Assembly (NCBI GenBank): GCA_028694995.1
Contig: JAQVJU010000001.1
Location: forward strand, 80,492 to 144,491
DNA: 64,000 bases
Reading direction: 5' to 3'
Source of the DNA: Minisyncoccota bacterium
Lineage (GTDB): Bacteria > Patescibacteriota > Minisyncoccia > UBA6257
Part shown: positions 1 to 64,000 of the stretch, one piece after another
How positions within the stretch are numbered: the stretch's first letter is position 1
How the letters are laid out: every line of letters starts with the position of its first letter
The notes under the pieces: model-generated
Told to the model about the DNA's origin: nothing
The model's database searches: none
Seen by the model: only the letters and a program-made list of their open reading frames with translations
Position numbers and translations under genes: made by a program

Positions 1-1284
1 AATTCCTTACCAAAATCACAACAAGAAATTGTAGTTTCTTTAAACCAAAAAGATCTTTTACCTTTTAAAGAAATTGCTTTAAAAGAATTGAATAAAGACC
101 TTCAAATTAATGGTTATCGTTTAGGCAAGGCTCCTTTGCCTATTGCTGAAAATCATCTTTCTCCGATGAAAGTTTCTGAAAGAATGGCTGCTTTGGCAAT
201 AGAGAAAATGTATCCTGAAATCATTTTAGAAAACAATATTCAGGTTATAGGTCGTCCAAATATTTACATCACAAAAATTGTTCCTGGTCAAGAGGTGGTG
301 TTTAAGATTGAAATTACCGTGATCCCTGAGATTAATTTGCCTGATTATCAAACAATCGCAAGGAACACTCAAAAGAAGAATGGGGATAAATTAACAATAA
401 CTGATAAAGAGATAACCGAAGCTCTTTCTTGGCTTCAAAACTCTCGCGCTGTTTTACAAACAGTAAATCGTCAAGCAAAAATTGATGATATTATTACTAT
501 TGATTATCAAATCAAAGAAAACGAAAATACTATTCCTCATGGCGAGGATAAGAATTATTCTTTTATTCTTGGAAAAGGAAATTTTATTCCTGGGTTTGAA
601 GACAATTTAATCAAGATGAAACCTGGAGATAAGAAAAACTTTGAAATTATAGTTCCTAAAAATTGGCCTGAAAAAAAACTTCAAGATAAAACTCTAGATA
701 TAGAGGTATCTTTAAAAGAAATTAAGATAAAAGAATTACCTGATTTAGATGATAAATTTGCTCAAGGTGTAGGTAAATTTAAGAACATGGAAGAATTGAA
801 AAAAAATATTAAAGATGGGTTATTAATAGAAAAACAACAAAAAGAAAAAGAAAAATGGCAAGCTGAAGTTTTGGAAAAAATATCTTCTGAAACTCAAATT
901 GAAATCCCAGAAATACTTGTGGAAAGCGAGTTGAACATTATGATTGGAGAATTAAGAAACCAACTAAATCAGATTCAATTACCTTTTGAAAAATACCTGG
1001 AACAAATTAAAAAAAATGAAGAAGATTTAAAGAAAGACTTAAAAGAATTAGCAAAAAAAAGAGTTGTTTCTTCTTTAGTTTTAAGAGAAATTGCTTCTTT
1101 GGAAAAAATTGAAGTTACAGAAAAAGAAATCCAAGATAAAATCAATGAAATATTAAAACAAATTCCAACACCTGAAATTAAAGAAAAAATCAATCAAGAA
1201 GATTTAAAAGAATTTGCTTTAAGTATTATTCGTAATGAAAAAGTTTTTAATTTTCTAGAGGGGCAACAAAGCCAGGGCAAATAA
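1..1284 (+). CDS. tig: Trigger factor (5' partial; reading frame is open to window start)
   Basis: The ORF track protein resembles trigger factor in both its N-terminal ribosome-binding and PPIase regions. The frame-1 translation remains open from nt 1, so the true start lies upstream of the window. Confidence 0.8.
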   Translation, partial: NSLPKSQQEIVVSLNQKDLLPFKEIALKELNKDLQINGYRLGKAPLPIAENHLSPMKVSERMAALAIEKMYPEIILENNIQVIGRPNIYITKIVPGQEVVFKIEITVIPEINLPDYQTIARNTQKKNGDKLTITDKEITEALSWLQNSRAVLQTVNRQAKIDDIITIDYQIKENENTIPHGEDKNYSFILGKGNFIPGFEDNLIKMKPGDKKNFEIIVPKNWPEKKLQDKTLDIEVSLKEIKIKELPDLDDKFAQGVGKFKNMEELKKNIKDGLLIEKQQKEKEKWQAEVLEKISSETQIEIPEILVESELNIMIGELRNQLNQIQLPFEKYLEQIKKNEEDLKKDLKELAKKRVVSSLVLREIASLEKIEVTEKEIQDKINEILKQIPTPEIKEKINQEDLKEFALSIIRNEKVFNFLEGQQSQGK

Positions 1285-3285
1285 AATTAAAACAATTAGG
1301 CTTGCCATTGACATTGTAAAACCTATCTTATCCCAAAGATTATAAGAATAATTTAAAATTACCTCTTGCTCAGTAGGAATAACAGCCATAAAGCTAGGAC
1401 TGATTAAATAAGGACCTTTACCTCCTTTTACCTGCCAACCAGGAAAATATGTATATTTTATTAAATGAAGTTTGCCTAATTGATTAGTTTTAAAAGATAG
1501 AGAGTCTTTTTCTATCTTTATTATCTCTATTGCTGCTTGTTTATTAGATGATTCTTTAGAATTTTCCAGATTGTCTTGAATATTTTTAAGTTCTTTTTTA
1601 TTTTTATAAAAAATGATTGGTTTTGATAAATCTGTTTCTTGATACCAATCAATAGATTGATCTAGCCAATGTTTGTTTTTCAAAATTAAGTCAAAATCTT
1701 CAAGAACTTCTACTAAATCTGAATTAGGCACTTCATAAACATTAAATTCTCCAATATTGTTTAATTTAATCAGGTGTTTATCTGCTAGGTTTTTAATATT
1801 TGGAGTAAAAGCAACAAAGTATTGAGCGCCAAAATATTGTAAATGCCTGACCCCTTTTTCAAAATCAAAGGGCGGATATTTTATTCCAGCTATGGCTGCT
1901 GTTGGTGTTTCTGTAGTTTCAGCTTGATTAAGAAAATGAAAATACCCAGAAAGAGAAGATTCAATTAATAAGCCTTCAAAGGTTGGTTTGTTAATCCAGA
2001 TCGGCAAATTTTCCAAAACCCTTGGGGTGCCAAATTTATCATATTCAGAACGATATTCCCACATTACTCTACCATATGGTAAATCAACTAAATAATCAGC
2101 TAGATCCTTTACTTCAGACCAGGTTTCCTTGCTTTGAAATCCCTCATAATTCCACTTTAGCCAAAAGGAAACATAAGATATATTCTCAGGCAGATAGAAG
2201 AAAATAAAACCAATTGAACATATTAAAAGACAAATAAAAGGAAGTAATTTTTTAGTTTTTTGCAACAAATAACCCAAACCATAAGCAGCTAACATTAAAT
2301 AACCCATGATAATAAAGGGCAAAAACCTAGTATTCCAAATGCTAGAATGATTTAAAACCAAAAATGGAATTAAAGAACTAATAATAATATAAAGAAAAGG
2401 AATAATTCTTTTTTCTTTTTTGATTAAAGCTAAGAAAAAACCTAAGATAGCCAATACTTGGAAAATTATTAAAGAAGAAGGAAAAATCTCACTAAGCTTA
2501 ATTACTTTTGTCCATTGCATTTTTGAGGTATAGGGTAAAAGCGCTAAAAAGGGTAAAGACCAAAATGCTGTTAAGGCAAAAGCCAGGCCAAATACTTTTG
2601 CTAAATACCAAAAAACTCTTTTGGTTTCTTTTTGTATTATGCTTTGAATAAAAAGAATAATACCAATTAAAACTGAAACCATTACTGGAAAAGGATGAAT
2701 AAGAACCATTAAAGATAAAATCGAGATGTTTAAAATTAAATACTTGTTTTCTTTAATTCCTTTTATTAATAAACCAACAAAAATAAAGAAAAGAGCAAAG
2801 GCGCAAGAATAAGAGAATTCACCAGCTAAAGTGCTTGGTATATTACCTCCATAAATAGAGAATTCTTCTAAAAAAAGATAACTTAAACTCAATAAAGCTC
2901 CAATTGATGGAATTGGAAACTTAAAATCAAGTAAATACAAACAAAGAAATATTGATAGAGGTAATAGAAAAGTTCCTGCTAAGGTAATTAATTTAAAAGC
3001 AATATTTAAAGGGATAAAAAAGCTCAAAATCACTGTTATATAATAGAGAAGAGGAGGATAAAAGTATAAAAATGGAAAACCAGCATACCAATCAGGAGAC
3101 CACCATTTTATTTTAGGAAAAATTTCCTGAGCATAATATGCAATATAATTATGCGAACCTGTATCGCCACCAGCAATCATCGTGTCAGTAAAAACTAATT
3201 TCCAGGGAATTTGATAAATCAAAAATCCATAAACCAAAACAAACATCAAAACAATGAAAATTTTCTGTAATTTAAGATATTTCAT
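1255..3285 (-). CDS. Large polytopic membrane protein, GT-C-like (ArnT/PMT/YfhO-type) putative glycosyltransferase with C-terminal extracytoplasmic domain
   Basis: The 676 aa protein has more than 10 predicted TM helices over its first ~420 aa, followed by a soluble domain. It sits in an operon with a GT2 glycosyltransferase, and the assignment rests on architecture only. Confidence 0.45.
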   Translation of the reverse strand: MKYLKLQKIFIVLMFVLVYGFLIYQIPWKLVFTDTMIAGGDTGSHNYIAYYAQEIFPKIKWWSPDWYAGFPFLYFYPPLLYYITVILSFFIPLNIAFKLITLAGTFLLPLSIFLCLYLLDFKFPIPSIGALLSLSYLFLEEFSIYGGNIPSTLAGEFSYSCAFALFFIFVGLLIKGIKENKYLILNISILSLMVLIHPFPVMVSVLIGIILFIQSIIQKETKRVFWYLAKVFGLAFALTAFWSLPFLALLPYTSKMQWTKVIKLSEIFPSSLIIFQVLAILGFFLALIKKEKRIIPFLYIIISSLIPFLVLNHSSIWNTRFLPFIIMGYLMLAAYGLGYLLQKTKKLLPFICLLICSIGFIFFYLPENISYVSFWLKWNYEGFQSKETWSEVKDLADYLVDLPYGRVMWEYRSEYDKFGTPRVLENLPIWINKPTFEGLLIESSLSGYFHFLNQAETTETPTAAIAGIKYPPFDFEKGVRHLQYFGAQYFVAFTPNIKNLADKHLIKLNNIGEFNVYEVPNSDLVEVLEDFDLILKNKHWLDQSIDWYQETDLSKPIIFYKNKKELKNIQDNLENSKESSNKQAAIEIIKIEKDSLSFKTNQLGKLHLIKYTYFPGWQVKGGKGPYLISPSFMAVIPTEQEVILNYSYNLWDKIGFTMSMASLIVLILFALALLPL

Positions 3286-3967
3286 AATGATGAAACTTAA
3301 TTTTAAACAAGTCAGTGAACATTCTAAGCATATGCGTTAGACGAAAAGTAGAAGCAGAAAATAATTCCTGTTTGACTATAATTTCAGTAATGGGATAATT
3401 TAATTTTCTTGCTAAATATAAAATCTCTATATCAATGGCAAATTCATTGGTGATTGATGCTGCTAGAATTTTCTTTCCAGCTTGTGTGTTAAAACCTTTA
3501 AGTCCGCATTGGGTATCAAGATATTTAAAACCAAAAAGAAGATATAATATTAGATAAAGAAAAGGCCTGAATAGTTTTTTATAAAAAACATCATTATAAA
3601 ACTCTTCACGGCGAGCAATGACAATAGCATTGCCTTGTTTTAATTTCTGAAAAACTCTTTCTATGTCTTGAGCTTTAAAAGGCAAATCAGCATCTGTAAA
3701 GATAATATATTTTCCTTGGGCTTGAGCAAACCCTTTTCGCAAGCTATAACCTTTTCCTTTATTTGTTTCATTTTCTAAATAAACAATTTGTTCTTGAAAA
3801 ATATCTTTGATTTCTTTAGTATTATCTGTACTGTCATCATTAATAATAATGATTTCCGCTTGAGGAAAATATTTAATTAAAGATAAAATTGTATTTTTAA
3901 TGGTTTTTTCTGATTGATAAGCAGGAATTACAATTGTTAATTCTTTTTGCCCTTTCTTTGTGTTCAT
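3272..3967 (-). CDS. Family 2 glycosyltransferase (polyprenyl-phosphate sugar synthase-like)
   Basis: It carries GT2 motifs (LTIVIPAYQSE, IIIINDDSTDNT, FTDADL DxD-like). It overlaps the upstream membrane protein gene, consistent with an operon. Confidence 0.8.
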   Translation of the reverse strand: MNTKKGQKELTIVIPAYQSEKTIKNTILSLIKYFPQAEIIIINDDSTDNTKEIKDIFQEQIVYLENETNKGKGYSLRKGFAQAQGKYIIFTDADLPFKAQDIERVFQKLKQGNAIVIARREEFYNDVFYKKLFRPFLYLILYLLFGFKYLDTQCGLKGFNTQAGKKILAASITNEFAIDIEILYLARKLNYPITEIIVKQELFSASTFRLTHMLRMFTDLFKIKFHHYEIS

Positions 3968-4068
3968 GATAATTTTATCATATCAATTTTATTCTTATTT
4001 TACCAGAAACTATTTTACAACTATTTACAAATTTGTTATAATAAAAACTACTTAAATAAGCGTTATTT

Positions 4069-4677
4069 ATGACTAATCAAAATTCTAATAATATGGTCTT
4101 AATCCCTACTGTGATTGAGAAAACTAATATTGGGGAAAGGGTTTATGATATTTATTCCCGTCTTTTAAAAGAAAGGATTATCTTCTTAGGTGGACCTATT
4201 GATGATGCCTTAGCCAATACTATTATTGCCCAATTATTGTTTTTAGAACATCAAGATAGCAATAAAGATATTCTTTTATATATTAATTCTCCTGGTGGCT
4301 CTGTCACCTCTGCCTTGGCTATCTATGATACAATGCAACATGTTAAATGCGATGTTTCTTCTTTATGCTTAGGCATGGCTGCTTCTGGAGCAGCTGTCCT
4401 CTTAGCTGCTGGCACTAAGGGAAAAAGATTTGCTTTGCCTAATGCAGAAATTCTTCTTCATCAGGTAATGGGACAAGCCGGTGGTCAGGCAACAGAAATA
4501 GAAATTGCTGCTAAGCAAATTCTCCGTGTTAAAAAACAATTAAATCAGCTTTTAGCTAAACATACAGGACAACCATTAACTAAAATCGCCAAAGAAACTG
4601 AAAGAGATTTTTGGTTAGTACCTGAAGAAGCTAAAAAATACGGTATTATAGATGAGATTATAAAACCTAAAAAATAA
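4069..4677 (+). CDS. clpP: ATP-dependent Clp protease proteolytic subunit
   Basis: It has ClpP signature regions ([43 protein letters not shown], the catalytic Ser in GMAASGAA and the His in LHQ). An extended -10 TGTTATAAT lies upstream at about 4037-4045. Confidence 0.9.
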
Positions 4678-4682
4678 AAAAC

Positions 4683-5849
4683 ATGTCAATTGAGACTCCA
4701 TCATTTGAAAACCTAAGAAGACAAACAGAGGAAGAAGTAACCGAAAGACTTGAAAAAGAAAGCCTACAAAGGAATATACAAGGAATGGATGAATTAAGAA
4801 GAGAACTAGATCAAGAATACAAAGAAATAGAAGAAAAGGAATACAAAGCTATTGAAGATAGAAATGAGATAGACAAAATCCAACAACAGCATGATAAACT
4901 GTCTTATTTAACTAAGGCCTATGAATTAGAATTAAAAGATATTGAACCAGATAAACCAGAATCAACATTAAAACCAACACCAAAAATAGATAAAGAAAGT
5001 ACACAGGCGCTAATAGCTAAAATAGATAATTGGAGAGAAAAATTAGATCAAGAATATGAAGAAATAGAAAAGAAAGAATACAAAATTCCTGAAGATTTTG
5101 AAGAACAGAAGATAATAGAAAAACAACATCAAAAATTATCTAATTTGGTAAAAAAACTAGAGCAAGAATTAAAAGAAGAGCCAAAAATAAAACTAAAACC
5201 AGAAAGCCCTTTGCCATCTTCAGAGGAAGAGTTTAAAGAATCTGCTGAACTTTTAAAAACGCTTCAAGAAGCTTCTGGGTATGAAGAAATATATGAAACT
5301 GAAGAACAAAACGATAAGAAAAACCAAGAAGAAAGCTTGGCAAAAGATACAAGTAAATCAGAAGCTGTTGAGCAAGAGAAAAAAGACAATGAAATAGAAA
5401 AAATAGAACTAGAGCTAAAAAGAACAGCTTTTAGGCATGGAAAAGACACTGAAAATATATGGCACCCAGATAATGTATGGCAACATATAAAAGACTCTTC
5501 TAATATATTTAATGATCCAGAAAAACAAAAGGATTTGATGGCCTTAAAAGATGATGTTGAAAAAATAGCAGAGGAAACAGATAATGCTTTTGAAAAACAT
5601 CCTCGTGCAATAAATAATGCATTTAAATTTATTAAAAAACAAGGAAAGAAAGGATTTGAAAAGCTTGGAACAATGAGCAAGAAAGGACTTGAAGTAATGG
5701 GGAAAGCAGGAAAAAAAGGAATTGAATCACTCGGAACAATTCTTGGTGTCTTTGCCTCAGGGATATTATTAGTATTAATCCTTTTTATGCTTTTAGAATT
5801 AAAAGCTGTTGATAAATTAGTTGATGCTGGTGGTAAAGTAAAAATTTAA
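4683..5849 (+). CDS. E/K-rich coiled-coil repeat protein with C-terminal TM anchor
   Basis: It contains two ~55 aa tandem repeats (LDQEY[KE]EIE.KEYK...) and three KKG[FLI]E.[LM]G. repeats, plus a C-terminal hydrophobic helix GILLVLILFMLL. It lies 5 nt after clpP and is not ClpX. Confidence 0.5.
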   Translation: MSIETPSFENLRRQTEEEVTERLEKESLQRNIQGMDELRRELDQEYKEIEEKEYKAIEDRNEIDKIQQQHDKLSYLTKAYELELKDIEPDKPESTLKPTPKIDKESTQALIAKIDNWREKLDQEYEEIEKKEYKIPEDFEEQKIIEKQHQKLSNLVKKLEQELKEEPKIKLKPESPLPSSEEEFKESAELLKTLQEASGYEEIYETEEQNDKKNQEESLAKDTSKSEAVEQEKKDNEIEKIELELKRTAFRHGKDTENIWHPDNVWQHIKDSSNIFNDPEKQKDLMALKDDVEKIAEETDNAFEKHPRAINNAFKFIKKQGKKGFEKLGTMSKKGLEVMGKAGKKGIESLGTILGVFASGILLVLILFMLLELKAVDKLVDAGGKVKI

Positions 5850-5894
5850 ACAATTTAGAATATTTAAAGGTCAAAATTTATTTAAAAAAATTAA

Positions 5895-6149
5895 ATGCTA
5901 CAAAATTTTTTAAAAAACTTTCCTCCAGAATTTGAAAAAACAATTACTGATTTATATGATATTATTTTGAAACGTTCTTTAATGAGAGCTTATGAAAATC
6001 TAGAAGATGAAAAAAAGGCAATGATGGCTAAAATCTTTAACTCAGAAAATGACACAGAAAAAAAAGATTTTCTTGAGAACTATTTAGGTGATTTGAATGA
6101 TATTATGTTTGAGGAAACAGAAAAATTACTACTTGAAATAAAAAAATAA
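5895..6149 (+). CDS. Small hypothetical protein (84 aa)
   Basis: ORF only; no recognisable domain. Confidence 0.3.
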   Translation: MLQNFLKNFPPEFEKTITDLYDIILKRSLMRAYENLEDEKKAMMAKIFNSENDTEKKDFLENYLGDLNDIMFEETEKLLLEIKK

Positions 6150-6195
6150 TTCGTTGGAAAACGAATTTTTCTTTTATCGTTTATTTTTCTTATAT

Positions 6196-6270
<75 letters not shown>

Positions 6271-6377
6271 AAATAAAAAAATATATTTTTAATTTAACCT
6301 TTTTAATAATAGCAATTTTTTAAATTAACGTCAATTGACTTTCAAGAAAATATCTTTAATATAGATAATAGAGAAGT

Positions 6378-6746
6378 ATGAATAAAAAAGTATTAGCAGA
6401 ATTAAAGAAAAAATTAGAAAGCGAAAGAACTCTTTTAAAAGAGAATTTGTTAAAATTTGCTGATAAAGATAAGAAAGTCGCTGGTGATTATGATACTCGG
6501 TTTCCAAGCTTTGGCGAGCGTTCTTCTTCTCCAGATGAAGAAGCAAAAGAAGTAGAAACCTATGAAAACCTTTTGGCTATTGAATATGCCCTAGAGCTTC
6601 GTTTAAAAGAGGTTAATGAGGCCTTAGAAAGGATTAAAAACAATACTTATGGTTATTGCGAGAATTGCAATAAAGAGATTGAATTAGGTCGTCTAAGAGC
6701 TAATCCAGCAGCTAAAACCTGTCTTTTATGCACTAATAAGCCATAA
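6378..6746 (+). CDS. DksA/TraR-family C4-type zinc-finger protein
   Basis: It has a C-terminal CENCNKEIELGRLRANPAAKTCLLC four-Cys motif and an N-terminal coiled coil. A TTGACT-N17-TAATAT-like promoter is present at about 6333-6365. Confidence 0.7.
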   Translation: MNKKVLAELKKKLESERTLLKENLLKFADKDKKVAGDYDTRFPSFGERSSSPDEEAKEVETYENLLAIEYALELRLKEVNEALERIKNNTYGYCENCNKEIELGRLRANPAAKTCLLCTNKP

Positions 6747-6768
6747 ATACTAATATGTTTTATAAAAA

Positions 6769-6800
6769 GCAGTGGTAATTCAAAATACCACTGTTTTTAT
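6769..6800. terminator. Bidirectional intrinsic terminator between convergent genes
   Basis: The hairpin CAGTGGTA-attcaaaa-TACCACTG is flanked by T-runs on both strands. Confidence 0.5.
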
Positions 6801-6856
6801 TTATTAGATTAAAAAATCAGCTAATAATAGCTGATCTTAAAAACAATATTGTTAAT

Positions 6857-7876
6857 TTACTGAACAAAAGGATTTTGAGCGCCATGAACTTCAAAATGAA
6901 GATGGCAACCATTAGAGTTTCCTGTATCGCCCATTCTACCTAATAAACTTCCTTGATAAACCTTATCTCCTGCTTTTACTAAAACTTCGCTTAAATGAGC
7001 ATAAACTGTCATTGTGCCATTATTATGCTGAACTTTAACTAAATTACCATATCCTAAATTATAGGCGCCTGATCCTTTAGCATCTATTACAATTCCATCT
7101 GCCGAAGCATAGATAGGGCTACCACAAGAACTAATAATATCAACTGCATTATAATAATGAAGAACGCCTTTGTTCCAACCACCAGAAACTGGAAAAGCAA
7201 AAAAATCATCATAGCAAGACCACGAACTTGTATCTTCTTTCATTGGCGTTAATCCAGAAGAAGAAACACTTGTTGTTTTCACTGTTGTGCTTGCTGAAGA
7301 ACCTGTAGAAGCAAGAATTCCTCCAGGAATGATAATTTCTTGTCCGGCTTGGATAGATTTTTCATCTTTTAGGTTGTTAAAACTAATAATATCATCAATT
7401 GATGCCTTGTATTTTGAAGCAATCGATGATAAAGATTCTCCGCTTTTAACCTTATGAGTCACTCCAGAAACAGGTAAAATAACAAGCTCTTGGCCTGGCT
7501 TAATAACTGATTTTGAATTAAGATCATTAGCCCATAAAACAGTATTTAAGCTAATGCCAAATTGAGCTGCTATTTTCCCAGGACTATCACCTTCTTTAAC
7601 TGTATAACTAATCGTTGTATTTCTTGAAATTAAAGGGATTGAAGATTCTGTTAGAGCATTCAAGCTTAAAAAACTGCTCTCATCTACAATCATAAGATAA
7701 TCAGGGGAATCTTCATCAGTTTTTTCATTTAAATCAGTTTCTAATATTTGACTGCCATCAACACAGATATTTTCTGAATAAGCATAAGCTGTTTTTGTTA
7801 ATTGATTAACTTCAATAGTTGTTGGATTAATATTCTCTTTAATTAAAAAACCCTCTCCTTGTCTTTGAACAACCAT
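6857..7876 (-). CDS. LysM-domain M23 family metallopeptidase (peptidoglycan hydrolase)
   Basis: It has two LysM-like segments (GDSPGKIAAQFGISLNTVLWANDL; GESLSSIASKYKASIDDIISFNNL) and a C-terminal M23 signature (GYGNLVKVQHNNGTMTVYAHL ... GDTGNSNGCHLHFEVH). Confidence 0.85.
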   Translation of the reverse strand: MVVQRQGEGFLIKENINPTTIEVNQLTKTAYAYSENICVDGSQILETDLNEKTDEDSPDYLMIVDESSFLSLNALTESSIPLISRNTTISYTVKEGDSPGKIAAQFGISLNTVLWANDLNSKSVIKPGQELVILPVSGVTHKVKSGESLSSIASKYKASIDDIISFNNLKDEKSIQAGQEIIIPGGILASTGSSASTTVKTTSVSSSGLTPMKEDTSSWSCYDDFFAFPVSGGWNKGVLHYYNAVDIISSCGSPIYASADGIVIDAKGSGAYNLGYGNLVKVQHNNGTMTVYAHLSEVLVKAGDKVYQGSLLGRMGDTGNSNGCHLHFEVHGAQNPFVQ

Positions 7877-8176
7877 AATTTGCGGAGAGAGGTAATAATT
7901 ACCAAAAAGGAAAGAAAATGCAAAGAAGCCAACAACGACTTGAAACAGAGGCGTGGTTATTATTTGTTGCTTTTTATCTATTAATTTCAGTTTATTCTTA
8001 ACAATCTCTATTCCTTTATTTAATTGTGTTTTCCAAGTAAAAATGTTAATTTAGAAGCAAATGTTCTATTTAAAAAGCCTTTTTCAAGGCTTTACAGTAT
8101 TTTATCAAAAGAATTGCAAAAGTCAACCCTTTTAAAAACCTAAAGCCAAAAGGATTTTAAGAAAAATATTTGTGTT

Positions 8177-8905
8177 TTATTCAGATAGTTCGCTTGGTAA
8201 TTTTATTGTTATTGGCTGACAATTAATTGCTTGTGTTTCAGAAATTAAAGGTGTGGCTCCAAATAAACCAAAGTCACGCAGATAAGCAACAATTATATTA
8301 TTAGGCAAGTAAACACCTTTGACTATTCCAAAAGGAATTTCTGTGCTTAACCATATTTCTGTTTCATAATCATCTACAAATTTGGCAGTTTGAATTGTTT
8401 TTCCAGTTTCTGTTGTATAGGTATCATATGTGTATCTGTTTATTGAGCTGTATTTGGCCGGAGTAACTATTGTGGGTAAATAAGCGGTTAGGGTTGGAAA
8501 TAATGTTTCCATTAAAGGAACATTAACACATATTATATCTTGACCTTGTTTTTCCTTGCTTGCCATTTTTACAATCTCATCATTAGTATAATCATACCAA
8601 ACCTGAAGAACAGAACCGGAGTTATTGTAAGCATTAGGATCTGTTTCCACTCCATAAATCCGTACTCCTTCTAAAGAAGACTCTCCAAGATAAATTGATC
8701 TTTGCAAACTTTCATTGCCTTCTTCATCATAGACTATTAATTCAGACCAGGCACCTTTTTCAGGCAATAGAAATCCTGTATAAATATCTGAATCCCAGCC
8801 AAGCTTGATTTTGTCTCTCTTTGAAAAAAAGAAAACAAAAAGCAAAAGACCAATTAAGAGCGCGCTAGCAAGAATAATGATTATTTTTTTATATTTTGGA
8901 TTCAT
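8177..8905 (-). CDS. N-terminally membrane-anchored exported hypothetical protein
   Basis: The ORF track gives 8177..8983. The likely start is the internal Met (MNPKYKKIIIILASALLIGLLL...), which avoids overlap with rsmA. There is a single N-terminal TM helix. Confidence 0.4.
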   Translation of the reverse strand: MNPKYKKIIIILASALLIGLLLFVFFFSKRDKIKLGWDSDIYTGFLLPEKGAWSELIVYDEEGNESLQRSIYLGESSLEGVRIYGVETDPNAYNNSGSVLQVWYDYTNDEIVKMASKEKQGQDIICVNVPLMETLFPTLTAYLPTIVTPAKYSSINRYTYDTYTTETGKTIQTAKFVDDYETEIWLSTEIPFGIVKGVYLPNNIIVAYLRDFGLFGATPLISETQAINCQPITIKLPSELSE

Positions 8906-8969
8906 TTTAATTGTTATTTTATTAAAATTCTTTCTCAACCTTGTAAATATTTTAACATAGCCACTAATT

Positions 8970-9785
8970 TTGTCAAAACACACTATGTCATTTATTAAAC
9001 AAAAAAAATTAGGTCAGGTTTTTCTTAAAGACCAGTCTTTTGTTAATAAAATCATCAAAGCAGGGCAAATTAATGAAAAGGATTTGGTTTTAGAAATTGG
9101 CGCTGGAAAAGGAATTTTAACCCAAGCATTGTTAAAAACTAAAGCTCAAGTCATTGCTATTGAGAAAGACCCAGGGCTTGTAAAATTTCTTAAAAAACGA
9201 TTTAAAAACAATTCAAATTTAAAAATTATCCAAGGAGATATTAGGGATTTTTTAATTTCTGATTCTCAAATCCTAAAATCTAATTTTAAGGTTATAGGTA
9301 ATATCCCTTATTATTTAACCTCACATTTAATCAAGTTATTATTAGAATTAGAAAAACAACCAAAGGATATTATTTTAATGATTCAGAAAGAAGTTGCTCA
9401 AAGAATAATTCAAAAACCTTCAAAAATGAATTTATTAGCTATTTCTGTTCAATTTTATGCTCATGCTAAAATTATTTCCTATGTGCCTAAAACTGCTTTT
9501 TCTCCAAAGCCAAAGATAGATTCAGCAATTATACAAATCACTCCTTTTATTGATATTAAAAGGACAAAGGCTGCTAAGCAATCTTTTTTTAAAATTGTTA
9601 AAGCTGGTTTTAAACAACCAAGAAAGCTTTTAATTAACAATCTTTGTTTAAATCTTAAAATTGACAAAAAGATTATTGAAAAATCTTTTAAAAAACTAAA
9701 TCTGCCTTTAAATATCAGGGCTCAAAACCTATCTTTAGACCAATGGACTTGTTTATCTTTATTATTAATAAATAATAAGTTATAA
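8970..9785 (+). CDS. rsmA: 16S rRNA (adenine1518/1519-N6)-dimethyltransferase
   Basis: It has KsgA motifs (LGQVFLKD, the SAM-binding LEIGAGKGILT, and NIPYYLTSHLI). Confidence 0.85.
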   Translation: MSKHTMSFIKQKKLGQVFLKDQSFVNKIIKAGQINEKDLVLEIGAGKGILTQALLKTKAQVIAIEKDPGLVKFLKKRFKNNSNLKIIQGDIRDFLISDSQILKSNFKVIGNIPYYLTSHLIKLLLELEKQPKDIILMIQKEVAQRIIQKPSKMNLLAISVQFYAHAKIISYVPKTAFSPKPKIDSAIIQITPFIDIKRTKAAKQSFFKIVKAGFKQPRKLLINNLCLNLKIDKKIIEKSFKKLNLPLNIRAQNLSLDQWTCLSLLLINNKL

Positions 9786-9821
9786 TAATACTGAATATTA
9801 TACAAATTTATTATTAAAAAT

Positions 9822-12209
9822 ATGAAAATAAAAAATGTATTTAAAATTGGGATTTTTGGCACTATCCTTTTGTTTTTATTAATAAGTCCTGTTTTTAAAT
9901 TCAATAACTTACAAGCATCTGCCTATACTTGCACTGAAGCTGGAGGAACATGTCGAGCAGGATGTAACAATGACGAAAAACCTGAATCACGGCTTACTTG
10001 TGCAGGTAGTTTCTTAAATACCAATTGTTGTGTCTCTGAGAAATTTAATTATGAACTATGGGTAGGGCAGCAAGAACTAAAATTACAACCTGTCTGTGTG
10101 CAAGCAGGATACATATGCAGGACCGCTTGTCATCAAGGAGAAGAAAGCATACAAGGGAATAACCTTTGCCCTATAGGACAAATGTGTTGTATGAATATTG
10201 CCACTGACAAGTTTCATCGAGAAGGATATGTTGAAGATGTGACTGGTACGGCTCAAGAATCAAATGCTGCAAAAATTTGTAATGCTCTTTTTTATGGAGG
10301 TGAAGACCCAAAAAGTAGGTTTGCTGAAATTTGGGGATGGGTAACAGGAGATGAAAACGCAAATGATACTTGGTGGGCACATAAAGCTTGTTTGGTTCAA
10401 ATAGGAGCTATTGAAGGACTTGGAAAAATGATTGGTGGAATGATTAATACATTAACAGGAAATATTCTTTGGGCTTTAAACCCTGATACTTATGGAGGGT
10501 TTGTTAAAAATCCTGGGGTAGTAGCAATTTGGGAAATCTTAAGAAATTTTATGAATTTAGCCCTTGTTTTAATCTTAATAATTATAGCTATTGCAACTAT
10601 TTTAGGAATTAAAAAATACCGCTGGCAAGACATCCTTTGGAAATTCATAGTTATTGCCTTACTTATTAACTTTAGCTTGGTTTTACCGGGCATAATATTA
10701 GATCTTTCTCAATTTACTACTTATGTATTCTTGAATTTATCTCGAGAAGCAACTGGCCAAAAAGATATTGCCCAAGCAATCATGGATAATTTTGCCACTA
10801 ATGAAATTTCAGGTGTTAAAAAATATAATTTTGCTTATGATGACAAAGCTGAAATTAAAACTATAACTGTAGAAGGGCAAGACATTAAGATGAGCACAAA
10901 AGGTTGGGGTCTTTCTTGGGGTAATTTCCTTCTTATTATCGCTGCCTTAGGTATAATTGGATTGTTTGTTTTTATCTCTTTAATCGCTATTTTCTTTGTT
11001 ATGGTTGCCCGGTCTTTTCTTATTATTATCTTACTTGCTGTTTCACCTATTGCTTTTGCTGCATGGGTATTGCCAAATACTGAAAAGTTTTGGAATTTAT
11101 GGTGGGGACAATTTTCTAAATGGTGTCTTTTTCCTATTACTTTTGCCATTTCTTTGTATGCAGGACTTGTTGTTGTATCTGAAATGAATGTTTTCCTTGC
11201 AAATCTTGGCGCTCAAGAAGAAAAATTAGGTATTATCACAATGATTATTCAAATAGTTCTCTTTTCTATGTTTTTAATTGGAGGATTAATTGTTTCAATC
11301 CAAAGTAGTGGCGCTGTGGGAAAAGTGGTTCAAAAACAAGTTAGTCGAGCTGGATGGCTTGCTGGAGCCTTTGTTGGGGCTAAAACAATTAAGGGAATTA
11401 AAGAAACTGGAATGTATAAAAAAGCAGGTGAAGCTTTGACTCATGTTCCTTTATTAAAAGGTGTTGGCCAAGAAATGTTAGTCACTGGAGAAAAAGCTAA
11501 GGCGACTAGAGTTAAAGAGTATGAAAAAGGCTTAGAGAATATAAGCTTGGGTAGCTTAAAGCAACTTGAAAAAGCTCCTTTACCATCTTCATTGGATAAA
11601 AATGCCTATGAAAAAAGAATTGCTTTGGTTAATAAATTAGCCGAGATGGGAGAATTAGGGGATGAATCTACGAAATTTATCAATCTCCATAAAGACGATG
11701 TTAGATTTAATAAAAAAGCTATCACTGAAGCAATTCCCCATGAATTTAAGGTAGAGGGAGGAAAATTAATTAATACCCCAGATTCAGTAGAAGAAAAAGT
11801 AGCAACTTTAACTTCATTAAAACCTGATAAATTAAAAGATAAAACCCAATTAAAAGATTTTGTTGAAAAAACTATAGACAAAGAATACCAAAAATCCATT
11901 GAGCAAGGAGCTTGGTTGCCCCATGAAACAGAAAAAGCCATGGAAGAAGCTTATGATAAGGTTTTCCAATCTTTAGTTAAAAAATTCTCAGCCTCACAAA
12001 TGGCTGCTTTTTGGAAAGGTTTAGGACCCAAGTATTTTAACGAAGAAAGACAAAAACTCTTTATAGAGTCAGTTAAGAGAGATCCTGCCGCATTAGCAAA
12101 ATTCAATAAACACATCAAAGATTCCCGGGCGCTAAGAGAAGAAAGTGGCATTGATCTAGAAAATACGCCTGATGCTTCAGCATGGGATAACATTTTTAAA
12201 GAAGAATGA
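9822..12209 (+). CDS. VirB6/TrbL-like polytopic membrane protein with N-terminal signal peptide and two tandem 6-Cys modules
   Basis: The 795 aa protein has a signal/anchor, then two C-x6-C-x3-C-x11/12-C-x5/8-CC modules, then at least 6 TM helices (aa ~230-500) and a charged C-terminal tail. It heads the T4SS-like cluster. Confidence 0.5.
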   Translation: MKIKNVFKIGIFGTILLFLLISPVFKFNNLQASAYTCTEAGGTCRAGCNNDEKPESRLTCAGSFLNTNCCVSEKFNYELWVGQQELKLQPVCVQAGYICRTACHQGEESIQGNNLCPIGQMCCMNIATDKFHREGYVEDVTGTAQESNAAKICNALFYGGEDPKSRFAEIWGWVTGDENANDTWWAHKACLVQIGAIEGLGKMIGGMINTLTGNILWALNPDTYGGFVKNPGVVAIWEILRNFMNLALVLILIIIAIATILGIKKYRWQDILWKFIVIALLINFSLVLPGIILDLSQFTTYVFLNLSREATGQKDIAQAIMDNFATNEISGVKKYNFAYDDKAEIKTITVEGQDIKMSTKGWGLSWGNFLLIIAALGIIGLFVFISLIAIFFVMVARSFLIIILLAVSPIAFAAWVLPNTEKFWNLWWGQFSKWCLFPITFAISLYAGLVVVSEMNVFLANLGAQEEKLGIITMIIQIVLFSMFLIGGLIVSIQSSGAVGKVVQKQVSRAGWLAGAFVGAKTIKGIKETGMYKKAGEALTHVPLLKGVGQEMLVTGEKAKATRVKEYEKGLENISLGSLKQLEKAPLPSSLDKNAYEKRIALVNKLAEMGELGDESTKFINLHKDDVRFNKKAITEAIPHEFKVEGGKLINTPDSVEEKVATLTSLKPDKLKDKTQLKDFVEKTIDKEYQKSIEQGAWLPHETEKAMEEAYDKVFQSLVKKFSASQMAAFWKGLGPKYFNEERQKLFIESVKRDPAALAKFNKHIKDSRALREESGIDLENTPDASAWDNIFKEE

Positions 12210-13243
12210 AAAAAGAAGAGTTCTTAAAAAAATTTGATGTTTTGCCAAAATCTCTCCAAGAAGCTCTTTATTCTGATAAAGTTATTTCTATCATCCAAGA
12301 CGCTGGCTCGCTTGCTGATTTAAATGAACAAGAGTTATTTATTTTAAATGAAATTGTTACTGATGTTCTTTTATTGAATATTTCTTCTGATGATTTTGTG
12401 ACAGAGTTAGAGTCTCGTTTAAAAATCAAGGATTCTTCTTTAAAGATTATCCATCAAATAATTCAAGATAAGATTTTTAATCAATACAAAAAAGAATTAC
12501 TGCAGTTTAAATCCAGGCCAATCACTTCTTTAGAAAAACCGCCAATGCAATTCAAAACACCAATTCTAGATAGTTTTGAAAAAAAACCTAAAAAAGAACT
12601 CTCTGAAAAAAATCAAATTACAAAAATTGATATTCAATCTGTTGCAGACAAAATAAAATCAGAGATAATAAAAGAACCCCTAGATCAATTCACTATACCT
12701 CAACCCAAAATTATTGAACCAAAAACAGAAAAACCTAAAGTAAAAATTACCGAATCAGAAATTACTAAACCTGAGCCAATTCCTGAATACATTACTCCTG
12801 AGCCAACAGAAATTAAAGTGACAAAACCAATAAATAAAGTAGAAGCGCTTAAAAAAGTTACCATACCAGAAACAACATTAATCAAACAAGAAAAAATCCG
12901 TAATAAATTGTTAGAAGCCATTACTAAAAAAGACACTCAACCTAAAATTGTAGAAGAAATAAAAAAAGTTTTAAAATCTAAAAAAGAAGATAAAGAAACA
13001 ATCGAAGAAAAACCTTTAGAGAAAAAGAAAACACCAGAAACAGAACCTTCCACTGTTTTGACAGGTAAAGGAGAAGAATTTAAAAGTGAAAAACCAATTC
13101 AAAAATCCACTGATAAAAAACCCTATGTTTTGGATGTTAAGTTACAAGAGATGAAAAAAAGATCAAAGGAAAAAGAGTTTGATCCTAAGCCAGTTCAATA
13201 TGAAAAGTATAAAAAGGAAAGTCCTTTTGGAAAAACATCATAA
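12206..13243 (+). CDS. K/P/E/T-rich low-complexity protein (T4SS-cluster associated)
   Basis: There are no TM segments and the protein is built of repetitive KP..E..K segments. The gene overlaps the upstream gene by 4 nt (operon). Confidence 0.35.
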   Translation: MKKEEFLKKFDVLPKSLQEALYSDKVISIIQDAGSLADLNEQELFILNEIVTDVLLLNISSDDFVTELESRLKIKDSSLKIIHQIIQDKIFNQYKKELLQFKSRPITSLEKPPMQFKTPILDSFEKKPKKELSEKNQITKIDIQSVADKIKSEIIKEPLDQFTIPQPKIIEPKTEKPKVKITESEITKPEPIPEYITPEPTEIKVTKPINKVEALKKVTIPETTLIKQEKIRNKLLEAITKKDTQPKIVEEIKKVLKSKKEDKETIEEKPLEKKKTPETEPSTVLTGKGEEFKSEKPIQKSTDKKPYVLDVKLQEMKKRSKEKEFDPKPVQYEKYKKESPFGKTS

Positions 13244-13249
13244 TTTATT

Positions 13250-13648
13250 ATGGCCTATCAAGTACCAAAATTTATAGAAGAAGAAACTAAATTAATGGGA
13301 TTAATTACCTTTACCCAGCTTTGGATTTTGTTAGGTTTTGCTATTATTCTTATTATCTTGTTTTTTCTTTTACAATTATGGCTTTGGTTTATTGTTTTTG
13401 CATTTATGGCACCATTTGGATTATTTCTTACCTTTGGTCAATTACATAACCAGCCAATTTATGCTCTGATCCTATCTGCTTTTCGTCATTTTTGGCTACC
13501 AAAATATTATCTTTGGCAAAAAGAACAAGTTATAAAAAAACCTTCTCCAGGTCCTTTATCCAAATATGAGAAAAGTGAAACAGTAACCACTCAAAAATCT
13601 TTAGACAAAGAAACACTTCAAAAATTAACTGAAATTTTAGATAAATAA
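13250..13648 (+). CDS. VirB3-like small two-TM protein
   Basis: The 132 aa protein has two adjacent hydrophobic helices (LMGLITFTQLWILLGFAIILIILFF.. / WLWFIVFAFMAPFGLFLTF). It lies immediately upstream of VirB4, as in Gram-positive-type T4SS. Confidence 0.45.
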   Translation: MAYQVPKFIEEETKLMGLITFTQLWILLGFAIILIILFFLLQLWLWFIVFAFMAPFGLFLTFGQLHNQPIYALILSAFRHFWLPKYYLWQKEQVIKKPSPGPLSKYEKSETVTTQKSLDKETLQKLTEILDK

Positions 13649-13649
13649 A

Positions 13650-14339
13650 ATGCCTCAAAAACAAAAAGAAAGTTTTAGTAGTCAATCACTTCTTTCTATT
13701 CATCAAATTAAAAAAGGAGTCGTTATCTTAAAAAACGGATCCTTACGTTCTGTTTTAGCTGTTTCTGGAATAAACCTAGATTTAAAATCAGAGCAAGAGC
13801 AATTTAGTATTTTAACTAATTGGCGCAATCTATTAAATAACCTGGATTTTACATTAGAAGTTATTGCTCATTCACGCCGTGTTCATATTGCGTCCTATTT
13901 AAACTTTCTTCAAGAAAAAATCAATCAAGAAACAAATACTTTGCTTAAATTACAAGGAGAAGATTATCACTCTTTTATTAAAGGCTTAGTTACTGAGAGT
14001 AATATTATGAAGAAAAAATTCTATGTGGTTATTCCTTATGATCCTATTATCCTTAAGCCAAAAGACATTTTTGGACAAATAGTGGAAGCATATAAAAACT
14101 TACTTAATTTAAAACATCAGGCTTTTTCTAAAACCCTTTCTTTGTCTAATGATGAATTTAATCAATATTATCAGCAACTGATGATTCGCCAAAACAATGT
14201 TATAAACAATTTCACTCGCATGAATTTACAAGCTCAGCCTTTGACAACTAAAGAATTGATAGAATTGTTTTTTAACTTATATAATCCAGAAACTTTTGAA
14301 AGAGAATCTATTCCTATTCCTTCAGAACTTAATGAATAA
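13650..14339 (+). CDS. VirB4/TraC-family ATPase, N-terminal domain encoded as separate ORF
   Basis: Its pattern (SIHQIKKGVVILKNGSLRSVLAVSGINLDLKSEQEQFSILTNWRNLLNNLDFTLEV) matches the conserved VirB4 N-terminus (..dGii.tkdg.y..il.v.piNf.LkseeEqe.i...f..fL..L). It ends 11 nt before the ATPase ORF, in a different frame. Confidence 0.55.
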   Translation: MPQKQKESFSSQSLLSIHQIKKGVVILKNGSLRSVLAVSGINLDLKSEQEQFSILTNWRNLLNNLDFTLEVIAHSRRVHIASYLNFLQEKINQETNTLLKLQGEDYHSFIKGLVTESNIMKKKFYVVIPYDPIILKPKDIFGQIVEAYKNLLNLKHQAFSKTLSLSNDEFNQYYQQLMIRQNNVINNFTRMNLQAQPLTTKELIELFFNLYNPETFERESIPIPSELNE

Positions 14340-14350
14340 ATAATACTATT

Positions 14351-16147
14351 ATGAAATTACCTTTCTTCTCACGGAAAAAACAAATAAAACCTCAAGAAGC
14401 TATTTATACTGAAGCTTTTTCCACGCTTCAAAATTTAATTGCCCCAGCTGGATTGGAAATAAACACAAATTATCTTAAATTAGGAGAACAATATTGTGCT
14501 ACTCTTTTTGTTTTAACTTACCCAGATTATTTAGCCTCTAATTGGTTTTCTTCAGTTATTAATCTTGATGAGTCTTTTAATATTTCTATCTTTTTCCATC
14601 CTCTTGATATTAATAAAGTTTTAAGAAATTTAAGGAAAAAATCTGCGGAAATTCAAGCTCAGATTAACATTGAAGCTGAAAGAGGATTGGTTCGTAATCC
14701 TTTATTAGAAGCAGCTTTATCTAATGTTGAAAAATTAAGAGATACGATCCAACAAGGCAGTGAGAGATTGTTTGACGTTGGTGTTTATATCACTTTTTTT
14801 TCTAATAGCCAGGAAGGGCTTTCAAAAGTAGAGAGTAAAATCCGAAATATATTAGAACAACAACTTATTTATGCCAAACCTGCTGTTTTTAGGGAATTTG
14901 AGGGATTAGAAAGCACTATGCCTCTTGGAGTTAATAGATTACTTTTAACCACACCTTTAAATTCTCAACCAGCATCTACTCTTTTTCCTTTTTCTTCTTT
15001 AGATCTTTCAGATAATAAAGGGATTCTTTATGGCATTAATATTCATAATAATAGTTTAATAATTTTTGACCGTTTTTCTCTTCCAAATGCAAATATGGTG
15101 GTTTTTGCTCAAACTGGAGCTGGAAAAAGCTATGCTATTAAATTAGAAATTCTCCGTTCCCTTTTATTAGGCACTAATATTTTAATCATTGATCCGGAAA
15201 ATGAATATCAATATTTAGCTGAATCAATTGGCGGCAGCTATTTTAATATTGCCGTGGCTTCTGAAGATAATATTAATCCTTTTGAATTGCCTCTGGTAAA
15301 AGAAGATGAGGAAACAAATGAAGAAGTTTTTAGAAACCATGTTTTGAGTCTTATTGGACTTATCAAATTAATGCTTGGCGGATTAACTCCACAGGAAGAA
15401 TTGATTTTAGATCAAGCCATTATTCAAACTTATGCCAGTCGGGATATTTTTCCTGAAAACATGACTGAACAAAAAGCACCACCTTTAATGGAAGATCTGG
15501 AAAATGTTCTTGAGAATATTGAAGGGGGAGAAGATTTAGCAGCTAAACTTTATAAATTCACTAAAGGGACTTATGCTGGTTTTCTTAATAAACAATCAAA
15601 CATTGATATTAATAACCGACTGGTTGTTTTTGGCATTAGAGAACTAGCAGATGAATTAAGACCTATTGCCATGTATGTTGTTTTAAACTATATCTGGACA
15701 ATGATAAAGAAAGACCTTAGAAAAAGAATTGCTATTATTGATGAAGGTTGGTGGCTTTTAAATCATGAAGAAAGCGCTTCTTTCTTGTTCAGTTTAATAA
15801 AAAGAGCCAGAAAATATTATTTAGGAGTCACCTTTATCACCCAAGACATTGAGGACGCCTTAGCTTCTCCTTATGGCAAACCTATTATTACTAATTCCTC
15901 TCTATCATTATTGCTTCGTCAATCTCCAGCAAATATAGAAATAATTGGCAAGGCTTTAAATCTTACTGAACAAGAAAAAACAATTCTTTTACAATCTCCT
16001 GTAGGCACTGGTTTGTTTTTTGCCCAAGAAAAACATGCGGCCATTCAAATTGTAGCTTCTTATGCAGAAGACCAAATTATCACCTCAAATCCTGCTCAGC
16101 TTTTAGCTATTAAAGAAGCGAAAAAACAATTAAAATCTGAGTCTTAA
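14351..16147 (+). CDS. VirB4/TraC/CagE-family T4SS ATPase (middle plus C-terminal ATPase domains)
   Basis: It has Walker A FAQTGAGKSYAIKLEIL and Walker B IAIIDEGWWLL. It also carries the VirB4 middle region (YCATLFVLTYPDYLASNWFSSV). Confidence 0.8.
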   Translation: MKLPFFSRKKQIKPQEAIYTEAFSTLQNLIAPAGLEINTNYLKLGEQYCATLFVLTYPDYLASNWFSSVINLDESFNISIFFHPLDINKVLRNLRKKSAEIQAQINIEAERGLVRNPLLEAALSNVEKLRDTIQQGSERLFDVGVYITFFSNSQEGLSKVESKIRNILEQQLIYAKPAVFREFEGLESTMPLGVNRLLLTTPLNSQPASTLFPFSSLDLSDNKGILYGINIHNNSLIIFDRFSLPNANMVVFAQTGAGKSYAIKLEILRSLLLGTNILIIDPENEYQYLAESIGGSYFNIAVASEDNINPFELPLVKEDEETNEEVFRNHVLSLIGLIKLMLGGLTPQEELILDQAIIQTYASRDIFPENMTEQKAPPLMEDLENVLENIEGGEDLAAKLYKFTKGTYAGFLNKQSNIDINNRLVVFGIRELADELRPIAMYVVLNYIWTMIKKDLRKRIAIIDEGWWLLNHEESASFLFSLIKRARKYYLGVTFITQDIEDALASPYGKPIITNSSLSLLLRQSPANIEIIGKALNLTEQEKTILLQSPVGTGLFFAQEKHAAIQIVASYAEDQIITSNPAQLLAIKEAKKQLKSES

Positions 16148-16157
16148 TTAAATATTA

Positions 16158-16604
16158 ATGACAGAACAAGCACCAAATAAAGAAGGATCTTTAATAGAAC
16201 AACAACCAACAGAACCTGTAGAACAAGAAACCTCTCCTTCCATAGAAGAAAAAACTTCCTCTGAAGAGAAAAAACCAGAAACAAAGCCAAAAGAAAAGAA
16301 GATGGATATTATTATCTTTCTTTTGCTTCTTATCCCTGCTATAATGAAGGATATTATAGAGATAGTTTTAGGCCTAATTCCAGGAATTAATTTTTTTGTC
16401 TGGTTGATAGCTCTTCCTTTTTCCGCTTATATATTATTTATTAGTATTATCACTGGTATAAGAACAAAATTAATCTTAGGTGGTCAATTAATAGATTTAT
16501 TACCTTTGGCTAGCATTCTTCCGATTACCACTGGAACTGTTATCTTTGCTTATTTATCACAAGGGGCTGTTGAAAAGGTTGCTAAAAAATCTTCTAAAAT
16601 ATAA
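16158..16604 (+). CDS. Small polytopic membrane protein with E/K/P-rich N-terminus (T4SS-cluster component)
   Basis: The 148 aa protein has three predicted TM helices after a charged ~45 aa N-terminus. Confidence 0.35.
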   Translation: MTEQAPNKEGSLIEQQPTEPVEQETSPSIEEKTSSEEKKPETKPKEKKMDIIIFLLLLIPAIMKDIIEIVLGLIPGINFFVWLIALPFSAYILFISIITGIRTKLILGGQLIDLLPLASILPITTGTVIFAYLSQGAVEKVAKKSSKI

Positions 16605-16633
16605 AGAATCATTTTAAAAAAATAAATAAAAAC

Positions 16634-17536
16634 ATGAAACAAACAAATTTTTATAATAAGATATCTGTATTCTTTTTGATTGTTTTTGTTGTAAATTTTC
16701 TTTTTTGGAATTTATTAATAACTAAAGAAGCTTTGGCTGCTTCTCAAGCTCGTTATTCTTGTGATTCAGCAACTAAGGAATGTTATCGGGATGATGAAAA
16801 TGGAGAATATACTTGTAAAATTCTCTGTAATAATAAATGTTCTGGAGAATCTCCGTCTTCTGTTGACCCTTCGCCCTTAAATCCAGGGTGTGGTTGTGGT
16901 GGAGGCGAGGCACAACCTGTTTATATTGTAGGTTCAGTAGAACAATCTGCTGCTCAAACCGAAGCTGCTAGAAATATCAAAACTTTACAAGATTTAGCAG
17001 ATATTTCTGGGATTACAACAGATTTATTGGACGAAGTAGAAGATGTTATTATAACAGGAAAAAACATCCCAGAAAAATTACAGGGATATTTTAATAAAGT
17101 CAAAGATAAAGGCAACTTTTCTGTTACTGATAAAAACATATTAGGGAATGCTATTAGTCAAGGATTGCCAATTCCTGAAAACTTGCGCTCAGATTTCCTT
17201 GAAGCAGCAATTCAATTTGGTGATATAAGTGATTTGGTTCAGGACAAATTTTTAGACTTACTAGGCGTTGGTTTAGATGTTGATTGGATTTGTGGAATGC
17301 TATCAAATGCAGCTACTGCTCTTCCTTGGGGATTAGGAGTTCCTGTTTCCATGGCCATTGGTGCAGCTTGCCCTATAATCCTAAAAGAGTTATTAGCTTC
17401 TTTAGGCGCTTATTCAACAAAACAAACTACAGAAGAATTAGTACAAACAATACCTGTGCCTACATTTCGATTTTTTCAATGGGAAGTTGGTTTGCCTGGA
17501 TTTTTTAAACCAGGACAAATATTAAAGTTTAAATAA
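16634..17536 (+). CDS. Exported Cys-rich protein (T4SS-cluster component)
   Basis: It has an N-terminal signal/anchor, a CDSATKECYRDDENGEYTCKILCNNKCSG Cys cluster and a GCGCGGG motif. There is a C-terminal hydrophobic segment. Confidence 0.35.
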   Translation: MKQTNFYNKISVFFLIVFVVNFLFWNLLITKEALAASQARYSCDSATKECYRDDENGEYTCKILCNNKCSGESPSSVDPSPLNPGCGCGGGEAQPVYIVGSVEQSAAQTEAARNIKTLQDLADISGITTDLLDEVEDVIITGKNIPEKLQGYFNKVKDKGNFSVTDKNILGNAISQGLPIPENLRSDFLEAAIQFGDISDLVQDKFLDLLGVGLDVDWICGMLSNAATALPWGLGVPVSMAIGAACPIILKELLASLGAYSTKQTTEELVQTIPVPTFRFFQWEVGLPGFFKPGQILKFK

Positions 17537-17544
17537 AACAATAA

Positions 17545-18405
17545 ATGTTTCTGTCTTTAAATCAATATTGTAATTTTAAGAATATCACTCTGTTCTTGAT
17601 TGTATTCATCTGTTGTTTAAATTTTAGTCAAGGATTAGTTGTTGAGGCTGCAAATAATTTTTCCTCTGAAGTAGTTGAATTAGATGCTAAGAATTCAGTA
17701 ACGGAATTAATTAAATATCTAGTTCAATGGGCTTTTAGATTAGCTGGATTATTCGCTTTTATTATGATTATTTATGCTGGATTTCAATATCTTACTGCTG
17801 GGGGAAATGTTGAACAACAAAAAGAAGCTCAAGAAAGAATTTTTAATACTTTTATTGGAATTGTTTTATTGTTTTCTTTCTGGCTTATTCTAAATCAAAT
17901 TAATCCTAATATCCTCCAAACACCAGAACCAAAACCATCAACAGCTAAGCCATCAGTGGAAACAGAACAATTACCAGTAACTGTAGGTAATTTTGTTTTA
18001 ATTGGAGCAGGCTCTGGTAAATATTCTAATATCCCATTGAGTTGGGAATTTCCCAATGGTGCTTATATTGAAGAAAGCGTTGCTGAAAGTTTATTGAACT
18101 TAGCTAATAGTAATGCCCCAAAAGGATGGCAAGTCACAGAAGCTTGTGTCTCAATCATTGGAAACGAGTGCGTCACTACAGTCCACCATGTGTCAAATTG
18201 CCATAAAATCGGTACTTGCGTTGATGTAGGATTTGGTGGAGACCCAGGTATTTCAACAAGAGCAGCTTTCATTAAAGCTGCTAATACCTCTGGTTTTGAT
18301 GTTATCGATGAATATTCAGCTGCAGGATCCCAATATGGAAGTGGTTTCCATCTTGAAATTAATATGCCTAATTGCAAAACCGGTGGTGCCTTCTTTTGCT
18401 CTTAA
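17545..18405 (+). CDS. TrbC/VirB2-like pilin-domain protein with C-terminal Cys/His-rich extracellular domain
   Basis: It has a signal peptide, then two hydrophobic helices separated by a short polar loop (FRLAGLFAFIMIIYAGFQYLTAGGNVEQQKEAQERIFNTFIGIVLLFSFWLIL), typical of conjugative pilin folds. A ~150 aa C-terminal domain follows, with HHVSNCH/GTC/CKTGG. Confidence 0.4.
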   Translation: MFLSLNQYCNFKNITLFLIVFICCLNFSQGLVVEAANNFSSEVVELDAKNSVTELIKYLVQWAFRLAGLFAFIMIIYAGFQYLTAGGNVEQQKEAQERIFNTFIGIVLLFSFWLILNQINPNILQTPEPKPSTAKPSVETEQLPVTVGNFVLIGAGSGKYSNIPLSWEFPNGAYIEESVAESLLNLANSNAPKGWQVTEACVSIIGNECVTTVHHVSNCHKIGTCVDVGFGGDPGISTRAAFIKAANTSGFDVIDEYSAAGSQYGSGFHLEINMPNCKTGGAFFCS

Positions 18406-18412
18406 TTAAAAA

Positions 18413-18886
18413 TTATTTCTCTTGGGGTTTAATTACAATATGTCTTTCTTTGTTTTCGCCAACACTTTCAGTGACAACATCACTTCTTAAAGCAATTTCT
18501 AAATGAATAATCCTTCTGTCTCGGGCTCTCATTGGAGGTAATTCCATTATCTGATTAGTTAAGGCTACTTGGTGGGCTATTTTCCTAGCAAATTCTCTTA
18601 ATTTCTCTTCTTGAATTGCCCGATAATTATTAATATCTAAGATAATACGCCATTGTATCTCTATGGCGTTTTTTCTTAAAGGCATATTTAAAAGATATTC
18701 TAAAGCCTGTAGATTTTCTCCATCCCTACCAATTAACAAACCACTATCATCAATTCGAGAATCAGTTTTTAAAAAAACTTGTATTAAATTATCTTGAGGA
18801 TTTTCTTGAATATTAATTTCAAAATCTGAAAAACCGATAATAGATAAGATATTTTCTAAAAATTGTTTGATTTCTATTGTTTTCAT
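18413..18886 (-). CDS. Jag/KhpB-like R3H-domain RNA-binding protein
   Basis: It has a C-terminal R3H-like segment (ELPPMRARDRRIIHLEI). It occupies the conserved position downstream of yidC. Confidence 0.7.
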   Translation of the reverse strand: MKTIEIKQFLENILSIIGFSDFEINIQENPQDNLIQVFLKTDSRIDDSGLLIGRDGENLQALEYLLNMPLRKNAIEIQWRIILDINNYRAIQEEKLREFARKIAHQVALTNQIMELPPMRARDRRIIHLEIALRSDVVTESVGENKERHIVIKPQEK

Positions 18887-18899
18887 TTAAATAAAAACT

Positions 18900-19583
18900 T
18901 TATTGGGTTTTGTTATTATTTATAACAATTTCTTGTTTTTTTCTGAATTTAATAAAAAACTCTTGCGAGATATTAACTAAGCTAAAACCAATCCAATAAA
19001 GAATAACAACTGCGGAGAATTTTTTATAAAAAAGCAAGATAATAAAAGGTAAAAGAAGCATCATTGTTTTGTTTTGTCCAACTGAAGATTGGGAAAAAGC
19101 TAAAGTTGAATTTAAAGAAGCAGATACAATAGCTAAAATCAAACTAGGCATTTTTAAATCAATTAATCCTAGAAACAAATAGTTTATTTCCGTATTTAAC
19201 TTAATAAATGGATAAAGAAATGAGGACCAATCACTATTAATAGCCTGGTTAAAAAATGCAAATAAAATTAAAAAAATAAAGAGTTGGGCGATCAAAAAAA
19301 GATAAGCCCCTCCTAAACTAACGTTTTCTTCCTGAAATATCTTCATCACTTCTTGATTTGCTTTTACTGGATCTTGTTTGTATTTATTCTGAATTTCTTT
19401 AACTTTTGGCTGTAATTGAGATATCTTTTTTTGACTATCCATTGCTTTTTGGTGCCAGGGCCAGATAATCAAACGAATTAAAGCTGCTAAAACTAAAATT
19501 GCCCATCCTAATTCACCCTGAAAGATATTTAGGAAAATAGTTAAAATATTGTACAGAGGTTGATAAATTAATAATTGAATCAT
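18900..19583 (-). CDS. yidC: Membrane protein insertase YidC/Oxa1 (short form)
   Basis: It has the short Gram-positive-type YidC TM pattern. Its context is rnpA-yidC-jag. Confidence 0.8.
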   Translation of the reverse strand: MIQLLIYQPLYNILTIFLNIFQGELGWAILVLAALIRLIIWPWHQKAMDSQKKISQLQPKVKEIQNKYKQDPVKANQEVMKIFQEENVSLGGAYLFLIAQLFIFLILFAFFNQAINSDWSSFLYPFIKLNTEINYLFLGLIDLKMPSLILAIVSASLNSTLAFSQSSVGQNKTMMLLLPFIILLFYKKFSAVVILYWIGFSLVNISQEFFIKFRKKQEIVINNNKTQ

Positions 19584-19586
19584 TTT

Positions 19587-19919
19587 TTATAATATTCTTA
19601 ATAAAAATTCTTTGAGTTGAGTTTGTAATTCTTGAAAACTTAAATCAAGACAACCTTTTTTAATGTAAACAAGAACATCAAAACCTTTGGGAAGAGAATT
19701 TATTAATTCTCTTAAAATATTTTTTACTCTTCTTTTTATTAAATTTCTTTTTACTGCCAAACGATAATTTTTTGAACTAACAATAACTGCAAAACGGGAT
19801 TTTTTAAGATTGTTCTTAAGAAACAAAACTCTAAAATATGAATGTTCTTTTCTTTGGCCTCGTTGCAGAATTTCTTTGAAAATAATAGAAGAATTAATTC
19901 TATTACTCTTAGGCAACAT
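19587..19919 (-). CDS. rnpA: Ribonuclease P protein component
   Basis: The 110 aa basic protein has the FAVIVSSKNYRLAVKRNLIKRRVKNILREL motif. It sits between rpmH and yidC. Confidence 0.75.
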   Translation of the reverse strand: MLPKSNRINSSIIFKEILQRGQRKEHSYFRVLFLKNNLKKSRFAVIVSSKNYRLAVKRNLIKRRVKNILRELINSLPKGFDVLVYIKKGCLDLSFQELQTQLKEFLLRIL

Positions 19920-19967
19920 TGATTATTTTATTATAAAAAAACTTGAGCTATTAAAGGCAGCTCAAAT

Positions 19968-20102
19968 TTAAGGACTGAGTTTTTTTCTTTTCTTTCTACG
20001 TCGTTGAGTGATAATTTTTTTCCCACCAGGAGAAGACATTCTTTTTAAAAATCCATGCGTTCGGGCTCTTTTTTTCTTTTTGGGTTGATAGGTGACAGAC
20101 AT
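19968..20102 (-). CDS. rpmH: 50S ribosomal protein L34
   Basis: Manual translation of the minus strand gives [44 protein letters not shown] (44 aa). It is below the ORF-track size cutoff. Confidence 0.85.
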
Positions 20103-20299
20103 TTTAAATTAATTAAATTATATTTATTTAGAAAACTTCTTTAGCATCTAATAGCATAACAAAATCTTTGTATAATATCAAATTCACTAATTATCAACAC
20201 CTTATCCACTAAACTGGTTGTAAAATTTGGAAGAAGAATTAATTTGTTTTATACTTATATTAACTTTTGTTAATTATTATTGTTATTTAAATTTATTTT
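20103..20299. promoter_or_regulatory. Divergent rpmH/dnaA promoter region with DnaA-box-like sites
   Basis: TTATCAACA sits at 20191-20199 and TTATCCACT at 20202-20210. The region is AT-rich. Confidence 0.45.
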
Positions 20300-21670
20300 A
20301 TGGATTTTCAAGAGCTCTGGGAATCAGCTTTAGGAGAAATAAAATTAAATATTTCTAAAGCTAATTATTTAACTTGGCTTAAAGACGCTTTTATTGTGGA
20401 TTTTAAGGAAAGTACTATTTTCTTAGGCGTCCCTTCTAATTTTACAAAAGAATGGTTAAAGAATAAATACAATAAACAAATCTTAGGCGCTCTTTGTAAT
20501 TTAGAACCCACAATAAAACAAATTGAATACATTGTGACTACAGACAAGACCGCTCTAAAGAAAATTAGTCAGGTTAAAAAAAAGCAATCTATTCAATCAA
20601 AAAAAACATCTGTTCTTGATGAACCTTTGGAATTTAATATTGATCCAGATACTAATTTAAATCCTAAATATACTTTTGAAAATTTTATTGTGGGTACTAA
20701 TAATGAATTGGCTAATGCTGCTGCTTTAGCCATTACAGAAAACTTAGGTAGTAAATACAATCCTTTGTTTATTTATGGCGGTGTCGGATTAGGGAAAACC
20801 CATTTATTACAGGCAATTGGTAATCGATTAAAATCAGAAAATAAAAAACTAAAAATTAAATATGCTTCTTCTGAAAAATTCACTGATGAGCTTATTAATG
20901 CTATTCGTAATCAGAAAATGACTGATTTTAAAAAAAGTTTCCGTAATTTAGACTTACTTTTAATAGATGATATTCAGTTTATTGCTGGAAAAGATAAAAC
21001 TCAAGAAGAACTCTTTCATACTTTTAATAATCTGCATGGAAAAAACAAACAAATTGTTTTTACTTCTGATCGGCCACCAAAATCCATTCCTTCAATTGAA
21101 GAACGTTTAAGATCTCGTTTTGAAGGAGGGATGATTGCTGATATTGGTTATCCTGATTTTGAAACTCGTTTGGCTATTTTAAAAGCCAAAAGTCAGGAAG
21201 TCAGTCATTTAATTGGAGAAGATGTTTTAAAATATATTGCTGAAACTATTTCTCGTAATATTAGAGAATTAGAAGGAGCTCTTAATAGAGTTATTGTTCA
21301 TGCTCGATTAAAAAATGGAATGATTACCATAGATGAAGTAAAAAAAATCTTATCTTCAATTTTAAATAAGGCTAATCAATATATTCCACCTAAGGAAGTT
21401 ATAAAAAAAATTGCCTCTTTTTATGACTTAAGTGAAAGTGAAATTTTAGGACATTCAAAAAAGAAAGAATTAGTAAAACCAAGACAAATTGTAATGTATC
21501 TTTTAAGAGAAGAATTTAAATATTCTTACACTAATATTGCTGAGAAAATAGGGAATCGAGATCATACTACAATTATCCATGCTTATAAAAAAATTGATAA
21601 AGAAATAGAAGAAAATCCAGTATTTGCTCAAGAAGTAAATATCTTAAAAGAGATAATTTATAACAAATAA
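20300..21670 (+). CDS. dnaA: Chromosomal replication initiator protein DnaA
   Basis: It has AAA+ motifs (GGVGLGKTHLLQAIGN, LLLIDDIQFIAGK) and a C-terminal DNA-binding domain. Confidence 0.95.
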   Translation: MDFQELWESALGEIKLNISKANYLTWLKDAFIVDFKESTIFLGVPSNFTKEWLKNKYNKQILGALCNLEPTIKQIEYIVTTDKTALKKISQVKKKQSIQSKKTSVLDEPLEFNIDPDTNLNPKYTFENFIVGTNNELANAAALAITENLGSKYNPLFIYGGVGLGKTHLLQAIGNRLKSENKKLKIKYASSEKFTDELINAIRNQKMTDFKKSFRNLDLLLIDDIQFIAGKDKTQEELFHTFNNLHGKNKQIVFTSDRPPKSIPSIEERLRSRFEGGMIADIGYPDFETRLAILKAKSQEVSHLIGEDVLKYIAETISRNIRELEGALNRVIVHARLKNGMITIDEVKKILSSILNKANQYIPPKEVIKKIASFYDLSESEILGHSKKKELVKPRQIVMYLLREEFKYSYTNIAEKIGNRDHTTIIHAYKKIDKEIEENPVFAQEVNILKEIIYNK

Positions 21671-21939
21671 TTCCTTGTTGATATTTGGTGAATAAATTGT
21701 GTTTTAAAAGTGAGTCTTCTGTTGTATAAACTAAGTAAATCATTTTCATCTATTTTAACCCACTTTTTATTCTCAAAATATCCAATAGTTTTCAACATTT
21801 TATCCCTATATTAATTCATTAGAAAAGACTTAATAAAAACATTAAAAACATTTATCCCCAAAAAAAACAAGTTCTTAATAATAACAATAATTTATATTAT
21901 ATATTAATTTATTATTAAAAAATTAAAATAATTAAAAAT
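21671..21939. promoter_or_regulatory. Putative oriC (dnaA-dnaN spacer): DnaA boxes plus AT-rich unwinding element
   Basis: TTATCCCTA sits at 21799-21807 and TTATCCCCA at 21852-21860. A nearly pure A/T stretch lies at about 21880-21935. Confidence 0.5.
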
Positions 21940-23076
21940 ATGAAATTTACTACTTTAGTGGAAACAATTAAAAAAGCAATTAATTCTGCTGAGAAAATAA
22001 CCGGGAAAAATTTAACCCTTCCTGTTTTAAGTAATATCCTTTTAAAAACAAATACAAATAAACTTCATATCTTTGCCACTGATTTGGAAATTGGAATTGA
22101 GTTAGTGATTACTGGAAAAACTGAAAAAGAAGGTAAGTTTGTTATTCCAGCTAAAACTTTTTCTAATTTCTTGAATAATCTTTCAGAAGAAAAGATAAGT
22201 TTGGAAGAAAAAAACAATAATCTGATTGTTAAAAGCGGAAAATACAATACAACTTTTCAGGGATTTAATCCTGAAGAATTTCCTATTATCCCAGAAACAA
22301 AAGCAGATAAGTATATAGAAATAGGAAAAAGTGATTTTGAACAAGCTCTAATTCAGATTTTACCAAGTGTGAGTTATTCTTCTCCTAAGGCTGAATTAAA
22401 TGGAGTTTTGTTTAAATTAGAAATCTCAGAAAGTAAAAATACATTAAAATTAGTGGGCACAGATAGTTTTCGTTTAGCAGAAAAAATATTTCCTTCTTCT
22501 CAAGTAAAAACAAATATTAAAAATGATATTGAAGTAATTATTCCTTTAAGAACCGCTCAAGAAGTTTTAAGATTAGTTCAAGAGAATATGGAAAATGATG
22601 AATCTTTAATTAGAATAACTCCTGAATCAAATCAAATTCAATTTTCTTTTTCTAATATTCGGGTTATTTCACGCTTAATCAATGCTGATTATCCAAAATA
22701 TTCCTCAATTATTCCTAAGGATTTTGAGAATAAAATTATCTTTGAAAAAAAAGAATTAGCTGAAGCAGTGAAGATAGTGGGTTTATTCAGTGGTCGGGTT
22801 AATGATGTTAAATTCAGTTTTAATCCTGATAAAAAAGAGATTATTCTTGAAGCTCAAGATCTGTCTTTAGGTAAAAGCCAAACGGTATTAACCCCAAAAG
22901 AAATATCAGGCAATGCTTTAGAAATCAGTTTTAATTACAGGTTCTTACTAGATGGATTAAATGCTATCAAGAACGAAGAAGTTTTTATTGGTTTGAATAA
23001 AGAATCAAATCCTGGATTGATTAGAGATAAAGATAGTGATAATTTTGTATATATCTTAATGCCGATAAAGATTTAA
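21940..23076 (+). CDS. dnaN: DNA polymerase III beta sliding clamp
   Basis: The 378 aa protein has a three-domain clamp pattern. It is positioned after dnaA. Confidence 0.9.
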   Translation: MKFTTLVETIKKAINSAEKITGKNLTLPVLSNILLKTNTNKLHIFATDLEIGIELVITGKTEKEGKFVIPAKTFSNFLNNLSEEKISLEEKNNNLIVKSGKYNTTFQGFNPEEFPIIPETKADKYIEIGKSDFEQALIQILPSVSYSSPKAELNGVLFKLEISESKNTLKLVGTDSFRLAEKIFPSSQVKTNIKNDIEVIIPLRTAQEVLRLVQENMENDESLIRITPESNQIQFSFSNIRVISRLINADYPKYSSIIPKDFENKIIFEKKELAEAVKIVGLFSGRVNDVKFSFNPDKKEIILEAQDLSLGKSQTVLTPKEISGNALEISFNYRFLLDGLNAIKNEEVFIGLNKESNPGLIRDKDSDNFVYILMPIKI

Positions 23077-23080
23077 ATCT

Positions 23081-23377
23081 GTGGCTTTTATTCCAATTAA
23101 AAATATTCTAAATTCTTGGTTACAAGCTGATAAATTTAAATCAGTTATTTCTGGACGTCAGGTGGTTAGTTTAGCTAATCAATATTTTAGAGATAATAAA
23201 AAATGGCCTTCTAATGCAATTCGGGCCATTTCTTTTGATAAGGGACGTTTGACTATTCAATGTTTTCAAAATGTTATTTCATCAGAATTACGTTTAGATG
23301 AATTGAATTTCAGAAAATACTTGGAGGAAAAAGTTCCTGGGATTAAAATTAATAAAATTTTCTATAAAATTAAATAG
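23081..23377 (+). CDS. DUF721-family protein (DciA-like helicase-loader candidate)
   Basis: The small protein lies in the dnaN-downstream position typical of DUF721/DciA. The assignment comes from size and context. Confidence 0.4.
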   Translation: MAFIPIKNILNSWLQADKFKSVISGRQVVSLANQYFRDNKKWPSNAIRAISFDKGRLTIQCFQNVISSELRLDELNFRKYLEEKVPGIKINKIFYKIK

Positions 23378-23379
23378 AA

Positions 23380-25878
23380 TTATTTAAAGATAATGATAGA
23401 GTTTTCACCTTTTTGATTGAAGCTGTCCAAGGCTTCAATTTTAATTTCATTTTGACTAGTTAATTCATGCCAGTTAATCCTATAGGTATATTTATTATCT
23501 TCTGTTTTATTTAAAGAGCCTAAGAGTTTTTGATTTAAATAAATTTTAGTATCAATAATTCTATCTGTACTATTAATTTCTATTTCAATATTAAAATCTG
23601 AACTGACAAAAACACCATTGTCTGGAGAGATAAATTCTATTTGAGGGAGATCAGGAAATTCAATAATCTCTTCATTTTTTTGAATGGGTTTAAGGGGAAT
23701 ATATTCTGGTCCTAAGTTTTGATTATATTCTGTATCAAAATTAGGAATATTTCTCTGGGCCCATAAAAGAACTGGAGTTTCCCAGACCCAAAATTGAGAA
23801 TCACTAAGAGGATTAAGAGGAGGAGAATCCAAAAGATTGTTTTTATTGACATAATAAAGGATATTATGAACTTCTTTATTAATGATAATTTCTTCAGTAT
23901 TGATGTTTTTGTATTCTTGAGAACTGATATATTGACCATTAAGCATAGGGATGGAAGATCTAATAATATCTTCAGAAGTATAGGGTAAAGGTTTGTTAAA
24001 TGTTCCTGGGGGATAAAATTGAATGGCTTTTTCCATAAATTCATGCCAACAAGGAGCGGCTAGCATAGCGCCAGGGGCTCCAGTTTGACTAACAATTGAC
24101 CGGTCATTATTACCTACCCAAACCCCAGCAGTCAATGAAGTGGTATAACCAACAGTCCAGGCGTCACGATATTCAGAATCAGTACCAGTTTTAGCCGCTA
24201 CTTGGAAATTATTAAAATGCAATGGGTTATCCCAACTAAAGGTAGGGGCTCGAGCACTATTATCTGAAAGCACATCAGTGATTAAGCGAGCAGTTTGAAC
24301 ATTGATAACTTGTTTTTGTTCTAATGTAAATTCTTCCATAATTACTCCTTGACTATCTTTTATTTGAAGAATAGAGCTTTGGGGATGGAAAATTCCATCT
24401 TGATTGAAAACTGAATAAGCATGGACTAATTCAGTTAATTTAATACCACCACCACCTAAAACCAAACTTAATCCATAATGTTGGGGAGAATCAGTAAGAG
24501 TGGTAATGCCAAATTTTTTTGCACTATCAATAGTGTTTTGAACACCAGCTAAATACAATACTTTAACTGCAGGAATATTCAAAGATTCAGCTAAAGCAGT
24601 GCGTAAACTTACTGGTCCTCTAGTCTTACTGTCATAATTAGTAACTAGATATGGTGATTGAGGATTAGTAGAGAAATTAGCAGTGCGGCCATCAATGGCC
24701 ACATCAAAAACAATATTTTCTGGTAAAAATCCTTTTTCAAAAAGAGTGGCATAGACAATAGGTTTAAAAGAAGAACCAGGTTGACGGGTGCTCAGGGTTG
24801 TATTGACGTTTCCTTCAGCCTCTATATCCCAATAATCTCTTGAGCCTACCATGGCTAAAATCTGACCAGTATTTGGGTCTTCAGCAAGAAAGCCCATATT
24901 TTTAGCGCCTACTTGTTTTTCATTAAAATCACCATATTTTTCTACCAGATCCTCAGCTAAATTCTGAAGATTCATATCCAAGGTAGTAATAATGGTATAG
25001 CCTCCTTTTTCCAATTCTTCTTCACTGAATTTTTCATAAAGCAAACCGCGAACATACATTACAAAATGGGGGGCTAAGAATTCTCCTTTATCTGAAGGGC
25101 TGAAAACAACTTTTTCTTGGCGGGCATTTTCTACTTCTTCTTTGGAATAATACTCCAGAAGTTCAATTCTGGATAAAATCCATTCTTTTCTTGACTCTAA
25201 ATCCTCAAGATGATTGCCAAAAGGAGATAAGTAATTAGGAGATTGAATAAGGGCAATTAAATAAGTGGCTTCTGCTAAGGTAAGATTTTCTGCTTCTTTG
25301 TTAAAGTAAAATTTACTGGCAGATTCAATACCATAAACATTATGGCCAAAATTTATTTGATTAAGATAGAGTTCTATAATCTCATCTTTAGAATAATTTT
25401 TTTCAATTTTTATTGTTAAAAGCGCTTCACGAATCTTTCTGACCATTGTTTTATCAAGGGTTAGGAAAGCGTTTCGGGCTAATTGTTGAGTGATTGTTGA
25501 GCCTCCACGAAGTTGAGAAGGATTTAGTAAATTTTGAATCATTGCTCGGGCAAAACCTTTGATTGAAAAACCATGATGTTTGTAAAAATTATGGTCTTCA
25601 GCTGCTAAAACAGCTTTAAGAACATAGGGAGAAATTTTTTCTAAACTCACTACAGTTCTTTTTTCACCGCCATGGATTTCATAAAGCAAAATCTTTCCTG
25701 TGCGGTCATAGATTTTAGTTGATTGGGGCACAACCCGATCATCAAAAGCAGAAGGGTCAGGTAATCCCTGAGCAAGGAAAAACACAAACAAACCAGCAAA
25801 AACACAGGCAATAATTAATATTAATCCAATAAGGGAAAAAGTTTTTTTAGTCATTTTAATGTTTTGTTTTTGAATCAT
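23380..25878 (-). CDS. Class A penicillin-binding protein (transglycosylase/transpeptidase) with C-terminal extension
   Basis: It has an N-terminal TM helix, GT51 motifs (AEDHNFYKHHGF, GGSTITQQLARN) and transpeptidase SxxK (SRQPGSSFKP). Confidence 0.85.
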   Translation of the reverse strand: MIQKQNIKMTKKTFSLIGLILIIACVFAGLFVFFLAQGLPDPSAFDDRVVPQSTKIYDRTGKILLYEIHGGEKRTVVSLEKISPYVLKAVLAAEDHNFYKHHGFSIKGFARAMIQNLLNPSQLRGGSTITQQLARNAFLTLDKTMVRKIREALLTIKIEKNYSKDEIIELYLNQINFGHNVYGIESASKFYFNKEAENLTLAEATYLIALIQSPNYLSPFGNHLEDLESRKEWILSRIELLEYYSKEEVENARQEKVVFSPSDKGEFLAPHFVMYVRGLLYEKFSEEELEKGGYTIITTLDMNLQNLAEDLVEKYGDFNEKQVGAKNMGFLAEDPNTGQILAMVGSRDYWDIEAEGNVNTTLSTRQPGSSFKPIVYATLFEKGFLPENIVFDVAIDGRTANFSTNPQSPYLVTNYDSKTRGPVSLRTALAESLNIPAVKVLYLAGVQNTIDSAKKFGITTLTDSPQHYGLSLVLGGGGIKLTELVHAYSVFNQDGIFHPQSSILQIKDSQGVIMEEFTLEQKQVINVQTARLITDVLSDNSARAPTFSWDNPLHFNNFQVAAKTGTDSEYRDAWTVGYTTSLTAGVWVGNNDRSIVSQTGAPGAMLAAPCWHEFMEKAIQFYPPGTFNKPLPYTSEDIIRSSIPMLNGQYISSQEYKNINTEEIIINKEVHNILYYVNKNNLLDSPPLNPLSDSQFWVWETPVLLWAQRNIPNFDTEYNQNLGPEYIPLKPIQKNEEIIEFPDLPQIEFISPDNGVFVSSDFNIEIEINSTDRIIDTKIYLNQKLLGSLNKTEDNKYTYRINWHELTSQNEIKIEALDSFNQKGENSIIIFK

Positions 25879-26341
25879 TGAGTTTATTAATACCGGCTAA
25901 GGCCACAGCTAAGGCATCAGCTATATCATCAGGTTTGGGCATTACTTCTAAAGAAAAAAAACATTGAATAGTTTTTTGAACGTCTTTTTTATCTGCCCGG
26001 CCATAACCAATTAAGTTTCGTTTAATTTCTAATGGGGTTAATTCAATGTATGGTAGATGATTTTTTTCAAGAGTTAGAATAATAACACCAATAGCTTCAC
26101 TGACACTCATTACCGTTTTAGCATTTTTAAAAAAGAAAACCTTTTCAATGGCCACTATAGATGGTTGGTGTTCTTTTATGGCTTGATTTAGGTTTTTAGA
26201 TATTTTTAATAGTCTTTGGCCCTGAGTTGTTTTATTTGTTTCCCAACAACCATAATCAATTGGTTTGACATTGTTTTTAGTTGCTTTTAATACAGCCCAA
26301 CCAATACGAGTGGTGCCTGGATCAATGCCTAGGATAATCAT
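25856..26341 (-). CDS. ruvC: Crossover junction endodeoxyribonuclease RuvC
   Basis: It has MIILGIDPGTTRIGWAVL and the conserved acidic residues. Confidence 0.85.
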   Translation of the reverse strand: MIILGIDPGTTRIGWAVLKATKNNVKPIDYGCWETNKTTQGQRLLKISKNLNQAIKEHQPSIVAIEKVFFFKNAKTVMSVSEAIGVIILTLEKNHLPYIELTPLEIKRNLIGYGRADKKDVQKTIQCFFSLEVMPKPDDIADALAVALAGINKLNDSKTKH

Positions 26342-26349
26342 AAATTAAT

Positions 26350-27069
26350 TTATTGTACATTAGAATAAATTTCTTCCACATCATTATGTTCATCTAGTTC
26401 ATTAAATAATTGTTCTAATTTGTTTTTTATTTCAGGGTCAGTAATATTAATTGGTTGTTGGCTGATAAAATCAATTTCAGTTTTAAGAAATTCATCATTT
26501 ACATGTTCTGATAGGAAATTTTTCATCTGGGAGAAATTTTGAAAAGCAGTGTAAACAATTACTTGATTATCTTCTTCCTTAATTTCTTCAGCGCCTTTTT
26601 CTATTGCCGCTAAGGAAATTTCATCATTCCAGAATTTTTTTGGCAGAATAATTTTTCCCATTTCCTTAAATGACCATAAAACACTTCCGGTATCAGCCAT
26701 TTTAGCCTGATTTTTTTGTAAAATATGTTTTATCTTGGCAATAGTGCGGTTTTTATTATTAGTAATAGCTTGAATTAATAAGGCTGAACCTCCGGGAGCA
26801 TAAGCCTCACACATAATTTCTTCTAATTTTTCTCCTTCTTTTGTTTCTCCAGAGCCTCTTTTAATGGCTTTTTCTATATTCTCTTTAGGCATGCCTATTT
26901 CCTTAGCTTTATCAACAGCCATTCTTAATTTTGGATTTGACTCAATATCGCCGCTATCTTTAGCGGCAACAGTTATTAAAGCAGATAACTTAGAAAAAGC
27001 TTTACTCCTTTTTGGATCTTTGGCAGCTTTTTGATATTTTACTTTTGCCCATTTAGAATGTCCAGCCAT
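26350..27069 (-). CDS. YebC/PmpR-family transcriptional regulator
   Basis: It begins MAGHSKWAKVKYQKAAKD and has the family size. Confidence 0.85.
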   Translation of the reverse strand: MAGHSKWAKVKYQKAAKDPKRSKAFSKLSALITVAAKDSGDIESNPKLRMAVDKAKEIGMPKENIEKAIKRGSGETKEGEKLEEIMCEAYAPGGSALLIQAITNNKNRTIAKIKHILQKNQAKMADTGSVLWSFKEMGKIILPKKFWNDEISLAAIEKGAEEIKEEDNQVIVYTAFQNFSQMKNFLSEHVNDEFLKTEIDFISQQPINITDPEIKNKLEQLFNELDEHNDVEEIYSNVQ

Positions 27070-27200
27070 AATAAATAAAAATGAAATATTATTGAATTAA
27101 AATCAGTATATCTCTTTTTGGTGATTTGCGCAATTTATCTAATTTTTAGGGGTTGAAAAAAGCATCATTTTAGCGTAAACTTATAGATATAAGAAAAGAA

Positions 27201-28196
27201 ATGGATTTAGAAAAATTAGCGCAACAAGCTAAAACAAGTATTTCTTTAATAGAAGAATCGTCAGGATTAGAACAATGGCGGATTCAATATTTAGGGAGGA
27301 AAAGCGCCCTTTCTTTATTTTTTAATTCTTTAGCTCAATTATCTCCTGAAGAAAAAAAACATTTAGGAGGAAAAGCTAATAAGATTCATAAGGAATTAGT
27401 ATTATTGTATAAAAATAAAAAGGAAGAAATAGAGAAGAATATTTTTAAAAAAAAGGATAGTTTTCTAGATATTACCCAGCCAGGGGAAAAACAAATCTTA
27501 GGACATTTGCATCCCCTGACTTTAACAGCTAGGGAAATTATTTCTTCATTTGAAAAAATGGGTTTTTCAATTATTGAAGGACCAGAGATAGAAACTGAGT
27601 ATTATAATTTTGATGCTTTGAATATTCCTGAAGATCATCCAGCAAGAGAAATGTGGGATACGCTTTGGATAAAACCAAAAACCATAAAAGAAAAATCAAG
27701 ATTGTTATTAAGAACGCATACTAGTCCGATGCAGATGCGTTATATGGAAAAACATCAACCGCCATTTCGTATTATTGTGCCTGGAAAATGCTTTCGTTAT
27801 GAGGCCACTGATGCTTCTCATGAAATTCAGTTTTTTCAGATAGAAGGATTAATGGTTGGAGAAAATATTACTCTGGCTAATTTTAAGGCGGTTATTAATG
27901 AATTAATGAAAAATATTTTCCAACAAGAAGTTGAAGTGCGTTTTAGACCTAGTTATTTTCCTTTTGTAGCTCCAGGCGTAGAAGTGGATATAAGGTTAAA
28001 AAATGGTGATTGGTTGGAAATTATGGGAGCAGGTATGGTGCACCCTGAATTATTTAAAAAAGCAGGTTATAAAAATAATCAATGGCAAGGATTTGCCTTT
28101 GGTTTAGGAATAGAAAGAATTGCTATGATTAAATACAAAATTAACGATATTAGGTTGTTTTTTAATTCAGATATTAGATTTCTTGAACAATTTTAA
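27201..28196 (+). CDS. pheS: Phenylalanine--tRNA ligase alpha subunit
   Basis: It has class II aaRS motifs (FRYEATDASHEIQFFQIEG, GFAFGLGIERI). Confidence 0.9.
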   Translation: MDLEKLAQQAKTSISLIEESSGLEQWRIQYLGRKSALSLFFNSLAQLSPEEKKHLGGKANKIHKELVLLYKNKKEEIEKNIFKKKDSFLDITQPGEKQILGHLHPLTLTAREIISSFEKMGFSIIEGPEIETEYYNFDALNIPEDHPAREMWDTLWIKPKTIKEKSRLLLRTHTSPMQMRYMEKHQPPFRIIVPGKCFRYEATDASHEIQFFQIEGLMVGENITLANFKAVINELMKNIFQQEVEVRFRPSYFPFVAPGVEVDIRLKNGDWLEIMGAGMVHPELFKKAGYKNNQWQGFAFGLGIERIAMIKYKINDIRLFFNSDIRFLEQF

Positions 28197-28208
28197 AATA
28201 TTCATACA

Positions 28209-30254
28209 ATGAAAGTTTCGTTTAATTGGTTAAAAGATTTATTAAAATTAAAACAAACGCCAAAACAATTGGCAGAGATTTTAACAATGTATTTTGCTGA
28301 AACCACAGTTAAGAGTTTGGGCAAAAGACCAATTTTAGAAGTTGAATTATTATCTAATCAAATTGGTTGGGCTTCTGGTCATCTCAGCTTGGCAAGGGAA
28401 ATAAGTGCTTATTTGAATCAACGTTTTAATTTTCCAGAGCCTGTTTTAAAAGAAGATAAAAAAAATTCAATTAATAATTTATTATCTTTAGATATTCAGA
28501 CAATAAGTTGCAGATATTATTCAGCAAGGGTTTTGCAAGGAGTTAAGGTTAAGGAATCTCCTCAATGGTTAAAACAGAGGTTGCAAGATTGTGGCATTAG
28601 ACCAATCAATAATTTAGTTGATGCCGCTAACTATATTATGTTAGAAACCGGACAGCCTTTGCATGTATTTGATTTTGATACAATTGATTCTCAGAATTCT
28701 AAAAAAAAGATTATTATCAGACAGGCAAAAAACAAAGAAACACTCAATGCCCTTGATGATCAAAAATATCTTTTAAATAAAGAAATGATGGTTATTGCTG
28801 ATAGTAAAACACCCATTGCTTTAGCTGGTATTAAAGGAGGCCAGGAAACAGCTGTTAGTAAAAAAACCCAGAATATCATTTTAGAAAGTGCTAATTTTAG
28901 AGGGAGTAATATTCGTTTAACTTCTAAATCTCTAGGTTTGGCCACAGATGCTTCTTGGAGATTTGAACATGATGTGCCTCTAGAATTAACTTCTTATGCT
29001 CTAGATCGTTTAGCAGAATTAATTCAACAAATAGCCGGAGGTAATATTATAAAAGGAAAGGTAGAAAAAATAAAAGATATTAATAGTTGGCAAAGTGTTA
29101 AAAAGCCCATTTCTATTAAATGGGAAAATTGGGAAAAGTTTTTAGGCTGGTCAATAAAAAAAGAAAGAATATTAAAAAATCTTGATTTATTAGGTTTTTC
29201 ATTTACAAAGCATAAAAACCATCTTTTAGTTATTCAACCTAGGTTTCGTAATGATATCTTAATTAAAGAAGATGTTATGGGAGAGGTAGCGAGGTTAGAG
29301 GGTATTGACTTAATTGAATCTATTTTACCTAAAGAAGAATTAAAATCTCCTATTAGAAATGAATTTTGGTTGTTTCGTGAAAAAATCAAAGACCAATTTA
29401 AAGAATACAAATTAAATGAAATTTACAATTATTCTTTCATTTCCAATAAAGATAAAAATATCTTACCCCAACAATGGCAGCAAAAGATAATTGAAATAGA
29501 AAATCCAACCAGTTCTTTAACTCAATACTTACGATCAACTCTTTTAATTAATCTTCTAAAAAATATTAGAGATAACTTTCGCTTTGTTGATAAGATTAGG
29601 TTTTTTGAATTAGGAAATATTTATTCTTTTAAAAAAGAAGAATATGTTTTTGGTGGAATTTTGGCTCAGAAGACCAAGTTAGATAATAATCAATTATTCT
29701 ATCAAGCTAAAGGAATGATTGAAGATTTATTTGTTAGCCTTGGTATTAATCAGCATGATTGTATTTTTAAAGATTTAAAGAAAACAGAATATGCAGATTT
29801 ATTAGAGCAAGGAGCAGGAATTTTTGTTAATCAAAAGTTTATTGGTGTTTTAGGCAAACCTCAAGAGTTTTTTAAAAAATATTATGATTGTCAAGGAGAA
29901 ACAATGTTTTGGGAAATTGAATTAAAATCTTTGTTTGATTTAGCTAAAAAAGAAAAAGAATTTCAGGCTTTACCTAAATTCCCAGCTGTTATCAGAGATA
30001 TTTCTTTTGTAATTTCAAAAGATATTCTCATTGGTGAGATTTTAAATATTTTACAAAAAACTTCTCCTTCTTTCTTAAAGGAAATAGATTTATTTGATGT
30101 TTATATGGGTAAAAACCTGCCTTTAGAAAGTAAAAGCTTATCTTTTCATCTTATGTTTAGATCATCAAAATACACCTTAACTAATATTGAGGTTGATAAA
30201 GAAATGGAAAAGATTTACAAAACCTTAAAAGATTTAGGCGCGAAAATTAGATAA
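28209..30254 (+). CDS. pheT: Phenylalanine--tRNA ligase beta subunit (short form lacking N-terminal tRNA-binding OB domain)
   Basis: The 681 aa protein is alignable to PheT B3/4, B5 and catalytic-like domains. The EMAP/OB region that normally follows the first ~40 aa is absent. Confidence 0.8.
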   Translation: MKVSFNWLKDLLKLKQTPKQLAEILTMYFAETTVKSLGKRPILEVELLSNQIGWASGHLSLAREISAYLNQRFNFPEPVLKEDKKNSINNLLSLDIQTISCRYYSARVLQGVKVKESPQWLKQRLQDCGIRPINNLVDAANYIMLETGQPLHVFDFDTIDSQNSKKKIIIRQAKNKETLNALDDQKYLLNKEMMVIADSKTPIALAGIKGGQETAVSKKTQNIILESANFRGSNIRLTSKSLGLATDASWRFEHDVPLELTSYALDRLAELIQQIAGGNIIKGKVEKIKDINSWQSVKKPISIKWENWEKFLGWSIKKERILKNLDLLGFSFTKHKNHLLVIQPRFRNDILIKEDVMGEVARLEGIDLIESILPKEELKSPIRNEFWLFREKIKDQFKEYKLNEIYNYSFISNKDKNILPQQWQQKIIEIENPTSSLTQYLRSTLLINLLKNIRDNFRFVDKIRFFELGNIYSFKKEEYVFGGILAQKTKLDNNQLFYQAKGMIEDLFVSLGINQHDCIFKDLKKTEYADLLEQGAGIFVNQKFIGVLGKPQEFFKKYYDCQGETMFWEIELKSLFDLAKKEKEFQALPKFPAVIRDISFVISKDILIGEILNILQKTSPSFLKEIDLFDVYMGKNLPLESKSLSFHLMFRSSKYTLTNIEVDKEMEKIYKTLKDLGAKIR

Positions 30255-30265
30255 ATACTTTAATT

Positions 30266-32353
30266 ATGGTAAAAAAAATAAAACAAAAACCAACAGAAAA
30301 AAAAGAAATCTTAAATGATAACAATTCATATACGGCTAAGGATATTTATGTTTTAGAAGGATTAGATCCAGTTCGGAAAAGACCAGGAATGTATATTGGC
30401 TCCACTGGAGTTGATGGTCTTCATCATTTAATTTGGGAAGTAGTGGATAATAGCATTGATGAAGCAATGGCTGGGTTTGCCAAGAATATTTTAATTGAAA
30501 TCCTAGCAGAAAATGAAGTGGCTATAACTGATGATGGTAGAGGAATTCCAGTTGATACTCATGAAAAAACTAAAAAATCAGCCTTGGAAATTGTTTTAAC
30601 CACTCTTCATGCTGGAGGTAAGTTTGGAGGCAAATCATATAAAGTGGCTGGGGGTTTGCATGGAGTTGGCGTTTCAGTGGTCAATGCTCTTTCAGAACAT
30701 TTACAAGCAGAGATTTGTCGTGAAGGAGCTTTGTATCAACAAGAATACAGTCGGGGGAAAGCAATAACTAAATTAAAAAAAGTAGGTAAATCCAATCAAG
30801 AAGGAACAAAGATTATCTTTAAGCCAGACCCAGAGATTTTTAAAGATATTAAGTTTGATACAAAGAAAATCTTAGATCATTTGCGCCAGCAAGCTTACTT
30901 AACCCCAGGGACAACAATTAGGTTTAAGGATTATCGTGAAGGAACTAAACTCTCTTCTTATACTTTTCATTTTGAAAGTGGAATCATTGCCTTAATAAGA
31001 TACTTGGCCAGAGACTATAAAAGACTAACTAGAAATGTATTTTATGTTAGTCAAGAGAAAGAAAATATTTTAGTAGAAGTAGCCTTAGCTTATATAGATG
31101 ATAATGAAAGCACTGAAGCGTCTTTTGCTAATAATATTTATACGCCTGAAGGAGGGATGCATTTAACTGGTTTTCGCTCAGCCTTAACAAGAAGTTTAAA
31201 TGATTATGCAAAAGAACAAGAGATTTTTAAAAATGGCAATGGTAGTTTTGCAGGAGAAGATACGCGTGAAGGTTTAATAGCAGTAATTAGCGTTAAATTA
31301 CAAGAACCTCAATTTGAAGGTCAAACTAAAGCCAAATTAGGCAATCCAGAGGTAAGAACTGCAGTAGAGCAGATAGTTAGTGAAAGTTTTAAAGAATTCT
31401 TAGAAATTAACAAAGAAGACGCAAAGAGAATTATTGAAAAATCATTATTAAGCGCTAAAGCGCGGGAAGCGGCAAAAAAAGCAAGGGAGAATATTTTAAG
31501 AAAAGGAATTTTAGAAGGAACAACTTTACCTGGAAAATTAGCTGATTGTATTTCCCGTCGAGCTGAAGAATCAGAATTGTTTATTGTTGAAGGAGATAGT
31601 GCTGGGGGCAGCGCTAAGACTGGAAGAGATCGCAATACGCAAGCGATTCTTCCTTTAAGAGGGAAGATTTTGAATATAGAAAAAAGTCGTTTTGATAGGA
31701 TGATGTCTTCAGAAGAAATAAAGTCTTTAATTGTGGCTTTGGGTACAGCCATAAGTGAAGATTTTAATTTGAATAAACTTCGTTATCATAAGGTTGTTAT
31801 TATGACTGACGCAGATTCTGATGGCGCTCATATCAGGACTCTTTTATTAACGCTTTTCTTTAGATATTTTCGTCCGATTATAGATCATGGTTATCTCTAT
31901 ATTGCTCAACCACCTCTTTATCGTATTCAAAAAGGCAAGGAAGTTCATTATGCTTATAATGAAGCAGAAAAACAGGAAGTTTTAGATAAAATTCAAGGCA
32001 AGACAAAGGAAAAAGAAACTTCAAAATCAAAGGTAAGAAAATTGAAATTAGTTTCTGAAAGCAAAGAAGAATCAATTTTAGCTGTAGAAGAGCCAATGCC
32101 TGAATCAAAAACTGATGAGCTTGCTGAATTAAAAGGAATATCAATCCAACGCTACAAAGGTTTGGGAGAAATGAATCCAGATCAATTATGGGAAACAACC
32201 ATGGATCCAGCACAAAGGGTTTTGAAATTAGTCACCATTGAAAATGCTGAAAATGCTGATAGATTGTTTGATATCTTAATGGGTAAAGAAGTTTTACCAC
32301 GTAAGAAATTTATTCAAGCCTATGCTCAGAAAGTTCAAAACTTGGATGTTTAG
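30266..32353 (+). CDS. gyrB: DNA gyrase subunit B
   Basis: It has the GHKL ATPase, the TOPRIM (EGDSAGG, PLRGKILN) and a GyrB C-terminal domain. The origin-proximal position favours GyrB over ParE. Confidence 0.85.
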   Translation: MVKKIKQKPTEKKEILNDNNSYTAKDIYVLEGLDPVRKRPGMYIGSTGVDGLHHLIWEVVDNSIDEAMAGFAKNILIEILAENEVAITDDGRGIPVDTHEKTKKSALEIVLTTLHAGGKFGGKSYKVAGGLHGVGVSVVNALSEHLQAEICREGALYQQEYSRGKAITKLKKVGKSNQEGTKIIFKPDPEIFKDIKFDTKKILDHLRQQAYLTPGTTIRFKDYREGTKLSSYTFHFESGIIALIRYLARDYKRLTRNVFYVSQEKENILVEVALAYIDDNESTEASFANNIYTPEGGMHLTGFRSALTRSLNDYAKEQEIFKNGNGSFAGEDTREGLIAVISVKLQEPQFEGQTKAKLGNPEVRTAVEQIVSESFKEFLEINKEDAKRIIEKSLLSAKAREAAKKARENILRKGILEGTTLPGKLADCISRRAEESELFIVEGDSAGGSAKTGRDRNTQAILPLRGKILNIEKSRFDRMMSSEEIKSLIVALGTAISEDFNLNKLRYHKVVIMTDADSDGAHIRTLLLTLFFRYFRPIIDHGYLYIAQPPLYRIQKGKEVHYAYNEAEKQEVLDKIQGKTKEKETSKSKVRKLKLVSESKEESILAVEEPMPESKTDELAELKGISIQRYKGLGEMNPDQLWETTMDPAQRVLKLVTIENAENADRLFDILMGKEVLPRKKFIQAYAQKVQNLDV

Positions 32354-32430
32354 AAAATAAATCTAAAAATGCCAAATGAATATATTTGACATTTAGTAAT
32401 AAATTCAGTAATAATGTTATATCAAAAATC

Positions 32431-32958
32431 ATGTTAATATTAAGATTTCAAAAACAAGGAAAAAAGAAAGATTTTGTTTTTCGGATTATAGCGGTTGATT
32501 CTAGGGTGGCAGTAAATAGTGGAAAAGCAAAAGAGATTTTAGGTTGGTATAATCCTAAGACAAAACAAACAGAATTAAAAAAAGAAAGAATTCTTTATTG
32601 GCTTAATCAAGGAGCCCAGGTTTCAGATACCTGTTATAATTTTTTAATCCAAAACAAAGTTATTCAAGGCAAGAAACGGCCAATTAAAATTAGTAAAAAG
32701 AAAGTTAAGAAAGAAGAACCTATTGAAAAAACAGAGCAGGCAAAACAAGAGCAAGTAACAGAAGACATAAAAGAAGAAATTAAATCAGAAACAGAATCTC
32801 AAGAAAAGGTTTTTGAAAAAGAAGAAACTGATTTAGAAACAAAAGAAGAAACAAAAGAAAAATTACCCGAGAAAGAAATAGAAATTAAAACAGAAAAACA
32901 AAGAGAAGAAAAAACAGAAGAGAAAGAAGAAGAGAAAGAAGAAGAGAAAGACTCGTGA
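32431..32958 (+). CDS. rpsP: 30S ribosomal protein S16 with long E/K-rich C-terminal extension
   Basis: The S16 core (FRIIAVDSRVAVNSGKAKEILGWYNP ... ERILYWLNQGAQVS) is present. The ORF track starts at 32386. The start at 32431 (MLILRF) fits the S16 N-terminus better. Confidence 0.75.
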   Translation: MLILRFQKQGKKKDFVFRIIAVDSRVAVNSGKAKEILGWYNPKTKQTELKKERILYWLNQGAQVSDTCYNFLIQNKVIQGKKRPIKISKKKVKKEEPIEKTEQAKQEQVTEDIKEEIKSETESQEKVFEKEETDLETKEETKEKLPEKEIEIKTEKQREEKTEEKEEEKEEEKDS

Positions 32959-33069
32959 AATTAAAATACCTTATAATTTTTTAAATTTTTTCTATTAGAT
33001 TGTCCTTTATTAATTTATTCTTCGATTGAAACTATAGCTAAAATTATTGCTTTCATATTTTTTAAATTT

Positions 33070-33957
33070 TTAATTTAACGTATCTACAAAAAATACTCGT
33101 TGGCAAAAGGCACTAATCCCTATGCCATTAGTAGCATTAGTTTGTATTCTGTAAGTTGGTACGTTGTTTATATAAATAGTGTATCCTACACCTGAATCTT
33201 TTTTAGCCTCGATTAGATGAGCGATTTTTACTTCTTTTTCTATGGGTTTATAAACAACTGTGCCTTTTGAATTAGCGATAATTACATAAAGATCTTCGTC
33301 TTGAGCATCTAAGATAAAATTTAAAAACTTAGATTTATCTTCTATTGGCAAGTTATTAAAAGCCTTTAAGCATAACTTATTAAGTTTTAATTGGTATTGC
33401 TGGCCATTATTTGTTGCCCATTTTAGTAATTTCTTATTTTCTAGAATCTTTTTCTTTAATTCACTTTGTGATATTTGAGGTTTATCTATATATTTTTTTA
33501 GTTTCTGCCACATTTCTTTATACTCAGGTTCAAAATTTATACCTAAATATTTTTTTAAACTTCTCATTCCTAGATTTTTTATTGTTCCAGTTCCGCTTTG
33601 AGCAATGGATTTTATTGAGAATCTTGTAAATTTATGAGTTATGTGTTCAGTGTCCACGTCCGATGTTGTTTTTATGGTGAGTTTTCTGCCTACCCATAAT
33701 ACCTCAATAATTTTTCCTTTTTTTGATATTTCAAAATCCAAAATATCTTTTAGAATTTTAATTAATTTTAATAAATTATCGTTTTGTAATTTTAATCGTT
33801 CTTCCCCGTTCGGTAATTCAAGAACCTGATTAGATAATAAAGCTAAATTTTTACTATAAACAAATCTAATATTGTAAAGATGGCAAATATACTGAACAAT
33901 TAATAATTCAAAATAATCTGCTTGGGCTCTATTTGATTTAACTTTTCTGTTTTTCAT
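33070..33957 (-). CDS. Putative restriction endonuclease partnered with adjacent MTase
   Basis: The 295 aa protein overlaps the 3' end of the MTase gene by 20 nt (operon). It has a possible PD-(D/E)xK-like D..D.EH..HK segment. There is no confident family match from sequence alone. Confidence 0.35.
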   Translation of the reverse strand: MKNRKVKSNRAQADYFELLIVQYICHLYNIRFVYSKNLALLSNQVLELPNGEERLKLQNDNLLKLIKILKDILDFEISKKGKIIEVLWVGRKLTIKTTSDVDTEHITHKFTRFSIKSIAQSGTGTIKNLGMRSLKKYLGINFEPEYKEMWQKLKKYIDKPQISQSELKKKILENKKLLKWATNNGQQYQLKLNKLCLKAFNNLPIEDKSKFLNFILDAQDEDLYVIIANSKGTVVYKPIEKEVKIAHLIEAKKDSGVGYTIYINNVPTYRIQTNATNGIGISAFCQRVFFVDTLN

Positions 33958-35407
33958 ATTTTTTTATATACTTTATGATTATTTTATTAATACTATTTTG
34001 ATATTTTTTAAAGTCAAAGGCATAATTTTTCTTTAAATTATCAATAATAAATTTCGAAGTTTGGGAAATTTGCTTTAAATCCTTTTTAGAAAATTTTAGC
34101 ATTGGTAATTTCCTAATATCTCTTATTTGAATAGAATTAGTATGGTTTATTATTTTGATTAATTCATTATATGGTTTACTGTTTAATAACCCTATAAAGA
34201 AGTAAACAGGATATTTTCTTGGATTTTTTGGGAAAAAGCACATTGCTTTATTACTTTCCCACATTGCTCCTTTATAGGCTAAACGAGCTGAAAGGCTAGA
34301 GCATACTCCTGATATAATGAACCCCTGTTTTTCTTTATATTGTTCCAACCCATTTAGCATTTTATATTTTTTTATTACTTCTTTGTTCCATTTAATAGCA
34401 TATTTGGGTTTTTTATAATACTTGTTATTTCCACCGGTTTTGTGATATATTTTCCAACCATTTCCTTGTTTTATATTTTGGAACAATACAATATTCTTAT
34501 TTTTTTTATTCAATTGAATATTTTCGTCTTTGTAATCTATTAGTGCTAAATATTGCTTATTATTAGTTGTATGCATACCAAGTCCTCCTTCTAAGAAATC
34601 TACTAATTTTTCATTAGCTGAAGTTAGAACATTTAAGAGGTTAATATTATTTTTAAAGTAGAAAACATAATCTGGGTATTTTAAAATATCTAATTGAGAA
34701 ACCATCCAGATTTTTCCTTTATAGTCACCTAATTCGTTTTTTCTACAATCATTAAATTTAATTTTATGATTTTTAGGAAATTTATTTTTAACCAAATGAA
34801 TAATACTGGTTTGGATCATAGTGCCACTATCTTTAAATAAGGATGGGGGACAAAGGGTAATTTCCTTAATAGTGAAATTATTTAGAATCCAATATCTTAA
34901 TTTTTTATGAATTCCAAGAGTTCTATAGGTATCACTTATTATGAAAACAAGTTCACCATTTTGAGATAAAAGATTGCCACATAAGTAAATAAACATAGCA
35001 TATGTATCGTTAACTCCTATTTCCTTATAGATTTTTTTAAGTTTATTTTTATTGTTTTTAATATATAAGCTTTGTTTATTTAAATAGGGTGGATTTCCAA
35101 TAACATGGGTAAAGATAGGTTGAAATGATGATTTTAGATTTGTTTCTAAAAGTGTGTCTTTTACTGTAAATTTTACGCCTAAGTTTTTAATGTTTTTCTC
35201 TACTTGTAGATTTATGTCCCATACTTCAATTTGCTTAGGTTTTAAGAGTTTTTTATTTAATATAGATTTAATAAAAATTCCATCGCCACCACATGGCTCA
35301 AGAAGTTTAGCTTTTTCATTTAATTTATTAAATAAGCTAATCATATAACTTGCTGTGTGGGCAGGAGTATAAAATGCACCCAAATCTTTTTTTAATTGTT
35401 TATTCAT
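33938..35407 (-). CDS. N6-adenine-specific DNA methyltransferase (gamma-class, TaqI/Eco57I-like)
   Basis: It has N-terminal DLGAFYTPAHTASYM (the FxTP motif) and a catalytic NPPY (VIGNPPYLNKQS). Confidence 0.8.
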   Translation of the reverse strand: MNKQLKKDLGAFYTPAHTASYMISLFNKLNEKAKLLEPCGGDGIFIKSILNKKLLKPKQIEVWDINLQVEKNIKNLGVKFTVKDTLLETNLKSSFQPIFTHVIGNPPYLNKQSLYIKNNKNKLKKIYKEIGVNDTYAMFIYLCGNLLSQNGELVFIISDTYRTLGIHKKLRYWILNNFTIKEITLCPPSLFKDSGTMIQTSIIHLVKNKFPKNHKIKFNDCRKNELGDYKGKIWMVSQLDILKYPDYVFYFKNNINLLNVLTSANEKLVDFLEGGLGMHTTNNKQYLALIDYKDENIQLNKKNKNIVLFQNIKQGNGWKIYHKTGGNNKYYKKPKYAIKWNKEVIKKYKMLNGLEQYKEKQGFIISGVCSSLSARLAYKGAMWESNKAMCFFPKNPRKYPVYFFIGLLNSKPYNELIKIINHTNSIQIRDIRKLPMLKFSKKDLKQISQTSKFIIDNLKKNYAFDFKKYQNSINKIIIKYIKKYEKQKS

Positions 35408-35416
35408 AAATACCTG

Positions 35417-35593
35417 CTATTTTATTTCTAATTTGTTTAAAAATTTATTAAATTCTTTTTTACCTATTCTAAATTCCTTACTCATTTTATAAGCCTTTAA
35501 TTTTCTTGCTTTAATATAGCGGTAAATAGTCATTATATTTACCCTTAACTTATCGGCTAATTCTTGGGCCGTATAATATTCTTGTTGTTGCAT
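35417..35593 (-). CDS. Excisionase/AlpA-family helix-turn-helix DNA-binding protein (possible R-M controller or Xis)
   Basis: Manual translation gives MQQQEYYTAQELADKLRVNIMTIYRYIKARKLKAYKMSKEFRIGKKEFNKFLNKLEIK (58 aa). It fits the Xis-type HTH consensus (..eaAelLgvs..TiyrlikeGklpavkiG.r.rI...dl..fl). It is below the ORF-track size cutoff. Confidence 0.6.
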   Translation of the reverse strand: MQQQEYYTAQELADKLRVNIMTIYRYIKARKLKAYKMSKEFRIGKKEFNKFLNKLEIK

Positions 35594-35824
35594 ACAGTTG
35601 TATTATACTTTACAATTCTTTACATAGCAAAGTAGATAATTCTATACAGATATGTTTTAAAACATTGCCTAGGCCTTAATCCAGATGTAACATTTCTTTT
35701 AACTAATAAAGTTTTATTTAATATTTAACATTGACTTTATCTTAATTTAGTGATATAGTATACACATTGAGTTGTGAGTTTTTTTGTTCTTTGAAATTTA
35801 ATAAATAAGAAAGGAGAGGTAATC

Positions 35825-36151
35825 ATGTTAATTAAGAAAAGACTAATAAAAAGCAATGGAATAAGGTTTTCAGCCCAAATCAACGGGAAGGAAGTGGGTA
35901 GAGCCTATCTCTATGTTCTCTTTAATGATTTACACCCTAAGCCTTTTGGGTTGTTAGAAGATGTGTTTGTTGAAGAAGAGTTTAGAGGTAAAGGAATAGG
36001 AACATCTTTAACCAAGGCTGTAATAGAAGAAGCTAAGCCTTTGTGTTATAAACTAATTGCTACTAGCAGGTATTATAGGCCTGCAGTGCATCAGTTGTAT
36101 CAAGGGCTAGGGTTTATGCATTGGGGGAAAGAATTTAGAATAGATTTTTAA
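35825..36151 (+). CDS. GNAT-family N-acetyltransferase (small)
   Basis: It has acetyl-CoA binding motif A (EDVFVEEEFRGKGIGTSLTKAVIEEA). A strong RBS AAAGGAGAGG lies 6 nt upstream. Confidence 0.7.
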   Translation: MLIKKRLIKSNGIRFSAQINGKEVGRAYLYVLFNDLHPKPFGLLEDVFVEEEFRGKGIGTSLTKAVIEEAKPLCYKLIATSRYYRPAVHQLYQGLGFMHWGKEFRIDF

Positions 36152-36169
36152 AAACAAAAGGAGGTGGCA

Positions 36170-36658
36170 GTGGTGAGAACAAGAAGACAAAAGTTTTTAA
36201 TAGTTTTGTTTGCAGTATTGCTATTTATAGTTTTGCAAGCAGAAGCCAAAGGGATAGAAGAATACAAGATAAGCTTTACATTTTGCGCCAATGACAATAA
36301 TTGCGTAGTAAGGCTTAAGGATCCTTTTGGAGAATTGTCTTATAATGAAACACTAGAGGTAGCTCCTTTATTAATAGATGGAACAGACTGGGATATTTTT
36401 CTTCCTTTAAAAGACTTGGTAAGAATGATGGGGGGATTTATTCGTTGGTATCCTAGGAATAAACAGGTTGAGGTAATTTTTCAAGGAGACCAAGTGTTTT
36501 GGGTTTTTTCTTTAATTGATAATCCTAAAATTCTTGTTTTTCATGGGAAAATAATGATTTCTACAAAATTTGTTGTTGAAAACTTAATTCCAAGCGAGGT
36601 GTTCAGGAACAAGGCTTTAAAGACTATAATTTTAACCTGGCCTCTTTCTCTAGATTAA
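36170..36658 (+). CDS. Exported protein with copper-amine-oxidase-N-terminal-like (Firmicutes-type) domain
   Basis: It has a signal peptide and segments (VAPLLIDGTDWDIFLPLKDLVRMMGGFIRWYPRNKQVEVIF) that resemble the Cu-amine-oxidase N-domain repeat. The RBS is AAAGGAGG, and the GTG start was chosen by spacing (the track starts at 36164). Confidence 0.4.
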   Translation: MVRTRRQKFLIVLFAVLLFIVLQAEAKGIEEYKISFTFCANDNNCVVRLKDPFGELSYNETLEVAPLLIDGTDWDIFLPLKDLVRMMGGFIRWYPRNKQVEVIFQGDQVFWVFSLIDNPKILVFHGKIMISTKFVVENLIPSEVFRNKALKTIILTWPLSLD

Positions 36659-36676
36659 AAGAAAGGAGAGAAAGAA

Positions 36677-36847
36677 ATGGAAAAGAAAACAAAAGATAAA
36701 TGTGTAATTTGTGGAATTGAAACCAGATATAAAAACAATGTACATATTCAGCTAAGAGAAAATTATATCGAAGGTGGAGGACAATTATGTCAGGATTGTT
36801 GGGAGGATTTATATAAAAAGAAAAAATATAAAAAAGAAAGGAGGTAA
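36677..36847 (+). CDS. Small CxxC...CxxC zinc-ribbon protein (56 aa), paralog of next gene
   Basis: Manual translation gives MEKKTKDKCVICGIETRYKNNVHIQLRENYIEGGGQLCQDCWEDLYKKKKYKKERR. The RBS is GAAAGGAGAG. Confidence 0.5.
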   Translation: MEKKTKDKCVICGIETRYKNNVHIQLRENYIEGGGQLCQDCWEDLYKKKKYKKERR

Positions 36848-36851
36848 AAGA

Positions 36852-37061
36852 ATGGACACAAAAGTTAAATGTTCTGCCTGTGGCGGTAAAACAGCTTATA
36901 ATTCATTGAATAGAAAAAGGTTCGTTGAAGGATGGGGGCAACTATGTGTAAGTTGTTGGAGGGACTTGGGAGAGAGTTACCCTTTCCCAATGTTTCTTGA
37001 AAGAAAGAACTTCTCCAAAAAAAAGAAAATTTTCTGGGGGAGGAAAAATAAAAGGAGGTAA
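36852..37061 (+). CDS. Small CxxC...CxxC zinc-ribbon protein (69 aa)
   Basis: The protein is MDTKVKCSACGGKTAYNSLNRKRFVEGWGQLCVSCWRDLGE.... The RBS is AAAGGAGGT. The ORF track's longer N-terminus (36774) overlaps the previous gene and lacks an RBS. Confidence 0.5.
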   Translation: MDTKVKCSACGGKTAYNSLNRKRFVEGWGQLCVSCWRDLGESYPFPMFLERKNFSKKKKIFWGRKNKRR

Positions 37062-37072
37062 AGATAAAACAA

Positions 37073-37104
37073 CAAGGAGGATAAAAATATCCTCCTTTTT
37101 ATTT
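37073..37104 (+). terminator. Intrinsic terminator closing the island operon
   Basis: A hairpin is followed by TTTTTA. Confidence 0.6.
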
Positions 37105-37145
37105 AATTTGTTTTTATTATATCGGTGTAGTAATATAATGAAAAG

Positions 37146-38405
37146 ATGGATATTTTAGATGATTTACAATACAGAGGATTAATCTATCAGGTTAGTAATT
37201 TAGAAGGATTAAAGAAAGAGCTTAAAAAAAGGCGACTTGTTTTGTATTGTGGATTTGATCCAACAGCAGATAGTCTTCAGGTTGGGAATTTGGTGCCTTT
37301 ATTGACTTTAAAAAGGTTTCAAGAAGCAGGGCATCAAATAATTGTTTTGATAGGCGGTGGAACTGGTTTGATTGGTGATCCAAGTGGGAAAAAAGATGAA
37401 AGAATTTTAAATCCTGAAAAAACAGTTAAAAAATGGGGTTCTTTGTTTAAAAAACAAATAGAAGGATTAATAGATTTTAAGAGAAAAGATAATCCGGCTT
37501 TAATAGATGACAATTACAATTGGTTAGCTAAGATAAAAACCATAGATTTCTTAAGAGATATTGGTAAACATTTTACTATCCCTTATATGTTAGCTAAAGA
37601 TGCAGTAAAGATGCGATTAGAAAGCGGAATTTCTTTTACAGAATTCAATTACATGGTTTTACAGGCTTATGATTTTTTGTGTTTGTTTAAAAAATACAAT
37701 TGTCAGATGCAGATAGGAGGCAGTGATCAATGGGGTAATATTACTGCAGGAATAGATTTGATACGGAAAAAAGAAGAAAAAGAGGTTTTTGGATTAACCG
37801 TGCCCTTGGTTTCTAAAGCCAGTGGAGAAAAATTTGGGAAAACAGAAACAGGCACTATTTGGTTAGATGGTCAAAAAACTTCTCCTTATCAGTTTTATCA
37901 ATTTTGGGTAAATACTGATGATAGAGATGTGATACAGTTTTTGAAATATTTTACCTTTTTGTCTAAAGAAGAAATTAATAATTTAGAAAAAAGTTTTCAA
38001 AAAAATCCAGAAAAAAGAGAACCGCAAAAAGCTTTGGCCAAAGAAGTTACCGCTTTGGTTCATGGAAAAGAAATGTCTTTAATGGCAGAAATGATTTCTC
38101 AAAAATTATTTTACAATGATTTTAAGAGTTTTTCTCAAAAAGAATTAGAAATGATTTTTAAGAATATTCCCTTAACTGTAATTGAAAAAATCAAGAACAT
38201 TGATTTAATTGAACTTTTAGTTAAAGCCAAGGTTTGTTCTTCAAAAAGACAGGCGAGGGAAGATATTAAAAATGGAATAATATTTATTAATGACAAGGCT
38301 TTTAAAGATAGTGAGATGCTAATTAGGCAAGGAGATTGTTTTTATGGTAAATATTTAATAGTTAAGAAAGGTAAGAAAAATTATTACTTTGTCTTGTGGA
38401 AGTAA
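37146..38405 (+). CDS. tyrS: Tyrosine--tRNA ligase
   Basis: It has a class I HIGH-region variant (CGFDPTADSLQVGNLVPL), a KMSKS-like KFGKTE and a C-terminal S4-like domain. Confidence 0.9.
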   Translation: MDILDDLQYRGLIYQVSNLEGLKKELKKRRLVLYCGFDPTADSLQVGNLVPLLTLKRFQEAGHQIIVLIGGGTGLIGDPSGKKDERILNPEKTVKKWGSLFKKQIEGLIDFKRKDNPALIDDNYNWLAKIKTIDFLRDIGKHFTIPYMLAKDAVKMRLESGISFTEFNYMVLQAYDFLCLFKKYNCQMQIGGSDQWGNITAGIDLIRKKEEKEVFGLTVPLVSKASGEKFGKTETGTIWLDGQKTSPYQFYQFWVNTDDRDVIQFLKYFTFLSKEEINNLEKSFQKNPEKREPQKALAKEVTALVHGKEMSLMAEMISQKLFYNDFKSFSQKELEMIFKNIPLTVIEKIKNIDLIELLVKAKVCSSKRQAREDIKNGIIFINDKAFKDSEMLIRQGDCFYGKYLIVKKGKKNYYFVLWK

Positions 38406-38484
38406 GAAAAATTTGTTAAGCTCTTTTCATTGACTTCAGCTTTAATAAGTTGAATAAAATAAACAACAAATAAATAATAAAAAT

Positions 38485-39450
38485 ATGAAGAAAATAAATA
38501 TTTCTTTTCTCTTGATTATTCTAATGGTGGTTGCTTTTTTAATTGGCTATGGCAGTAAAAATGGAATTTCAGCCAAATTATTTAATAATAAAAAGGCAGA
38601 AACCTTGGCGCAAAAAGCTGTTGATTATATCAACTTTAATTTTTTTGGCTTAACAGAAGAAGAAGGCGGAGCAGTTTTAGTTTCTGTTGTTGAAGAAAGC
38701 GGAGTTTATAAATTCAAAATGAAGATTGATGATATAGAATATGATTCTTTTGTGACTAAAGATGGGAAAATTCTTTTTCCTGAAGGAATCACAATGCAAG
38801 AAGAAGAACAAAAAGTAGCTCAAACTTGTGAAGATTTAAATAAAAAAGAACAACCAGTTTTAGAAGCCTTTGTTGTTAGCTATTGCCCCTTTGGCACTCA
38901 AATGTTGAGAATTTTAAATGAAATAGTGAAAAATATTCCTGAATTAAGCAATTATATTAAGGTTGCCTATATGGGAGAAATTCAAAATGGGCAAATAGTA
39001 GCCATGCATGGAGATGAAGAAGCTGAAGAAAATTTAAGGCAGATTTGTATTAGAGATGAACAAAAAGACAAATATTGGCAATATGTTGATTGTTTTCTTA
39101 AAGAAGGCGAAACAGGAGAATGCTTGGCATTAGCTTCTGTAGATACCAATGTTTTAGAACAATGTATGCAAGACGAACTTAAAGGAATAAAATATGCTCA
39201 AGGAGATTTTAACAATCAAGATAAATATGAAGTGACTGGTTCACCAACATTGATTCTTAATGAAGAGAATGTTAGTGAATTTGATTTTGGTGGCCGAACA
39301 GCAGAAGCGGTAAAAACAGTAATCTGTTGTGGTTTTAATAAGGCGCCAGAATTTTGTTCTCAAGTATTAACAGAAGAACAAGCAGCAGCAGGGTTTTCTC
39401 CTTCTTATGAAGATCCAGATTTAATAGGGGGTAATGCTAATTGTGAATAA
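38485..39450 (+). CDS. Exported thioredoxin-fold (DsbA-like) protein, Cys-rich C-terminus
   Basis: It has a signal/anchor, an FVVSYCPFGTQ thioredoxin-like active-site region, and CCGFNKAPEFC near the C-terminus. The family assignment is tentative. Confidence 0.35.
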   Translation: MKKINISFLLIILMVVAFLIGYGSKNGISAKLFNNKKAETLAQKAVDYINFNFFGLTEEEGGAVLVSVVEESGVYKFKMKIDDIEYDSFVTKDGKILFPEGITMQEEEQKVAQTCEDLNKKEQPVLEAFVVSYCPFGTQMLRILNEIVKNIPELSNYIKVAYMGEIQNGQIVAMHGDEEAEENLRQICIRDEQKDKYWQYVDCFLKEGETGECLALASVDTNVLEQCMQDELKGIKYAQGDFNNQDKYEVTGSPTLILNEENVSEFDFGGRTAEAVKTVICCGFNKAPEFCSQVLTEEQAAAGFSPSYEDPDLIGGNANCE

Positions 39451-39455
39451 AAAAC

Positions 39456-39695
39456 ATGACAATTAAAATTTATTCAACTCCAAATTGTCCCTGGTGTGTT
39501 GCGGCTAAAGATTTTTTTAAATCAATAGATATGCCTTTTGAAGATATAGATGTTAGTCTTGATGAAAAAGCTGCTCAGTTAATGATAGAGAAAAGCGGTC
39601 AAACAGGGGTTCCAGTGATAGAAATAGGAGATAAGATTATTATTGGTTTTAATAAGCCATTAATAGAAGAAATACTGGCACTTAATGAATCATAA
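39456..39695 (+). CDS. Glutaredoxin/NrdH-like redoxin
   Basis: It has the glutaredoxin signature KIYSTPNCPWCVAAKDFF ... GVPVIEIGDKIIIGF. Confidence 0.7.
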   Translation: MTIKIYSTPNCPWCVAAKDFFKSIDMPFEDIDVSLDEKAAQLMIEKSGQTGVPVIEIGDKIIIGFNKPLIEEILALNES

Positions 39696-39704
39696 AATTA
39701 AGAA

Positions 39705-39733
39705 AACAGCGCTGGGTAAAGCGCTGTTTTTTG
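39705..39733 (+). terminator. Intrinsic terminator
   Basis: ACAGCGCT-gggtaa-AGCGCTGT is followed by TTTTTT. Confidence 0.65.
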
Positions 39734-39765
39734 AAGGTTAACTTGTTTATGTTATAATTAGGTAG

Positions 39766-40449
39766 ATGATAAGAAAATCTTATTACCCTCTAATTTTAAT
39801 TTTTGTGATCATGGGATTGCTTATGTGGAGTCTTCCTTTAACTCTTATAGCGCCTAAGAAAAATTCAGAAAATCTTTTAGATGAAGAATCTTTTAAAAAA
39901 AATTTATTAGAAACAATGGAAGAAAAAAAGAAAATTTTAATGGTAGTTTCTTTTGATGATTTTCGGGACGAAGAATATTTTATTCCCAAAGAGATATTTG
40001 AACAAGCGGGTTTTGAAGTGGAAACAACCAGTTTGCAAAAAGGAATAGCCAAGGGTATTTTAGGCGGTGAGGCTGTTATTGATTTGATAGTTGAAGATGT
40101 TCAAGTAATAAAATATGAAGCAGTGGTTTTTTGCGGAGGTTCTGGAATGGCTGAAAAATTAGATAATGAAGTGTTTCAAAACTTAGCAAAAGATTTTAAT
40201 AAAGAAAATAAATTAATAACAGCAATTTGCGTGGCTCCAGCTCTTTTAGCTAAGGCAGGGATTCTTAAAGATAAAGAGGCAACAGTTTGGTCATCAGCTT
40301 TAAACAAAGATTACATTGAAATTTTAAAAGAAAAGGGGACGACTTATAAAGATGAATCAGTGGTAATTAGCGGACAAGTTGTTACGGCTAATGGACCTGA
40401 AGCAGCTAAAAAGTTTGGAGAAACAATTATTAGATTATTAAAAAATTAA
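39766..40449 (+). CDS. DJ-1/PfpI-family protein with N-terminal TM anchor
   Basis: It has the nucleophile elbow AICVAPALLAKAGIL and the PfpI fold size. Confidence 0.65.
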   Translation: MIRKSYYPLILIFVIMGLLMWSLPLTLIAPKKNSENLLDEESFKKNLLETMEEKKKILMVVSFDDFRDEEYFIPKEIFEQAGFEVETTSLQKGIAKGILGGEAVIDLIVEDVQVIKYEAVVFCGGSGMAEKLDNEVFQNLAKDFNKENKLITAICVAPALLAKAGILKDKEATVWSSALNKDYIEILKEKGTTYKDESVVISGQVVTANGPEAAKKFGETIIRLLKN

Positions 40450-40465
40450 TTTTCATTTTAAAAAT

Positions 40466-41476
40466 ATGCGTATTGCAATTAATGGTTTTGGTAGGATTGG
40501 AAGATCTTTTTTTCGTTTAGCTTTTGAAGACCCAATGATAGAAATTGTTGCCATTAATGATTTGGCAGAAATAGAAAACCTAACTTATCTTTTAAAACAT
40601 GATACTGTTTATGGAAGATATGATAAAGAAGTGATACCTGTTTTTGAAGGAACAAAAGGGAAATTAAAAGTAGAAGATAAAAACATTGCATTTTTTCAGG
40701 AAAAAGATCCTAAGAATCTTCCTTGGAAAGAGTTAAGAATAGATGTGGTAATAGAGGCAACTGGTGTCTTTACTGATTATTCTAAAGCCCAAGCTCATAT
40801 TAAGGCTGGAGCTAAAAAAGTTATTATTACCGCTCCAGCTGGACAAGGAGAAGAACAAGAAGGCAGAACAGTGCTTTTAGGCATTAATGATGAAGATTTT
40901 AAAAAATTTGCTGTAATTTCTAATGGTTCTTGCACTACTAATGCGGTTGCGCCAGCTATTCAGATATTAGAAGAAACCATTGGTGTTAAAAAAGCTGTTT
41001 TGAATACTATTCATGCTTATACTTCTTCTCAGCGCTCTGTTGATGGTCCTGATTTAAAAGATTGGCGTCGGGGAAGAGCAGCAAGCCAGAATATAATACC
41101 TTCCACTACAGGGGCAGCTAAATGCGTAACCAAGGTTATAAAAAATCTTAAAGATAAGTTTGATGGCATTGCCTTAAGAGTGCCTGTGGTTTGTGGCTCA
41201 ATTGCTGATATTACTTTTGTTTCTAAAAAACCAACCTCAGTGGAAGAAATCAATGAAATTTTTAAACAAGCAATAAAAGAAAAAAAATGGCAGGGAATTG
41301 TTGAGATAACAGAATCCTCAATAGTTTCTTCTGATATAATTGGGACTTTGGCGCCGGCGATTATAGATTTGAGTTTTACCAAAGTGATTGATAAAGATTT
41401 AGTGAAAATTCTTGTTTGGTATGATAATGAATGGGCCTATTCTTCAACTTTATTGCAGCAGATTAAAAAATCATAA
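40466..41476 (+). CDS. gap: Glyceraldehyde-3-phosphate dehydrogenase
   Basis: It has INGFGRIGR and SNGSCTTNAVAP. Confidence 0.9.
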   Translation: MRIAINGFGRIGRSFFRLAFEDPMIEIVAINDLAEIENLTYLLKHDTVYGRYDKEVIPVFEGTKGKLKVEDKNIAFFQEKDPKNLPWKELRIDVVIEATGVFTDYSKAQAHIKAGAKKVIITAPAGQGEEQEGRTVLLGINDEDFKKFAVISNGSCTTNAVAPAIQILEETIGVKKAVLNTIHAYTSSQRSVDGPDLKDWRRGRAASQNIIPSTTGAAKCVTKVIKNLKDKFDGIALRVPVVCGSIADITFVSKKPTSVEEINEIFKQAIKEKKWQGIVEITESSIVSSDIIGTLAPAIIDLSFTKVIDKDLVKILVWYDNEWAYSSTLLQQIKKS

Positions 41477-41477
41477 C

Positions 41478-41918
41478 ATGCTATATCTAGGAGCAGATCA
41501 TCGAGGCTTTCATCTCAAAGAAGAAATTAAAAACTTTTTAAACAAAGAGAAAATAGAGTTTGTTGATTTGGGTAATTCAAAATATGATTTAGAAGATGAT
41601 TATCCTGATTTTGCTATTAAAGTTGCTTTAAAAGTTTCTGAGAGTAAAAAGAATCAAGGAATTTTAATTTGTGGTTCTGGGATTGGAATGAGTATTGTGG
41701 CTAATAAGTTTAAAGGCATTAGAGCAGGTCTTTGTCTTACTGATTCAATGGCAAAAGAAGCTAAAAAAGCCATAGATATTAATATTTTATGTTTGGCTGC
41801 TGATTCTACAGAGCCTACTAAGGCTAAATTAATTGTTGCTCAGTGGTTAAAGGCTGATTTTAAACAAGAGCCTCGTTATTTAAGAAGAATTAAAAAAATC
41901 AATCAATTACCTAAATAA
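41478..41918 (+). CDS. rpiB: Ribose-5-phosphate isomerase B
   Basis: It starts MLYLGADHRGF and has ILICGSGIGMSIVANK. The ORF-track start at 41412 would overlap gap. The ATG at 41478 matches the RpiB N-terminus. Confidence 0.8.
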   Translation: MLYLGADHRGFHLKEEIKNFLNKEKIEFVDLGNSKYDLEDDYPDFAIKVALKVSESKKNQGILICGSGIGMSIVANKFKGIRAGLCLTDSMAKEAKKAIDINILCLAADSTEPTKAKLIVAQWLKADFKQEPRYLRRIKKINQLPK

Positions 41919-41941
41919 AATAAATTTATTGTTTTATTATT

Positions 41942-42595
41942 GTGGCTAATCTTATTCCAGTTATTAATACAAAAACAATTCAAAAATTAAAAGAAAGAAT
42001 TCGCTTACTTCAAGATTTTGATGGTTTGTTTCAGATTGATATTGCTGATGGTAAATTTACAGCTTGGAAAACATGGAATAGTCCAGAGGTTTTAAAAAAA
42101 ATCAAGAAAATAGAAAAGAAATTTGAATTACATCTGATGATTCATAATCCAGAATTAATGCTTCCCTATTGGTTAGAAGTAGTTCCTAAAAGAGTGATAA
42201 TTCATCTTGAAACAATAAAAAACTTTGATTTGCTTTTAAGTCTTTGCAAAGAAAAAGAAATTGAATTAGGGATAGCTATTAATCCAGAAACTCCTTTTGA
42301 GGATCTTAATCAGTATTTGAGTAAGATTAATTTTGTAACCATTCTAGGGGTTTCACCTGGACCTTCAGGGCAAAAGTTTCAGTGGTTTGTATTAGATAGA
42401 ATAAAAAAAATTAAATCTAATTTTCCTCAGATTAGGTGCGAGATAGATGGAGGCATTAATGAAGAGAATATAAGAGAGGTGAAAAAATCTGGAGTGGATT
42501 TTGTAGCCATTGGGTCAGCTATTTTTGAAAACAAAGATCCTTTAGAAAGAATTATGTGTTTTCAAAATATCTTAACAACTCCAGAAAGGAATTAA
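41942..42595 (+). CDS. rpe: Ribulose-phosphate 3-epimerase
   Basis: It has the ...QIDIADGKF... and HLMIHNP motifs. The start is GTG. Confidence 0.8.
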   Translation: MANLIPVINTKTIQKLKERIRLLQDFDGLFQIDIADGKFTAWKTWNSPEVLKKIKKIEKKFELHLMIHNPELMLPYWLEVVPKRVIIHLETIKNFDLLLSLCKEKEIELGIAINPETPFEDLNQYLSKINFVTILGVSPGPSGQKFQWFVLDRIKKIKSNFPQIRCEIDGGINEENIREVKKSGVDFVAIGSAIFENKDPLERIMCFQNILTTPERN

Positions 42596-42638
42596 TTTGC
42601 TTTTTAGATGATTTTTCGCTACAATAAGCAGGAATAAT

Positions 42639-43346
42639 ATGGAAAAACTAATTTTAAAAGCTGAAAAAAGGAATATTTTTGGCAAGAAAAGTAAAAATTT
42701 AAGAAAAAAAGGATTAATTCCAGCCATTCTTTATGGTAAAAAAACAGAAAATTATCCCTTAGAGATTAAGGCGCAAGATTTTCATACAATTTATAAAAAA
42801 TCAGGAGATACAAATATTATAGATTTGGAATTTGAAGAACAAGGGAAAAAACAAGTAAGAAATGTTTTAGTACAAGATGTGAGCTATCATTTTCTAAATG
42901 GTCAGCCAATGCATATTGACTTTTATGAAGTGGAAATGGATAAGCTAATAAAGGCCCATATCCCAGTGAATTTCTTTGGTGAATCTCCGGCAATTGCCAA
43001 AGGCGGAATTTTAATCAAATCAATGAATGAAATAGAAGTGGAAGCATTGCCAAAAGATTTACCCCATGAAATTCCAGTTGATATTTCCAAGTTAATTAAT
43101 TTTAACCAGACTATCTATATCAGGGATATTAAATTTCCTTCAGGGATTAAAGTGTTAGTTGATGAGGATACTCCAGTAGCAAGTATTAGTGAACCTATCT
43201 CAGAAGAAGAACTGGAAAAAGAATTAGGAGAAGCGAAGACCGTAGAAGAAGTTGAAGTAGAAGGGGAAACTGAAAAAGCTGATAAAGAAGAAGAAAAAGA
43301 AGAAGCAAGTAAAGAAGAAGAGCAACCAGAGGAAAAAAAAGATTAA
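42639..43346 (+). CDS. rplY: 50S ribosomal protein L25/general stress protein Ctc with acidic C-terminal tail
   Basis: It begins LKAEKRNIFGKKSKNLRKKGLIPAILYG. Confidence 0.8.
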   Translation: MEKLILKAEKRNIFGKKSKNLRKKGLIPAILYGKKTENYPLEIKAQDFHTIYKKSGDTNIIDLEFEEQGKKQVRNVLVQDVSYHFLNGQPMHIDFYEVEMDKLIKAHIPVNFFGESPAIAKGGILIKSMNEIEVEALPKDLPHEIPVDISKLINFNQTIYIRDIKFPSGIKVLVDEDTPVASISEPISEEELEKELGEAKTVEEVEVEGETEKADKEEEKEEASKEEEQPEEKKD

Positions 43347-43356
43347 TTTTATTCTA

Positions 43357-44841
43357 ATGCACATTAAATCAATTACTAGAAAAAAAGTTAGAGATATTTC
43401 TTCTTTAGATAAAACAAATCAAGTTTTAGAAAAAAAGAAGAATACTTTTTGTTTTTCTTTTTGGAATAAAAAAATAATCCAACAAAAAACCCTTTCTTTT
43501 GTGGTTTTGTTTTTTCTTTTATTCTCGGTTATTCAGAATAATGTAATGGCGCCTATTTTCTTTCAATCACGGGAAGCAATTGCTTCTAATGATGAAGAAA
43601 GGGCAAGATTGGAAAGAGAACTAGAGGCAGTGGAAAAAGAAATTGCAGAATATGAAGGATTAGTGGCTACCACGCAACAGGAAAAAGCTGCCTTACAAAA
43701 TAAAATCAATGAATTAAAAGGCAAAGCAGACAAAATTAATTTACAAATCAAATCCACTAATCTTAATCTGGAATATCTCAATGTAAGGATTGATGAAACA
43801 ACAACTTCAATTGTCCAGACAAATGATAAAATCAATACCACTAAGAATAATTTATCTAATTTACTTCAAACTTATTCTCAATTAAACCAAACCTCTCTAG
43901 TGGAAATATTACTTGGCTCAGAAACAATTAGTGAGTTTTTTGATTATTCAAATGCCTTGCATAGTATTCAAGAAAAAATCTTAGAGAATATTAAAGAATT
44001 AGGAGAATTAAAAGTTACTTTAAACAATCAGAGCCAAGAATTAACAAGCAATAAGGAAGAAACACAATTATTATTAGCAATGCAAATGTTGCAGCAACAA
44101 GATTTAGAAAAAACAAGAAAAGAGCAGAGTAATTTATTAGAAACAACTAAGGGTAATGAGCAAAAATATCAGCAAATGCTAGCTGAATCTAGGCAAAAAG
44201 CCACAGAAATCAAAGGTAGAATTTATCAATTGTTAGGAGTTAAAACTCAAGTTACTTTTGGTGAAGCTTTAGACATAGCTAATTGGGTTAGCAGTCGTCT
44301 TGGAGTGAGACCAGCCTTGCTCTTAGCGGTGTTAACTCAAGAATCTAACTTAGGACAAAATGTTGGCACTTGTAATCGGGCTGGAGACCCAGCATATAAA
44401 AGCTGGCGTCAAGTGATGAAACCTGATAGAGATCAAGCTCCATTTTTGAAAATTTGCCAAGAATTAGGATTAGATCCTGATACAACTCCTGTATCTTGCC
44501 CAATGTATCAAGGAGGACAACAAATGGGTTGGGGCGGAGCAATGGGACCAGCGCAGTTTATACCTTCAACCTGGATGCTATACAAAGACCAGGTTTCTAG
44601 TATCACTGGTAATTATCCAGCAAATCCTTGGGATATTAAAGACGCTTTTGTTGCTGCAGGTTTGTATCTGGCCAAATGGGGAGCCACACAACAAACAAGG
44701 GATGCAGAATGGAGAGCAGCAATGATTTATTTCTCTGGGAGCACAAATACAAAATATCGTTTTTATGGTGATAGTGTCTTAGCTATTGCTGACAAATACG
44801 CACAGGATATCTCTTATCTTAAAAGTGTGGCTAAACAGTAA
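43357..44841 (+). CDS. Membrane-anchored coiled-coil protein with C-terminal lytic-transglycosylase (SLT-like) domain
   Basis: It has a long heptad-like region (aa ~80-280). The C-terminus has [10 protein letters not shown] ... [13 protein letters not shown], an SLT-like catalytic Glu plus the AMG.MQF.P.T motif. Confidence 0.5.
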
Positions 44842-44858
44842 TATTAATTTTAAAGTTT

Positions 44859-45059
44859 ATGAATCAATGCTATTTTTGTCTTCAGAATAAAAAGGAAATA
44901 GATTACAAAGATGTTGAATCCTTGAAACGTTTTATTTCAAGTCAGATGAAGATTCTTCCTAGAAGAAAAACTTATCTTTGTGCTAAACATCAACGTTTAT
45001 TGAAAAAAGCAGTTAAAAGAGCCCGGGTGGCTGGATTGCTTCCTTTTATGAATTATTAA
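44859..45059 (+). CDS. rpsR: 30S ribosomal protein S18
   Basis: It has the S18 motif [48 protein letters not shown]. Confidence 0.85.
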
Positions 45060-45067
45060 GTTAATTA

Positions 45068-45550
45068 ATGAAAAATATTGATAAACAATTTCATTCTCCC
45101 AGTGGGAAAGCTTTTACCTATAAAGAACTTTTAAAAGAAGTGCTTTTTTATATCAAAGAAGAACCCCAAGAGAAATACAAGATTATTATTGGTACTGATT
45201 CTGCTAATCATGGCACCACAGATTTTGTAAGCGCAATTGTAGTTTATCGGGAAGGGCATGGAGGAAGATTTTTTTGGCGACGACTCAATCAGAAAAAGAT
45301 AGATAGTCTTAGAGCAAGAATTTACCAAGAAGTGATGATGTCTTTAAAATTGGCTGGAGAGGTTTTATTAAATTTATCGCAAAACAAAGATATTGTTTTT
45401 GATTTTGAAGTTCATGTTGATATTGGCAGTAAAGGAGCCACTAGGGATATGCTTCAAGAAATTATTGGTATGGTAAGAGGTTATGGTTTTCAGGTTAAAA
45501 CCAAACCAGAATCATATGGGGCAACTAAAGTGGCAGATAGATATACTTAA
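45068..45550 (+). CDS. DUF458/YkuK-like RNase-H-fold protein
   Basis: It has IIIGTDSANHGTTDFVSAIVVYREGHGG.. It was recalled as the YkuK-family pattern, with low certainty. Confidence 0.3.
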   Translation: MKNIDKQFHSPSGKAFTYKELLKEVLFYIKEEPQEKYKIIIGTDSANHGTTDFVSAIVVYREGHGGRFFWRRLNQKKIDSLRARIYQEVMMSLKLAGEVLLNLSQNKDIVFDFEVHVDIGSKGATRDMLQEIIGMVRGYGFQVKTKPESYGATKVADRYT

Positions 45551-45629
45551 AATTAAAAAAAGAAGGTTTTAAAACGGGGGTTTATTAAAGCCCCTTTTTA
45601 TGTTAAAATACCTAATGTGATTTAATAAA

Positions 45630-47780
45630 ATGGCTAAAAAAAGAGGAAAGGGTTTAAAGATTAATTTTTTGAATTCTGGAAAAAATTTCTTTAGAAGAAT
45701 TATTCCAGAAGAAACTTTAGATACTGAAGTAAAAAACAGTCTTTTAGCTGTGCTTTTTTTAGCTATTTCTTTAGTATTATTATTAAGCGCTTTTGATTTA
45801 GCTGGTCCTTTTGGAAAAAATGTTTTTAAGGTTTTAGATTATCTCTTAGGTTGGGGTTATTTTATTCTGCCAGGTTTATTAATTGTTATAGCTATTAATT
45901 ATTTGCGTTCTCTGACAAAAAAAATCAATTTAAATTTCTTTACCTTTTTAGGTTGTTTTCTTATTCTTTTATCTCTCTTGTCCATTTCAGAAATTTTCTT
46001 AAAAGAAAAAGGAGGTTTGATTGGTTTATTTGGCGGCTCTCTGGAACATTATCTAGGACCCTGGGCTACCTTAATTATTTATTTAGCAGTTTTGGTTTCT
46101 GGGTTTTTGTTGATATTAAACATTCCACTTAAGTTTTTTCAAAAAAAAGAAAAAGAACCAGAAGCAACTTTATCGCCTACACTTTCTAAAGCTGAAGAAG
46201 CGGCGATTTTTGAAGCTGAAGTTTTAAATAAAGAAGCTCAAAAACAAGAAAAACTTAAGGAAGAAATTAAAGAGCCTATAAAAACAAAAGAAGAAAAAGC
46301 TGTTATTAGTCCATTAAAATTAAAAGGTAAATACAAGTTTCCTTCCTTATCTCTTTTAGACACTGAATATACTCAGCCACGAGTTGGCGATATTAAAATA
46401 AACGCTAATATAATAAAAAGAACTCTTCAAGGTTTTGGCATAGAAGTTGAAATGGGAGAGGTTAATGTAGGGCCAACAGTAACCCAATATACTCTAAAAC
46501 CAATTGAGGGAGTAAAGCTTTCAAATATTACTACACTTCAAAATGATTTGGCCCTGGCTTTAGCGGCTCATCCTTTAAGAATAGAAGCTCCAATTCCTGG
46601 CAGGTCTTTAGTGGGTATTGAGGTGCCTAATAAATCAATATCTTTAGTCAGATTAGGCAGTTTATTTAAAGAAACTGATTTTCAAAAAACTGCTGCTCCT
46701 TTATTATTTATCTTAGGTAGAAATGTAAAAGGAGAACCTTTATTAGCTGATTTAAGTAAAATGCCTCATTTATTGATTGCCGGAGCCACTGGAGCTGGAA
46801 AATCTGTTTGTATTCATAGTATTCTTTCTTCTTTTCTTTTTAAAAATTCTCCAGAAACCTTGAGATTGGTTTTAATAGATCCTAAAAGGGTAGAATTGTC
46901 TTCTTACAATGATATTAGTCATTTGATTACGCCGGTGATTACTGATAATAAAAAAGTTTTACCAGTTCTTCGCTGGGTGGTAAATGAAATGGAGAAAAGA
47001 TATGCCTTATTAGCTGATTATCAAGTACGGGATATAGAAAGATTTAATTCTAAAGCAATTGCTCAAAAAGAATCAATTTTACCATATATAGTGATATTTA
47101 TAGATGAATTGGCAGATTTAATGGTCAGTTATGGTCGTGATTTAGAGGCTTTGATTATTAGGATTGCTCAGATGGCTCGGGCAACTGGAATCCATTTGGT
47201 TTTATCCACCCAAAGACCTTCAGTTGAGGTAATCACTGGTTTGATAAAAGCAAATATTACCACACGCATTGCTTTTCAAGTGGCCTCTCAAGTAGACTCT
47301 AGGACCATTCTAGATATGGGTGGTGCAGAAAAATTATTAGGCAGTGGAGATATGCTTTATTTAGCTCCTGATTCTCCTAAGCCAATTCGAGTGCAAAGTC
47401 CATATGTTTCAGAACAAGAAGTGAGTAAATTAATTGGATTTATCAAAGAATCAAGTAAAGAAATGGAAACAGAAGAAAATGGATTAGCAGGTGATTTGGA
47501 AGAATTTGTAAAAGCACCGCCGTCTTTTGAAGAAATAGATTTAGATCAATGGAGCAATATAGAAGAAGATGAATTGTATCCAGAGGCATATGAAATAGTT
47601 GTTAAGGCAGGAAAAGCTTCAGCTTCATTATTGCAAAGAAGATTAAGAATTGGCTATGCTAGGGCTGCGCGTCTTTTAGATGTTTTAGAGGAAAACGGGA
47701 TTATTGGTCCTGTTGATGGGGCAAAACCGCGGGAAGTTTTTGTAAAGCAAAGTCAAAAAGATGATTATGGCAGAGAATAA
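45630..47780 (+). CDS. ftsK: DNA translocase FtsK/SpoIIIE
   Basis: It has N-terminal TM helices, Walker A LIAGATGAGKSV, Walker B VIFIDELADL and a C-terminal gamma winged-helix (ASASLLQRRLRIGYARAARLLDVLEENGII). Confidence 0.9.
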   Translation: MAKKRGKGLKINFLNSGKNFFRRIIPEETLDTEVKNSLLAVLFLAISLVLLLSAFDLAGPFGKNVFKVLDYLLGWGYFILPGLLIVIAINYLRSLTKKINLNFFTFLGCFLILLSLLSISEIFLKEKGGLIGLFGGSLEHYLGPWATLIIYLAVLVSGFLLILNIPLKFFQKKEKEPEATLSPTLSKAEEAAIFEAEVLNKEAQKQEKLKEEIKEPIKTKEEKAVISPLKLKGKYKFPSLSLLDTEYTQPRVGDIKINANIIKRTLQGFGIEVEMGEVNVGPTVTQYTLKPIEGVKLSNITTLQNDLALALAAHPLRIEAPIPGRSLVGIEVPNKSISLVRLGSLFKETDFQKTAAPLLFILGRNVKGEPLLADLSKMPHLLIAGATGAGKSVCIHSILSSFLFKNSPETLRLVLIDPKRVELSSYNDISHLITPVITDNKKVLPVLRWVVNEMEKRYALLADYQVRDIERFNSKAIAQKESILPYIVIFIDELADLMVSYGRDLEALIIRIAQMARATGIHLVLSTQRPSVEVITGLIKANITTRIAFQVASQVDSRTILDMGGAEKLLGSGDMLYLAPDSPKPIRVQSPYVSEQEVSKLIGFIKESSKEMETEENGLAGDLEEFVKAPPSFEEIDLDQWSNIEEDELYPEAYEIVVKAGKASASLLQRRLRIGYARAARLLDVLEENGIIGPVDGAKPREVFVKQSQKDDYGRE

Positions 47781-48492
47781 AAAAATACATATTGAAGATA
47801 AGAATATTGATGGGAAGTTTGAAGAAACAACATCTTGCGGAGAATTTTTAAAACGAATACGCCTAGATAAAGGGTATAGTATAGAAAAAACCGCTGAAGA
47901 AACAAAGATATTGGCTTCTATTATCAAGGATATAGAAAATAATGCTTATGAAAATTTACCGCCCCCAGTTTATTTAAGAGGCATTATTAAAAAATACGCT
48001 AATTTTTTAAAATTAGATGAAGAAAAAACATTAGCTCTTTATCAGAAAAGTAATGGCAGGAATTTGTCTTCTGGTAAAAATGATTTACCACCTAAAAACA
48101 GATTCTTTATCAATGAATCAAAGTTTTCCTTGTTTTTTAAAAATGTTTTACCGCAATTTTTAAGATGGATATTTTGGTTTTTAATTTTATCCTACTTTAT
48201 TTACGAAGCAAGTTTTTTCATTCTGCCAGCAAAGATAATTCTCTATTCGCCATTGGAAGATTTTACTACGATTCAGCCAGAGCTTAAGATATCAGGCAAG
48301 GTTATTCGCGCTAAGGGATTTTTTGTTAAAGACAAGGAGATATTTTTAGAAAAAAATGGTGAATTTAATGATAAGATTATGCTTTTGCCTGGACTTAATA
48401 ATATTGAATTTAAGGCAATAAATATTTTAAATCACATTAGCTCAATTGAACGACAAATTATTTATACCCCGATTGATTTGTCTGATGAATAA
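47761..48492 (+). CDS. RodZ-like HTH (XRE-type) membrane protein
   Basis: It has an N-terminal HTH ([22 protein letters not shown]), a central TM helix and a C-terminal extracytoplasmic domain. Confidence 0.45.
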
Positions 48493-48545
48493 AAAGATGT
48501 AAGTTGCAGAACTTTTTAATAATTGTTAATATAATTTTTATTAAT

Positions 48546-49571
48546 ATGGCAAAAAAATCATTAAAGACAATAAAAAACAAACCAGAGAATAAAGGAACAA
48601 AAGAAGATCAGGTTTTAGAACAAACCTTGAAAGATTTACAAGATAGATTTGGAGAAGGAGCAATAATGAAATTAGGAGGGGTTAAAAAAGTTAATGTTGA
48701 TGTTATTCCTACTGGTTCTCCTTCTTTAGATTTAGCTCTTGGAGTTGGTGGAATCCCTCGTGGCAGAATTACAGAAATTTATGGCGCTGAGTCTTCAGGC
48801 AAAACAACATTAGTTCTTCATATTGTTGCTGAAGTGCAAAAAAAAGGAGGTAAGGCTGCTTTTATAGATTCAGAACATGCTCTAGATCCAGATTATGCTC
48901 AAAAGATTGGAGTTAAAGTTAAGGATTTATTAATTTCCCAACCAGACAATGGAGAACAGGCCTTAGATATTGTTGAGTCTTTGGTTCGTTCAGGAGTTAT
49001 TAATTTGATTATTGTTGATTCTGTGGCCGCTTTAACACCACAGGCTGAGATAGAAGGAGAAATGGGAGATCAGACCATAGGTTTGCAAGCGCGTTTAATG
49101 AGCCGGGCTTTAAGAAAATTAACAGCCATTGCTGCAAAAACCAACACGGCAATCATTTTTACTAATCAGACAAGGATGCAAATAGGAATGGTTATGTTTG
49201 GCAATCCAACCACAACACCAGGAGGCAAGGCATTAAAGTTTTACAGCTCAGTCAGGATTGAATTAAGGAGAACCGCTCAGATTAAAAAAGGCGATGAGAT
49301 TATTGGTTCGCGAATTAAAGCAAAAGTGGTTAAGAATAAAGTGGCGCCTCCATTTAGAGAAACAGAATTTGATATTCTTTATAACGAAGGAATATCTTTT
49401 AGCGGTGATTTATTAAATTTGGGATTAAAAAAAGAAATAGTAACAAAATCTGGATTGACCTTTAGTTTTGGGGATATAAAGTTAGGGGCTGGATTTGAAA
49501 CAGCCAGAAATTTCTTAAAAGAAAATCCAAAGATAGCAAAAGATCTTTGGCAACAAATAATAAAAACATAG
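48546..49571 (+). CDS. recA: Recombinase RecA
   Basis: It has Walker [11 protein letters not shown] and the L1/L2 loop regions. The start chosen is MAKKSLK (the track starts at 48504). Confidence 0.95.
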
Positions 49572-49575
49572 CATT

Positions 49576-50058
49576 ATGGTGAAAAAAGAAAAAAATATTT
49601 GTAATTATGAATTAACTCTTTGGCTTTCTCCAGAGTTTAATGAAAAGGAAGCTGAATTAAAGTTTAATAGTTTGTTAAAAGAATTAGAGGGAATGGGCGC
49701 AATCATAAATGTTTCCCAATTGCCTCAATTAAAACCCTTGGGCTATCCCATAAGGAAAAACAAGGCTATTCATCTGAATGCCTATTTTGCCTTTATTCAA
49801 TTTGGATTAGGTGGAGATTTGATGAATGCTTTACAGAAAAAATTAAATCTTAATACTGATTTGATTCGTTTTATTATTGTGCGTAAGGAAATAAAACAAA
49901 CAATTAAAATTTCTCCTTCTACTTTTAAAAAATCACTATTAAAATCACAAATAAAAGAGGATAAAAAATTAGAAAAAACTTTAAAAGATAAAAAACCAGA
50001 AACAGAAATTAGCGTAGAGGAATTAGATAAAAAGCTAAATGAGATTTTGAACAAATAA
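49576..50058 (+). CDS. rpsF: 30S ribosomal protein S6 with K/E-rich C-terminal extension
   Basis: It matches the S6 core blocks (YELTLWLSPEF / LGYPIRKNKAIHLNAYFAF / LIRFIIVRKE). It lies immediately upstream of ssb. Confidence 0.65.
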   Translation: MVKKEKNICNYELTLWLSPEFNEKEAELKFNSLLKELEGMGAIINVSQLPQLKPLGYPIRKNKAIHLNAYFAFIQFGLGGDLMNALQKKLNLNTDLIRFIIVRKEIKQTIKISPSTFKKSLLKSQIKEDKKLEKTLKDKKPETEISVEELDKKLNEILNK

Positions 50059-50094
50059 ACGGTGGTTTTGGTCGAAAATTAACAATAAAAAACC

Positions 50095-50538
50095 ATGTAT
50101 TTAAATAAAGTTTTCATTATTGGAAATTTAACTCGGGATGTTGATCTTCGAACCACTCCTTCAGGGCGCTCAGTGGCTAATTTTGGAGTGGCAACTAATC
50201 GGGTTTGGAATGATGCTAATGGGCAAAGACAACAGGAAACAGAATTTCATAATGTGGTTGTTTGGGGGAAAATGGCTGAGCTTTGTAATCAATATCTTGC
50301 AAAAGGGCGGTCAGTGTTAGTAGAGGGGAGAATAAGAACAAGAAGTTGGGTTGATTCAAATGAGCAAAAAAGGACCAGGACAGAGATTGTGGCTGAGAAT
50401 GTTAGATTTGGTCCAAGGAGAGTGCAAGAAGAAGATCAATTTAAAATGCCTCCAGAGCAACCAGAGGCAGGAATTGAAGATTTGCCAGTTTTAGAAGAAG
50501 ATTCAGGAGAAATTATGTCTGATGATATTCCTTTTTAA
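50095..50538 (+). CDS. ssb: Single-stranded DNA-binding protein
   Basis: It has the OB fold ([29 protein letters not shown]) and the acidic tail DDIPF. Confidence 0.9.
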
Positions 50539-51562
50539 ACGCTTGTATAATATCTTTTAATCCTTCTCCGCTTAAAACTTCATCTATATGATGCCATGAT
50601 TTTTTTAAGCGGTGGTCAGTAATACGATCTTGAGGAAAGTTATAGGTACGTATTTTTTCACTTCTTTCGGCGCTGCCTATTTGGTCGCGCCTTTCTTTTT
50701 TTGCCTTACCAATCAATTCTTCTTCCTGAAGGTCATATAATTTATTTTTTAAAATCTCAAGGGCTTTTTCCCTGTTTTGGTTTTGATGCCTTTCACTTTG
50801 ACAGGCAACAAAGATGCCAGTAGGTTTATGAAAAAGACGAACAGCAGTCTCTACTTTATTGACATTCTGACCGCCAGGACCAGAAGATCTAAAAAAGGTT
50901 TCTTCAATTTCTTCTGGTTTAATTGTTATCTCAATATTTTTCATTTGGGGTAAGATAGCCACAGTAGCTGTGGAAGTATGGATTCGTCCTGATTTTTCTG
51001 TAATGGGGACTCTTTGCACTCGATGAACCCCAGCTTCTTGTTTTAATTCATTAAAAGATTCTTTGCTGTCTATTTCTAAAATACCCTCTTTTAAGCCCCC
51101 AAGAGAGGTTTTGCTAATATCAATTACTTTTATTGGCCAACCTTGGATATTAGCATAGCGACTATACATTGTGAATAAATCTAAGGCAAATAAACCTGCT
51201 TCTTCACCTCCAGTGCCAGCTCTAATTTCAAGAATAATACTTTTAATATTATTTAAATCATTGCTTGAGGTCTGTTCGGTTTGTAATTTTTGAGATAAAG
51301 ATTCTTTTAAATCTGTGTTTTTCTGCAATTCTTCCTTAGCTAAGGTCAAGAGTTCATTATCAGTTTCTTCTGCTAAGATCTCTTCTGCTTCTTTTATCTT
51401 TTTTTCTGCTCGCGCTATCTCTTTTTGAGTATTAAGTTCTTTTTCAATTTTTTTTAATTCACGAGAAGCTTGTTCAAATTTTGTTTTATCAGAAAGAAAC
51501 TCAGGGTCACTGAGTTTCTTTAAAAGTTCTTCTTTTTTCTTTTGTAATTCATTCAAATTCAT
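50513..51562 (-). CDS. prfA: Peptide chain release factor 1
   Basis: It has GGQ ([16 protein letters not shown]) and the RF1-type tripeptide region [16 protein letters not shown] (PxT). It is full length at 349 aa. Confidence 0.9.
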
Positions 51563-51852
51563 TTGGTTTCTTTTTTGGTTTTGGATTTTCGGCGTGATTC
51601 TTTGTCTTTTTTGACTTTTTTCTTAGGGGATTTTTTAACAGCTAAGGTTTCTGTCTTTTCAAGACGTTTTTTAAATTTTTGCACTTGTCCTGTAGTGTCA
51701 ACTAATTTTTTTTGTCCAGTATAAAAAGGATGACACTGAGAACAGATTTCCACTTCTATTTTTTCTGTTGTTGCCCCCACAGTAAACTCAGCGCCGCAAG
51801 TGCAAGTTGCTTTTGCTTTGTTATAATATGGGGGATGAATGTTCTTTTTCAT
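51559..51852 (-). CDS. rpmE: 50S ribosomal protein L31 with K-rich C-terminal tail
   Basis: It begins [10 protein letters not shown] and has a CxxC...CxxC zinc ribbon. Confidence 0.85.
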
Positions 51853-51896
51853 AGCAAACCTATAATAGCAGAAAAAACTTTTAAAATCAATTAGGA

Positions 51897-51998
51897 CTTG
51901 ACTTATAATTAAAAAGATGCTAATATACTAGTGTCCTCTTGTAAAGAGGGTAACCCCACTGGAACGCTGTGATTTTTAACAATCACAGCGTTTTTTTA
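51897..51998 (+). promoter_or_regulatory. Promoter (TTGACT-N17-TAATAT) driving a short two-hairpin transcript ending in an intrinsic terminator/attenuator, upstream of rpsB
   Basis: The -35/-10 lie at about 51897-51925. Hairpin 1 is CCTCTTgtaaAGAGGG. Hairpin 2 is AACGCTGTGATT-tttaac-AATCACAGCGTT, followed by TTTTTTT (51963-51998). Confidence 0.35.
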
Positions 51999-52056
51999 TT
52001 GAAATTATTTGCTTTTCTTGATTCCAGGCGCTTTTTATGGTAAATTAAAACACACT

Positions 52057-52794
52057 ATGACAGAAAATAAACAATCACAAATAATTGACCCAGAAGAGGT
52101 ATTAGATGCTGAAAAGAATCAAAAAGACAATGATTTGGAAGAAATGAAAAAAGCAGGCTTGCATTATGGGCATAAGAGAACTTACAATCATCCTCGAGCT
52201 GATTATTTTACCTTAAAATCGTCAGCAGAAATTGCTTTAATTGATTTAGATGAAACAAAAAAAGGACTTCAGGCAGCGGTAGATTTTATTAAAGAAATAA
52301 TTAAAAACAAAGGGGTGATTCTTTTTGTTGGCACTACAGGAGGCGCGCAAAAAGCAGTAAAAGAATTGAGTAAAAAACATGATTTTCCTTATGTGATAAA
52401 CCGATGGTTAGGAGGAACTTTGACAAATTTTCAAACACTTAGTGATAGGATTAAACATCTACAAGAATTAGAAGACAAGCAAAAATCAGGTGAATGGAGT
52501 AATTATACTAAACAAGAAAAAAAGAAGTTAGAGGAAGAGATTTATGATTTAGAACAGAAGTTTATTGGTTTGAAGAATATGTCTCGACTACCAGATGCTT
52601 TGTTTGTTGTTGACCCTAAGATTCATAAAACAGCAATTAGAGAAGCTCAAAAAAAAGAAATTCCTATTATTTCCATTCTGGATACTGATGATGATCCCAC
52701 TAAGGTTAATTATCCGATTCCAGCTAATGATAGTGCTAAATCTTCAATAGAATATATTTTATCTAAAATTGATGCAATAATAGAAAAACCTTAA
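52057..52794 (+). CDS. rpsB: 30S ribosomal protein S2
   Basis: It has the S2 core (LHYGHKRTYNHPRADYF, VILFVGT). The start chosen is MTENKQ (the track starts at 52009). Confidence 0.9.
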   Translation: MTENKQSQIIDPEEVLDAEKNQKDNDLEEMKKAGLHYGHKRTYNHPRADYFTLKSSAEIALIDLDETKKGLQAAVDFIKEIIKNKGVILFVGTTGGAQKAVKELSKKHDFPYVINRWLGGTLTNFQTLSDRIKHLQELEDKQKSGEWSNYTKQEKKKLEEEIYDLEQKFIGLKNMSRLPDALFVVDPKIHKTAIREAQKKEIPIISILDTDDDPTKVNYPIPANDSAKSSIEYILSKIDAIIEKP

Positions 52795-52816
52795 ATTTAA
52801 TAACTATACAAATACA

Positions 52817-53404
52817 ATGAAAGCTAAAATACAAGATGTTCAAAAATTAAGAGAGCAAACTCAAGCACCAGTAATAGAATGTAAAAAAGCCTTAGAAGAA
52901 GCTGAGGGGAATTTAGAAAAAGCTGGTCAAATTTTAAAAAAAAGAGGAGAATTAAGAGCAGAAAAAAAAGAAGAAAGTAGCACTAAGAGTGGAGTGGTTG
53001 AATCTTATATCCACTCAAATCATCAGGTTGGAGCTTTAATAGAATTGCGTTGTGAAACAGATTTTGTAGCTAAGAATACAGAATTTAAACAATTGGCTTA
53101 TAATCTGGCTATGCAAGTTACTGCTTTAAATCCAAAATATGTTTCCTTTGATCAAATGCCTCAGGAAATTATTGAAGCACAGAAAAAAGAATATGCTGAA
53201 GAATTAAAAGATTCAAAAAAACCACCTGAGATAGTAGAAAAGATAATAAAAGGCAAATTAGAAAAGGATTTTTTGGAACTTTGTTTAGAGCAGCAAATAT
53301 ACATTAAAGATGAAACAAAAACTATTGAACAATTGATTAAAGAAGCAACAGCTAAATTTGGTGAGAAAATAGAAATTAGTCGTTTTATTCGTTTTCAAAT
53401 CTAA
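52817..53404 (+). CDS. tsf: Elongation factor Ts (short form)
   Basis: It has the N-terminal UBA-like VQKLREQTQAPVIECKKALEEAEGNLEKA and is 195 aa. Confidence 0.85.
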   Translation: MKAKIQDVQKLREQTQAPVIECKKALEEAEGNLEKAGQILKKRGELRAEKKEESSTKSGVVESYIHSNHQVGALIELRCETDFVAKNTEFKQLAYNLAMQVTALNPKYVSFDQMPQEIIEAQKKEYAEELKDSKKPPEIVEKIIKGKLEKDFLELCLEQQIYIKDETKTIEQLIKEATAKFGEKIEISRFIRFQI

Positions 53405-53407
53405 GAT

Positions 53408-54007
53408 ATGTTTAATATTATTCCCTCCCTTCTTATTATCTTGGGAATTGCCGGATTGGTTTACATATTTCAACACAGGCAAAATAAAGAATCTATTATT
53501 AAGGGAGAGGAGGAATTTGCAAAAATAAAAAAAGAAAAGAAAAAACTGCTAGAAAAATTACAGACAAAGTTAAGTTATCAAAAAGTTGGTAGTGGTATTT
53601 ATTCTTTAACAGAGAAAGTATTGGTTCGTTCTCGGATAATAGTATTAAGGATTGATAAAACTATTTCAGCAAATTTAACAAAGATAAGAATTAGGAAAAA
53701 AACTCCTGATTTTAAAGGAAGCGAAGATATTATAAAATCTTTTACTGAGAAAACATCTTTGGAAAATAGCGCAGAAATAGATAATAAGCTTGATAGTTTG
53801 CAAGAAGAAAAAAAATTATTAAAAAAAATCAATAGAAATCCAGAAAGCTTAGCTGCTTTTAAAAATTTGGCTCGTATTTATCTCTGGCGAAAAGATTTTT
53901 CTTCTGCTCGTTGGGCTTTGCTTCAAGCTTATCATCTAGATAAAGAAGATAATGTTGTTCAGGATTTATTAATTGAATTGTATGAAAAAAGAGGCGGGGC
54001 GAGATAA
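53408..54007 (+). CDS. Membrane-anchored hypothetical protein with charged coiled-coil and TPR-like C-terminus
   Basis: It has a single N-terminal TM helix. There is no family match. Confidence 0.3.
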   Translation: MFNIIPSLLIILGIAGLVYIFQHRQNKESIIKGEEEFAKIKKEKKKLLEKLQTKLSYQKVGSGIYSLTEKVLVRSRIIVLRIDKTISANLTKIRIRKKTPDFKGSEDIIKSFTEKTSLENSAEIDNKLDSLQEEKKLLKKINRNPESLAAFKNLARIYLWRKDFSSARWALLQAYHLDKEDNVVQDLLIELYEKRGGAR

Positions 54008-54018
54008 TTATTTTTAAT

Positions 54019-54090
54019 GCCGAGGTAGCTCAACGGCAGAGCAACGGTTTTGTAAACCGTAGGTTGGAGGTTCAAATCCTCTCCTCGGCT
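54019..54090 (+). tRNA. tRNA-Thr (anticodon UGU)
   Basis: GCCGAGGTAGCTCAACGGCAGAGCAACGGTTTTGTAAACCGTAGGTTGGAGGTTCAAATCCTCTCCTCGGCT forms a cloverleaf with an anticodon stem ACGGT/ACCGT. Confidence 0.85.
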
Positions 54091-54098
54091 CTTAATCT

Positions 54099-54185
54099 GG
54101 GCAGGTGGCAGAGTGGACAATTGCACGAGACTGTAAATCTCGCGGCCTTAGGCCTCCATAGGTTCGAATCCTATCCTGCCCACCA
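54099..54185 (+). tRNA. tRNA-Tyr (anticodon GUA), long variable arm, CCA encoded
   Basis: GGGCAGGTGGCAGAGTGG...GACTGTAAATCTCG...GGTTCGAATCCTATCCTGCCCACCA. Confidence 0.85.
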
Positions 54186-54193
54186 GAACCTAA

Positions 54194-54265
54194 GCCGAAG
54201 TAGTTCAGTGGCAGAACGCTTTCTTGGTAAGAAAGAGGTCGTGGGTTCAATTCCCACCTTCGGCT
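54194..54265 (+). tRNA. tRNA-Thr (anticodon GGU)
   Basis: GCCGAAGTAGTTCAGTGGCAGAACGCTTTCTTGGTAAGAAAGAGGTCGTGGGTTCAATTCCCACCTTCGGCT. Confidence 0.85.
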
Positions 54266-54295
54266 CAGAACAATAATAAATAGCAAAAATCAGTC

Positions 54296-54454
54296 ATGAA
54301 AAAAGAACATATTGTTAAATTACAATGCACAGAATGCAAACAAATAAATTATTATACTCGACGTAATAAGAAATTAGTTGAGCGTAAGTTAGAATTTAAA
54401 AAATATTGCCCTTGGTGTCGTAAACATACAATTCATAAAGAAGGCAAAAAATAA
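54296..54454 (+). CDS. rpmG: 50S ribosomal protein L33
   Basis: Manual translation gives [52 protein letters not shown] (52 aa, zinc ribbon). It is below the ORF-track cutoff. Confidence 0.85.
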
Positions 54455-54480
54455 CAATATTTGATAAAATACATTCTAGA

Positions 54481-54553
54481 AGGGGCGTAGCTCAATTGGC
54501 AGAGTAGCGGTCTCCAAAACCGTTGGTTACAGGTTCGAGTCCTGTCGCCCCTG
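54481..54553 (+). tRNA. tRNA-Trp (anticodon CCA)
   Basis: AGGGGCGTAGCTCAATTGGCAGAGTAGCGGTCTCCAAAACCGTTGGTTACAGGTTCGAGTCCTGTCGCCCCTG has an anticodon loop CTCCAAA. Confidence 0.8.
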
Positions 54554-54558
54554 CTCAT

Positions 54559-54582
54559 AAATCGCTTTAAGGGCGATTTTTT
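54559..54582 (+). terminator. Intrinsic terminator after tRNA cluster
   Basis: AAATCGC-tttaagg-GCGATTT is followed by TTT. Confidence 0.6.
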
Positions 54583-54597
54583 GATACAATAAAATAC

Positions 54598-55527
54598 ATG
54601 GAAAATATTATTGAAGTTAAACAATTAAAGAAAGATTTTGATGGTTTTGATGCAGTGAATAATATTACCTTTAATGTGAAAAAAGGTGAGGTTTTTGGTT
54701 TGTTAGGACCTAATGGAGCTGGCAAAACCACAACCATAAGAATGTTAATAGGAATATTAAAACCAACTCAAGGTGAGGTTTTTATAAAAGAATACAATGT
54801 TAGGAAAGAACCAATTAAAGTAAAGCAAATAATGGGAATTGTTCCTGAATTTGCTGATGCTTATACAGATTTATCTGCTTTGAGAAATCTTTTATTAACT
54901 GGAGAATTATATGGAATAGAAAGAAAGAAAAGTATTCAAAAAGCTATATCTTTATTAAAAAAGTTTGAATTATATGAAAAAAGACATCAAAAAGTAAAAA
55001 CTTTTTCAAAAGGAATGAGGCAGAGATTGATTTTAGCCATGGCCTTAATGAATGATGCAGAAATTTTGTTTTTAGATGAACCCACCTCTGGATTAGATGT
55101 AGAAAGTACAAGATTAATCAGGCAACTTATTAGAAAATTTAACAAAGATGGGGTTACTATTTTTCTTACTACTCATAATATAGAAGAAGCAGATTTACTT
55201 TGTGACCGAGTGGCCATAATGAATCAAGGGAAAATTATAGCTATTGATCGCCCTGAATTATTAAAAAACATTATGAAAAAGATTTCTTCTATAGAAGTGG
55301 CTTTTAAAAAAGATTTAAAGGAGGAAGATTTGTATTTTAAGGGAGTTGAAAAGGTTAATAAGATGGGGGATAAATTTCGTATATTTGGTGAAAAAACATT
55401 AGAGATTATTCTCTCTTTAATAAAATATTCTAGAAAATCTGAAAATGAAATCATTTCTTTAAGAATGATAGAGCCAAGTTTAGAAGATATTTTTGTAAAA
55501 TTAACAAATAAAAATGAAAATCCTTGA
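54598..55527 (+). CDS. ABC transporter ATP-binding protein (ABC-2/export type)
   Basis: It has Walker A GPNGAGKTT, the signature SKGMRQRL and Walker B LFLDEPTSGLD. Confidence 0.85.
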   Translation: MENIIEVKQLKKDFDGFDAVNNITFNVKKGEVFGLLGPNGAGKTTTIRMLIGILKPTQGEVFIKEYNVRKEPIKVKQIMGIVPEFADAYTDLSALRNLLLTGELYGIERKKSIQKAISLLKKFELYEKRHQKVKTFSKGMRQRLILAMALMNDAEILFLDEPTSGLDVESTRLIRQLIRKFNKDGVTIFLTTHNIEEADLLCDRVAIMNQGKIIAIDRPELLKNIMKKISSIEVAFKKDLKEEDLYFKGVEKVNKMGDKFRIFGEKTLEIILSLIKYSRKSENEIISLRMIEPSLEDIFVKLTNKNENP

Positions 55528-56254
55528 ACAATTAAAAAGATCTTTTGCGATTACTAAAAAAGATTTATCCATTTATTATTTAAAAGGATCAGTTATTATT
55601 CAGGGATTATTAATTCCAGGCTTTGTTTTTATTTCTTTTATTTTTAGAAGAGAAATGCCTATTGATTCAATAATTCCTGGTTTACTAGGTATGGCTTTGT
55701 TTTTTACAGTTTCTGCTATTACACCAGTAATTACTCCCTGGGAAACAAGGATGAGAACTTTTGAAAGATTAGTTTCTTCGCCAATTTATCTTTGGACAAT
55801 TATTTTAGGGGATATTGTAGCTTCGGTTTTATTTGGTCTTTTTGTGGTTTCCTTTATTATGCTAGCCGGTATTTTATTATTAGGTGTGGAGATTATTAGT
55901 TTTCCTTTAATTTTAGGAACTATAGTTGCTGCCTTTTGTTTTTCTAGTTTAGGGACTTTAATTTCAGCTCCACCAGCTGATAAACCCTCTGATATTATGC
56001 TCATTGCTTCTTTGATTAAATTTCCTTTAATTTTTATTAGTGGAGTTTTTGTTCCAATTACTGAAATGGGAAAACTTAAAATTTTATCTTTTTTTTCTCC
56101 TTTAACTTATTATACAGATTTGGCTAGATATTCTATGCAGGGGATTAGTTTACTTTCTCCCTTTGTTAATATTTTAATTCTTTTTATTTTTACGATTTTA
56201 TTGTTCTTGTTTTCTTTAATATGGCATCACAAGAGTTTAGATAAGAGATTTTAA
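55514..56254 (+). CDS. ABC-2 family transporter permease
   Basis: The 246 aa protein has 6 predicted TM helices. It overlaps the ATPase gene by 14 nt. Confidence 0.75.
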   Translation: MKILEQLKRSFAITKKDLSIYYLKGSVIIQGLLIPGFVFISFIFRREMPIDSIIPGLLGMALFFTVSAITPVITPWETRMRTFERLVSSPIYLWTIILGDIVASVLFGLFVVSFIMLAGILLLGVEIISFPLILGTIVAAFCFSSLGTLISAPPADKPSDIMLIASLIKFPLIFISGVFVPITEMGKLKILSFFSPLTYYTDLARYSMQGISLLSPFVNILILFIFTILLFLFSLIWHHKSLDKRF

Positions 56255-56304
56255 GAATAATTTATCTACAACAAATTAGGAGTTTTAGTTAGTATTTTTG
56301 TCAG

Positions 56305-56333
56305 TTGACCAATTTATATTCTAGTGGTATTAT
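56305..56333 (+). promoter_or_regulatory. Sigma70-like promoter copy A (TTGACC-N17-TATTAT)
   Basis: The consensus hexamers have 17-nt spacing. A near-identical copy lies at 57626-57654. Confidence 0.5.
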
Positions 56334-56389
56334 ATAAGATATCTTTTTGGGAATATTTTTTCTTAAAAAGAAAGAACTTTACAAAAAAA

Positions 56390-56533
56390 ATGAAAGAATC
56401 GATAAAAACAGAGCTTCAAAATCAAATTCAAGTATTGGAGCAAGAACAAATAAGAGTCGAAAATTTTATAGGAGAACAAGAAGGAAAGTTTAATTTATTT
56501 AGCTGGTTGATAAAATGGTTTAATAACGGCTAG
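56390..56533 (+). CDS. Small coiled-coil peptide (47 aa)
   Basis: The protein is MKESIKTELQNQIQVLEQEQIRVENFIGEQEGKFNLFSWLIKWFNNG. The ATG sits within the conserved leader. The track ORF 56324 has an implausible N-terminus overlapping the promoter. Confidence 0.35.
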   Translation: MKESIKTELQNQIQVLEQEQIRVENFIGEQEGKFNLFSWLIKWFNNG

Positions 56534-56629
56534 TTAATTTAGTTAGAAAAAAATAAATTTTAAAAGAGTAATCCATTAGAAGAAAACCCCGATAAAATAA
56601 AACATTATTTCGATAAGTAAGTTTGAGCG

Positions 56630-56645
56630 TTATCTATTAGGCTCT
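56630..56645. repeat. 16-bp direct repeat TTATCTATTAGGCTCT copy 1 (copy 2 at 57282-57297)
   Basis: The copies match exactly over 16 nt. The flanking AGC-N also matches. Confidence 0.6.
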
Positions 56646-56761
56646 GCCAAATATTGACTTTTAACATAAAATATGGTATATTTATAATACTCTAAAATAG
56701 AGTATTTTTAGTTCTTTAACAAAAATTAAAATATAAAAATTATAAGAAAGGAGAGAAGATA

Positions 56762-57196
56762 ATGGAAAATAAGATTAAGTTTTTTAATGATTTAAAAGAT
56801 TTGCCAAAAAAAGAAGAAATTCTTGAAATGAAGGTTGCAAAATGGATAAAATGGAGATATGATTTTGTGCCTGCTACAAGAGAAGGAAATAACTTCAGTG
56901 TATTAAACTTTGGACATGTGGAACAAGGGTTTCAAGAGATGGAACCAAATATTGTTGCAATTTTGGACCCAAAATACTGCTGGTTCGTTAGATTTTTCAT
57001 CGTCGAAGATTATGATGTTATAAGTTTAATCAATCTAAGCGATAAAGAAAATTGGACTATGGAAATATATGGTCGGGCGTATGTTGACTGTTTAACAAGA
57101 TTGGCAAAAAAGATGGCAAGAGATTTTAATGTTTCAATATCTTGTCATCTAGTCAAAGAAAAACCAGGATTTCTAAGTATTCCATACGTATGGTAA
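56762..57196 (+). CDS. Hypothetical protein (144 aa) in repeat-flanked cassette
   Basis: It has a strong RBS AAGAAAGGAGAG. No recognisable domain is present. Confidence 0.4.
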   Translation: MENKIKFFNDLKDLPKKEEILEMKVAKWIKWRYDFVPATREGNNFSVLNFGHVEQGFQEMEPNIVAILDPKYCWFVRFFIVEDYDVISLINLSDKENWTMEIYGRAYVDCLTRLAKKMARDFNVSISCHLVKEKPGFLSIPYVW

Positions 57197-57226
57197 AAAC
57201 AAAAGTTAAAATTTCTTTATCAATAT

Positions 57227-57261
57227 GCCCCAACAAAATTATTAATAGTTGGGGCTTTTTT
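57227..57261 (+). terminator. Intrinsic terminator
   Basis: GCCCCAAC-14 nt loop-TTGGGGC is followed by TTTTTT. Confidence 0.6.
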
Positions 57262-57281
57262 ATATTAAACAGGTTTAAGCA

Positions 57282-57297
57282 TTATCTATTAGGCTCT
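57282..57297. repeat. 16-bp direct repeat TTATCTATTAGGCTCT copy 2
   Basis: See copy 1. Confidence 0.6.
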
Positions 57298-57625
57298 ACT
57301 CATAAAATCGCTCTTAAAGGCGATTTTATGATTCAAATGAAGTTTATATAAAAAATAATGTTTAGGTTAAATAAAAGCTTTTAAAAATAACTTATCCACT
57401 ATTGACAATGCTCTTGCTTGCTATAAAATTTATATCAGAGGATTAATGGGTTGGTCTTCCATTTCCTTAGTAACTATAAAAAGAGTTTGAATTGTTTTTA
57501 ACAGTTTAAAATCTTTAAAAAATATGGCCAAAAAAAAGAAAGGCGGCAAAAAAAAGAAATAGTCGCTTAATGGAAATTGTTTAATCTGGCGTCAGTATTT
57601 ATTACTGGCGCTTTTTATTTATCAA

Positions 57626-57654
57626 TTGACTAATTTAGATTATAGTGTTATTAT
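57626..57654 (+). promoter_or_regulatory. Sigma70-like promoter copy B (TTGACT-N17-TATTAT)
   Basis: It is a paralog of the promoter at 56305. Together with the leader, about 80% identity extends over ~100 nt. Confidence 0.5.
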
Positions 57655-57734
57655 ATGAATACCTTTTAGGATAAAAATAATCTTAAAAAGAAAGAACTTT
57701 GACAAAAAAATATGAAAGAAAGGAGGTGATTTAG

Positions 57735-58271
57735 GTGAAAAAAGACAAGGAAAAAGAATTGCTTGATAAGACAGAAGTGTATGAAAGGAATATAAAAAAG
57801 ATTAAAAGCCATAGTTCTCTAGAAAGTGCTTACATAATTTTCCCTTATAATCAAAAAGAGCTTTTAGTGCCAGATAAGGATTTTTGGCTTGATATTACAA
57901 ACAAGATGAGCTTAAGGGATTTAATTATTTGCTCTCCAAATGCTTTGATAAATAGTCAACCAGAGATTGTCGAAAATCAATGTTTGATTACTGCAAATGA
58001 ATTTACTTTTAAATATTGGGAAGAAGTAAAGACTTACTTAATGATTGCAGGAATTACTAACTTGATAATTATTAGTTCTGATATACATCTTCCCAGGATT
58101 TTACGAGATTTTTCCTTTGTGTTTAAGAATAAAAGAGAAAATTTGCATGTGGGAATTAAAACAATCAGGATTGCAAATTCTTTTTGGAAAATGGTTTATA
58201 AGATTAGAGAGAGAATTGTTGCCTTACTTCCATTAAATTTTTATAAATATTTAGGAGAAGAAAGGATGTAG
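57735..58271 (+). CDS. DUF218 (YdcF/SanA/ElyC)-like domain protein
   Basis: ISSDIHLPRI resembles the DUF218 S..HM.RA motif. It has a GTG start with RBS AAGGAGGTGA. Confidence 0.35.
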   Translation: MKKDKEKELLDKTEVYERNIKKIKSHSSLESAYIIFPYNQKELLVPDKDFWLDITNKMSLRDLIICSPNALINSQPEIVENQCLITANEFTFKYWEEVKTYLMIAGITNLIIISSDIHLPRILRDFSFVFKNKRENLHVGIKTIRIANSFWKMVYKIRERIVALLPLNFYKYLGEERM

Positions 58272-58273
58272 AG

Positions 58274-58672
58274 ATGTTAAAGAATCATTTGGAAAGAAAT
58301 ATATTGAGAAATCGGCCGTATTTTGGAGGGCTAGAAAGTGATCAGGTTAGAAATATTCCTGATCTAAATCACTGCGACGAGGGAGAATGTATTCTAACTT
58401 TTAATATCCATTCAGGGGTAGGTGGATTATTTAAAGTTATTAGTTGTCCGTTTAAGGGTCAAGATGGTTATTGGCGTATTTTCTTAGAGGAACAAGGTCC
58501 TTATTGCAGAGTGCATGACATTCAAGTTAGATTAGATGAATATAGTGTAGTTTGTTATCCCAACCTTGAGTGGGAAAAAGAGTGGTGTTTTTTAAAAACA
58601 AGCATTACTGCTTTCAAAGAATTAAAGAAATTAAGAATACACAGGGAAGATTATCTTCCAGTGTATTATTAA
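58274..58672 (+). CDS. Cys-rich hypothetical protein (132 aa)
   Basis: It has HCDEGEC, ISCPF, PYCRVHD and VVCYP. It is translationally coupled to the upstream gene. Confidence 0.35.
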   Translation: MLKNHLERNILRNRPYFGGLESDQVRNIPDLNHCDEGECILTFNIHSGVGGLFKVISCPFKGQDGYWRIFLEEQGPYCRVHDIQVRLDEYSVVCYPNLEWEKEWCFLKTSITAFKELKKLRIHREDYLPVYY

Positions 58673-58685
58673 TTTACTAAAAATA

Positions 58686-58716
58686 AAGCCCTTGCTGTTA
58701 TTCAGGAGGGCTTTTA
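58686..58716 (+). terminator. Intrinsic terminator
   Basis: AAGCCC-loop-GGGCTT is followed by TTTT. Confidence 0.55.
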
Positions 58717-58753
58717 AATTTTAAAATGTTTTTATGTTATACTGATTGTATAT

Positions 58754-59437
58754 ATGTCTTCTCAGCAAGAATTGATTCAAGAAACAATTGATCTTGGTTA
58801 TTTAAAATCTCCTCAGATTATAGAGGCTTTTTTAGCTATAGACCGAAAAGATTTTGTTATTCCTGAAAACCAAAATGAAGCTTATTTAAACACTCCTTTA
58901 TCAATAGGTTTTAGTCAAACAATTTCTCAGCCTTTAACAGTTGCTTTTATGTTGGAATTGTTACAACCCAAGATTGGGGATGTGGTTTTGGATATTGGTT
59001 CTGGCTCTGGGTGGACTAGTGCCTTGCTTTCATATTTAGTAAGTGATGGCGGAAAGAATAAACAAGGAAAGGTAATTGCTATTGAAAGAATTTTAGAATT
59101 AAAAGAATTTGGTGAGAAAAATACAGCAAAATACAATTTTGTGGAGAAAAATATTATAAAATTTTTTTGTGCTGATGGTTCTAGGGATATATTAAAAATC
59201 AGTCAACAGCTTGATTTAAAAGAAGGATTTGATAAAATTCTTTGCTCAGCAACATTAGAACAAATGCCTCAAGAATGGATAGATTTATTAAAGACAGGAG
59301 GAAAAATTGTTGCTCCTTTTCCTGGAGAAATTCAGCTCTGGGTTAAACAAGATAAAAATACTTTTAAAAAAGAATTTTTTAAGGGATTTAGTTTTGTGCC
59401 TTTGATTTCTGATGATAAAGAATCCAGTTGTTTTTAA
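58754..59437 (+). CDS. pcm: Protein-L-isoaspartate O-methyltransferase
   Basis: It has the SAM motif VLDIGSGSGWTSALL and a C-terminal FVPL. Confidence 0.85.
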   Translation: MSSQQELIQETIDLGYLKSPQIIEAFLAIDRKDFVIPENQNEAYLNTPLSIGFSQTISQPLTVAFMLELLQPKIGDVVLDIGSGSGWTSALLSYLVSDGGKNKQGKVIAIERILELKEFGEKNTAKYNFVEKNIIKFFCADGSRDILKISQQLDLKEGFDKILCSATLEQMPQEWIDLLKTGGKIVAPFPGEIQLWVKQDKNTFKKEFFKGFSFVPLISDDKESSCF

Positions 59438-59459
59438 ATGTTAAATTTGCTAAAATTTT

Positions 59460-60215
59460 ATGGTGTTGAATATTAATAAAGATAAATACAGTATTCCTTT
59501 TGATTCTCGCAATATTACTTTATCAGTTTATGCAGGTGCTGGTGGTCGTGATGCTGAAGATTGGGCATTGATGTTACTGCGGATGTATCAAAGATATGCG
59601 GAAAAGAAAGGATGGAAATTCATTTTATTAGATAAGAAAGAAAATGAATTTGGCGGCATTAAACATGCAATAGTAGAGATCATAGGAAAGAATATTTATC
59701 AGATTTTTAAAAATGAAAATGGAGTGCATCGTTTAGTAAGAATTTCTCCTTTTTCTGCAGCAAAATTACGTCATACATCATTTGCCTTAATTGAAGTTTT
59801 ACCAATGATAGAAGCTAAGGAATTACCTTTGGATGAAAATGATTTAGAAATTGAGACTTTTCGTTCTTCAGGTCCAGGTGGGCAAAATGTTAATAAGGTG
59901 GAAACGGCTGTTAGGATTACTCATAAACCAACAGGAATAGTTGCTAGTTGTCAGGCAGAAAGATTGCAATCAAGGAATAAAGAAAAGGCAATGGCAATTT
60001 TAAGAACTAAATTGCATCAATTAGCTGAACAAGAAAAAGTAAAAACTTTAGCTGAATTAAAAGGCAAAAAAATCAAAATTGAATGGGGGAGTCAGATTCG
60101 TTCTTATGTTCTTCATCCATATAAAATTATCAGAGATGAAAAAACTGGTAAAAAATGGTCTAATATAGTAGAAGATGTATTAGCAGGTAATTTAGATTTA
60201 ATCTATAATATTTAA
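59460..60215 (+). CDS. prfB: Peptide chain release factor 2, N-terminally truncated (domains 2-4 only)
   Basis: It has the SPF tripeptide (VRISPFSAAKLRHTSF) and GGQ ([19 protein letters not shown]). At 251 aa it aligns to RF2 residues ~110 to the end. There is no room upstream for domain 1 or a frameshift site. Confidence 0.8.
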   Translation: MVLNINKDKYSIPFDSRNITLSVYAGAGGRDAEDWALMLLRMYQRYAEKKGWKFILLDKKENEFGGIKHAIVEIIGKNIYQIFKNENGVHRLVRISPFSAAKLRHTSFALIEVLPMIEAKELPLDENDLEIETFRSSGPGGQNVNKVETAVRITHKPTGIVASCQAERLQSRNKEKAMAILRTKLHQLAEQEKVKTLAELKGKKIKIEWGSQIRSYVLHPYKIIRDEKTGKKWSNIVEDVLAGNLDLIYNI

Positions 60216-60218
60216 TTT

Positions 60219-60902
60219 ATGTCCTTGGTTTATTTCAAAAATGTTTCTAAAGCTTATAACGGATCTTTAATTTTAGACAATGTTAGTTTTAAGATAGAGC
60301 CAGGTGAGTTTGTGTCTTTGGTTGGCAGGTCAGGAGTAGGGAAAACAACTCTTTTAAAAATGTTAATTAAAGAAGAGGCGCCTACTAAAGGGAGAATCTT
60401 TTTTAATGAAAAGGATATTAATAAAATTAAGCCAACTGAGGTAACATTATTGCGTCGTAAGATAGGAATGGTTTTTCAGGATTTTAAGCTTCTAACTCAA
60501 AAAACAGCATATGAAAATGTGGCTTTTGCTATGGAAGTGGCTGGTTATCCTGAAAATATGATTAAAAAAGATGCGCCTGAATTATTAAAATTAGTAAATC
60601 TAGAAAGCAGAGCTAATAATTTTCCTTTTCAGCTTTCTGCTGGAGAAAAACAAAGAGTGGTTATTGCTCGGGTTCTTGCTCAAAGACCAGAATTGATTTT
60701 GGCTGATGAGCCAACTGGAGATTTAGACCCAATTAATACCTGGGAGATAATAAAGCTTATCACTAAGATAAATGAATTAGGCACAGCAATCATTTTAGCT
60801 ACACACAATAAAGAAGTCATCAATACTTTAAATAAAAGAGTGATTAGCATAGATAGTGGTAAAATCATTCGGGATGAAGAAGAAGGGAGATATCTAATTT
60901 AA
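60219..60902 (+). CDS. ftsE: Cell division ATP-binding protein FtsE
   Basis: It has Walker A GRSGVGKTTL, the signature LSAGEKQRV and Walker B LILADEPTGDLD. Confidence 0.85.
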   Translation: MSLVYFKNVSKAYNGSLILDNVSFKIEPGEFVSLVGRSGVGKTTLLKMLIKEEAPTKGRIFFNEKDINKIKPTEVTLLRRKIGMVFQDFKLLTQKTAYENVAFAMEVAGYPENMIKKDAPELLKLVNLESRANNFPFQLSAGEKQRVVIARVLAQRPELILADEPTGDLDPINTWEIIKLITKINELGTAIILATHNKEVINTLNKRVISIDSGKIIRDEEEGRYLI

Positions 60903-60915
60903 TAATTTTTTAATT

Positions 60916-61824
60916 ATGTTTGTAATCTTAAAAAGAATTTTTCGCACTGCCTGGCAAGGTTTAATTAGAAACAATTGGCTTTCTATTGCTTGTATTTCAA
61001 TGTTGACAATAAGCTTGATGATCTTAGGATCAATTTTAATCTTTAATAATGTTAGCCATAATTTAATTGATGTTTTAGAAGAGAAAATGGATGTGAGTAT
61101 TTATTTTAATCGAGAAGTGCCTGAAGAAGATATTTTAAAAATTAGAAATGAACTTATTGGTAATGATAAGATTGCTAAAATTGAATATGTTTCTCAAGAG
61201 GAAGCTTTAAAAAGATTTGAAGAAAAAAGCAGTCAGAATCAAACCATTATGAAAGCTTTAGAAGAATTGGGAGAAAATCCTTTAGTGGCTTTTTTAAGTA
61301 TTAAAGCTAAAGATACATCTTATTATTCAGAAATTATTGAAGAAGTTAATAATTCTTCTTTTAAAGATAAATTAATGACTGTGGGTTTAGCGGAAAATCA
61401 GAGAGTAATTGAAAGAATTAATGCTTTGTCTAAAGGAATAAAATTTGGTTCTTTCTTTATTATTATCATTGCTACTATTTTGAGTGTTTTAATTAGTTTT
61501 AATACAATTAGAATGGCAATTTATTCTTTAAGAGGAGAGATAGAGATAATGAAATTAGTTGGGGCTTCTAATTGGTTTATCAGAGGGCCATTTCTTTTAG
61601 AAGGAGCAATTTATGGATTAACTGCTAGTGTTTTAGCTATAGTTATTTTCATGCCTTTGGTAATATGGATAAGTCCAAAATTAGAAACTTTTGTTTCAGA
61701 AATTAGCATTAGTTCATATTTTTGGTCACATTTTTGGTTTATTTTTGGTATTCAGACTTTATTTGGTATTGGTTTAGGAATGATTGCAGGTTTTTGGGCA
61801 ATGAATAAATACTTAAAAGCATAA
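60916..61824 (+). CDS. ftsX: Cell division permease FtsX
   Basis: It has four TM helices with a large first periplasmic loop and follows ftsE. Confidence 0.8.
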   Translation: MFVILKRIFRTAWQGLIRNNWLSIACISMLTISLMILGSILIFNNVSHNLIDVLEEKMDVSIYFNREVPEEDILKIRNELIGNDKIAKIEYVSQEEALKRFEEKSSQNQTIMKALEELGENPLVAFLSIKAKDTSYYSEIIEEVNNSSFKDKLMTVGLAENQRVIERINALSKGIKFGSFFIIIIATILSVLISFNTIRMAIYSLRGEIEIMKLVGASNWFIRGPFLLEGAIYGLTASVLAIVIFMPLVIWISPKLETFVSEISISSYFWSHFWFIFGIQTLFGIGLGMIAGFWAMNKYLKA

Positions 61825-61828
61825 AGAT

Positions 61829-61902
61829 TGCGGGGTGGTGTAAAGGTAGCACGTCTCCCTTTGGAGGAGAAGATCGGGGTTCGAGTCCCTGCCCCGCAGC
61901 CA
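61829..61902 (+). tRNA. tRNA-Gln (anticodon UUG), CCA encoded
   Basis: TGCGGGGTGGTGTAAAGGTAGCACGTCTCCCTTTGGAGGAGAAGATCGGGGTTCGAGTCCCTGCCCCGCAGCCA has an anticodon stem TCTCC/GGAGA and a loop CTTTGGA. Confidence 0.7.
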
Positions 61903-61935
61903 ATTAGAGCCAGCTCAAAGATAGGAAAATACCTT
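61897..61935. repeat. 39-bp imperfect direct repeat copy 1 (overlaps last 6 nt of tRNA-Gln); copy 2 at 63005-63043
   Basis: CAGCCAATTAGAGCCAGCTCAAAGATAGGAAAATACCTT matches CAGCCAATTAGGGCTAGCTTAGAGATAGGAAAATACCTT at 35 of 39 positions. Confidence 0.7.
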
Positions 61936-61951
61936 TGAAAGGGTATTTTTT
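61926..61951 (+). terminator. Intrinsic terminator after tRNA-Gln
   Basis: AAATACC-tttgaaa-GGGTATTT is followed by TTTT. Confidence 0.6.
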
Positions 61952-62056
61952 GTTATTCAAGGTAATTTACTATATACTATAAATATATTGGTAAATTACC
62001 ATAAAGTTGAGCTAAAGTTTAGGATGTATATTTAAATTAAGTAATATAATAAATAA

Positions 62057-62704
62057 ATGAGTTATGGAAGACGAAAATGGGAACAGTCTCAGATGGTAAA
62101 TTGGAAAAAGAATGAGGATGAAATATCTTCTTTCTTTGGGCGATTTAATTTAGATGTCAGAGATTTATATAAACACGTTATGAGCATAGATTATGATAAG
62201 ATGCAGGCAGTTTGTTATTTATTAAGTAAAATAGATAAAGCCATAAAAATATGCGATTTCTTGGATGGGTTAGAAAGGGGTAACCATGAAGATGTCGATG
62301 TTATAAAAATTTATATTTTAGTATCTCATGCTGAGATTTCATCACGAAGTTTAGGCAAGGAAAAAACAGGAATAAAGCTTGTTAAGGAATTTTTTAGTCC
62401 CGTAGCATCAAGCTTAAAGCACAGGATAAAACCTAGCCTTATAAGTAAAAAGAATCTCAATTTGAATTTTGCCGATATCTTATACAAACTAAGATGTGAA
62501 TACACACACGAAGGAAATTATACGGGTAGAATCTTTAAAAGAAAAGAAGATGGAAAGTGTTTTCTTTCCATTCGTTTTAAGATCGATGATGAGTATTTTT
62601 ATGGAAAGTGCGATCTTGCGTATAAGGAGTTTATTGAAATTTATATGGAAGCTTTAATCGAAAACATAAAAAAATTCTCCAATTATGGAAAACAAAGCAA
62701 ATAA
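62057..62704 (+). CDS. Hypothetical protein (215 aa) with HEPN-like R-x4-H motif
   Basis: It has LRCEYTHEGNY (R-x4-H) within a predicted helical protein. There is no confident family. Confidence 0.35.
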   Translation: MSYGRRKWEQSQMVNWKKNEDEISSFFGRFNLDVRDLYKHVMSIDYDKMQAVCYLLSKIDKAIKICDFLDGLERGNHEDVDVIKIYILVSHAEISSRSLGKEKTGIKLVKEFFSPVASSLKHRIKPSLISKKNLNLNFADILYKLRCEYTHEGNYTGRIFKRKEDGKCFLSIRFKIDDEYFYGKCDLAYKEFIEIYMEALIENIKKFSNYGKQSK

Positions 62705-62993
62705 TATAAGGAATGAATTTTTAAGAAAATTTACTGATTTAGAAAAACATGGTTTTTACGATTTTGTTGAATTCGGTGGAAAAATTATTGGATTTACCAT
62801 AAAGAAAAAACTAAAAAGGGAAAAAGAGAATGCAAGTATGATAGCTGCGGGTATTTACAACGAAGAATCACCAGAAAGAACCCCTTTATACATCAATATT
62901 ACTTATGGCAAAGAAAAAAATGAAAGAATTGCAGTGCGTCTATGGGAGACATGTCTAAAATTACCTAATTTACCCTCACAAAAGAGGTTTTAG
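62685..62993 (+). CDS. Hypothetical protein (102 aa), overlaps upstream gene by 20 nt
   Basis: ORF only; it is a likely operon partner. Confidence 0.3.
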   Translation: MENKANNIRNEFLRKFTDLEKHGFYDFVEFGGKIIGFTIKKKLKREKENASMIAAGIYNEESPERTPLYINITYGKEKNERIAVRLWETCLKLPNLPSQKRF

Positions 62994-63004
62994 GCCGATT
63001 GGGA

Positions 63005-63043
63005 CAGCCAATTAGGGCTAGCTTAGAGATAGGAAAATACCTT
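63005..63043. repeat. 39-bp direct repeat copy 2 (putative attR-like site)
   Basis: See copy 1 at 61897-61935. Confidence 0.7.
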
Positions 63044-63106
63044 ATTAATTCTTATTTCTTCCGTTCTATAAAAAGTAACTAGGGTATTGGAGAGAGTAAT
63101 TAATTA

Positions 63107-64000
63107 ATGAATGAATTAATTAAATTTATGGAAATTAATAATCAACAATCCATTGGTAGGGTTAGAAAAATAAATCCACGACAGATATGGAAGCATGAAT
63201 CCAAAGATTTTACTCCTTGGCTTGCAGAAAATATTGATTATTTAAATGATATCTTGGATATGGATATTGCGGTTCAAACTGTTGAGGGAAGTGTTGGGCC
63301 ATATTCTGTCGATATTTATGGTGAAGATAGTTCTGGTAACAAAGTTATCATAGAAAATCAATTAGAAAAATCTGATCATGCGCACCTTGGTCAAATATTA
63401 ACATATTTAGTTAATCTTGATGCAAATACTGCAATATGGATAACAACAAACCCATCAGAAGAACATCAACAAGTTGTTGAGTGGCTAAACGAAATTACGC
63501 CCGATGATATGTATTTTTATTTGATTCAAATAGAAGGTATTACAATAGAAGGTCAGGAATCTGTTGCCCCATTATTTACTATAATAGAAGGGCCAACTGA
63601 AGATCGAAAGAAAATTGGAGCAGAAAAGAAAGAGCATGCACAAAGGCATGCTGTTCGCCAGCAGTTTTGGTCACAGGTCATTAATGTTATGAATGAAAAA
63701 AATAATTTATGTCAAAATGTTAGTCCTAGTACGGATTCATGGATTGGTATTGGATTAGGCATATCGGGTGTGAGCTTAAATCTCGTAGTGTCACAAAGTT
63801 ATGCGCGTTCAGAAATATATATAAATAGAGGGGATAAACAAGAAAATAAGAAAGTCTTTGATTACTTTTTCAACTTGAAGGACAAAATTGAAAAAGATGT
63901 CGAAGATGCTCTTATTTGGAGGCGAATGGATAATAATGTTACTTCTCGTATACAATACCAATTAGATGGTGTAAATATTACTAATGAAAACGATTGGCCA
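63107..64000 (+). CDS. DUF4268-family protein with N-terminal PD-(D/E)xK-like nuclease region (3' partial; open to window end)
   Basis: Manual translation begins MNELIKFMEINNQQSIGRVRK.. and has VDIYGEDSSGNKVIIENQLEKSDHAHLGQILTY (D...E.Q-type nuclease motif) and a C-terminal KVFDYFFNLKDKIEKDVEDALIWRRMDNNVTSRIQYQ like the DUF4268 signature. Confidence 0.45.
   Translation, partial: MNELIKFMEINNQQSIGRVRKINPRQIWKHESKDFTPWLAENIDYLNDILDMDIAVQTVEGSVGPYSVDIYGEDSSGNKVIIENQLEKSDHAHLGQILTYLVNLDANTAIWITTNPSEEHQQVVEWLNEITPDDMYFYLIQIEGITIEGQESVAPLFTIIEGPTEDRKKIGAEKKEHAQRHAVRQQFWSQVINVMNEKNNLCQNVSPSTDSWIGIGLGISGVSLNLVVSQSYARSEIYINRGDKQENKKVFDYFFNLKDKIEKDVEDALIWRRMDNNVTSRIQYQLDGVNITNENDWP

Follow-up and report, generated by a model that had tools for sequence, protein, structure and literature searches.

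A chromosomal, origin-proximal type IV secretion locus in a Paceibacteria bacterium, with a pilin that probably carries a zinc-peptidase fold

Results

Eight co-directional genes adjoin the origin region

We analyzed a 64-kb stretch of DNA from a Paceibacteria bacterium, referred to here as the window. Eight densely packed open reading frames (ORFs) run in the same direction on the + strand between positions 9822 and 18405, and neighboring genes overlap by up to 4 nt or are separated by up to 29 nt. A preliminary description of this DNA had recognized a tightly packed, partly overlapping eight-gene machine resembling a type IV secretion system (T4SS). We confirmed its coordinates, and HMM searches bore out the calls made for its components. 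The conserved upstream neighbor is rsmA/ksgA (8970..9785, + strand; Pfam RrnaAD on record), which is genomic context rather than a machine component. On the other side, 8 nt downstream, begins a housekeeping cluster (18413..23076), also context, in which jag/khpB, yidC, rnpA and rpmH lie on the − strand and are followed by dnaA and dnaN on the + strand. Because the locus adjoins this cluster and GC skew turns positive from ~22 kb of the window onward, the proximity to the origin proposed earlier is supported. DnaA-box-like sites were not enriched above chance.

We used Pfam to scan 30 other window ORFs across the 64 kb, most of them at least 200 aa in length. Only housekeeping genes were found, and no relaxase, VirD4/coupling protein or integrase was detected among them, in agreement with the initial reading. 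One of the scanned ORFs encodes a true FtsK, with the alpha, beta and gamma domains all present. Neither an integrase nor repeats nor a tRNA lies at the borders of the T4SS locus, its flanks contain no com or recombination genes, and no VirB8-like protein was found within it.

Channel and motor proteins

In ORF1 (9822-12209, 795 aa), a signal peptide precedes a Cys-rich ectodomain of ~200 aa that contains two six-Cys repeats; ~7 transmembrane (TM) segments (residues 232-493) and a hydrophilic C-terminal tail of 300 aa follow. The protein itself matched Pfam TrbL only at E 0.75, whereas two homologues of its TM core scored 26.1 bits (P0081; gathering score 25.9) and 21.4 bits (P0072, 70% identical). 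In NCBIfam, ORF1 matched MMCAP2_0566 (E 4e-8) and an ICE transmembrane protein, Mbov_0396 (E 2e-4), both below threshold. For comparison, we fetched 80 related loci, all from CPR MAGs; counts below are given for 82 loci, two of which are copies of the window locus. Members of the ORF1 family are found at this position in 62 of the 82. Its TM layout and the transitive TrbL match suggest that ORF1 is the VirB6/TrbL-like polytopic channel protein named previously, an assignment that is sub-threshold for ORF1 itself.

ORF3 (13250-13648, 132 aa) is the anticipated VirB3-like protein with two TM segments (14-32 and 48-66), and scored 27.7 bits against Pfam PrgI (gathering score 27). ORF4 (13650-14339, 229 aa) is TrsD/TraD-like: it matched NF041427 TrsD (E 9e-9), an identical protein is recorded as PF26593 TraC-like, and BLASTP aligned it (E 3e-11) with a separate ORF upstream of a short VirB4 on Bacillus cereus pJ7_3. 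ORF5 (14351-16147, 598 aa) scored 357.4 bits against the CD1110-family VirB4 model NF045971, above the NCBIfam cutoff of 325, with further matches to TIGR00929 VirB4_CagE (E 2e-36) and Pfam P-loop_TraG (E 4e-25). Its Walker A (AQTGAGKS, residue 253) and Walker B (IAIIDE, residue 460) motifs are intact, and its best plasmid relatives are CD1110-family VirB4 proteins of Firmicutes and Actinobacteria (27-31% identity). Since the score exceeds a curated T4SS VirB4 cutoff, we rejected an FtsK/HerA-type ATPase for ORF5. The Mycoplasma VirB3-VirB4 fusion model NF045975 was tiled in order by ORF3 (16-125), ORF4 (97-273) and ORF5 (284-893). ORF4 is thus the free-standing equivalent of the VirB4 N-terminal domain, and the split VirB4 noted earlier is the standard TrsD plus VirB4 arrangement, known on Bacillus plasmids too, rather than a lesion.

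Accessory proteins

Two proteins without a Pfam or NCBIfam match were traced with local iterative profiles. ORF2 (12206-13243, 345 aa) is soluble, with no TM segment, a conserved helical N-terminal domain of ~100 aa and a disordered K/P/E-rich tail; its family is present in 63 of 82 loci, always directly upstream of PrgI. ORF6 (16158-16604, 148 aa) is a small membrane protein with a charged cytoplasmic N-terminus and three TM segments, the first containing a nearly invariant Asp, and a member of its family is present in 65 of 82 loci and almost always follows virB4 within ~100 nt. These fixed positions suggest that ORF2 and ORF6 are conserved accessory proteins of Paceibacteria T4SS loci, so this part of the gene set is not the non-canonical feature it was taken for. 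ORF7 (16634-17536, 300 aa), a clade-specific exported protein, combines an N-terminal anchor or signal, a 7-Cys region, a helical domain and a hydrophobic helix with an invariant C-terminal motif (QTIPVPTF..WEVGLPGF.K.GQ). Of the two Cys-rich exported proteins in the preliminary description, evidently ORF6 and ORF7, ORF7 stands, but ORF6 contains no cysteines at all and is a membrane protein. Besides ORF7, the Cys-rich exported parts of the machine are the ORF1 ectodomain, at its N-terminus, and the pilin's C-terminal domain.

The single pilin probably carries a peptidase-fold domain

ORF8 (17545-18405, 286 aa), the sole pilin gene of the locus, encodes a VirB2-like protein that scored 53.8 bits against T4SS_pilin PF18895 (gathering 26.6), as the original pilin-domain call implied. 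A signal peptide and a two-helix hairpin (~48-125) are followed by a Pro-rich linker and a C-terminal domain (146-286). This domain probably adopts the LAS (Hedgehog/DD-peptidase) zinc-peptidase fold. Its H-x6-D...E...H set is intact, with H220, D227 and H269 as the putative metal-site residues, and none of 27 homologues deviates from the full catalytic set of H, D and H plus Glu. ORF8 itself gave no Pfam, NCBIfam or PDB sequence match to LAS / MD-clan zinc peptidases.

Pilin-peptidase fusions appear to recur in related loci. C-terminal extensions of at least 80 aa are present in 62 of the 84 pilin ORFs from the 82 loci, and many of them are Cys-rich. Extensions with an H..G...D motif plus HxH/ExxH occur in 19 related loci (22 on the first motif alone), and some of these gave sub-threshold matches to Pfam Peptidase_M15_4, M15_3 or HH_signal. 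The predicted domain differs from known members of the LAS / MD clan, such as VanX, Peptidase_M15 and the Hedgehog N-terminal domain, in being fused to a T4SS pilin hairpin. The literature that we searched made no mention of this combination, and the probable fusion of a pilin to a cell-wall-cutting zinc peptidase may therefore be one new detail of the locus.

Hedgehog-type LAS domains can also be non-catalytic binding modules, and in animals they are ligands. We therefore considered the possibility that the machine is a filament for host attachment or wall remodeling that moves no substrate, with the C-terminal domain of its pilin acting as a peptidoglycan-binding adhesin rather than an enzyme. 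The frequent, often Cys-rich extensions follow a pattern expected of host-recognition surfaces. So does the comparison of the window with a closely related strain (L020), in which VirB4 is 99% identical and ORF6-8 are only 84-90% identical. Moreover, no coupling ATPase or effector candidates were recognized among the T4SS ORFs and the 30 other scanned ORFs. However, the invariance of the catalytic set argues for retained chemistry, the machine keeps the VirB6 channel and VirB4 motor, as translocating systems do, and adhesion is already provided by type IV pili in Saccharibacteria (PMC12857230). A purely adhesive filament is therefore possible but rather unlikely, and we favor a translocating machine.

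The locus appears to be vertically inherited

The gene order rsmA-VirB6-ORF2-PrgI-TrsD-VirB4-ORF6-...-pilin-jag-yidC-rnpA-dnaA is kept down to 50% VirB4 identity and, as the synteny comparison with CPR T4SS loci showed, recurs in dozens of Paceibacteria species. Of the 80 related loci, 39 have rsmA adjoining the T4SS genes, and 51 have the jag-yidC-rnpA-rpmH / dnaA-dnaN cluster in the flanking sequence that was fetched. Across 35 loci, the identity of VirB4 is correlated with that of DnaA (r = 0.95). Because of this shared order and parallel divergence, together with a GC content matching that of the rest of the window and the lack of mobility genes in the 30 scanned ORFs, we read the T4SS locus as chromosomal and vertically inherited, not as a mobile element.

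An ordinary conjugative element, either an ICE or an integrated plasmid, would need to have its relaxase, coupling protein and integrase just beyond the window, unless they escaped detection. Distant mobility genes could lie beyond 64 kb, relaxases occur in 103 of 3,035 Patescibacteria genomes (PMC12102498), and the nearest non-CPR relatives of VirB4 and TrsD belong to Firmicutes, Actinobacteria and Mycoplasma, where conjugative plasmids and ICEs encode them. Yet the locus fits tightly, its borders bare, between rsmA and jag-yidC-rnpA-dnaA, its composition is not atypical, the other scanned ORFs are all housekeeping genes, and both insertion point and gene order recur across species while VirB4 diverges with DnaA. 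This synteny largely refutes the conjugative reading, which we regard as highly improbable.

Comparison with known systems

The system type has already been published across CPR/Patescibacteria, so that the initial reading is right but not new. Quinonero-Coronel et al. (2025) gave a phylum-wide account of the clade, including the TrsD split, the pilins and the absence of relaxases (PMC12102498). The window locus shares with this clade and its experimental prototype from Southlakia (PMC10633639) a VirB4 of ~600 aa preceded by TrsD-like and PrgI proteins, a VirB6-like protein, PF18895 pilins in the cluster and no relaxase or T4CP nearby. It is likewise chromosomal, beside dnaA/dnaN, rnpA, rpmH and ksgA, a neighborhood reported for Paceibacteria (PMC12102498). 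T4CP-like genes are reported for most Patescibacteria, mostly at a distance from virB4 (PMC12102498), and this genome may carry a VirD4-like coupling protein beyond the 64 kb analyzed. Southlakia has six short pilins (~125-190 aa; several genes of 381-417 nt), an NTF2/VirB8-like protein and, adjoining virB4, separate genes for peptidase and lysozyme. In contrast, the window operon has a single pilin fused to the LAS-fold domain, no VirB8-like protein or separate hydrolase, and the clade-specific ORF7. It also lacks the beta-propeller-like, Ig-like and upstream exported genes present in 28-44 of 82 loci.

Among monoderm conjugation systems, the MPF-FATA pGO1/pSK41 subclass (TrsC-TrsD-TrsE-...-TrsG; e.g. 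B. cereus pJ7_3) has the same order of small membrane protein, TrsD-like ORF and short VirB4. The pJ7_3 VirB4 is 29% identical to ORF5, and its TrsD-like ORF is the homologue of ORF4 found above. There, a lysozyme-family (VirB1-like) gene comes next on a rep and par replicon that lacks a PF18895 pilin, whereas the chromosomal window locus includes a pilin but no free hydrolase. The Mycoplasma ICE module offers matches to Mbov_0395 (pilin-like, ORF8), Mbov_0396 (ORF1) and the Mbov_0397 VirB3-VirB4 fusion (ORF3, ORF4 and ORF5), all below equivalog cutoffs; the ORF8 match indicates that a pilin-like protein also exists in some monoderm (Tenericutes) systems. Unlike the window locus, that module is mobile, joins VirB3 and VirB4 in one polypeptide and has a different gene order.

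Discussion

Since no relaxase or coupling protein lies in the scanned neighborhood, we infer that the machine is non-conjugative and more likely has an epibiotic role. The preliminary description reached the same view, which agrees with published conclusions (PMC10633639; PMC12102498; PMC12857230). The Southlakia epibionticum T4SS (SEML1_0006-0019), from a Saccharibacterium, lacks a relaxase and coupling protein and is indispensable for growth as an epibiont (Wang et al. 2023, Cell; PMC10633639).

A dedicated DNA-uptake machine, comparable to archaeal Ced or the Helicobacter ComB T4SS, could instead bring in DNA from the environment or the host, as a source of nucleotides or for transformation. 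Nucleotide synthesis is absent from CPR bacteria, ABY1-class T4SS loci co-localize with comF, recG and radA (PMC12102498), and ORF5 locally and weakly resembles the Ced ATPases CedB (E 1e-12) and CedD (E 4e-3), far below cutoffs. No CedA-like partner was identified, however, and the flanks of the window locus contain neither com nor recombination genes. The competence of Southlakia relies on comEC and type IV pili; cells deleted for comEC lose transformation but remain viable, yet the T4SS is essential (PMC12857230). We therefore consider dedicated DNA uptake unlikely.

Our preferred reading, which we hold to be very likely, is a vertically inherited chromosomal T4SS of a Patescibacteria-specific clade, derived from monoderm (MPF-FATA-like) conjugation machinery and serving an epibiotic lifestyle. 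The VirB6/TrbL-like protein, the VirB3-like PrgI, the TrsD-like VirB4 N-domain and the VirB4 ATPase constitute the membrane translocon and its motor. VirB4 would use ATP hydrolysis to pull pilin out of the membrane, and a short tube would be polymerized from it on the platform formed by VirB6 and VirB3. The pilin C-terminus is predicted to lie outside the cell with its Hedgehog/DD-peptidase-fold domain, where the tethered peptidase could make local cuts in the peptide stems or cross-links of the cell's own peptidoglycan, and possibly the host's. It may thereby take over the task that falls to a separate VirB1-type hydrolase in other monoderm systems.

Tubular structures reach the host from a cultivated Minisyncoccota parasite, and host RNA is taken up (bioRxiv 10.64898/2026.06.21.733656); a recent review speculates that the T4SS is an uptake conduit (PMC12857230). 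The machine described here would be a contact-dependent conduit to the host cell, through which host macromolecules may be imported or proteins exported in support of epibiotic life.

Organization of the T4SS locus beside dnaA

The region at 9822-18405 holds eight ORFs, all on the + strand; neighbouring ORFs overlap by as much as 4 nt or lie up to 29 nt apart. These coordinates confirm the eight co-directional, closely packed genes proposed in the preliminary description of a type IV secretion system (T4SS). The gene rsmA/ksgA (8970-9785) lies immediately 5' of the T4SS ORFs, which converge on jag/khpB; yidC, rnpA and rpmH (- strand) come next, then dnaA (20300) and dnaN (21940). GC skew is steadily positive from ~22 kb, in keeping with an origin close to dnaA; together with dnaA/dnaN, rnpA and rpmH nearby, this supports the origin-proximal placement. 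The GC content of the T4SS region (0.30-0.34) is like that of the remainder of the window. DnaA-box-like sites were not more numerous than expected by chance, a promoter and terminator scan did no better on this DNA than on shuffled sequence, and an Rfam scan returned tRNAs only. Two public metagenome contigs carry an identical copy of the locus.

An oriC in the rpmH-dnaA spacer would mean that the 8.6 kb T4SS operon (9822-18405, with dnaA at 20300) is transcribed toward the origin, head-on to the leftward fork. Its orientation relative to dnaA is kept in related loci.

The VirB4 motor and its partners

ORF5 (14351-16147, 598 aa) scores 357.4 bits against NCBIfam NF045971, the CD1110 family of VirB4-like conjugal ATPases (curated cutoff 325), and also matches TIGR00929 VirB4_CagE (E 2e-36) and Pfam P-loop_TraG. 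Both nucleotide-binding motifs are intact, Walker A (AQTGAGKS) at 253 and Walker B (IAIIDE) at 460, as anticipated for this split VirB4. Since ORF5 stands above the curated VirB4 cutoff, an FtsK/HerA-type ATPase in place of VirB4, the alternative raised at the outset, is ruled out. A DNA import system of the Ced/ComB type was also considered: ORF5 gave 47 bits against CedB (cutoff 700) and 15.8 against CedD (cutoff 600), so there was no equivalog-level match, and no CedA-like partner was recognised.

The two preceding ORFs belong with the motor. ORF3 (13250-13648) reaches 27.7 bits against Pfam PrgI (gathering score 27), has two TM segments, as first described, and adjoins the VirB4 module as its VirB3-like partner, whereas ORF4 (13650-14339) matches TrsD/TraD (E 9e-9). 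A Mycoplasma VirB3-VirB4 fusion model is tiled in order by ORF3 (16-125), ORF4 (97-273) and ORF5 (284-893), and together the three ORFs are the pieces of one ancestral module. The split could be read as a pseudogene or frameshift, but this is ruled out: the TrsD-like ORF is separate in 77/80 related loci, and a Bacillus cereus plasmid likewise encodes a short VirB4 and, apart from it, a TrsD-like ORF homologous to ORF4 (E 3e-11). The TrsD homologue, PrgI and the PF18895 VirB2-like pilin all lie <4 kb from virB4. The 80 nearest genomic relatives of ORF5 (50-99% identity) are all from CPR MAGs; the best plasmid VirB4 proteins, at no more than 31% identity, come from monoderms.

A putative VirB6/TrbL-like protein encoded by ORF1

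The description of ORF1 (9822-12209) as a VirB6/TrbL-like polytopic protein stands in part. The protein is polytopic, and its position and topology fit a VirB6/TrbL-like channel protein; its own Pfam TrbL score is insignificant (E 0.75), and its NCBIfam matches to ICE TM proteins are below cutoffs. Two homologous proteins reach or approach the TrbL gathering score of 25.9 (P0081, 26.1 bits; P0072, 21.4 bits), and ORF1 is thus assigned as VirB6/TrbL-like only transitively, through these profile matches.

The predicted extracellular N-terminal domain of ORF1 carries two tandem six-cysteine repeats (residues 37-70 and 92-123; window 9930-10190) with the spacing C-x6-C-x3-C-x11/12-C-x5/8-CC, seen only in the window strain and its close sister strain (L020). 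We rejected a beta-defensin reading of these repeats, which has only the likeness in spacing behind it (Pfam Defensin_beta_2 E 0.38, two strains). At the other end, the hydrophilic C-terminal tail (residues ~720-762; window 11979-12107) weakly resembles the three-helix IgG-binding domain of S. aureus protein A, sharing NEE.R..FI.S.K.DP with a single-domain E of about 0.007-0.2; Pfam is silent here. This likeness was set aside as too weak and is probably chance or convergent helical similarity.

A pilin with a putative peptidase domain

The sole pilin in the 64 kb window is ORF8 (17545-18405). Its T4SS_pilin domain scores 53.8 bits, well above threshold, and a signal peptide precedes a two-helix hydrophobic hairpin, in agreement with the TrbC/VirB2-like pilin domain first reported. 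The hairpin is followed by a Pro-rich linker and then by a 140-aa domain. The pilin fusion had been flagged as unusual, and we did not find such a pilin-enzyme fusion described in the searchable text of the papers compared (PMC10633639, PMC12102498, PMC12857230 and a 2026 preprint).

Within this C-terminal domain, 27 homologues all keep H220, G223, D227, E256 and H269. Across a wider set of 23 pilin C-domains the H, G and D never vary, and conservation of the distal H is 90% or more. The arrangement fits the zinc-ligand pattern of LAS/MD-clan peptidases (M15, VanX, Hedgehog-N): His-x(3-6)-Asp and a distal His, with a catalytic Glu. The AF2 model is confident in the C-terminal domain, for which a Hedgehog/DD-peptidase fold was considered. 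A Foldseek search of the model against the PDB gave nothing significant, a sequence-profile search of the PDB with the ORF8 family gave chance matches only, and ORF8 matched none of the curated M15, VanX and Hedgehog-N family models. Other groups of motif-bearing pilin C-domains score 16-22.5 bits against Peptidase_M15 or HH_signal, below the gathering scores of 23-25. When the ORF8 C-domain family was compared with these by hhalign, only the short HxxGxxxD motif aligned, and we therefore do not claim the pilin C-domains as one family.

A phmmer search with the C-domain against 1.84 billion representatives returned only 16 matches, and 10 of the 14 inspected were pilin fusions; the others were fragments, a short protein that is not a pilin, and a repeat protein judged spurious. 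Among our 82 comparison loci, a C-terminal extension of at least 80 aa is present in 62 of 84 pilin ORFs, and pilins of 19 loci have the full motif pair (22 loci if the first motif alone is counted). In VirB2 proteins both termini lie outside the cytoplasm with the loop inside, and on this established topology the ORF8 C-domain should be extracellular. ORF8 is a pilin fused to a probable peptidoglycan peptidase. The broader proposal, that the T4SS pilin of a substantial share of the Paceibacteria bears a catalytically intact LAS-type peptidoglycan peptidase on its outward C-terminus, is tentative and we hold it to be somewhat doubtful.

Conserved families and a clade-specific partner

The families of ORF2 and ORF6 were delimited with local iterative profiles over the 82 loci, two of which are copies of the window locus. 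ORF2 (12206-13243) combines a helical N-domain with a K/P/E-rich tail, and 63/82 loci have a member of its family, each time just 5' of PrgI. ORF6 (16158-16604) has three TM segments with a near-invariant Asp in the first, and its family, found in 65/82 loci, nearly always lies within about 100 nt 3' of virB4. ORF6 had been mislabelled as a Cys-rich exported protein; it contains no cysteines. Pfam searches with 39 members of each family produced nothing consistent and no family match. ORF2 and ORF6, described as non-canonical, are conserved accessory proteins of the core that lack annotation. Occupying fixed positions, they are obvious candidates for missing structural parts.

ORF7 (16634-17536), an exported protein, is restricted to the immediate clade (9 loci), and its predicted model has no fold relative. 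Its C-terminus (window 17449-17536) carries the invariant motif QTIPVPTF..WEVGLPGF.K.GQ. In distant Paceibacteria loci, T4SS pilins have a motif of this kind, Y/W-E-V-x-L/I-P-G, directly after the signal peptide; the observation covers pilins in loci L007, L009, L021, L044 and L045 and the proteins P0011, P0023, P0059, P0062 and P0065. In some proteins a single chain runs from an N-terminal extension through the motif and the pilin to the LAS domain, and the extension of P0011 resembles the helical region of ORF7. These single-chain proteins suggest that ORF7 and ORF8 represent one unit divided in two, with the motif as a processing or docking signal. A conserved E-V-G-L-P-G motif marks both the predicted mature N-terminus of these pilins and the C-terminus of ORF7, and it could be the site of processing or docking by which the two proteins are coupled.

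Vertical inheritance across the Paceibacteria

We scanned for related loci with one genome per species, and the 80 nearest loci returned all come from CPR MAGs labelled Paceibacterota, Parcubacteria, Azambacteria, Portnoybacteria and similar. The closest relative is Ca. Paceibacterota STE_68, with 99% VirB4 identity. The synteny comparison suggested in the preliminary description revealed the same order across related CPR loci: rsmA-VirB6-soluble-PrgI-TrsD-VirB4-small TM-...-pilin(s)-jag-yidC-rnpA-dnaA-dnaN is kept down to 50% VirB4 identity, and dozens of species share the chromosomal position. An origin-cluster gene falls inside the fetched flank in 51/80 loci. VirB4 identity tracks DnaA identity closely (r = 0.95, 35 loci). 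The T4SS locus is chromosomal and vertically inherited, and its minimal conserved Paceibacteria core is VirB6, ORF2, PrgI, TrsD, VirB4, ORF6 and a pilin.

An ordinary conjugative element was considered as an alternative. Pfam scans of 30 further window ORFs, mostly of at least 200 aa (38 window ORFs in all), identified housekeeping genes only, including those for trigger factor, ClpP, PBP1, RuvC, PheST, GyrB, TyrS, GAPDH, RecA, RF1, ribosomal proteins, ABC transporters and FtsX. No relaxase (MOB) domain, VirD4/TcpA coupling protein or integrase was found among the 38 ORFs scanned, as the initial inspection of the 64 kb had indicated. The only FtsK-like ATPase (45630-47780) is full-length, with FtsK alpha, FtsK_SpoIIIE (beta) and gamma domains and a 4TM region, and is the housekeeping FtsK. 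The constant chromosomal position, the gene order and the co-divergence of VirB4 with DnaA rule out an ICE, and with no mobility genes among the scanned ORFs we reject the conjugative element.

Several genes common in relatives are absent from the window. Beta-propeller-like, Ig-like and upstream exported genes are each carried by 28-44 of the 82 loci. The beta-propeller-like gene encodes an N-anchored protein of about 370-410 aa and lies 3' of the pilins (44 loci); the Ig-like gene encodes an exported protein (37-38 loci), and the upstream gene an exported, Cys-containing one of 500-750 aa (28-29 loci). Example loci with such accessory genes flanking virB4 are L018, L019, L021, L024, L029, L044, L045, L055, L066 and L072. 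The window lineage has dispensed with all three. Some Paceibacteria loci also have three 12-TM transporter-like genes before jag, likewise absent here.

In locus L001 (ENA ERZ27247361 k141_1368948, compared with window 4351-20312 and L020), identity with the window is 100% as far as about 15.9-16.3 kb, at the 3' end of virB4; from there on, over ORF6-ORF8 and jag-yidC-rnpA, L001 instead matches the STE_68-like strain at 100%. This clean mosaic is either a chimeric assembly at the highly conserved virB4 or a surface-exposed module recombined between strains.

Other features of the window

A LysM-LysM-Peptidase_M23 protein (6857-7876, -) is encoded 2 kb 5' of the T4SS and lies beside rsmA in 12 related loci; an SLT_2 transglycosylase-domain protein (43357-44841, +) is encoded 25 kb 3' of it. 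Either could supply extra wall-hydrolase activity. A GILT-like thiol reductase/oxidoreductase domain protein (38485-39450, +) is possibly part of the disulfide handling that the numerous Cys-rich exported domains of the T4SS need. An Eco57I-like N6-adenine DNA methylase (489 aa) and an adjoining 295-aa ORF without a Pfam match (33070-35407, -) lie where the window's GC content is lowest (0.26-0.28) and may be a restriction-modification islet. Five tRNA genes are clustered within 535 bp (54019-54553, +), and single tRNAs lie at 6199-6270 (-) and 61829-61899 (+).

Relation to published systems and proposed function

In Southlakia epibionticum, the origin-proximal T4SS SEML1_0006-0019 is essential by Tn-seq, with pilins present and coupling protein and relaxase absent (Wang et al. 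2023, PMC10633639). A survey of 3,035 genomes placed the Patescibacteria VirB4 clade within MPF-FATA and reported TrsD, PrgI, VirB6 and VirB2-like pilins in the vicinity of virB4. Only 103 of the genomes had relaxases, and T4CP-like genes were mostly distant from virB4; the Paceibacteria neighbourhood includes dnaA, dnaN, rnpA, ksgA and rpmH (Quinonero-Coronel et al. 2025, PMC12102498). The window locus resembles this pattern in its dnaA/dnaN, rnpA, rpmH and ksgA context and in having no relaxase near virB4. A conduit hypothesis appears in a 2025 review (PMC12857230), and tubes contacting the host have been imaged (2026 preprint, bioRxiv 10.64898/2026.06.21.733656).

The T4SS composition, the missing relaxase and the origin-side position are thus already known from the 2023-2025 papers. 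The non-conjugative, host-linked use first proposed for this locus is supported and was already in print (PMC10633639, PMC12102498); as both papers describe the system, that finding rediscovers a known machine. The window locus adds one more case from the Paceibacteria to a known host-interaction machine that is probably essential. The details worth attention are the fusion of pilin and LAS domain and two conserved families that lack annotation, ORF2 and ORF6.

By analogy with characterised T4SSs, VirB4 with TrsD and PrgI would power pilin extraction and assembly on the VirB6 platform, and the pilin-borne LAS domain would give local peptidoglycan cleavage, the role of VirB1-type enzymes elsewhere. 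In light of the literature, the machine would serve host interaction, not conjugation. An active peptidase would explain a T4SS without VirB1 and how the pilus could breach the host wall. If the fusion is as proposed, the secretion tube would be studded or tipped with wall-cutting enzymes, and the ultra-small epibiont would bore through its own wall and that of its host, opening a feeding conduit.

Follow-up and report, generated by a model that had tools for sequence, protein, structure and literature searches.

Two tandem six-cysteine modules with a predicted beta-defensin-type fold at the N-terminus of a VirB6-like protein in a Patescibacteria T4SS gene cluster

Results

The modules are borne by a VirB6-like gene within a T4SS cluster

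Within the 64-kb stretch of DNA that we analysed (the window), one open reading frame encodes a polytopic membrane protein of 795 residues that is followed by further T4SS genes. The features of this gene and of its downstream neighbours are as follows, each with the evidence on which it was called.

9822..12209, + strand: VirB6-like polytopic T4SS membrane protein, 795 aa, bearing both modules (ORF list, homologs, gene linkage)
9822..9923, + strand: signal peptide, aa 1–34, MKIKNVFK followed by a hydrophobic core and A-S-A (hydropathy and motif)
9930..10031, + strand: six-Cys module 1, aa 37–70, C-x6-C-x3-C-x11-C-x8-CC (spacing, profile score, AF2 model)
10032..10094, + strand: inter-module linker, aa 71–91, with a predicted alpha-helix at aa 77–88 (AF2 model)
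10095..10190, + strand: six-Cys module 2, aa 92–123, C-x6-C-x3-C-x12-C-x5-CC
10197..10517, + strand: conserved membrane-proximal ectodomain, aa 126–232, with an extra conserved Cys pair, C153 ... WWxHKxC190 (homolog comparison)
10518..11318, + strand: polytopic TM core, aa 233–499 (hydropathy, NCBIfam alignments)
11319..12206, + strand: charged C-terminal domain, aa 500–795, presumed cytoplasmic (composition, no TM segment)
12206..13243, + strand: conserved K/E/P-rich ORF, 345 aa, whose start overlaps the VirB6-like stop (ORF list)
13250..13648, + strand: PrgI/VirB3-like protein (Pfam PrgI, E 4.1e-6, 27.7 bits, cutoff 27)
13650..14339, + strand: TrsD-like protein resembling the N-terminal part of VirB4 (NCBIfam TrsD, E 8.9e-9, and VirB4_plasma, E 9e-10, both scoring below cutoff)
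14351..16147, + strand: VirB4-type T4SS ATPase (Pfam P-loop_TraG, E 4.3e-25, AAA_10, CagE_TrbE_VirB)
17545..18405, + strand: VirB2-like T4SS pilin whose C-terminal extension contains Cys (Pfam T4SS_pilin, E 2e-14)

By hydropathy, the N-terminal hydrophobic segment of the VirB6-like protein spans aa 3–28, and together with the A-S-A motif read from the sequence it suggests a signal peptide that is probably cleaved. Further segments at aa 233–298 (two helices), 361–420 (two), 433–460 and 467–499 make up at least five TM segments, and the NCBIfam conjugal-transfer TM models MMCAP2_0566 and Mbov_0396 align to aa 244–508, albeit below threshold (E 4e-8). The C-terminal domain (aa 500–795) contains 49 K+R and 47 D+E residues and matched no Pfam family. 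We collected 188 homologs, several of which carry precomputed PF19590 or PF04610 annotations; one of them, P0052 (E 5e-90 to the query), exceeds the gathering score of TrbL/VirB6 PF04610 (27.2 > 25.9 bits). The query itself reached E 0.74 against PF04610, and its VirB6/TrbL membership appears to be transitive, through these homologs. In nearly all close homologs, the membrane-proximal region retains the Cys pair and the WW.HK.C motif, whatever head precedes it at the N-terminus.

The T4SS cluster (VirB6-like, PrgI, TrsD-like, VirB4 and pilin genes) adjoins yidC, dnaA and dnaN, and its synteny is the same in related strains. The 345-aa K/E/P-rich ORF, for which neither Pfam nor NCBIfam returned a match, occupies the same position in strains L003–L007, and an ortholog of the TrsD-like protein carries the precomputed annotation PF26593 TraC-like. 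A related-loci search with the whole VirB6-like protein returned a single match, the 93%-identical Paceibacterota MAG STE_68. In Ca. Southlakia epibionticum, virB6, prgI and a TrsD homologue are essential for epibiotic growth, while the substrate and the host contact of the Patescibacteria T4SS are still unknown (PMC12102498).

The six-cysteine framework is real and conserved

A sequence-only reading of this DNA had noted two tandem six-Cys modules behind the signal sequence, and ORF 9822–12209 bears out the spacings exactly: the cysteines lie at aa 37, 44, 48, 60, 69 and 70 in module 1 (spacing 6-3-11-8-0) and at aa 92, 99, 103, 116, 122 and 123 in module 2 (6-3-12-5-0). The likeness to the beta-defensin framework C-x4-8-C-x3-5-C-x9-13-C-x4-7-CC holds in full for module 2 and nearly so for module 1, whose C4–C5 gap of 8 is one above the permitted 4–7. 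Since the modules lie between an N-terminal hydrophobic signal and the first TM segment (~aa 233), their proposed extracellular position is a consistent reading. Twelve of the 15 cysteines of the protein fall within 92 residues, compared with a Cys content of 0.71% over the long ORFs of the window. Both of our shuffle tests rule out a chance Cys pattern: the beta-defensin regular expression found no match in 2000 shuffles of the window proteome, and none of 200,000 shuffles of aa 34–125 with the 12 cysteines kept yielded two matches.

Conservation of the cysteines, a check proposed with the original observation, spoke in its favour. All six are invariant in 16/16 aligned modules (out of 18 found in the VirB6-like family) and likewise in 100 non-redundant modules family-wide. 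Across 163 family modules the C1–C2 gap is 6 in nearly all, with a C2–C3 gap ranging from 3 to 10, and the family motif reads C-x3-GG-x-C ... C ... C-P-x-G ... CC-[VIL]-P. Ahead of C2, the Gly of the G-x-C element is kept in 90% or more of the 100 modules and aligns with the GG of hBD-1. Many orthologs of the VirB6-like protein have no module or carry a different Cys-rich head.

Related modules recur on pilins and peptidoglycan hydrolases

A profile search of 1.84 billion representatives returned 36 module proteins at E <= 1e-3, most of them multi-module, with up to 10 modules per protein; module 1 scored 47.9 bits against the module profile. The carriers include a CPR T4SS pilin, lipoprotein-like bacterial proteins with tandem repeats and an annelid protein. 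The module is fused to T4SS_pilin/TrbC in P0155—encoded within a cluster of four pilin genes—to GH25 in P0123, to NlpC/P60 in P0126, a protein of the chytrid Cladochytrium, and to Phage_lysozyme2 in P0140, P0147 and P0153; the three hydrolase classes are unrelated to one another. Searches with the modules and with ten multi-module proteins found no Pfam or NCBIfam family model for the module, and word-index homolog searches with module and two-module alignments returned one Tasmanian-devil beta-defensin (E 7) and six mostly fragmentary eukaryote-like proteins. As judged from profiles and models, the modules would represent a recurrent bacterial and fungal family with a beta-defensin framework and predicted fold.

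Models and profile comparisons point to a beta-defensin-type fold

AF2 gave pLDDT values of 86.6 and 88.7, to be read with the knowledge that its training set includes solved beta-defensins and that Cys spacing alone may suffice for it to return the fold. In the two-module model (mc89bbff82a5a), module 1 has three strands (aa 43–45, 52–54 and 68–72), and helix H45-56 corresponds to aa 77–88 of the inter-module linker. When module 2 was searched against the PDB with Foldseek, 18/18 matches were trans-defensin-fold proteins, with TM scores of 0.6–0.66 for hBD-2, CpoBD13 and hBD-1. Low-rmsd matches of the two-module model were again defensin-fold proteins, and helianthamide and sea-anemone toxins were among the fold matches. 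The fold search gave single-domain local matches only, with no two-domain superposition on the tick carboxypeptidase inhibitor (TCI) or on AvBD11. All fold-search E-values were non-significant (best 0.37) because the domain comprises fewer than 40 residues. Structure prediction, another check put forward in the sequence-only reading, thus produced the three-stranded antiparallel beta-sheet of trans-defensins together with defensin-fold matches of non-significant E-value, and no refutation.

Profile searches for defensin-like domains gave a divided answer. Module 2 reached 20.4 bits against the Pfam beta-defensin models (PF00711/PF13841), below the gathering cutoff of 22.2, and Pfam Defensin_beta_2 was matched by 9/100 modules at E <= 0.01 (best E 3.7e-4); the other Pfam matches among the 100 were one to Myotoxins and two unrelated single-module ones (ToxB_N, REV3_N). 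By hhalign, modules and beta-defensins aligned with 89% probability (pairwise E 2e-6), as against 0.3% for reversed beta-defensins and 1.8% for cis-defensins—the latter an alignment of plant, fungal and insect sequences, none of them bacterial. This 1.8% rules out a cis-defensin (CS-alpha-beta) relationship. Against PDB sequences, 20/22 matches of the 100-module profile were defensin-fold proteins, with TCI (E 1.1e-3) and platypus DLP-1 (E 7.7e-3) scoring best and hBD-1 at E 0.05; a VirB6-only profile matched hBD-1 at E 2.7. The six cysteines stood in register with those of beta-defensins in both HMMER and hhalign alignments, which is consistent with, rather than a demonstration of, C1–C5, C2–C4 and C3–C6 pairing. 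Disulfides of this connectivity may form in the modules; homology with animal defensins is unproven, and a framework of so few cysteines may be convergent.

The module region is hypervariable between close strains

Between strains 93–96% identical, dN over aa 34–125 was 0.15–0.25 compared with 0.005–0.02 elsewhere in the protein, and dN/dS was 0.39–0.48 compared with 0.06–0.07 (Fisher p 6e-6 to 4e-9). The module region thereby changes 8–30 times faster than the remaining protein, and every Cys is kept. The inter-module linker is the most replacement-rich segment, with 33–56% of codons nonsynonymous between strains, as opposed to 2–9% in the membrane-proximal region (aa 126–232). Given that dN/dS stays below 1 and that module 1 also has a raised dS (0.34 vs 0.08), recombination or relaxed constraint may account for the variability in place of positive selection. 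As a source of this variability we rejected a diversity-generating retroelement within the window, where no template-like repeat of 9900–10250 occurs in the 64 kb. A crude scan of the window for the reverse-transcriptase-like motif [YF]xDD matched two ORFs.

Discussion

A proposed role as envelope-binding heads

The explanation that we favour—and to which, taken whole, we give an even chance—is that the modules are exported, hypervariable, defensin-fold heads that bind cell envelopes from a Paceibacterota VirB6-like subunit. The gene would encode a VirB6-like channel subunit of a chromosomal monoderm-type T4SS in a tiny, host-dependent Paceibacterota (CPR/Patescibacteria) bacterium. Sec export and cleavage of the signal would place its N-terminus outside the cell, where two small domains with a short helix between them would sit atop the conserved membrane-proximal region, each predicted to form a beta-defensin-type three-stranded sheet held by three disulfides. 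As rigid, protease-resistant binding heads, they may touch a component of another cell's envelope and so position or trigger the epibiont T4SS on its host, with loops that would diversify fast on a disulfide scaffold that stays fixed. They would not act as free cationic antimicrobial peptides.

Exposure of the modules outside the cell, their binding function and the nature of a ligand are inferred. The binding role is argued by association with peptidoglycan hydrolases and pilins: because related modules occur on secretion pili and on cell-wall-cutting enzymes, the likeliest role is that of heads that bind envelopes, rather than of free antibiotics. Of the two functions offered in the sequence-only reading, host-surface binding is the favoured one.

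A structural spacer is, in our estimate, an unlikely alternative. As a rigid, disulfide-locked, protease-resistant stalk or cap without a specific ligand, the modules would help the VirB6 ectodomain to traverse the cell wall or S-layer, or shield the channel mouth. Such a role suits a dN/dS below 1 and a helix-joined pair that caps the conserved membrane-proximal domain, and the many orthologs with no modules or with unrelated Cys-rich heads imply that no single ligand is required. Yet a mere spacer would not be expected to accumulate 8–30 times more replacements than the remaining protein between near-identical strains, nor to turn up again on pilins and on peptidoglycan hydrolases of three classes.

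The second offered function, antimicrobial or lytic action, is disfavoured by the net charge of −1 and the tether to a membrane protein. Here, the modules—tethered or proteolytically released—would either make the host membrane permeable or bind to lipid II; with the host envelope damaged where the cells touch, the T4SS could breach it more easily. The modules share their fold class and Cys framework with antimicrobial beta- and big defensins, and family members are fused to bacteriolytic enzymes; however, net charge is −1 per module, −5 to +1 across VirB6 modules and −8 for the whole ectodomain, whereas hBD-1, -2 and -3 carry +4 to +11. Beta-defensins are moreover cationic amphipathic peptides released from a precursor, and these modules are internal to a membrane protein of 795 aa in which no processing site is evident. 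Such a weapon is distinctly improbable.

We consider it improbable, too, that the Cys pattern merely converged on beta-defensin spacing, with an AF2 result that echoes the training set and a true fold or chemistry of another kind, be it a different disulfide topology or reduced or metal-binding cysteines in an anaerobic habitat. Borderline sequence statistics and fold-search E-values all above 0.3 would fit such a look-alike, as would the reducing habitat (close relatives stem from biogas-fermenter metagenomes) and the failure to find a thioredoxin or DsbA-type CxxC motif within the 64-kb window. Against it stand the specificity of hhalign for the forward beta-defensin arrangement and the Gly before C2, shared with beta-defensins. 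A CC doublet unaccompanied by His or CxxC pairs, typical of disulfide knots and not of metal sites, likewise points to a knot.

Least probable is inhibition of a host protein, such as an autolysin or protease whose action would otherwise detach or break down the apparatus: beta-defensin-fold precedents exist (TCI, the amylase inhibitor helianthamide, sea-anemone toxins), these same proteins appear among our sequence and fold matches and fast evolution fits an inhibitor–target arms race, but TCI inhibits via a C-terminal tail that would have no counterpart in internal modules, and inhibition is not what the fusions to pilins and to peptidoglycan hydrolases suggest.

Comparison with known systems

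A module family of bacteria and fungi would, if confirmed, raise anew the matter of the origin and first function of the beta-defensin fold. A broader joint reading, which we regard as doubtful, would hold that this fold is not an animal invention but belongs to an old, homologous microbial family that targets envelopes—spanning CPR, chytrid fungi, invertebrates and high-GC bacteria whose lipoprotein-like proteins carry tandem repeats—and that the fast-evolving VirB6 and pilin modules determine host choice in Patescibacteria. The hypervariable swap-in head on VirB6, and on pilins of other CPR, would be a candidate host-recognition element of the Patescibacteria T4SS. The locus resembles that system as described (PMC12102498) in its polytopic membrane protein, in the adjoining genes for PrgI/VirB3, TrsD, VirB4 and a VirB2-like pilin, and in its location near oriC. 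That description mentions neither defensins nor disulfides, contains "cysteine" solely as part of a domain name, that of an unrelated VirB1 peptidase, and reports no Cys-rich ectodomain heads; the swap-in Cys-rich N-terminal heads found here lie outside the VirB6 family definition.

From bacteria, cis-defensins (xanthusin, actifensin and actinomycesin) alone have been reported to date, trans-defensins being described as restricted to vertebrates and some invertebrates (PMC11561630). The modules share with these bacterial peptides their small, disulfide-rich nature but differ in Cys pattern and in predicted fold, that of the cis-defensins being a cysteine-stabilised alpha-beta fold. In the fungus Coprinopsis cinerea, a disulfide-rich, defensin-like N-terminal domain is fused to GH24 lysozymes; its deletion left lysis unaffected, and its function is also unknown (PMC6461984). 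Attachment to a peptidoglycan hydrolase recalls the present family's GH25, NlpC/P60 and Phage_lysozyme2 members, although the C. cinerea domain has twelve cysteines in a different pattern.

From vertebrate beta-defensins (hBD-1, hBD-2; PF00711/PF13841), the modules differ in being acidic or neutral rather than cationic (−1 vs +4 to +11), in remaining below the Pfam gathering cutoff, in forming internal domains of a 795-aa bacterial membrane protein rather than free peptides derived from a prepropeptide, and in their bearer, a CPR bacterium and not an animal. Unlike the big defensins of molluscs and other invertebrates, they have no hydrophobic N-terminal big-defensin domain, and charge, context and taxon differ as well. 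TCI and the avian double beta-defensin AvBD11 likewise have two tandem beta-defensin-fold domains: the C-terminal domain of TCI (CKGKGGEC...CGKGQKCCV) is the best PDB sequence match, and AvBD11 came up in each of the two fold searches as well as in the sequence search. Both are small proteins that animals secrete, with established inhibitory or antimicrobial functions, whereas the module pair described here has a 21-residue helical linker between its members and a T4SS subunit as its anchor.

Two six-cysteine modules at the head of a VirB6-like protein

The ORF at 9822..12209 (+) encodes a 795-aa VirB6-like protein, for which a sequence-only reading had proposed two tandem beta-defensin-like modules at the extracellular N-terminus. 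We reproduced both modules, with their Cys spacings and coordinates, exactly from this ORF:

9930-10031, + strand: module 1, Cys at aa 37, 44, 48, 60, 69 and 70 (spacing 6-3-11-8-0)
10095-10190, + strand: module 2, Cys at aa 92, 99, 103, 116, 122 and 123 (spacing 6-3-12-5-0)
aa 233-499 of the same protein: polytopic transmembrane (TM) core, with a charged C-terminal domain after it

A hydrophobic signal ending A-S-A precedes the modules, and between them and the TM core lies a conserved region with one further conserved Cys pair (C153 ... WWxHKxC190). A stretch of 92 residues holds 12 of the 15 Cys in the protein, while Cys makes up 0.71% across the long ORFs of the window (30.7% G+C). Given the spacings, and since a beta-defensin regular expression gave no match in 2000 shuffled versions of the window proteome and no double match when aa 34-125, its 12 Cys retained, was shuffled 200,000 times, the tandem six-Cys pattern is confirmed and not a product of chance.

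The carrier protein and its T4SS locus

The nearest relatives (93-96% identity), from metagenomic sources including a biogas fermenter, are annotated as nothing more than hypothetical proteins from Candidatus Pacebacteria/Paceibacterota. The window protein itself has just a marginal Pfam TrbL match (E 0.74); the TrbL/VirB6 threshold was passed by a homolog, P0052, precomputed annotation places PF19590 or PF04610 on further homologs, and NCBIfam models of conjugal-transfer TM proteins align with the TM core. The neighboring genes are:

6857-7876, − strand: LysM + M23 peptidase, just upstream of the type IV secretion system (T4SS) locus
8177-8983, − strand: 268-aa membrane protein without assigned function, likewise just upstream
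12206-13243, + strand: 345-aa Lys/Glu/Pro-rich conserved ORF, its start overlapping the VirB6-like stop codon (ATGA)
13250-13648, + strand: PrgI/VirB3-like, downstream of the VirB6-like gene
13650-14339, + strand: TrsD-like protein, downstream
14351-16147, + strand: VirB4, downstream
16634-17536, + strand: 300-aa Cys-rich ORF between VirB4 and the pilin gene
17545-18405, + strand: T4SS pilin, PF18895 domain at aa 50-117

Related strains have the 345-aa ORF at the same place, and neither Pfam nor NCBIfam gave a match to it. The 300-aa ORF, with a hydrophobic segment at its N-terminus, a Cys-rich stretch (SCDSATKECYRDDENGEYTCKILCNNKCSG...GCGCGGG) and no Pfam family match, may be another secreted T4SS-associated protein. 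After its PF18895 domain the pilin carries a C-terminal extension of ~170 aa with seven Cys, in which no known family was found; jag, yidC, dnaA and dnaN come after the pilin gene. In related strains, too, both upstream genes are syntenic with the VirB6-like gene, and the LysM + M23 peptidase might act as the cell-wall hydrolase of the T4SS.

Predicted fold and relation to defensins

An AlphaFold2 model of module 2, built with a 16-sequence alignment (pLDDT 86.6), has a short helix followed by three strands. A Foldseek search of the PDB (E ≤ 10) gave 18 hits, all of them trans-defensin-fold proteins: hBD-2, crocodile CpoBD13, helianthamide, hBD-1, hBD-4, hBD-3, mBD-7, alpha-defensins, oyster big defensins and AvBD11. 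TM-scores reached 0.66 and the best E-value was just 0.37—weak scores because the domain is tiny. A second model, of aa 33-129 with an alignment of 36 natural tandem pairs (pLDDT 88.7), gave module 1 three strands and module 2 a short helix with three strands, and put a further helix at aa 77-88, between the two. The PDB structures that matched this model at low rmsd likewise had the defensin fold, and every match was single-domain. The models thus point to a defensin-like fold, as the sequence-only reading had anticipated.

Profile searches supported a defensin-like domain in PDB-sequence and hhalign comparisons, but not at the Pfam family threshold: Defensin_beta_2 scored 20.4 bits against module 2 (cutoff 22.2). 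At E ≤ 10, five of 16 VirB6 modules matched Defensin_beta_2, with one hit each to Defensin_beta, Defensin_3 and Defensin_big; at E ≤ 0.01, Defensin_beta_2 matched nine of 100 family modules and Myotoxins one. A VirB6-only profile reached hBD-1 among PDB sequences only at E 2.7, while 20 of the 22 hits of the 100-module profile were defensin-fold proteins, its matches including tick carboxypeptidase inhibitor (TCI; E 1.1e-3), platypus DLP-1 (E 7.7e-3), hBD-1 (E 0.05), BNBD-12, mBD-8 and AvBD11. Against an alignment of eleven beta-defensins, one of them from a database, hhalign gave the module family 89% probability, matching up all six Cys and the Gly, and the VirB6 modules alone 72%; controls gave 0.3% (reversed beta-defensins) and 1.8% (cis-defensins), arguing that the beta-defensin arrangement is what the modules specifically resemble.

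On a rival reading the modules are convergent look-alikes whose true fold differs. AlphaFold2 may have learned the six-Cys framework from solved defensins. The sequence resemblance is too weak to prove common descent, and may reflect either homology or convergence; judging from the models, the modules are best classed as a known fold class in a previously unreported taxon and context.

An exchangeable and hypervariable head

The N-terminal ectodomain is the variable part among the 120 homologs listed. Here the six-Cys module occurs in 18 copies in 15 proteins, two copies being found only in the window protein and its close homologs P0001 and P0002; others bear alternative heads (C-x19-CC-x21-C repeats, or C-x19-C-x2-CC-x31-C-x3-C), and many are headless. 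Homologs with a different head or none in the N-terminal 250 aa include P0010, P0014, P0017, P0021, P0025, P0027 and P0029. The membrane-proximal C...WWxHKxC pair is near-universal in the homologs listed, and the sole part retained whatever the head. In an alignment of 16 of these 18 modules, no residue other than the six Cys is invariant, and a Gly often stands before C2. The Cys are therefore kept wherever the module is present, and the module itself is an exchangeable head; together with the framework and the predicted fold, this Cys conservation supports beta-defensin-like modules at the N-terminus.

We set the window gene against its two nearest alleles, taking their DNA from two related loci. 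Nonsynonymous differences affected 15-56% of codons in module 1 plus linker and 34% in module 2 (pairs involving P0002), versus 0.3-4% in the TM core and C-terminal domain, with every Cys kept. By Nei-Gojobori, dN was 0.15-0.25 in aa 34-125 versus 0.005-0.02 in the rest, and dN/dS 0.39-0.48 versus 0.06-0.07 (Fisher p 6e-6 to 4e-9). In the window-P0001 pair dS was also higher in module 1 (0.34 vs 0.08), making recombination with a diverged allele likely; the variability need not reflect positive selection. The window contained no template repeat of the diversity-generating retroelement type. A 121-aa protein, P0132, is a truncated P0001-type allele, identical through module 1 and then diverging as if frameshifted before module 2, which may stem from misassembly or from a true frameshift.

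A wider module family

An exhaustive HMMER search with the module profile over 1.84 billion representatives found 36 proteins at E ≤ 1e-3 (seven at E ≤ 1e-10), most with several modules and at maximum ten. Across the family the consensus reads C-x3-GG-x-C-x5-6-C-x8-12-C-P-x-G-x3-4-CC-[VIL]-P; when 100 modules are aligned, none of the six Cys varies and conservation of the Gly is at least 90%. One match, P0155, combines a signal peptide, three or four N-terminal modules and a C-terminal T4SS_pilin/TrbC domain. Its gene is the first of four consecutive T4SS_pilin genes (7228-10344 of a GCA_964624015.1 contig, 45% G+C), the fourth bearing another Cys-rich head. The module also occurs in small proteins of tandem repeats that have lipoprotein-like signals (one encoded on a contig of 70% G+C), in two giant Cys-rich proteins, in annelid protein CAH1796654.1 (Owenia fusiformis) and, five-fold with an NlpC/P60 domain, in KAI8807230.1 of the chytrid Cladochytrium replicatum. 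Arrays of 3-10 modules are found in P0123, P0124, P0126, P0129, P0140, P0147, P0153, P0146 and P0163. The annelid protein has such an array, and eukaryote-like arrays are fused to GH25, NlpC/P60, Phage_lysozyme2 or a trypsin fragment, the GH25 or Phage_lysozyme2 fusions being N-rich metagenome proteins. Neither Pfam nor NCBIfam holds a model of the family to which the window modules belong, and the literature searched yielded no paper describing trans-defensin-like domains in bacteria.

Possible function and comparison with known systems

Either host-surface binding or antimicrobial/lytic activity had been suggested for the modules. Net charge is −1 per window module and −5 to +1 across VirB6-family modules, hence acidic or neutral; human beta-defensins carry +4 to +11. 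This charge and the tethering to a membrane protein argue against a free cationic antimicrobial role, and we favor binding: the modules would form a rigid, disulfide-stabilized binding head with diversifying loops. Such a head fits their recurrence on both extracellular T4SS components (VirB6 here, pilin elsewhere) and on three unrelated peptidoglycan hydrolase families, their hypervariability between strains on a fixed scaffold, and the swapping of heads between orthologs. The most probable target, we infer, would be an envelope component of another bacterium—for an epibiotic Paceibacterota cell, the host envelope.

Further rivals are a passive spacer or cap, a tethered membrane-active weapon, and a module that inhibits some host enzyme in the manner of TCI or helianthamide. 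One precedent calls for caution: Coprinopsis GH24 lysozymes remained lytic after deletion of their own defensin-like domain, which has 12 Cys and is of a different kind (PMC6461984).

As a binding head, the VirB6 modules would be a testable candidate for the part of the Patescibacteria T4SS that contacts the host. This T4SS is built from VirB4, TrsD, PrgI, VirB6 and VirB2-like proteins and often lies near the replication origin; epibiotic growth of Ca. Southlakia epibionticum is reported to require virB6, prgI and the TrsD homologue (PMC12102498). The same paper mentions neither defensin nor disulfide, and 'cysteine' once, naming an unrelated VirB1 peptidase domain. The window gene cluster matches this T4SS, and its VirB4 function is divided over two proteins, a TrsD-like one for the N-terminal part and an ATPase, just as reported for Patescibacteria.

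Follow-up and report, generated by a model that had tools for sequence, protein, structure and literature searches.

The window (the whole 64,000-nucleotide stretch of DNA that was analysed) carries a T4SS operon at 9822–18405, followed by jag, yidC and rnpA (minus strand), and then by dnaA (20300–21670) and dnaN. In this operon the gene for the VirB4 ATPase is present as two ORFs, here termed ORF1 and ORF2. The genes and the junction are as follows.

9822..12209, plus strand: operon gene 1, VirB6/TrbL-like polytopic membrane protein with a Cys-rich N-terminal region
12206..13243, plus strand: Lys/Glu/Pro-rich protein of 345 aa, no role assigned, kept by position
13250..13648, plus strand: PrgI family (VirB3-like) small membrane protein of 132 aa (PF12666)
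13650..14339, plus strand: ORF1, predicted TrsD/TraC-like stand-alone first N-terminal domain of VirB4, 229 aa
14337..14353, plus strand: junction, consisting of the ORF1 TAA, an 11-nt A/T-rich spacer and the ORF2 ATG
14351..16147, plus strand: ORF2, predicted second N-terminal domain and P-loop ATPase of VirB4, 598 aa
16158..18405, plus strand: three operon genes 3' of ORF2 (148, 300 and 286 aa), the last of which is T4SS pilin-like

The VirB4 pair has a PrgI gene upstream, and the operon opens with a TrbL_3/VirB6-like gene and closes with a T4SS_pilin gene. The first product has sub-threshold NCBIfam matches to the MMCAP2_0566 and Mbov_0396 families of conjugal-transfer membrane proteins, and PF19590 (TrbL_3) is found on the syntenic gene in two related loci (L001 and L003). 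The product of 12206..13243 has no match in Pfam and NCBIfam scans; a gene for ~300 aa occupies the equivalent slot in L001–L003. PrgI is supported by PF12666 at 27.7 bits (Pfam cutoff, 27), its gene ends 1 nt before ORF1, and a 132-aa gene stands at the same slot in L001–L004 and L086. The three genes 3' of ORF2 show the same synteny in L001–L004, and the 17545–18405 product matches PF18895 (T4SS_pilin; Pfam, E 2e-14) and, below threshold, the Mbov_0395 pilin-like family (NCBIfam, 34.2 bits; cutoff, 40). No relaxase or VirD4-like family was detected among the neighbouring window ORFs scanned.

The closest homologues carry the names Paceibacterota, Parcubacteria or Minisyncoccia. In the similarity ranking, those of the best 120 matches whose source gives an organism name come from Patescibacteria-type MAGs, except for one labelled 'Bacillota bacterium' (P0050); 80 loci are likewise from Patescibacteria-type MAGs, some bin labels being evidently wrong. 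The operon is a chromosomal, origin-proximal T4SS of a Paceibacteria-like Patescibacteria genome.

Correspondence of ORF1 and ORF2 to VirB4

ORF1 (13650–14339) and ORF2 (14351–16147) add up to 827 aa, as described in the original prediction, and both start with ATG on the plus strand. The TAA of ORF1 at 14337–14339 is separated by 11 nt from the start of ORF2 at 14351, and the two frames differ (13650 mod 3 = 0; 14351 mod 3 = 2). The junction letters are GAA TAA ataatactatt ATG AAA, and the junction stretch inside 14320–14360 reads GAATAAATAATACTATTATG. A TGA at 14333–14335 lies in the ORF2 frame, which leaves ~3 nt in which one indel could merge the two frames. No Shine–Dalgarno motif is present in the 11-nt spacer before ORF2. 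This was considered as an argument against independent initiation of ORF2 and rejected, because only 4 of 39 inspected plus-strand genes have an SD-like motif upstream (–22 to –9), one of them 22 nt from the start.

ORF1 is, as judged by profile matches and a predicted structure, the first N-terminal domain of VirB4. The conserved N-terminal block that had been noticed in the sequence is located at residues 23–51 (GVVILKNGSLRSVLAVSGINLDLKSEQEQ), and similarity to the VirB4 N-domain is found by NCBIfam profiles, Foldseek and BLASTP against P0232, a fused relative described below. In NCBIfam, ORF1 aligns with positions 97–273 of 894 in VirB4_plasma (E 9e-10), with positions 9–118 of the CD1110 VirB4 model, and with positions 9–103 of 201 in TrsD/TraD NF041427 (35.4 bits, E 8.9e-9). 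The last score is far under the curated cutoff of 200 bits, which makes ORF1 a remote relative of this narrow Firmicutes subfamily and not one of its members. Precomputed PF26593 (TraC-like) assignments cover 120 of 120 listed ORF1 homologues, including the 98%-identical P0001, as well as the syntenic genes; ORF1 itself had no meaningful match in the Pfam set scanned, because PF26593 and PF27097 are absent from that set. When the predicted ORF1 model was compared with the PDB by Foldseek, the top 14 matches were all TrwK/VirB4 chains (E 9.6e-5 to 1.7e-3), and the next match came at E 0.22. The model is moderately confident (pLDDT 65; TM to TrwK, 0.43). VirB4 was found in the PDB by fold comparison only, an ORF1 profile search of PDB chain sequences giving nothing at E <= 1.

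ORF2 is by sequence a member of the VirB4 T4SS ATPase family, scoring above the curated cutoff of CD1110-family VirB4 (NCBIfam NF045971, 357.4 bits; cutoff, 325) over positions 185–729 of 752. Its designation as the ATPase half holds for the P-loop ATPase, as indicated by Pfam matches to P-loop_TraG (E 4e-25), AAA_10 and DUF87 and by a Walker A motif (GAGKS) near residue 256, but is incomplete in that ORF2 also carries the rest of the VirB4 N-terminal region, residues 44–171 giving a weak match to PF03135 (CagE_TrbE_VirB). From the positions of these two features, the break follows the first domain of the classical VirB4 N-terminal region and so falls within that region.

The relation between the halves is clearest on P0232, a fused relative of 788 aa. 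ORF1 residues 5–226 align with P0232 residues 3–220 (BLASTP, 38% identity, E 8e-43), and ORF2 residues 22–588 with residues 223–788 (57% identity), leaving a 2-residue gap at the inter-domain linker. The NCBIfam coordinates similarly run on from ORF1 to ORF2 (97–273 then 284–893 in VirB4_plasma; 9–118 then 185–729 in CD1110), such that a complete VirB4 N-terminal region is obtained only with both ORFs, ORF2 alone beginning at CD1110 position 185. The modelled structure of the fused relative matches TrwK from one end to the other (E 4e-27, TM 0.62, ~800 columns), and the break maps onto a lower-confidence linker of this model (pLDDT 63–69). At its N-terminus, ORF2 has a conserved extension of ~21 residues (MKLPFFSRKKQ...) that is missing in P0232.

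Fused VirB4 proteins of ~790 aa are present in related Patescibacteria (Harrison- and Colwellbacteria clade) alongside split forms, and occupy the same syntenic slot after PrgI. The split locus L088 shows identities of 64% and 79% with the fused protein, indicating that fused and split states interconvert among relatives 64–79% identical. Three other candidate rearrangements were rejected. The 596-aa P0435 (locus L087; 87% identical to P0232) resembled a very recent split, but is an artefact of 10 Ns in a single-frame gene. An internal duplication of N-terminal domains was suggested by MAFFT, which put the ORF1 family on the N-terminal part of ORF2; this is an alignment artefact, because the two profiles, when compared by hhalign, align at E 0.29 across 38 columns. 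The 835-aa ORF2 of L070 was considered as a re-fusion, but its extra 247 residues are Pro/Ser/Ala-rich without a match to the ORF1 profile, and are probably an over-extended start call.

Conservation of the split and alternative explanations

The orthologous loci of 82 Patescibacteria relatives with readable upstream DNA were compared with that of the window, and a stop-separated ORF1/ORF2 pair is present in all 83. These include 78 of 80 fetched GTDB species representatives and span Paceibacterota, Kaiser-, Zambryski-, Azam- and Jorgensen-bacteria as well as Wolfe-, Harrison-, Morani-, Andersen- and Nealsonbacteria, with ORF1 identities of 29–81%. The geometry of the junction is not conserved: the spacing ranges from –35 to +462 nt (median, 6), including spacers of 66–119 nt in 11 loci; the three frame relations occur in 31, 31 and 21 loci, the halves being in the same frame yet separated by a stop in the last 21; and in 3 loci an unrelated gene (GxxExxY or four-helix-bundle) is inserted between the halves. 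The ORF1 stop is TAA in 63 of the 83 loci, and ORF2 has its own ATG in every one.

Lengths of the products are stable, at 225–229 aa for ORF1 homologues in 120 of 120 matches listed and 496–607 aa for ORF2 homologues in 119 of 120. An ORF1 profile search collected 2601 proteins; among the best 150 representatives, 149 have 443 aa or fewer, and some family members reach 300–443 aa by extra C-terminal regions. Nearly the same pair recurs in independent assemblies (P0001, 98% identical to ORF1; P0121, 100% identical to ORF2). Purifying selection acts on both ORFs, with dN/dS of 0.06–0.15 for ORF1 and 0.05–0.12 for ORF2.

The original prediction left three options, namely that the gene is genuinely split, that a mutation is turning it into a pseudogene, or that the assembly contains an indel; the results strongly favour the first and lead to rejection of the other two. 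In the accidental case, an ordinary virB4 of ~800 aa would have been broken into a pseudogene by an indel from sequencing or assembly, or by a frameshift or nonsense mutation of recent date. The difference in frame, the spacer of only 11 nt and the existence of fused versions of ~790 aa in related Patescibacteria speak for this; annotation artefacts do occur, as the N run in L087 illustrates. Such an accident is nevertheless highly improbable when all 83 loci are split over a wide range of identities, frame relations and spacer lengths, with independent assemblies in agreement and dN/dS of ~0.1 in each half (overall, ~0.05–0.15). Moreover, ORF2 has a proper ATG and a conserved N-terminal extension not seen in the fused form, and the frame-joining indel would have to fall within the ~3-nt slot. 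The adjacency of the ORFs and their –1 relation also bring to mind a programmed –1 frameshift or stop-codon bypass yielding one full-length VirB4, as re-pairing at the GAA of 14334–14336 could enter the ORF2 frame. We regard this as extremely unlikely, since neither a frame relation nor a slippery motif is conserved in the relatives, and the variable spacers, the inserted genes, the in-frame loci with a stop, the prevalence of TAA and the invariable ATG of ORF2 all run counter to translational joining.

A different reading takes ORF1 as an independent accessory T4SS protein, TrsD, with a function of its own, for instance in regulation, in the control of stoichiometry or in the handling of substrates, rather than simply as the domain that ORF2 lacks. 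Published work describes TrsD as a component in its own right, Gracilibacteria homologues are reported to be unlinked to virB4 (PMC12102498), other genes may separate a trsD-like gene from virB4, and the longer family members have additional C-terminal regions. Against this, the segment missing from ORF2 corresponds exactly to ORF1 by tiling on P0232 and on the NCBIfam models, the fused relatives share the syntenic slot after PrgI, and the split L088 shares 64% and 79% identity with the fused protein; this reading is therefore considered improbable. The reading to which we assign a probability of about 90% is that VirB4 is genuinely encoded by two cistrons, located in the T4SS operon near the origin of a Paceibacteria-like genome.

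Relation to known systems and possible mode of action

In this group of ultra-small bacteria, TrsD next to a short VirB4 is the usual gene arrangement, which is conserved and has been published before. Of the T4SS components, TrsD is reported to be the most abundant in Patescibacteria, where 1,664 of 2,272 homologues adjoin virB4, and is remotely homologous to the VirB4 N-terminus, being treated as a separate component without an assigned function (Quinonero-Coronel et al., 2025, Microb Genom; PMC12102498). The same study notes that the homologue of Ca. Southlakia epibionticum ML1 has been recorded as essential, and reports that those of Gracilibacteria are not linked to virB4. The words 'split' and 'truncated' are absent from its main text, and 'fused' and 'fusion' are used only for VirB3–VirB4. 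The main text of Guglielmini et al. (2014) was not found to mention the likeness of TrsD to the VirB4 N-terminus, for which PMC12102498 is the source cited here. The window locus belongs to the same phylum-level clade as the published systems, has the same set of VirB6-like, PrgI/VirB3, TrsD, VirB4 and VirB2-like pilin genes and the common dnaA-adjacent location, and does not differ from them in substance. It is one more copy of a widespread T4SS whose arrangement was already known. What is added here is the exact tiling of ORF1 and ORF2 on a fused homologue and the coexistence of a fused clade with split forms; the tiling leads to the hypothesis that TrsD is the detached first domain of VirB4, a small clarification and not a discovery. 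For annotation, the product of the 229-aa gene is best named a VirB4 N-terminal domain protein of TrsD type, and labelling of the pair as a frameshifted pseudogene should be avoided.

A very distant counterpart is found in TrsD/TraD and TrsE/TraE of the conjugative staphylococcal plasmids pGO1 and pSK41 (MPF_FATA, pGO1 subclass), which have the same order of a small membrane protein, a protein of ~227 aa and a VirB4-type ATPase. In pSK41, a 14-nt spacer separates trsD (227 aa) from the gene for a 672-aa ATPase that follows it, compared with 229 aa, 11 nt and 598 aa in the window. The pSK41 ATPase and ORF2 align from residue 1 of both (BLASTP, E 2e-37, 24% identity); pSK41 TrsD matches the ORF1 profile weakly (hhalign, 167 columns, E 8e-4, probability 24%). 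The system of pSK41 is conjugative, resides on a plasmid and includes a relaxase and a coupling protein, whereas the window locus is chromosomal.

Full-length VirB4 proteins such as R388 TrwK, the CD1110 family and P0232 have the same domains in the same order as ORF1 plus ORF2, but in one polypeptide, whereas in the window the first N-terminal domain is separate. The opposite architecture is seen in the Mbov_0397 VirB3–VirB4 fusion of mycoplasma ICEs, on whose model PrgI, ORF1 and ORF2 are colinear at positions 16–125, 97–273 and 284–893: one polypeptide in that family corresponds to three in the window.

The two polypeptides would be translated separately from one operon mRNA. Judging from spacing, initiation of ORF2 is probably coupled to termination of ORF1, because the spacers are mostly of a few nt; the 66–119-nt spacers and the inserted genes indicate that coupling is not obligatory. 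The products would then come together again, by non-covalent association, as a VirB4-like unit in which ORF2 would be the hexameric motor and the TrsD-like domain would provide a membrane-proximal, dimerising surface facing VirB3/PrgI, like the N-terminal domain in the R388 TrwK structure. A further, rather unlikely idea is that the split is not neutral: a free TrsD-like protein might have a copy number or timing set independently of the motor. It could, for instance, be a membrane adaptor bound to PrgI/VirB3 by which the ATPase is recruited or gated, with the ORF2 N-terminal peptide as a docking element and with repeated switching between fused (Harrison- and Colwellbacteria) and split states marking functional differences among T4SSs. 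This conserved peptide (M-x-L/I-P/x-F-F) is missing in fused forms and resembles the N-terminus of pSK41 TraE.

VirB4 encoded by two cistrons

The ORF table and the junction sequence agree exactly with the original prediction of two adjacent ORFs, in which the first ends with TAA, the second starts after an 11-nt spacer in another frame, and the two sum to 827 aa.

13250-13648: PrgI/VirB3-like protein, 132 aa, upstream of ORF1
13650-14339, plus strand: ORF1, TrsD-like first N-terminal domain of VirB4, 229 aa (ATG start; stop TAA at 14337-14339)
14351-16147, plus strand: ORF2, remainder of VirB4 including the P-loop ATPase, 598 aa (ATG start)

The frame of ORF2 is closed by TGA at 14333-14335, so a single indel would have to fall in a stretch of about 3 nt to join the two. 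The VirB4 N-terminal motif noticed previously is present in ORF1 residues 23-51 as GVVILKNGSLRSVLAVSGINLDLKSEQEQ.

ORF2 scores 357 bits with the CD1110-family VirB4 model, above its curated cutoff of 325, matching only model positions 185-729 of 752, and further matches P-loop_TraG, AAA_10, DUF87 and, weakly, PF03135. ORF1 matches VirB4_plasma (positions 97-273 of 894; E 9e-10), CD1110 (9-118) and TIGR00929 (16-151), all in N-terminal parts of VirB4 models, bearing out its predicted similarity to the VirB4 N-domain; the TrsD/TraD model also matches it (E 8.9e-9), with a score far under the cutoff of that model. Together with PrgI, these matches indicate that the three ORFs are colinear with the VirB3-VirB4 fusion of mycoplasma ICEs, which is a single protein there. 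A search of the PDB sequences with the ORF1 profile gave no match. For the ORF1 AlphaFold model (pLDDT 65), ranks 1 to 14 among the PDB matches all go to TrwK/VirB4 chains from the R388 T4SS, at E 1e-4 to 2e-3; E rises to 0.2 at rank 15.

Conservation of the split and fused relatives

Both halves were placed by tblastn in the window, in 80 loci from GTDB species representatives, retrieved with an ORF2-family alignment, and in the four syntenic loci L001-L004. Upstream DNA was readable in 83 of these, the window included, and in all 83 a separate stop codon closes the N-domain, with ORF1 identity down to 29%; the proposed comparison with orthologous loci thus finds the split retained. Relative to the ORF1 stop (TAA in 63 loci, TAG in 11, TGA in 9), ORF2 falls in the three possible frames 31, 31 and 21 times, and the spacing lies between a 35-nt overlap and a 462-nt gap (median 6 nt), these values being approximate because the first ATG was taken, heuristically, as the ORF2 start. 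Three species have a small unrelated gene between the TrsD-like gene and virB4, above its curated cutoff in each case:

L011, 3538-3987: GxxExxY protein (TIGR04256, 102 bits)
L031, 2999-3382: four-helix-bundle protein (TIGR02436, 84 bits)
L081, 3609-3947: four-helix-bundle protein (TIGR02436, 115 bits)

Protein lengths follow the same pattern. Among the matches listed, all 120 ORF1 homologues (63-98% identity) are 225-229 aa and 119 of 120 ORF2 homologues are 496-607 aa; the same pair recurs in syntenic contigs, where a gene of 226-229 aa has one of 594-597 aa behind it. With the ORF1-family profile, a library of 1.84 billion representatives yielded 2601 proteins, and 149 of the best 150 are at most 443 aa, the other being 797 aa. 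Both halves give low pairwise dN/dS (ORF1 0.06-0.15, ORF2 0.05-0.12); with dS saturated the values are rough, yet clearly well under 1.

The original prediction had left a genuine split gene, a pseudogenising mutation and an assembly indel as options, and only the first stands. An assembly indel is excluded by a stop-separated pair that is conserved in 83/83 loci with varied frames, spacers and inserted genes and with low dN/dS, and a recent pseudogene by the conservation across loci and the dN/dS of both halves. The frame distribution (31/31/21), spacing and inserted genes likewise exclude a conserved programmed frameshift. Complementary parts of VirB4 are therefore encoded by two separate cistrons, both conserved and constrained.

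One ORF2 homologue, P0232 (788 aa), contains the ORF1-type domain and occupies the syntenic slot of the pair, with a 132-aa PrgI gene before it and jag-yidC-rnpA-dnaA after it.

L086, 5001-7367: fused VirB4 gene

In BLASTP, P0232 residues 3-220 align with ORF1 residues 5-226 (38% identity, E 8e-43) and residues 223-788 with ORF2 residues 22-588 (57% identity), indicating that the break corresponds to an inter-domain linker; this linker has lower confidence in the P0232 model (pLDDT 63-69). Full-length TrwK and this model superpose along their whole length (E 4e-27, TM 0.62, about 800 columns). Fused proteins of this kind (771-809 aa; P0390-P0507 among them) make up a sizeable clade of at least about 110 clusters, from organisms named Harrisonbacteria, Colwellbacteria or Parcubacteria, and they share the syntenic context of the split forms. 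One relative, L088, is genuinely split, with halves 64% and 79% identical to P0232 and a 26-nt overlap. The apparent split in L087 (87% identity to P0232) was rejected as an artefact of 10 Ns in the scaffold: apart from these, one frame reads through 2425-4773, 83% identical to P0232 residues 4-787. The 596-aa 'conjugal transfer protein TraC' of this genome (Candidatus Harrisonbacteria RIFOXYA1_FULL_48_8) is a gene call truncated by the Ns.

About one quarter of the best 150 ORF1-family representatives (P0254-P0389) are 280-443 aa, with the TrsD-like domain followed by an uncharacterised C-terminal extension; a few are instead longer at the N-terminus, by 40-100 residues. The ATPase ORF of L070 (Moraniibacteria; 3260-5767) stretches to 835 aa; the 247 residues added at its N-terminus, rich in Pro, Ser and Ala, overlap with the TrsD-like gene's end, and this is probably an over-long ORF, not a real extension. 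The record titles of many species-representative MAGs with the Paceibacteria-type locus (L006-L083) read 'uncultured Candidatus Saccharibacteria', 'Bdellovibrionales' or 'Gammaproteobacteria', bin labels that are probably generic or mistaken.

Precedents, operon context and possible assembly

The split TrsD-VirB4 arrangement is already described in Firmicutes plasmids and in thousands of Patescibacteria genomes. In S. aureus plasmid pSK41, the gene for a 135-aa hypothetical protein is followed by trsD (227 aa, annotated 'TrsD/TraD family conjugative transfer protein') and then, after 14 nt, by the gene for a 672-aa DUF87 ATPase. ORF2 aligns with this ATPase from residue 1 of both (E 2e-37, 24% identity), a 167-column alignment relates the ORF1 profile to TrsD (E 8e-4, at low probability), and the 135-aa protein matches the window's PrgI weakly, over its hydrophobic stretch (BLASTP E 0.008). 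In a survey of 3,035 Patescibacteria genomes, TrsD, described as remotely homologous to the VirB4 N-terminus, outnumbered every other T4SS component recovered (2,272 homologues, from 2,221 assemblies), 1,664 of the homologues being associated with VirB4; a TrsD homologue adjoining virB4 is listed as essential in Ca. Southlakia epibionticum ML1, and T4SS clusters are often close to dnaA (Quinonero-Coronel et al., 2025; PMC12102498). The locus in the window agrees with this picture, the dnaA-dnaN region lying downstream of the operon. Public collections already hold proteins 98% (ORF1) and 100% (ORF2) identical. The split finding is correct but ordinary, and the small additions here are that the pair tiles onto fused relatives at residue level and that fused clades exist alongside split ones.

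The T4SS operon (9822-18405) is tightly packed, with gene gaps of -4 to +29 nt. Here and in the syntenic loci ksgA comes before it; it abuts, on the other side (18413-23076), the origin-region gene set, with jag (KH/R3H), yidC and rnpA on the minus strand, then dnaA and dnaN.

20300-21670: dnaA
21940-23076: dnaN

No Shine-Dalgarno motif is present in the 11-nt spacer. Among 39 plus-strand gene starts inspected across the window (GC 30.7%), an SD-like motif occurs upstream (-22 to -9) in only four (genes starting at 37146, 42639, 56762 and 58274) and A/T-rich leaders are the rule, so the ORF2 start looks like any other in the genome. Translational coupling of ORF1 and ORF2 is a reasonable inference; long spacers and inserted genes in some loci indicate that it is not obligatory.

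In R388 structures, VirB4 N-terminal domains link each dimer's protomers, are membrane-embedded and make contact with VirB3 and VirB8 (2025 review, PMC12857230). By analogy with these contacts, the detached TrsD-like protein would provide a membrane-proximal, VirB3/PrgI-facing, dimerising surface, and would reassemble non-covalently with the ORF2 product, which would form the motor. ORF2 has about 21 extra N-terminal residues (14351-14413, MKLPFFSRKKQ...) that are absent from the fused 788-aa forms. The family consensus there is M-x-x-x-P-F-F, with M-A/G-L/I-F in many split-type relatives, and the N-terminus of pSK41 TraE (MIMAFLKKKKQ; L085, from 26584) resembles this extension, which may, speculatively, be a docking peptide.

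Elsewhere in the operon, the VirB6/TrbL-like protein (9822-12209) begins with two similar Cys-rich modules, CTEAGGTCRAGCNNDEKPESRLTCAGSFLNTNCCVSE and CVQAGYICRTACHQGEESIQGNNLCPIGQMCCMN, behind a signal-like segment, and a downstream 300-aa protein (16634-17536) has a further Cys-rich stretch, YSCDSATKECYRDDENGEYTCKILCNNKCSG. No family match was found for the Cys-rich modules of either protein; they may be small disulfide-knot extracellular modules.
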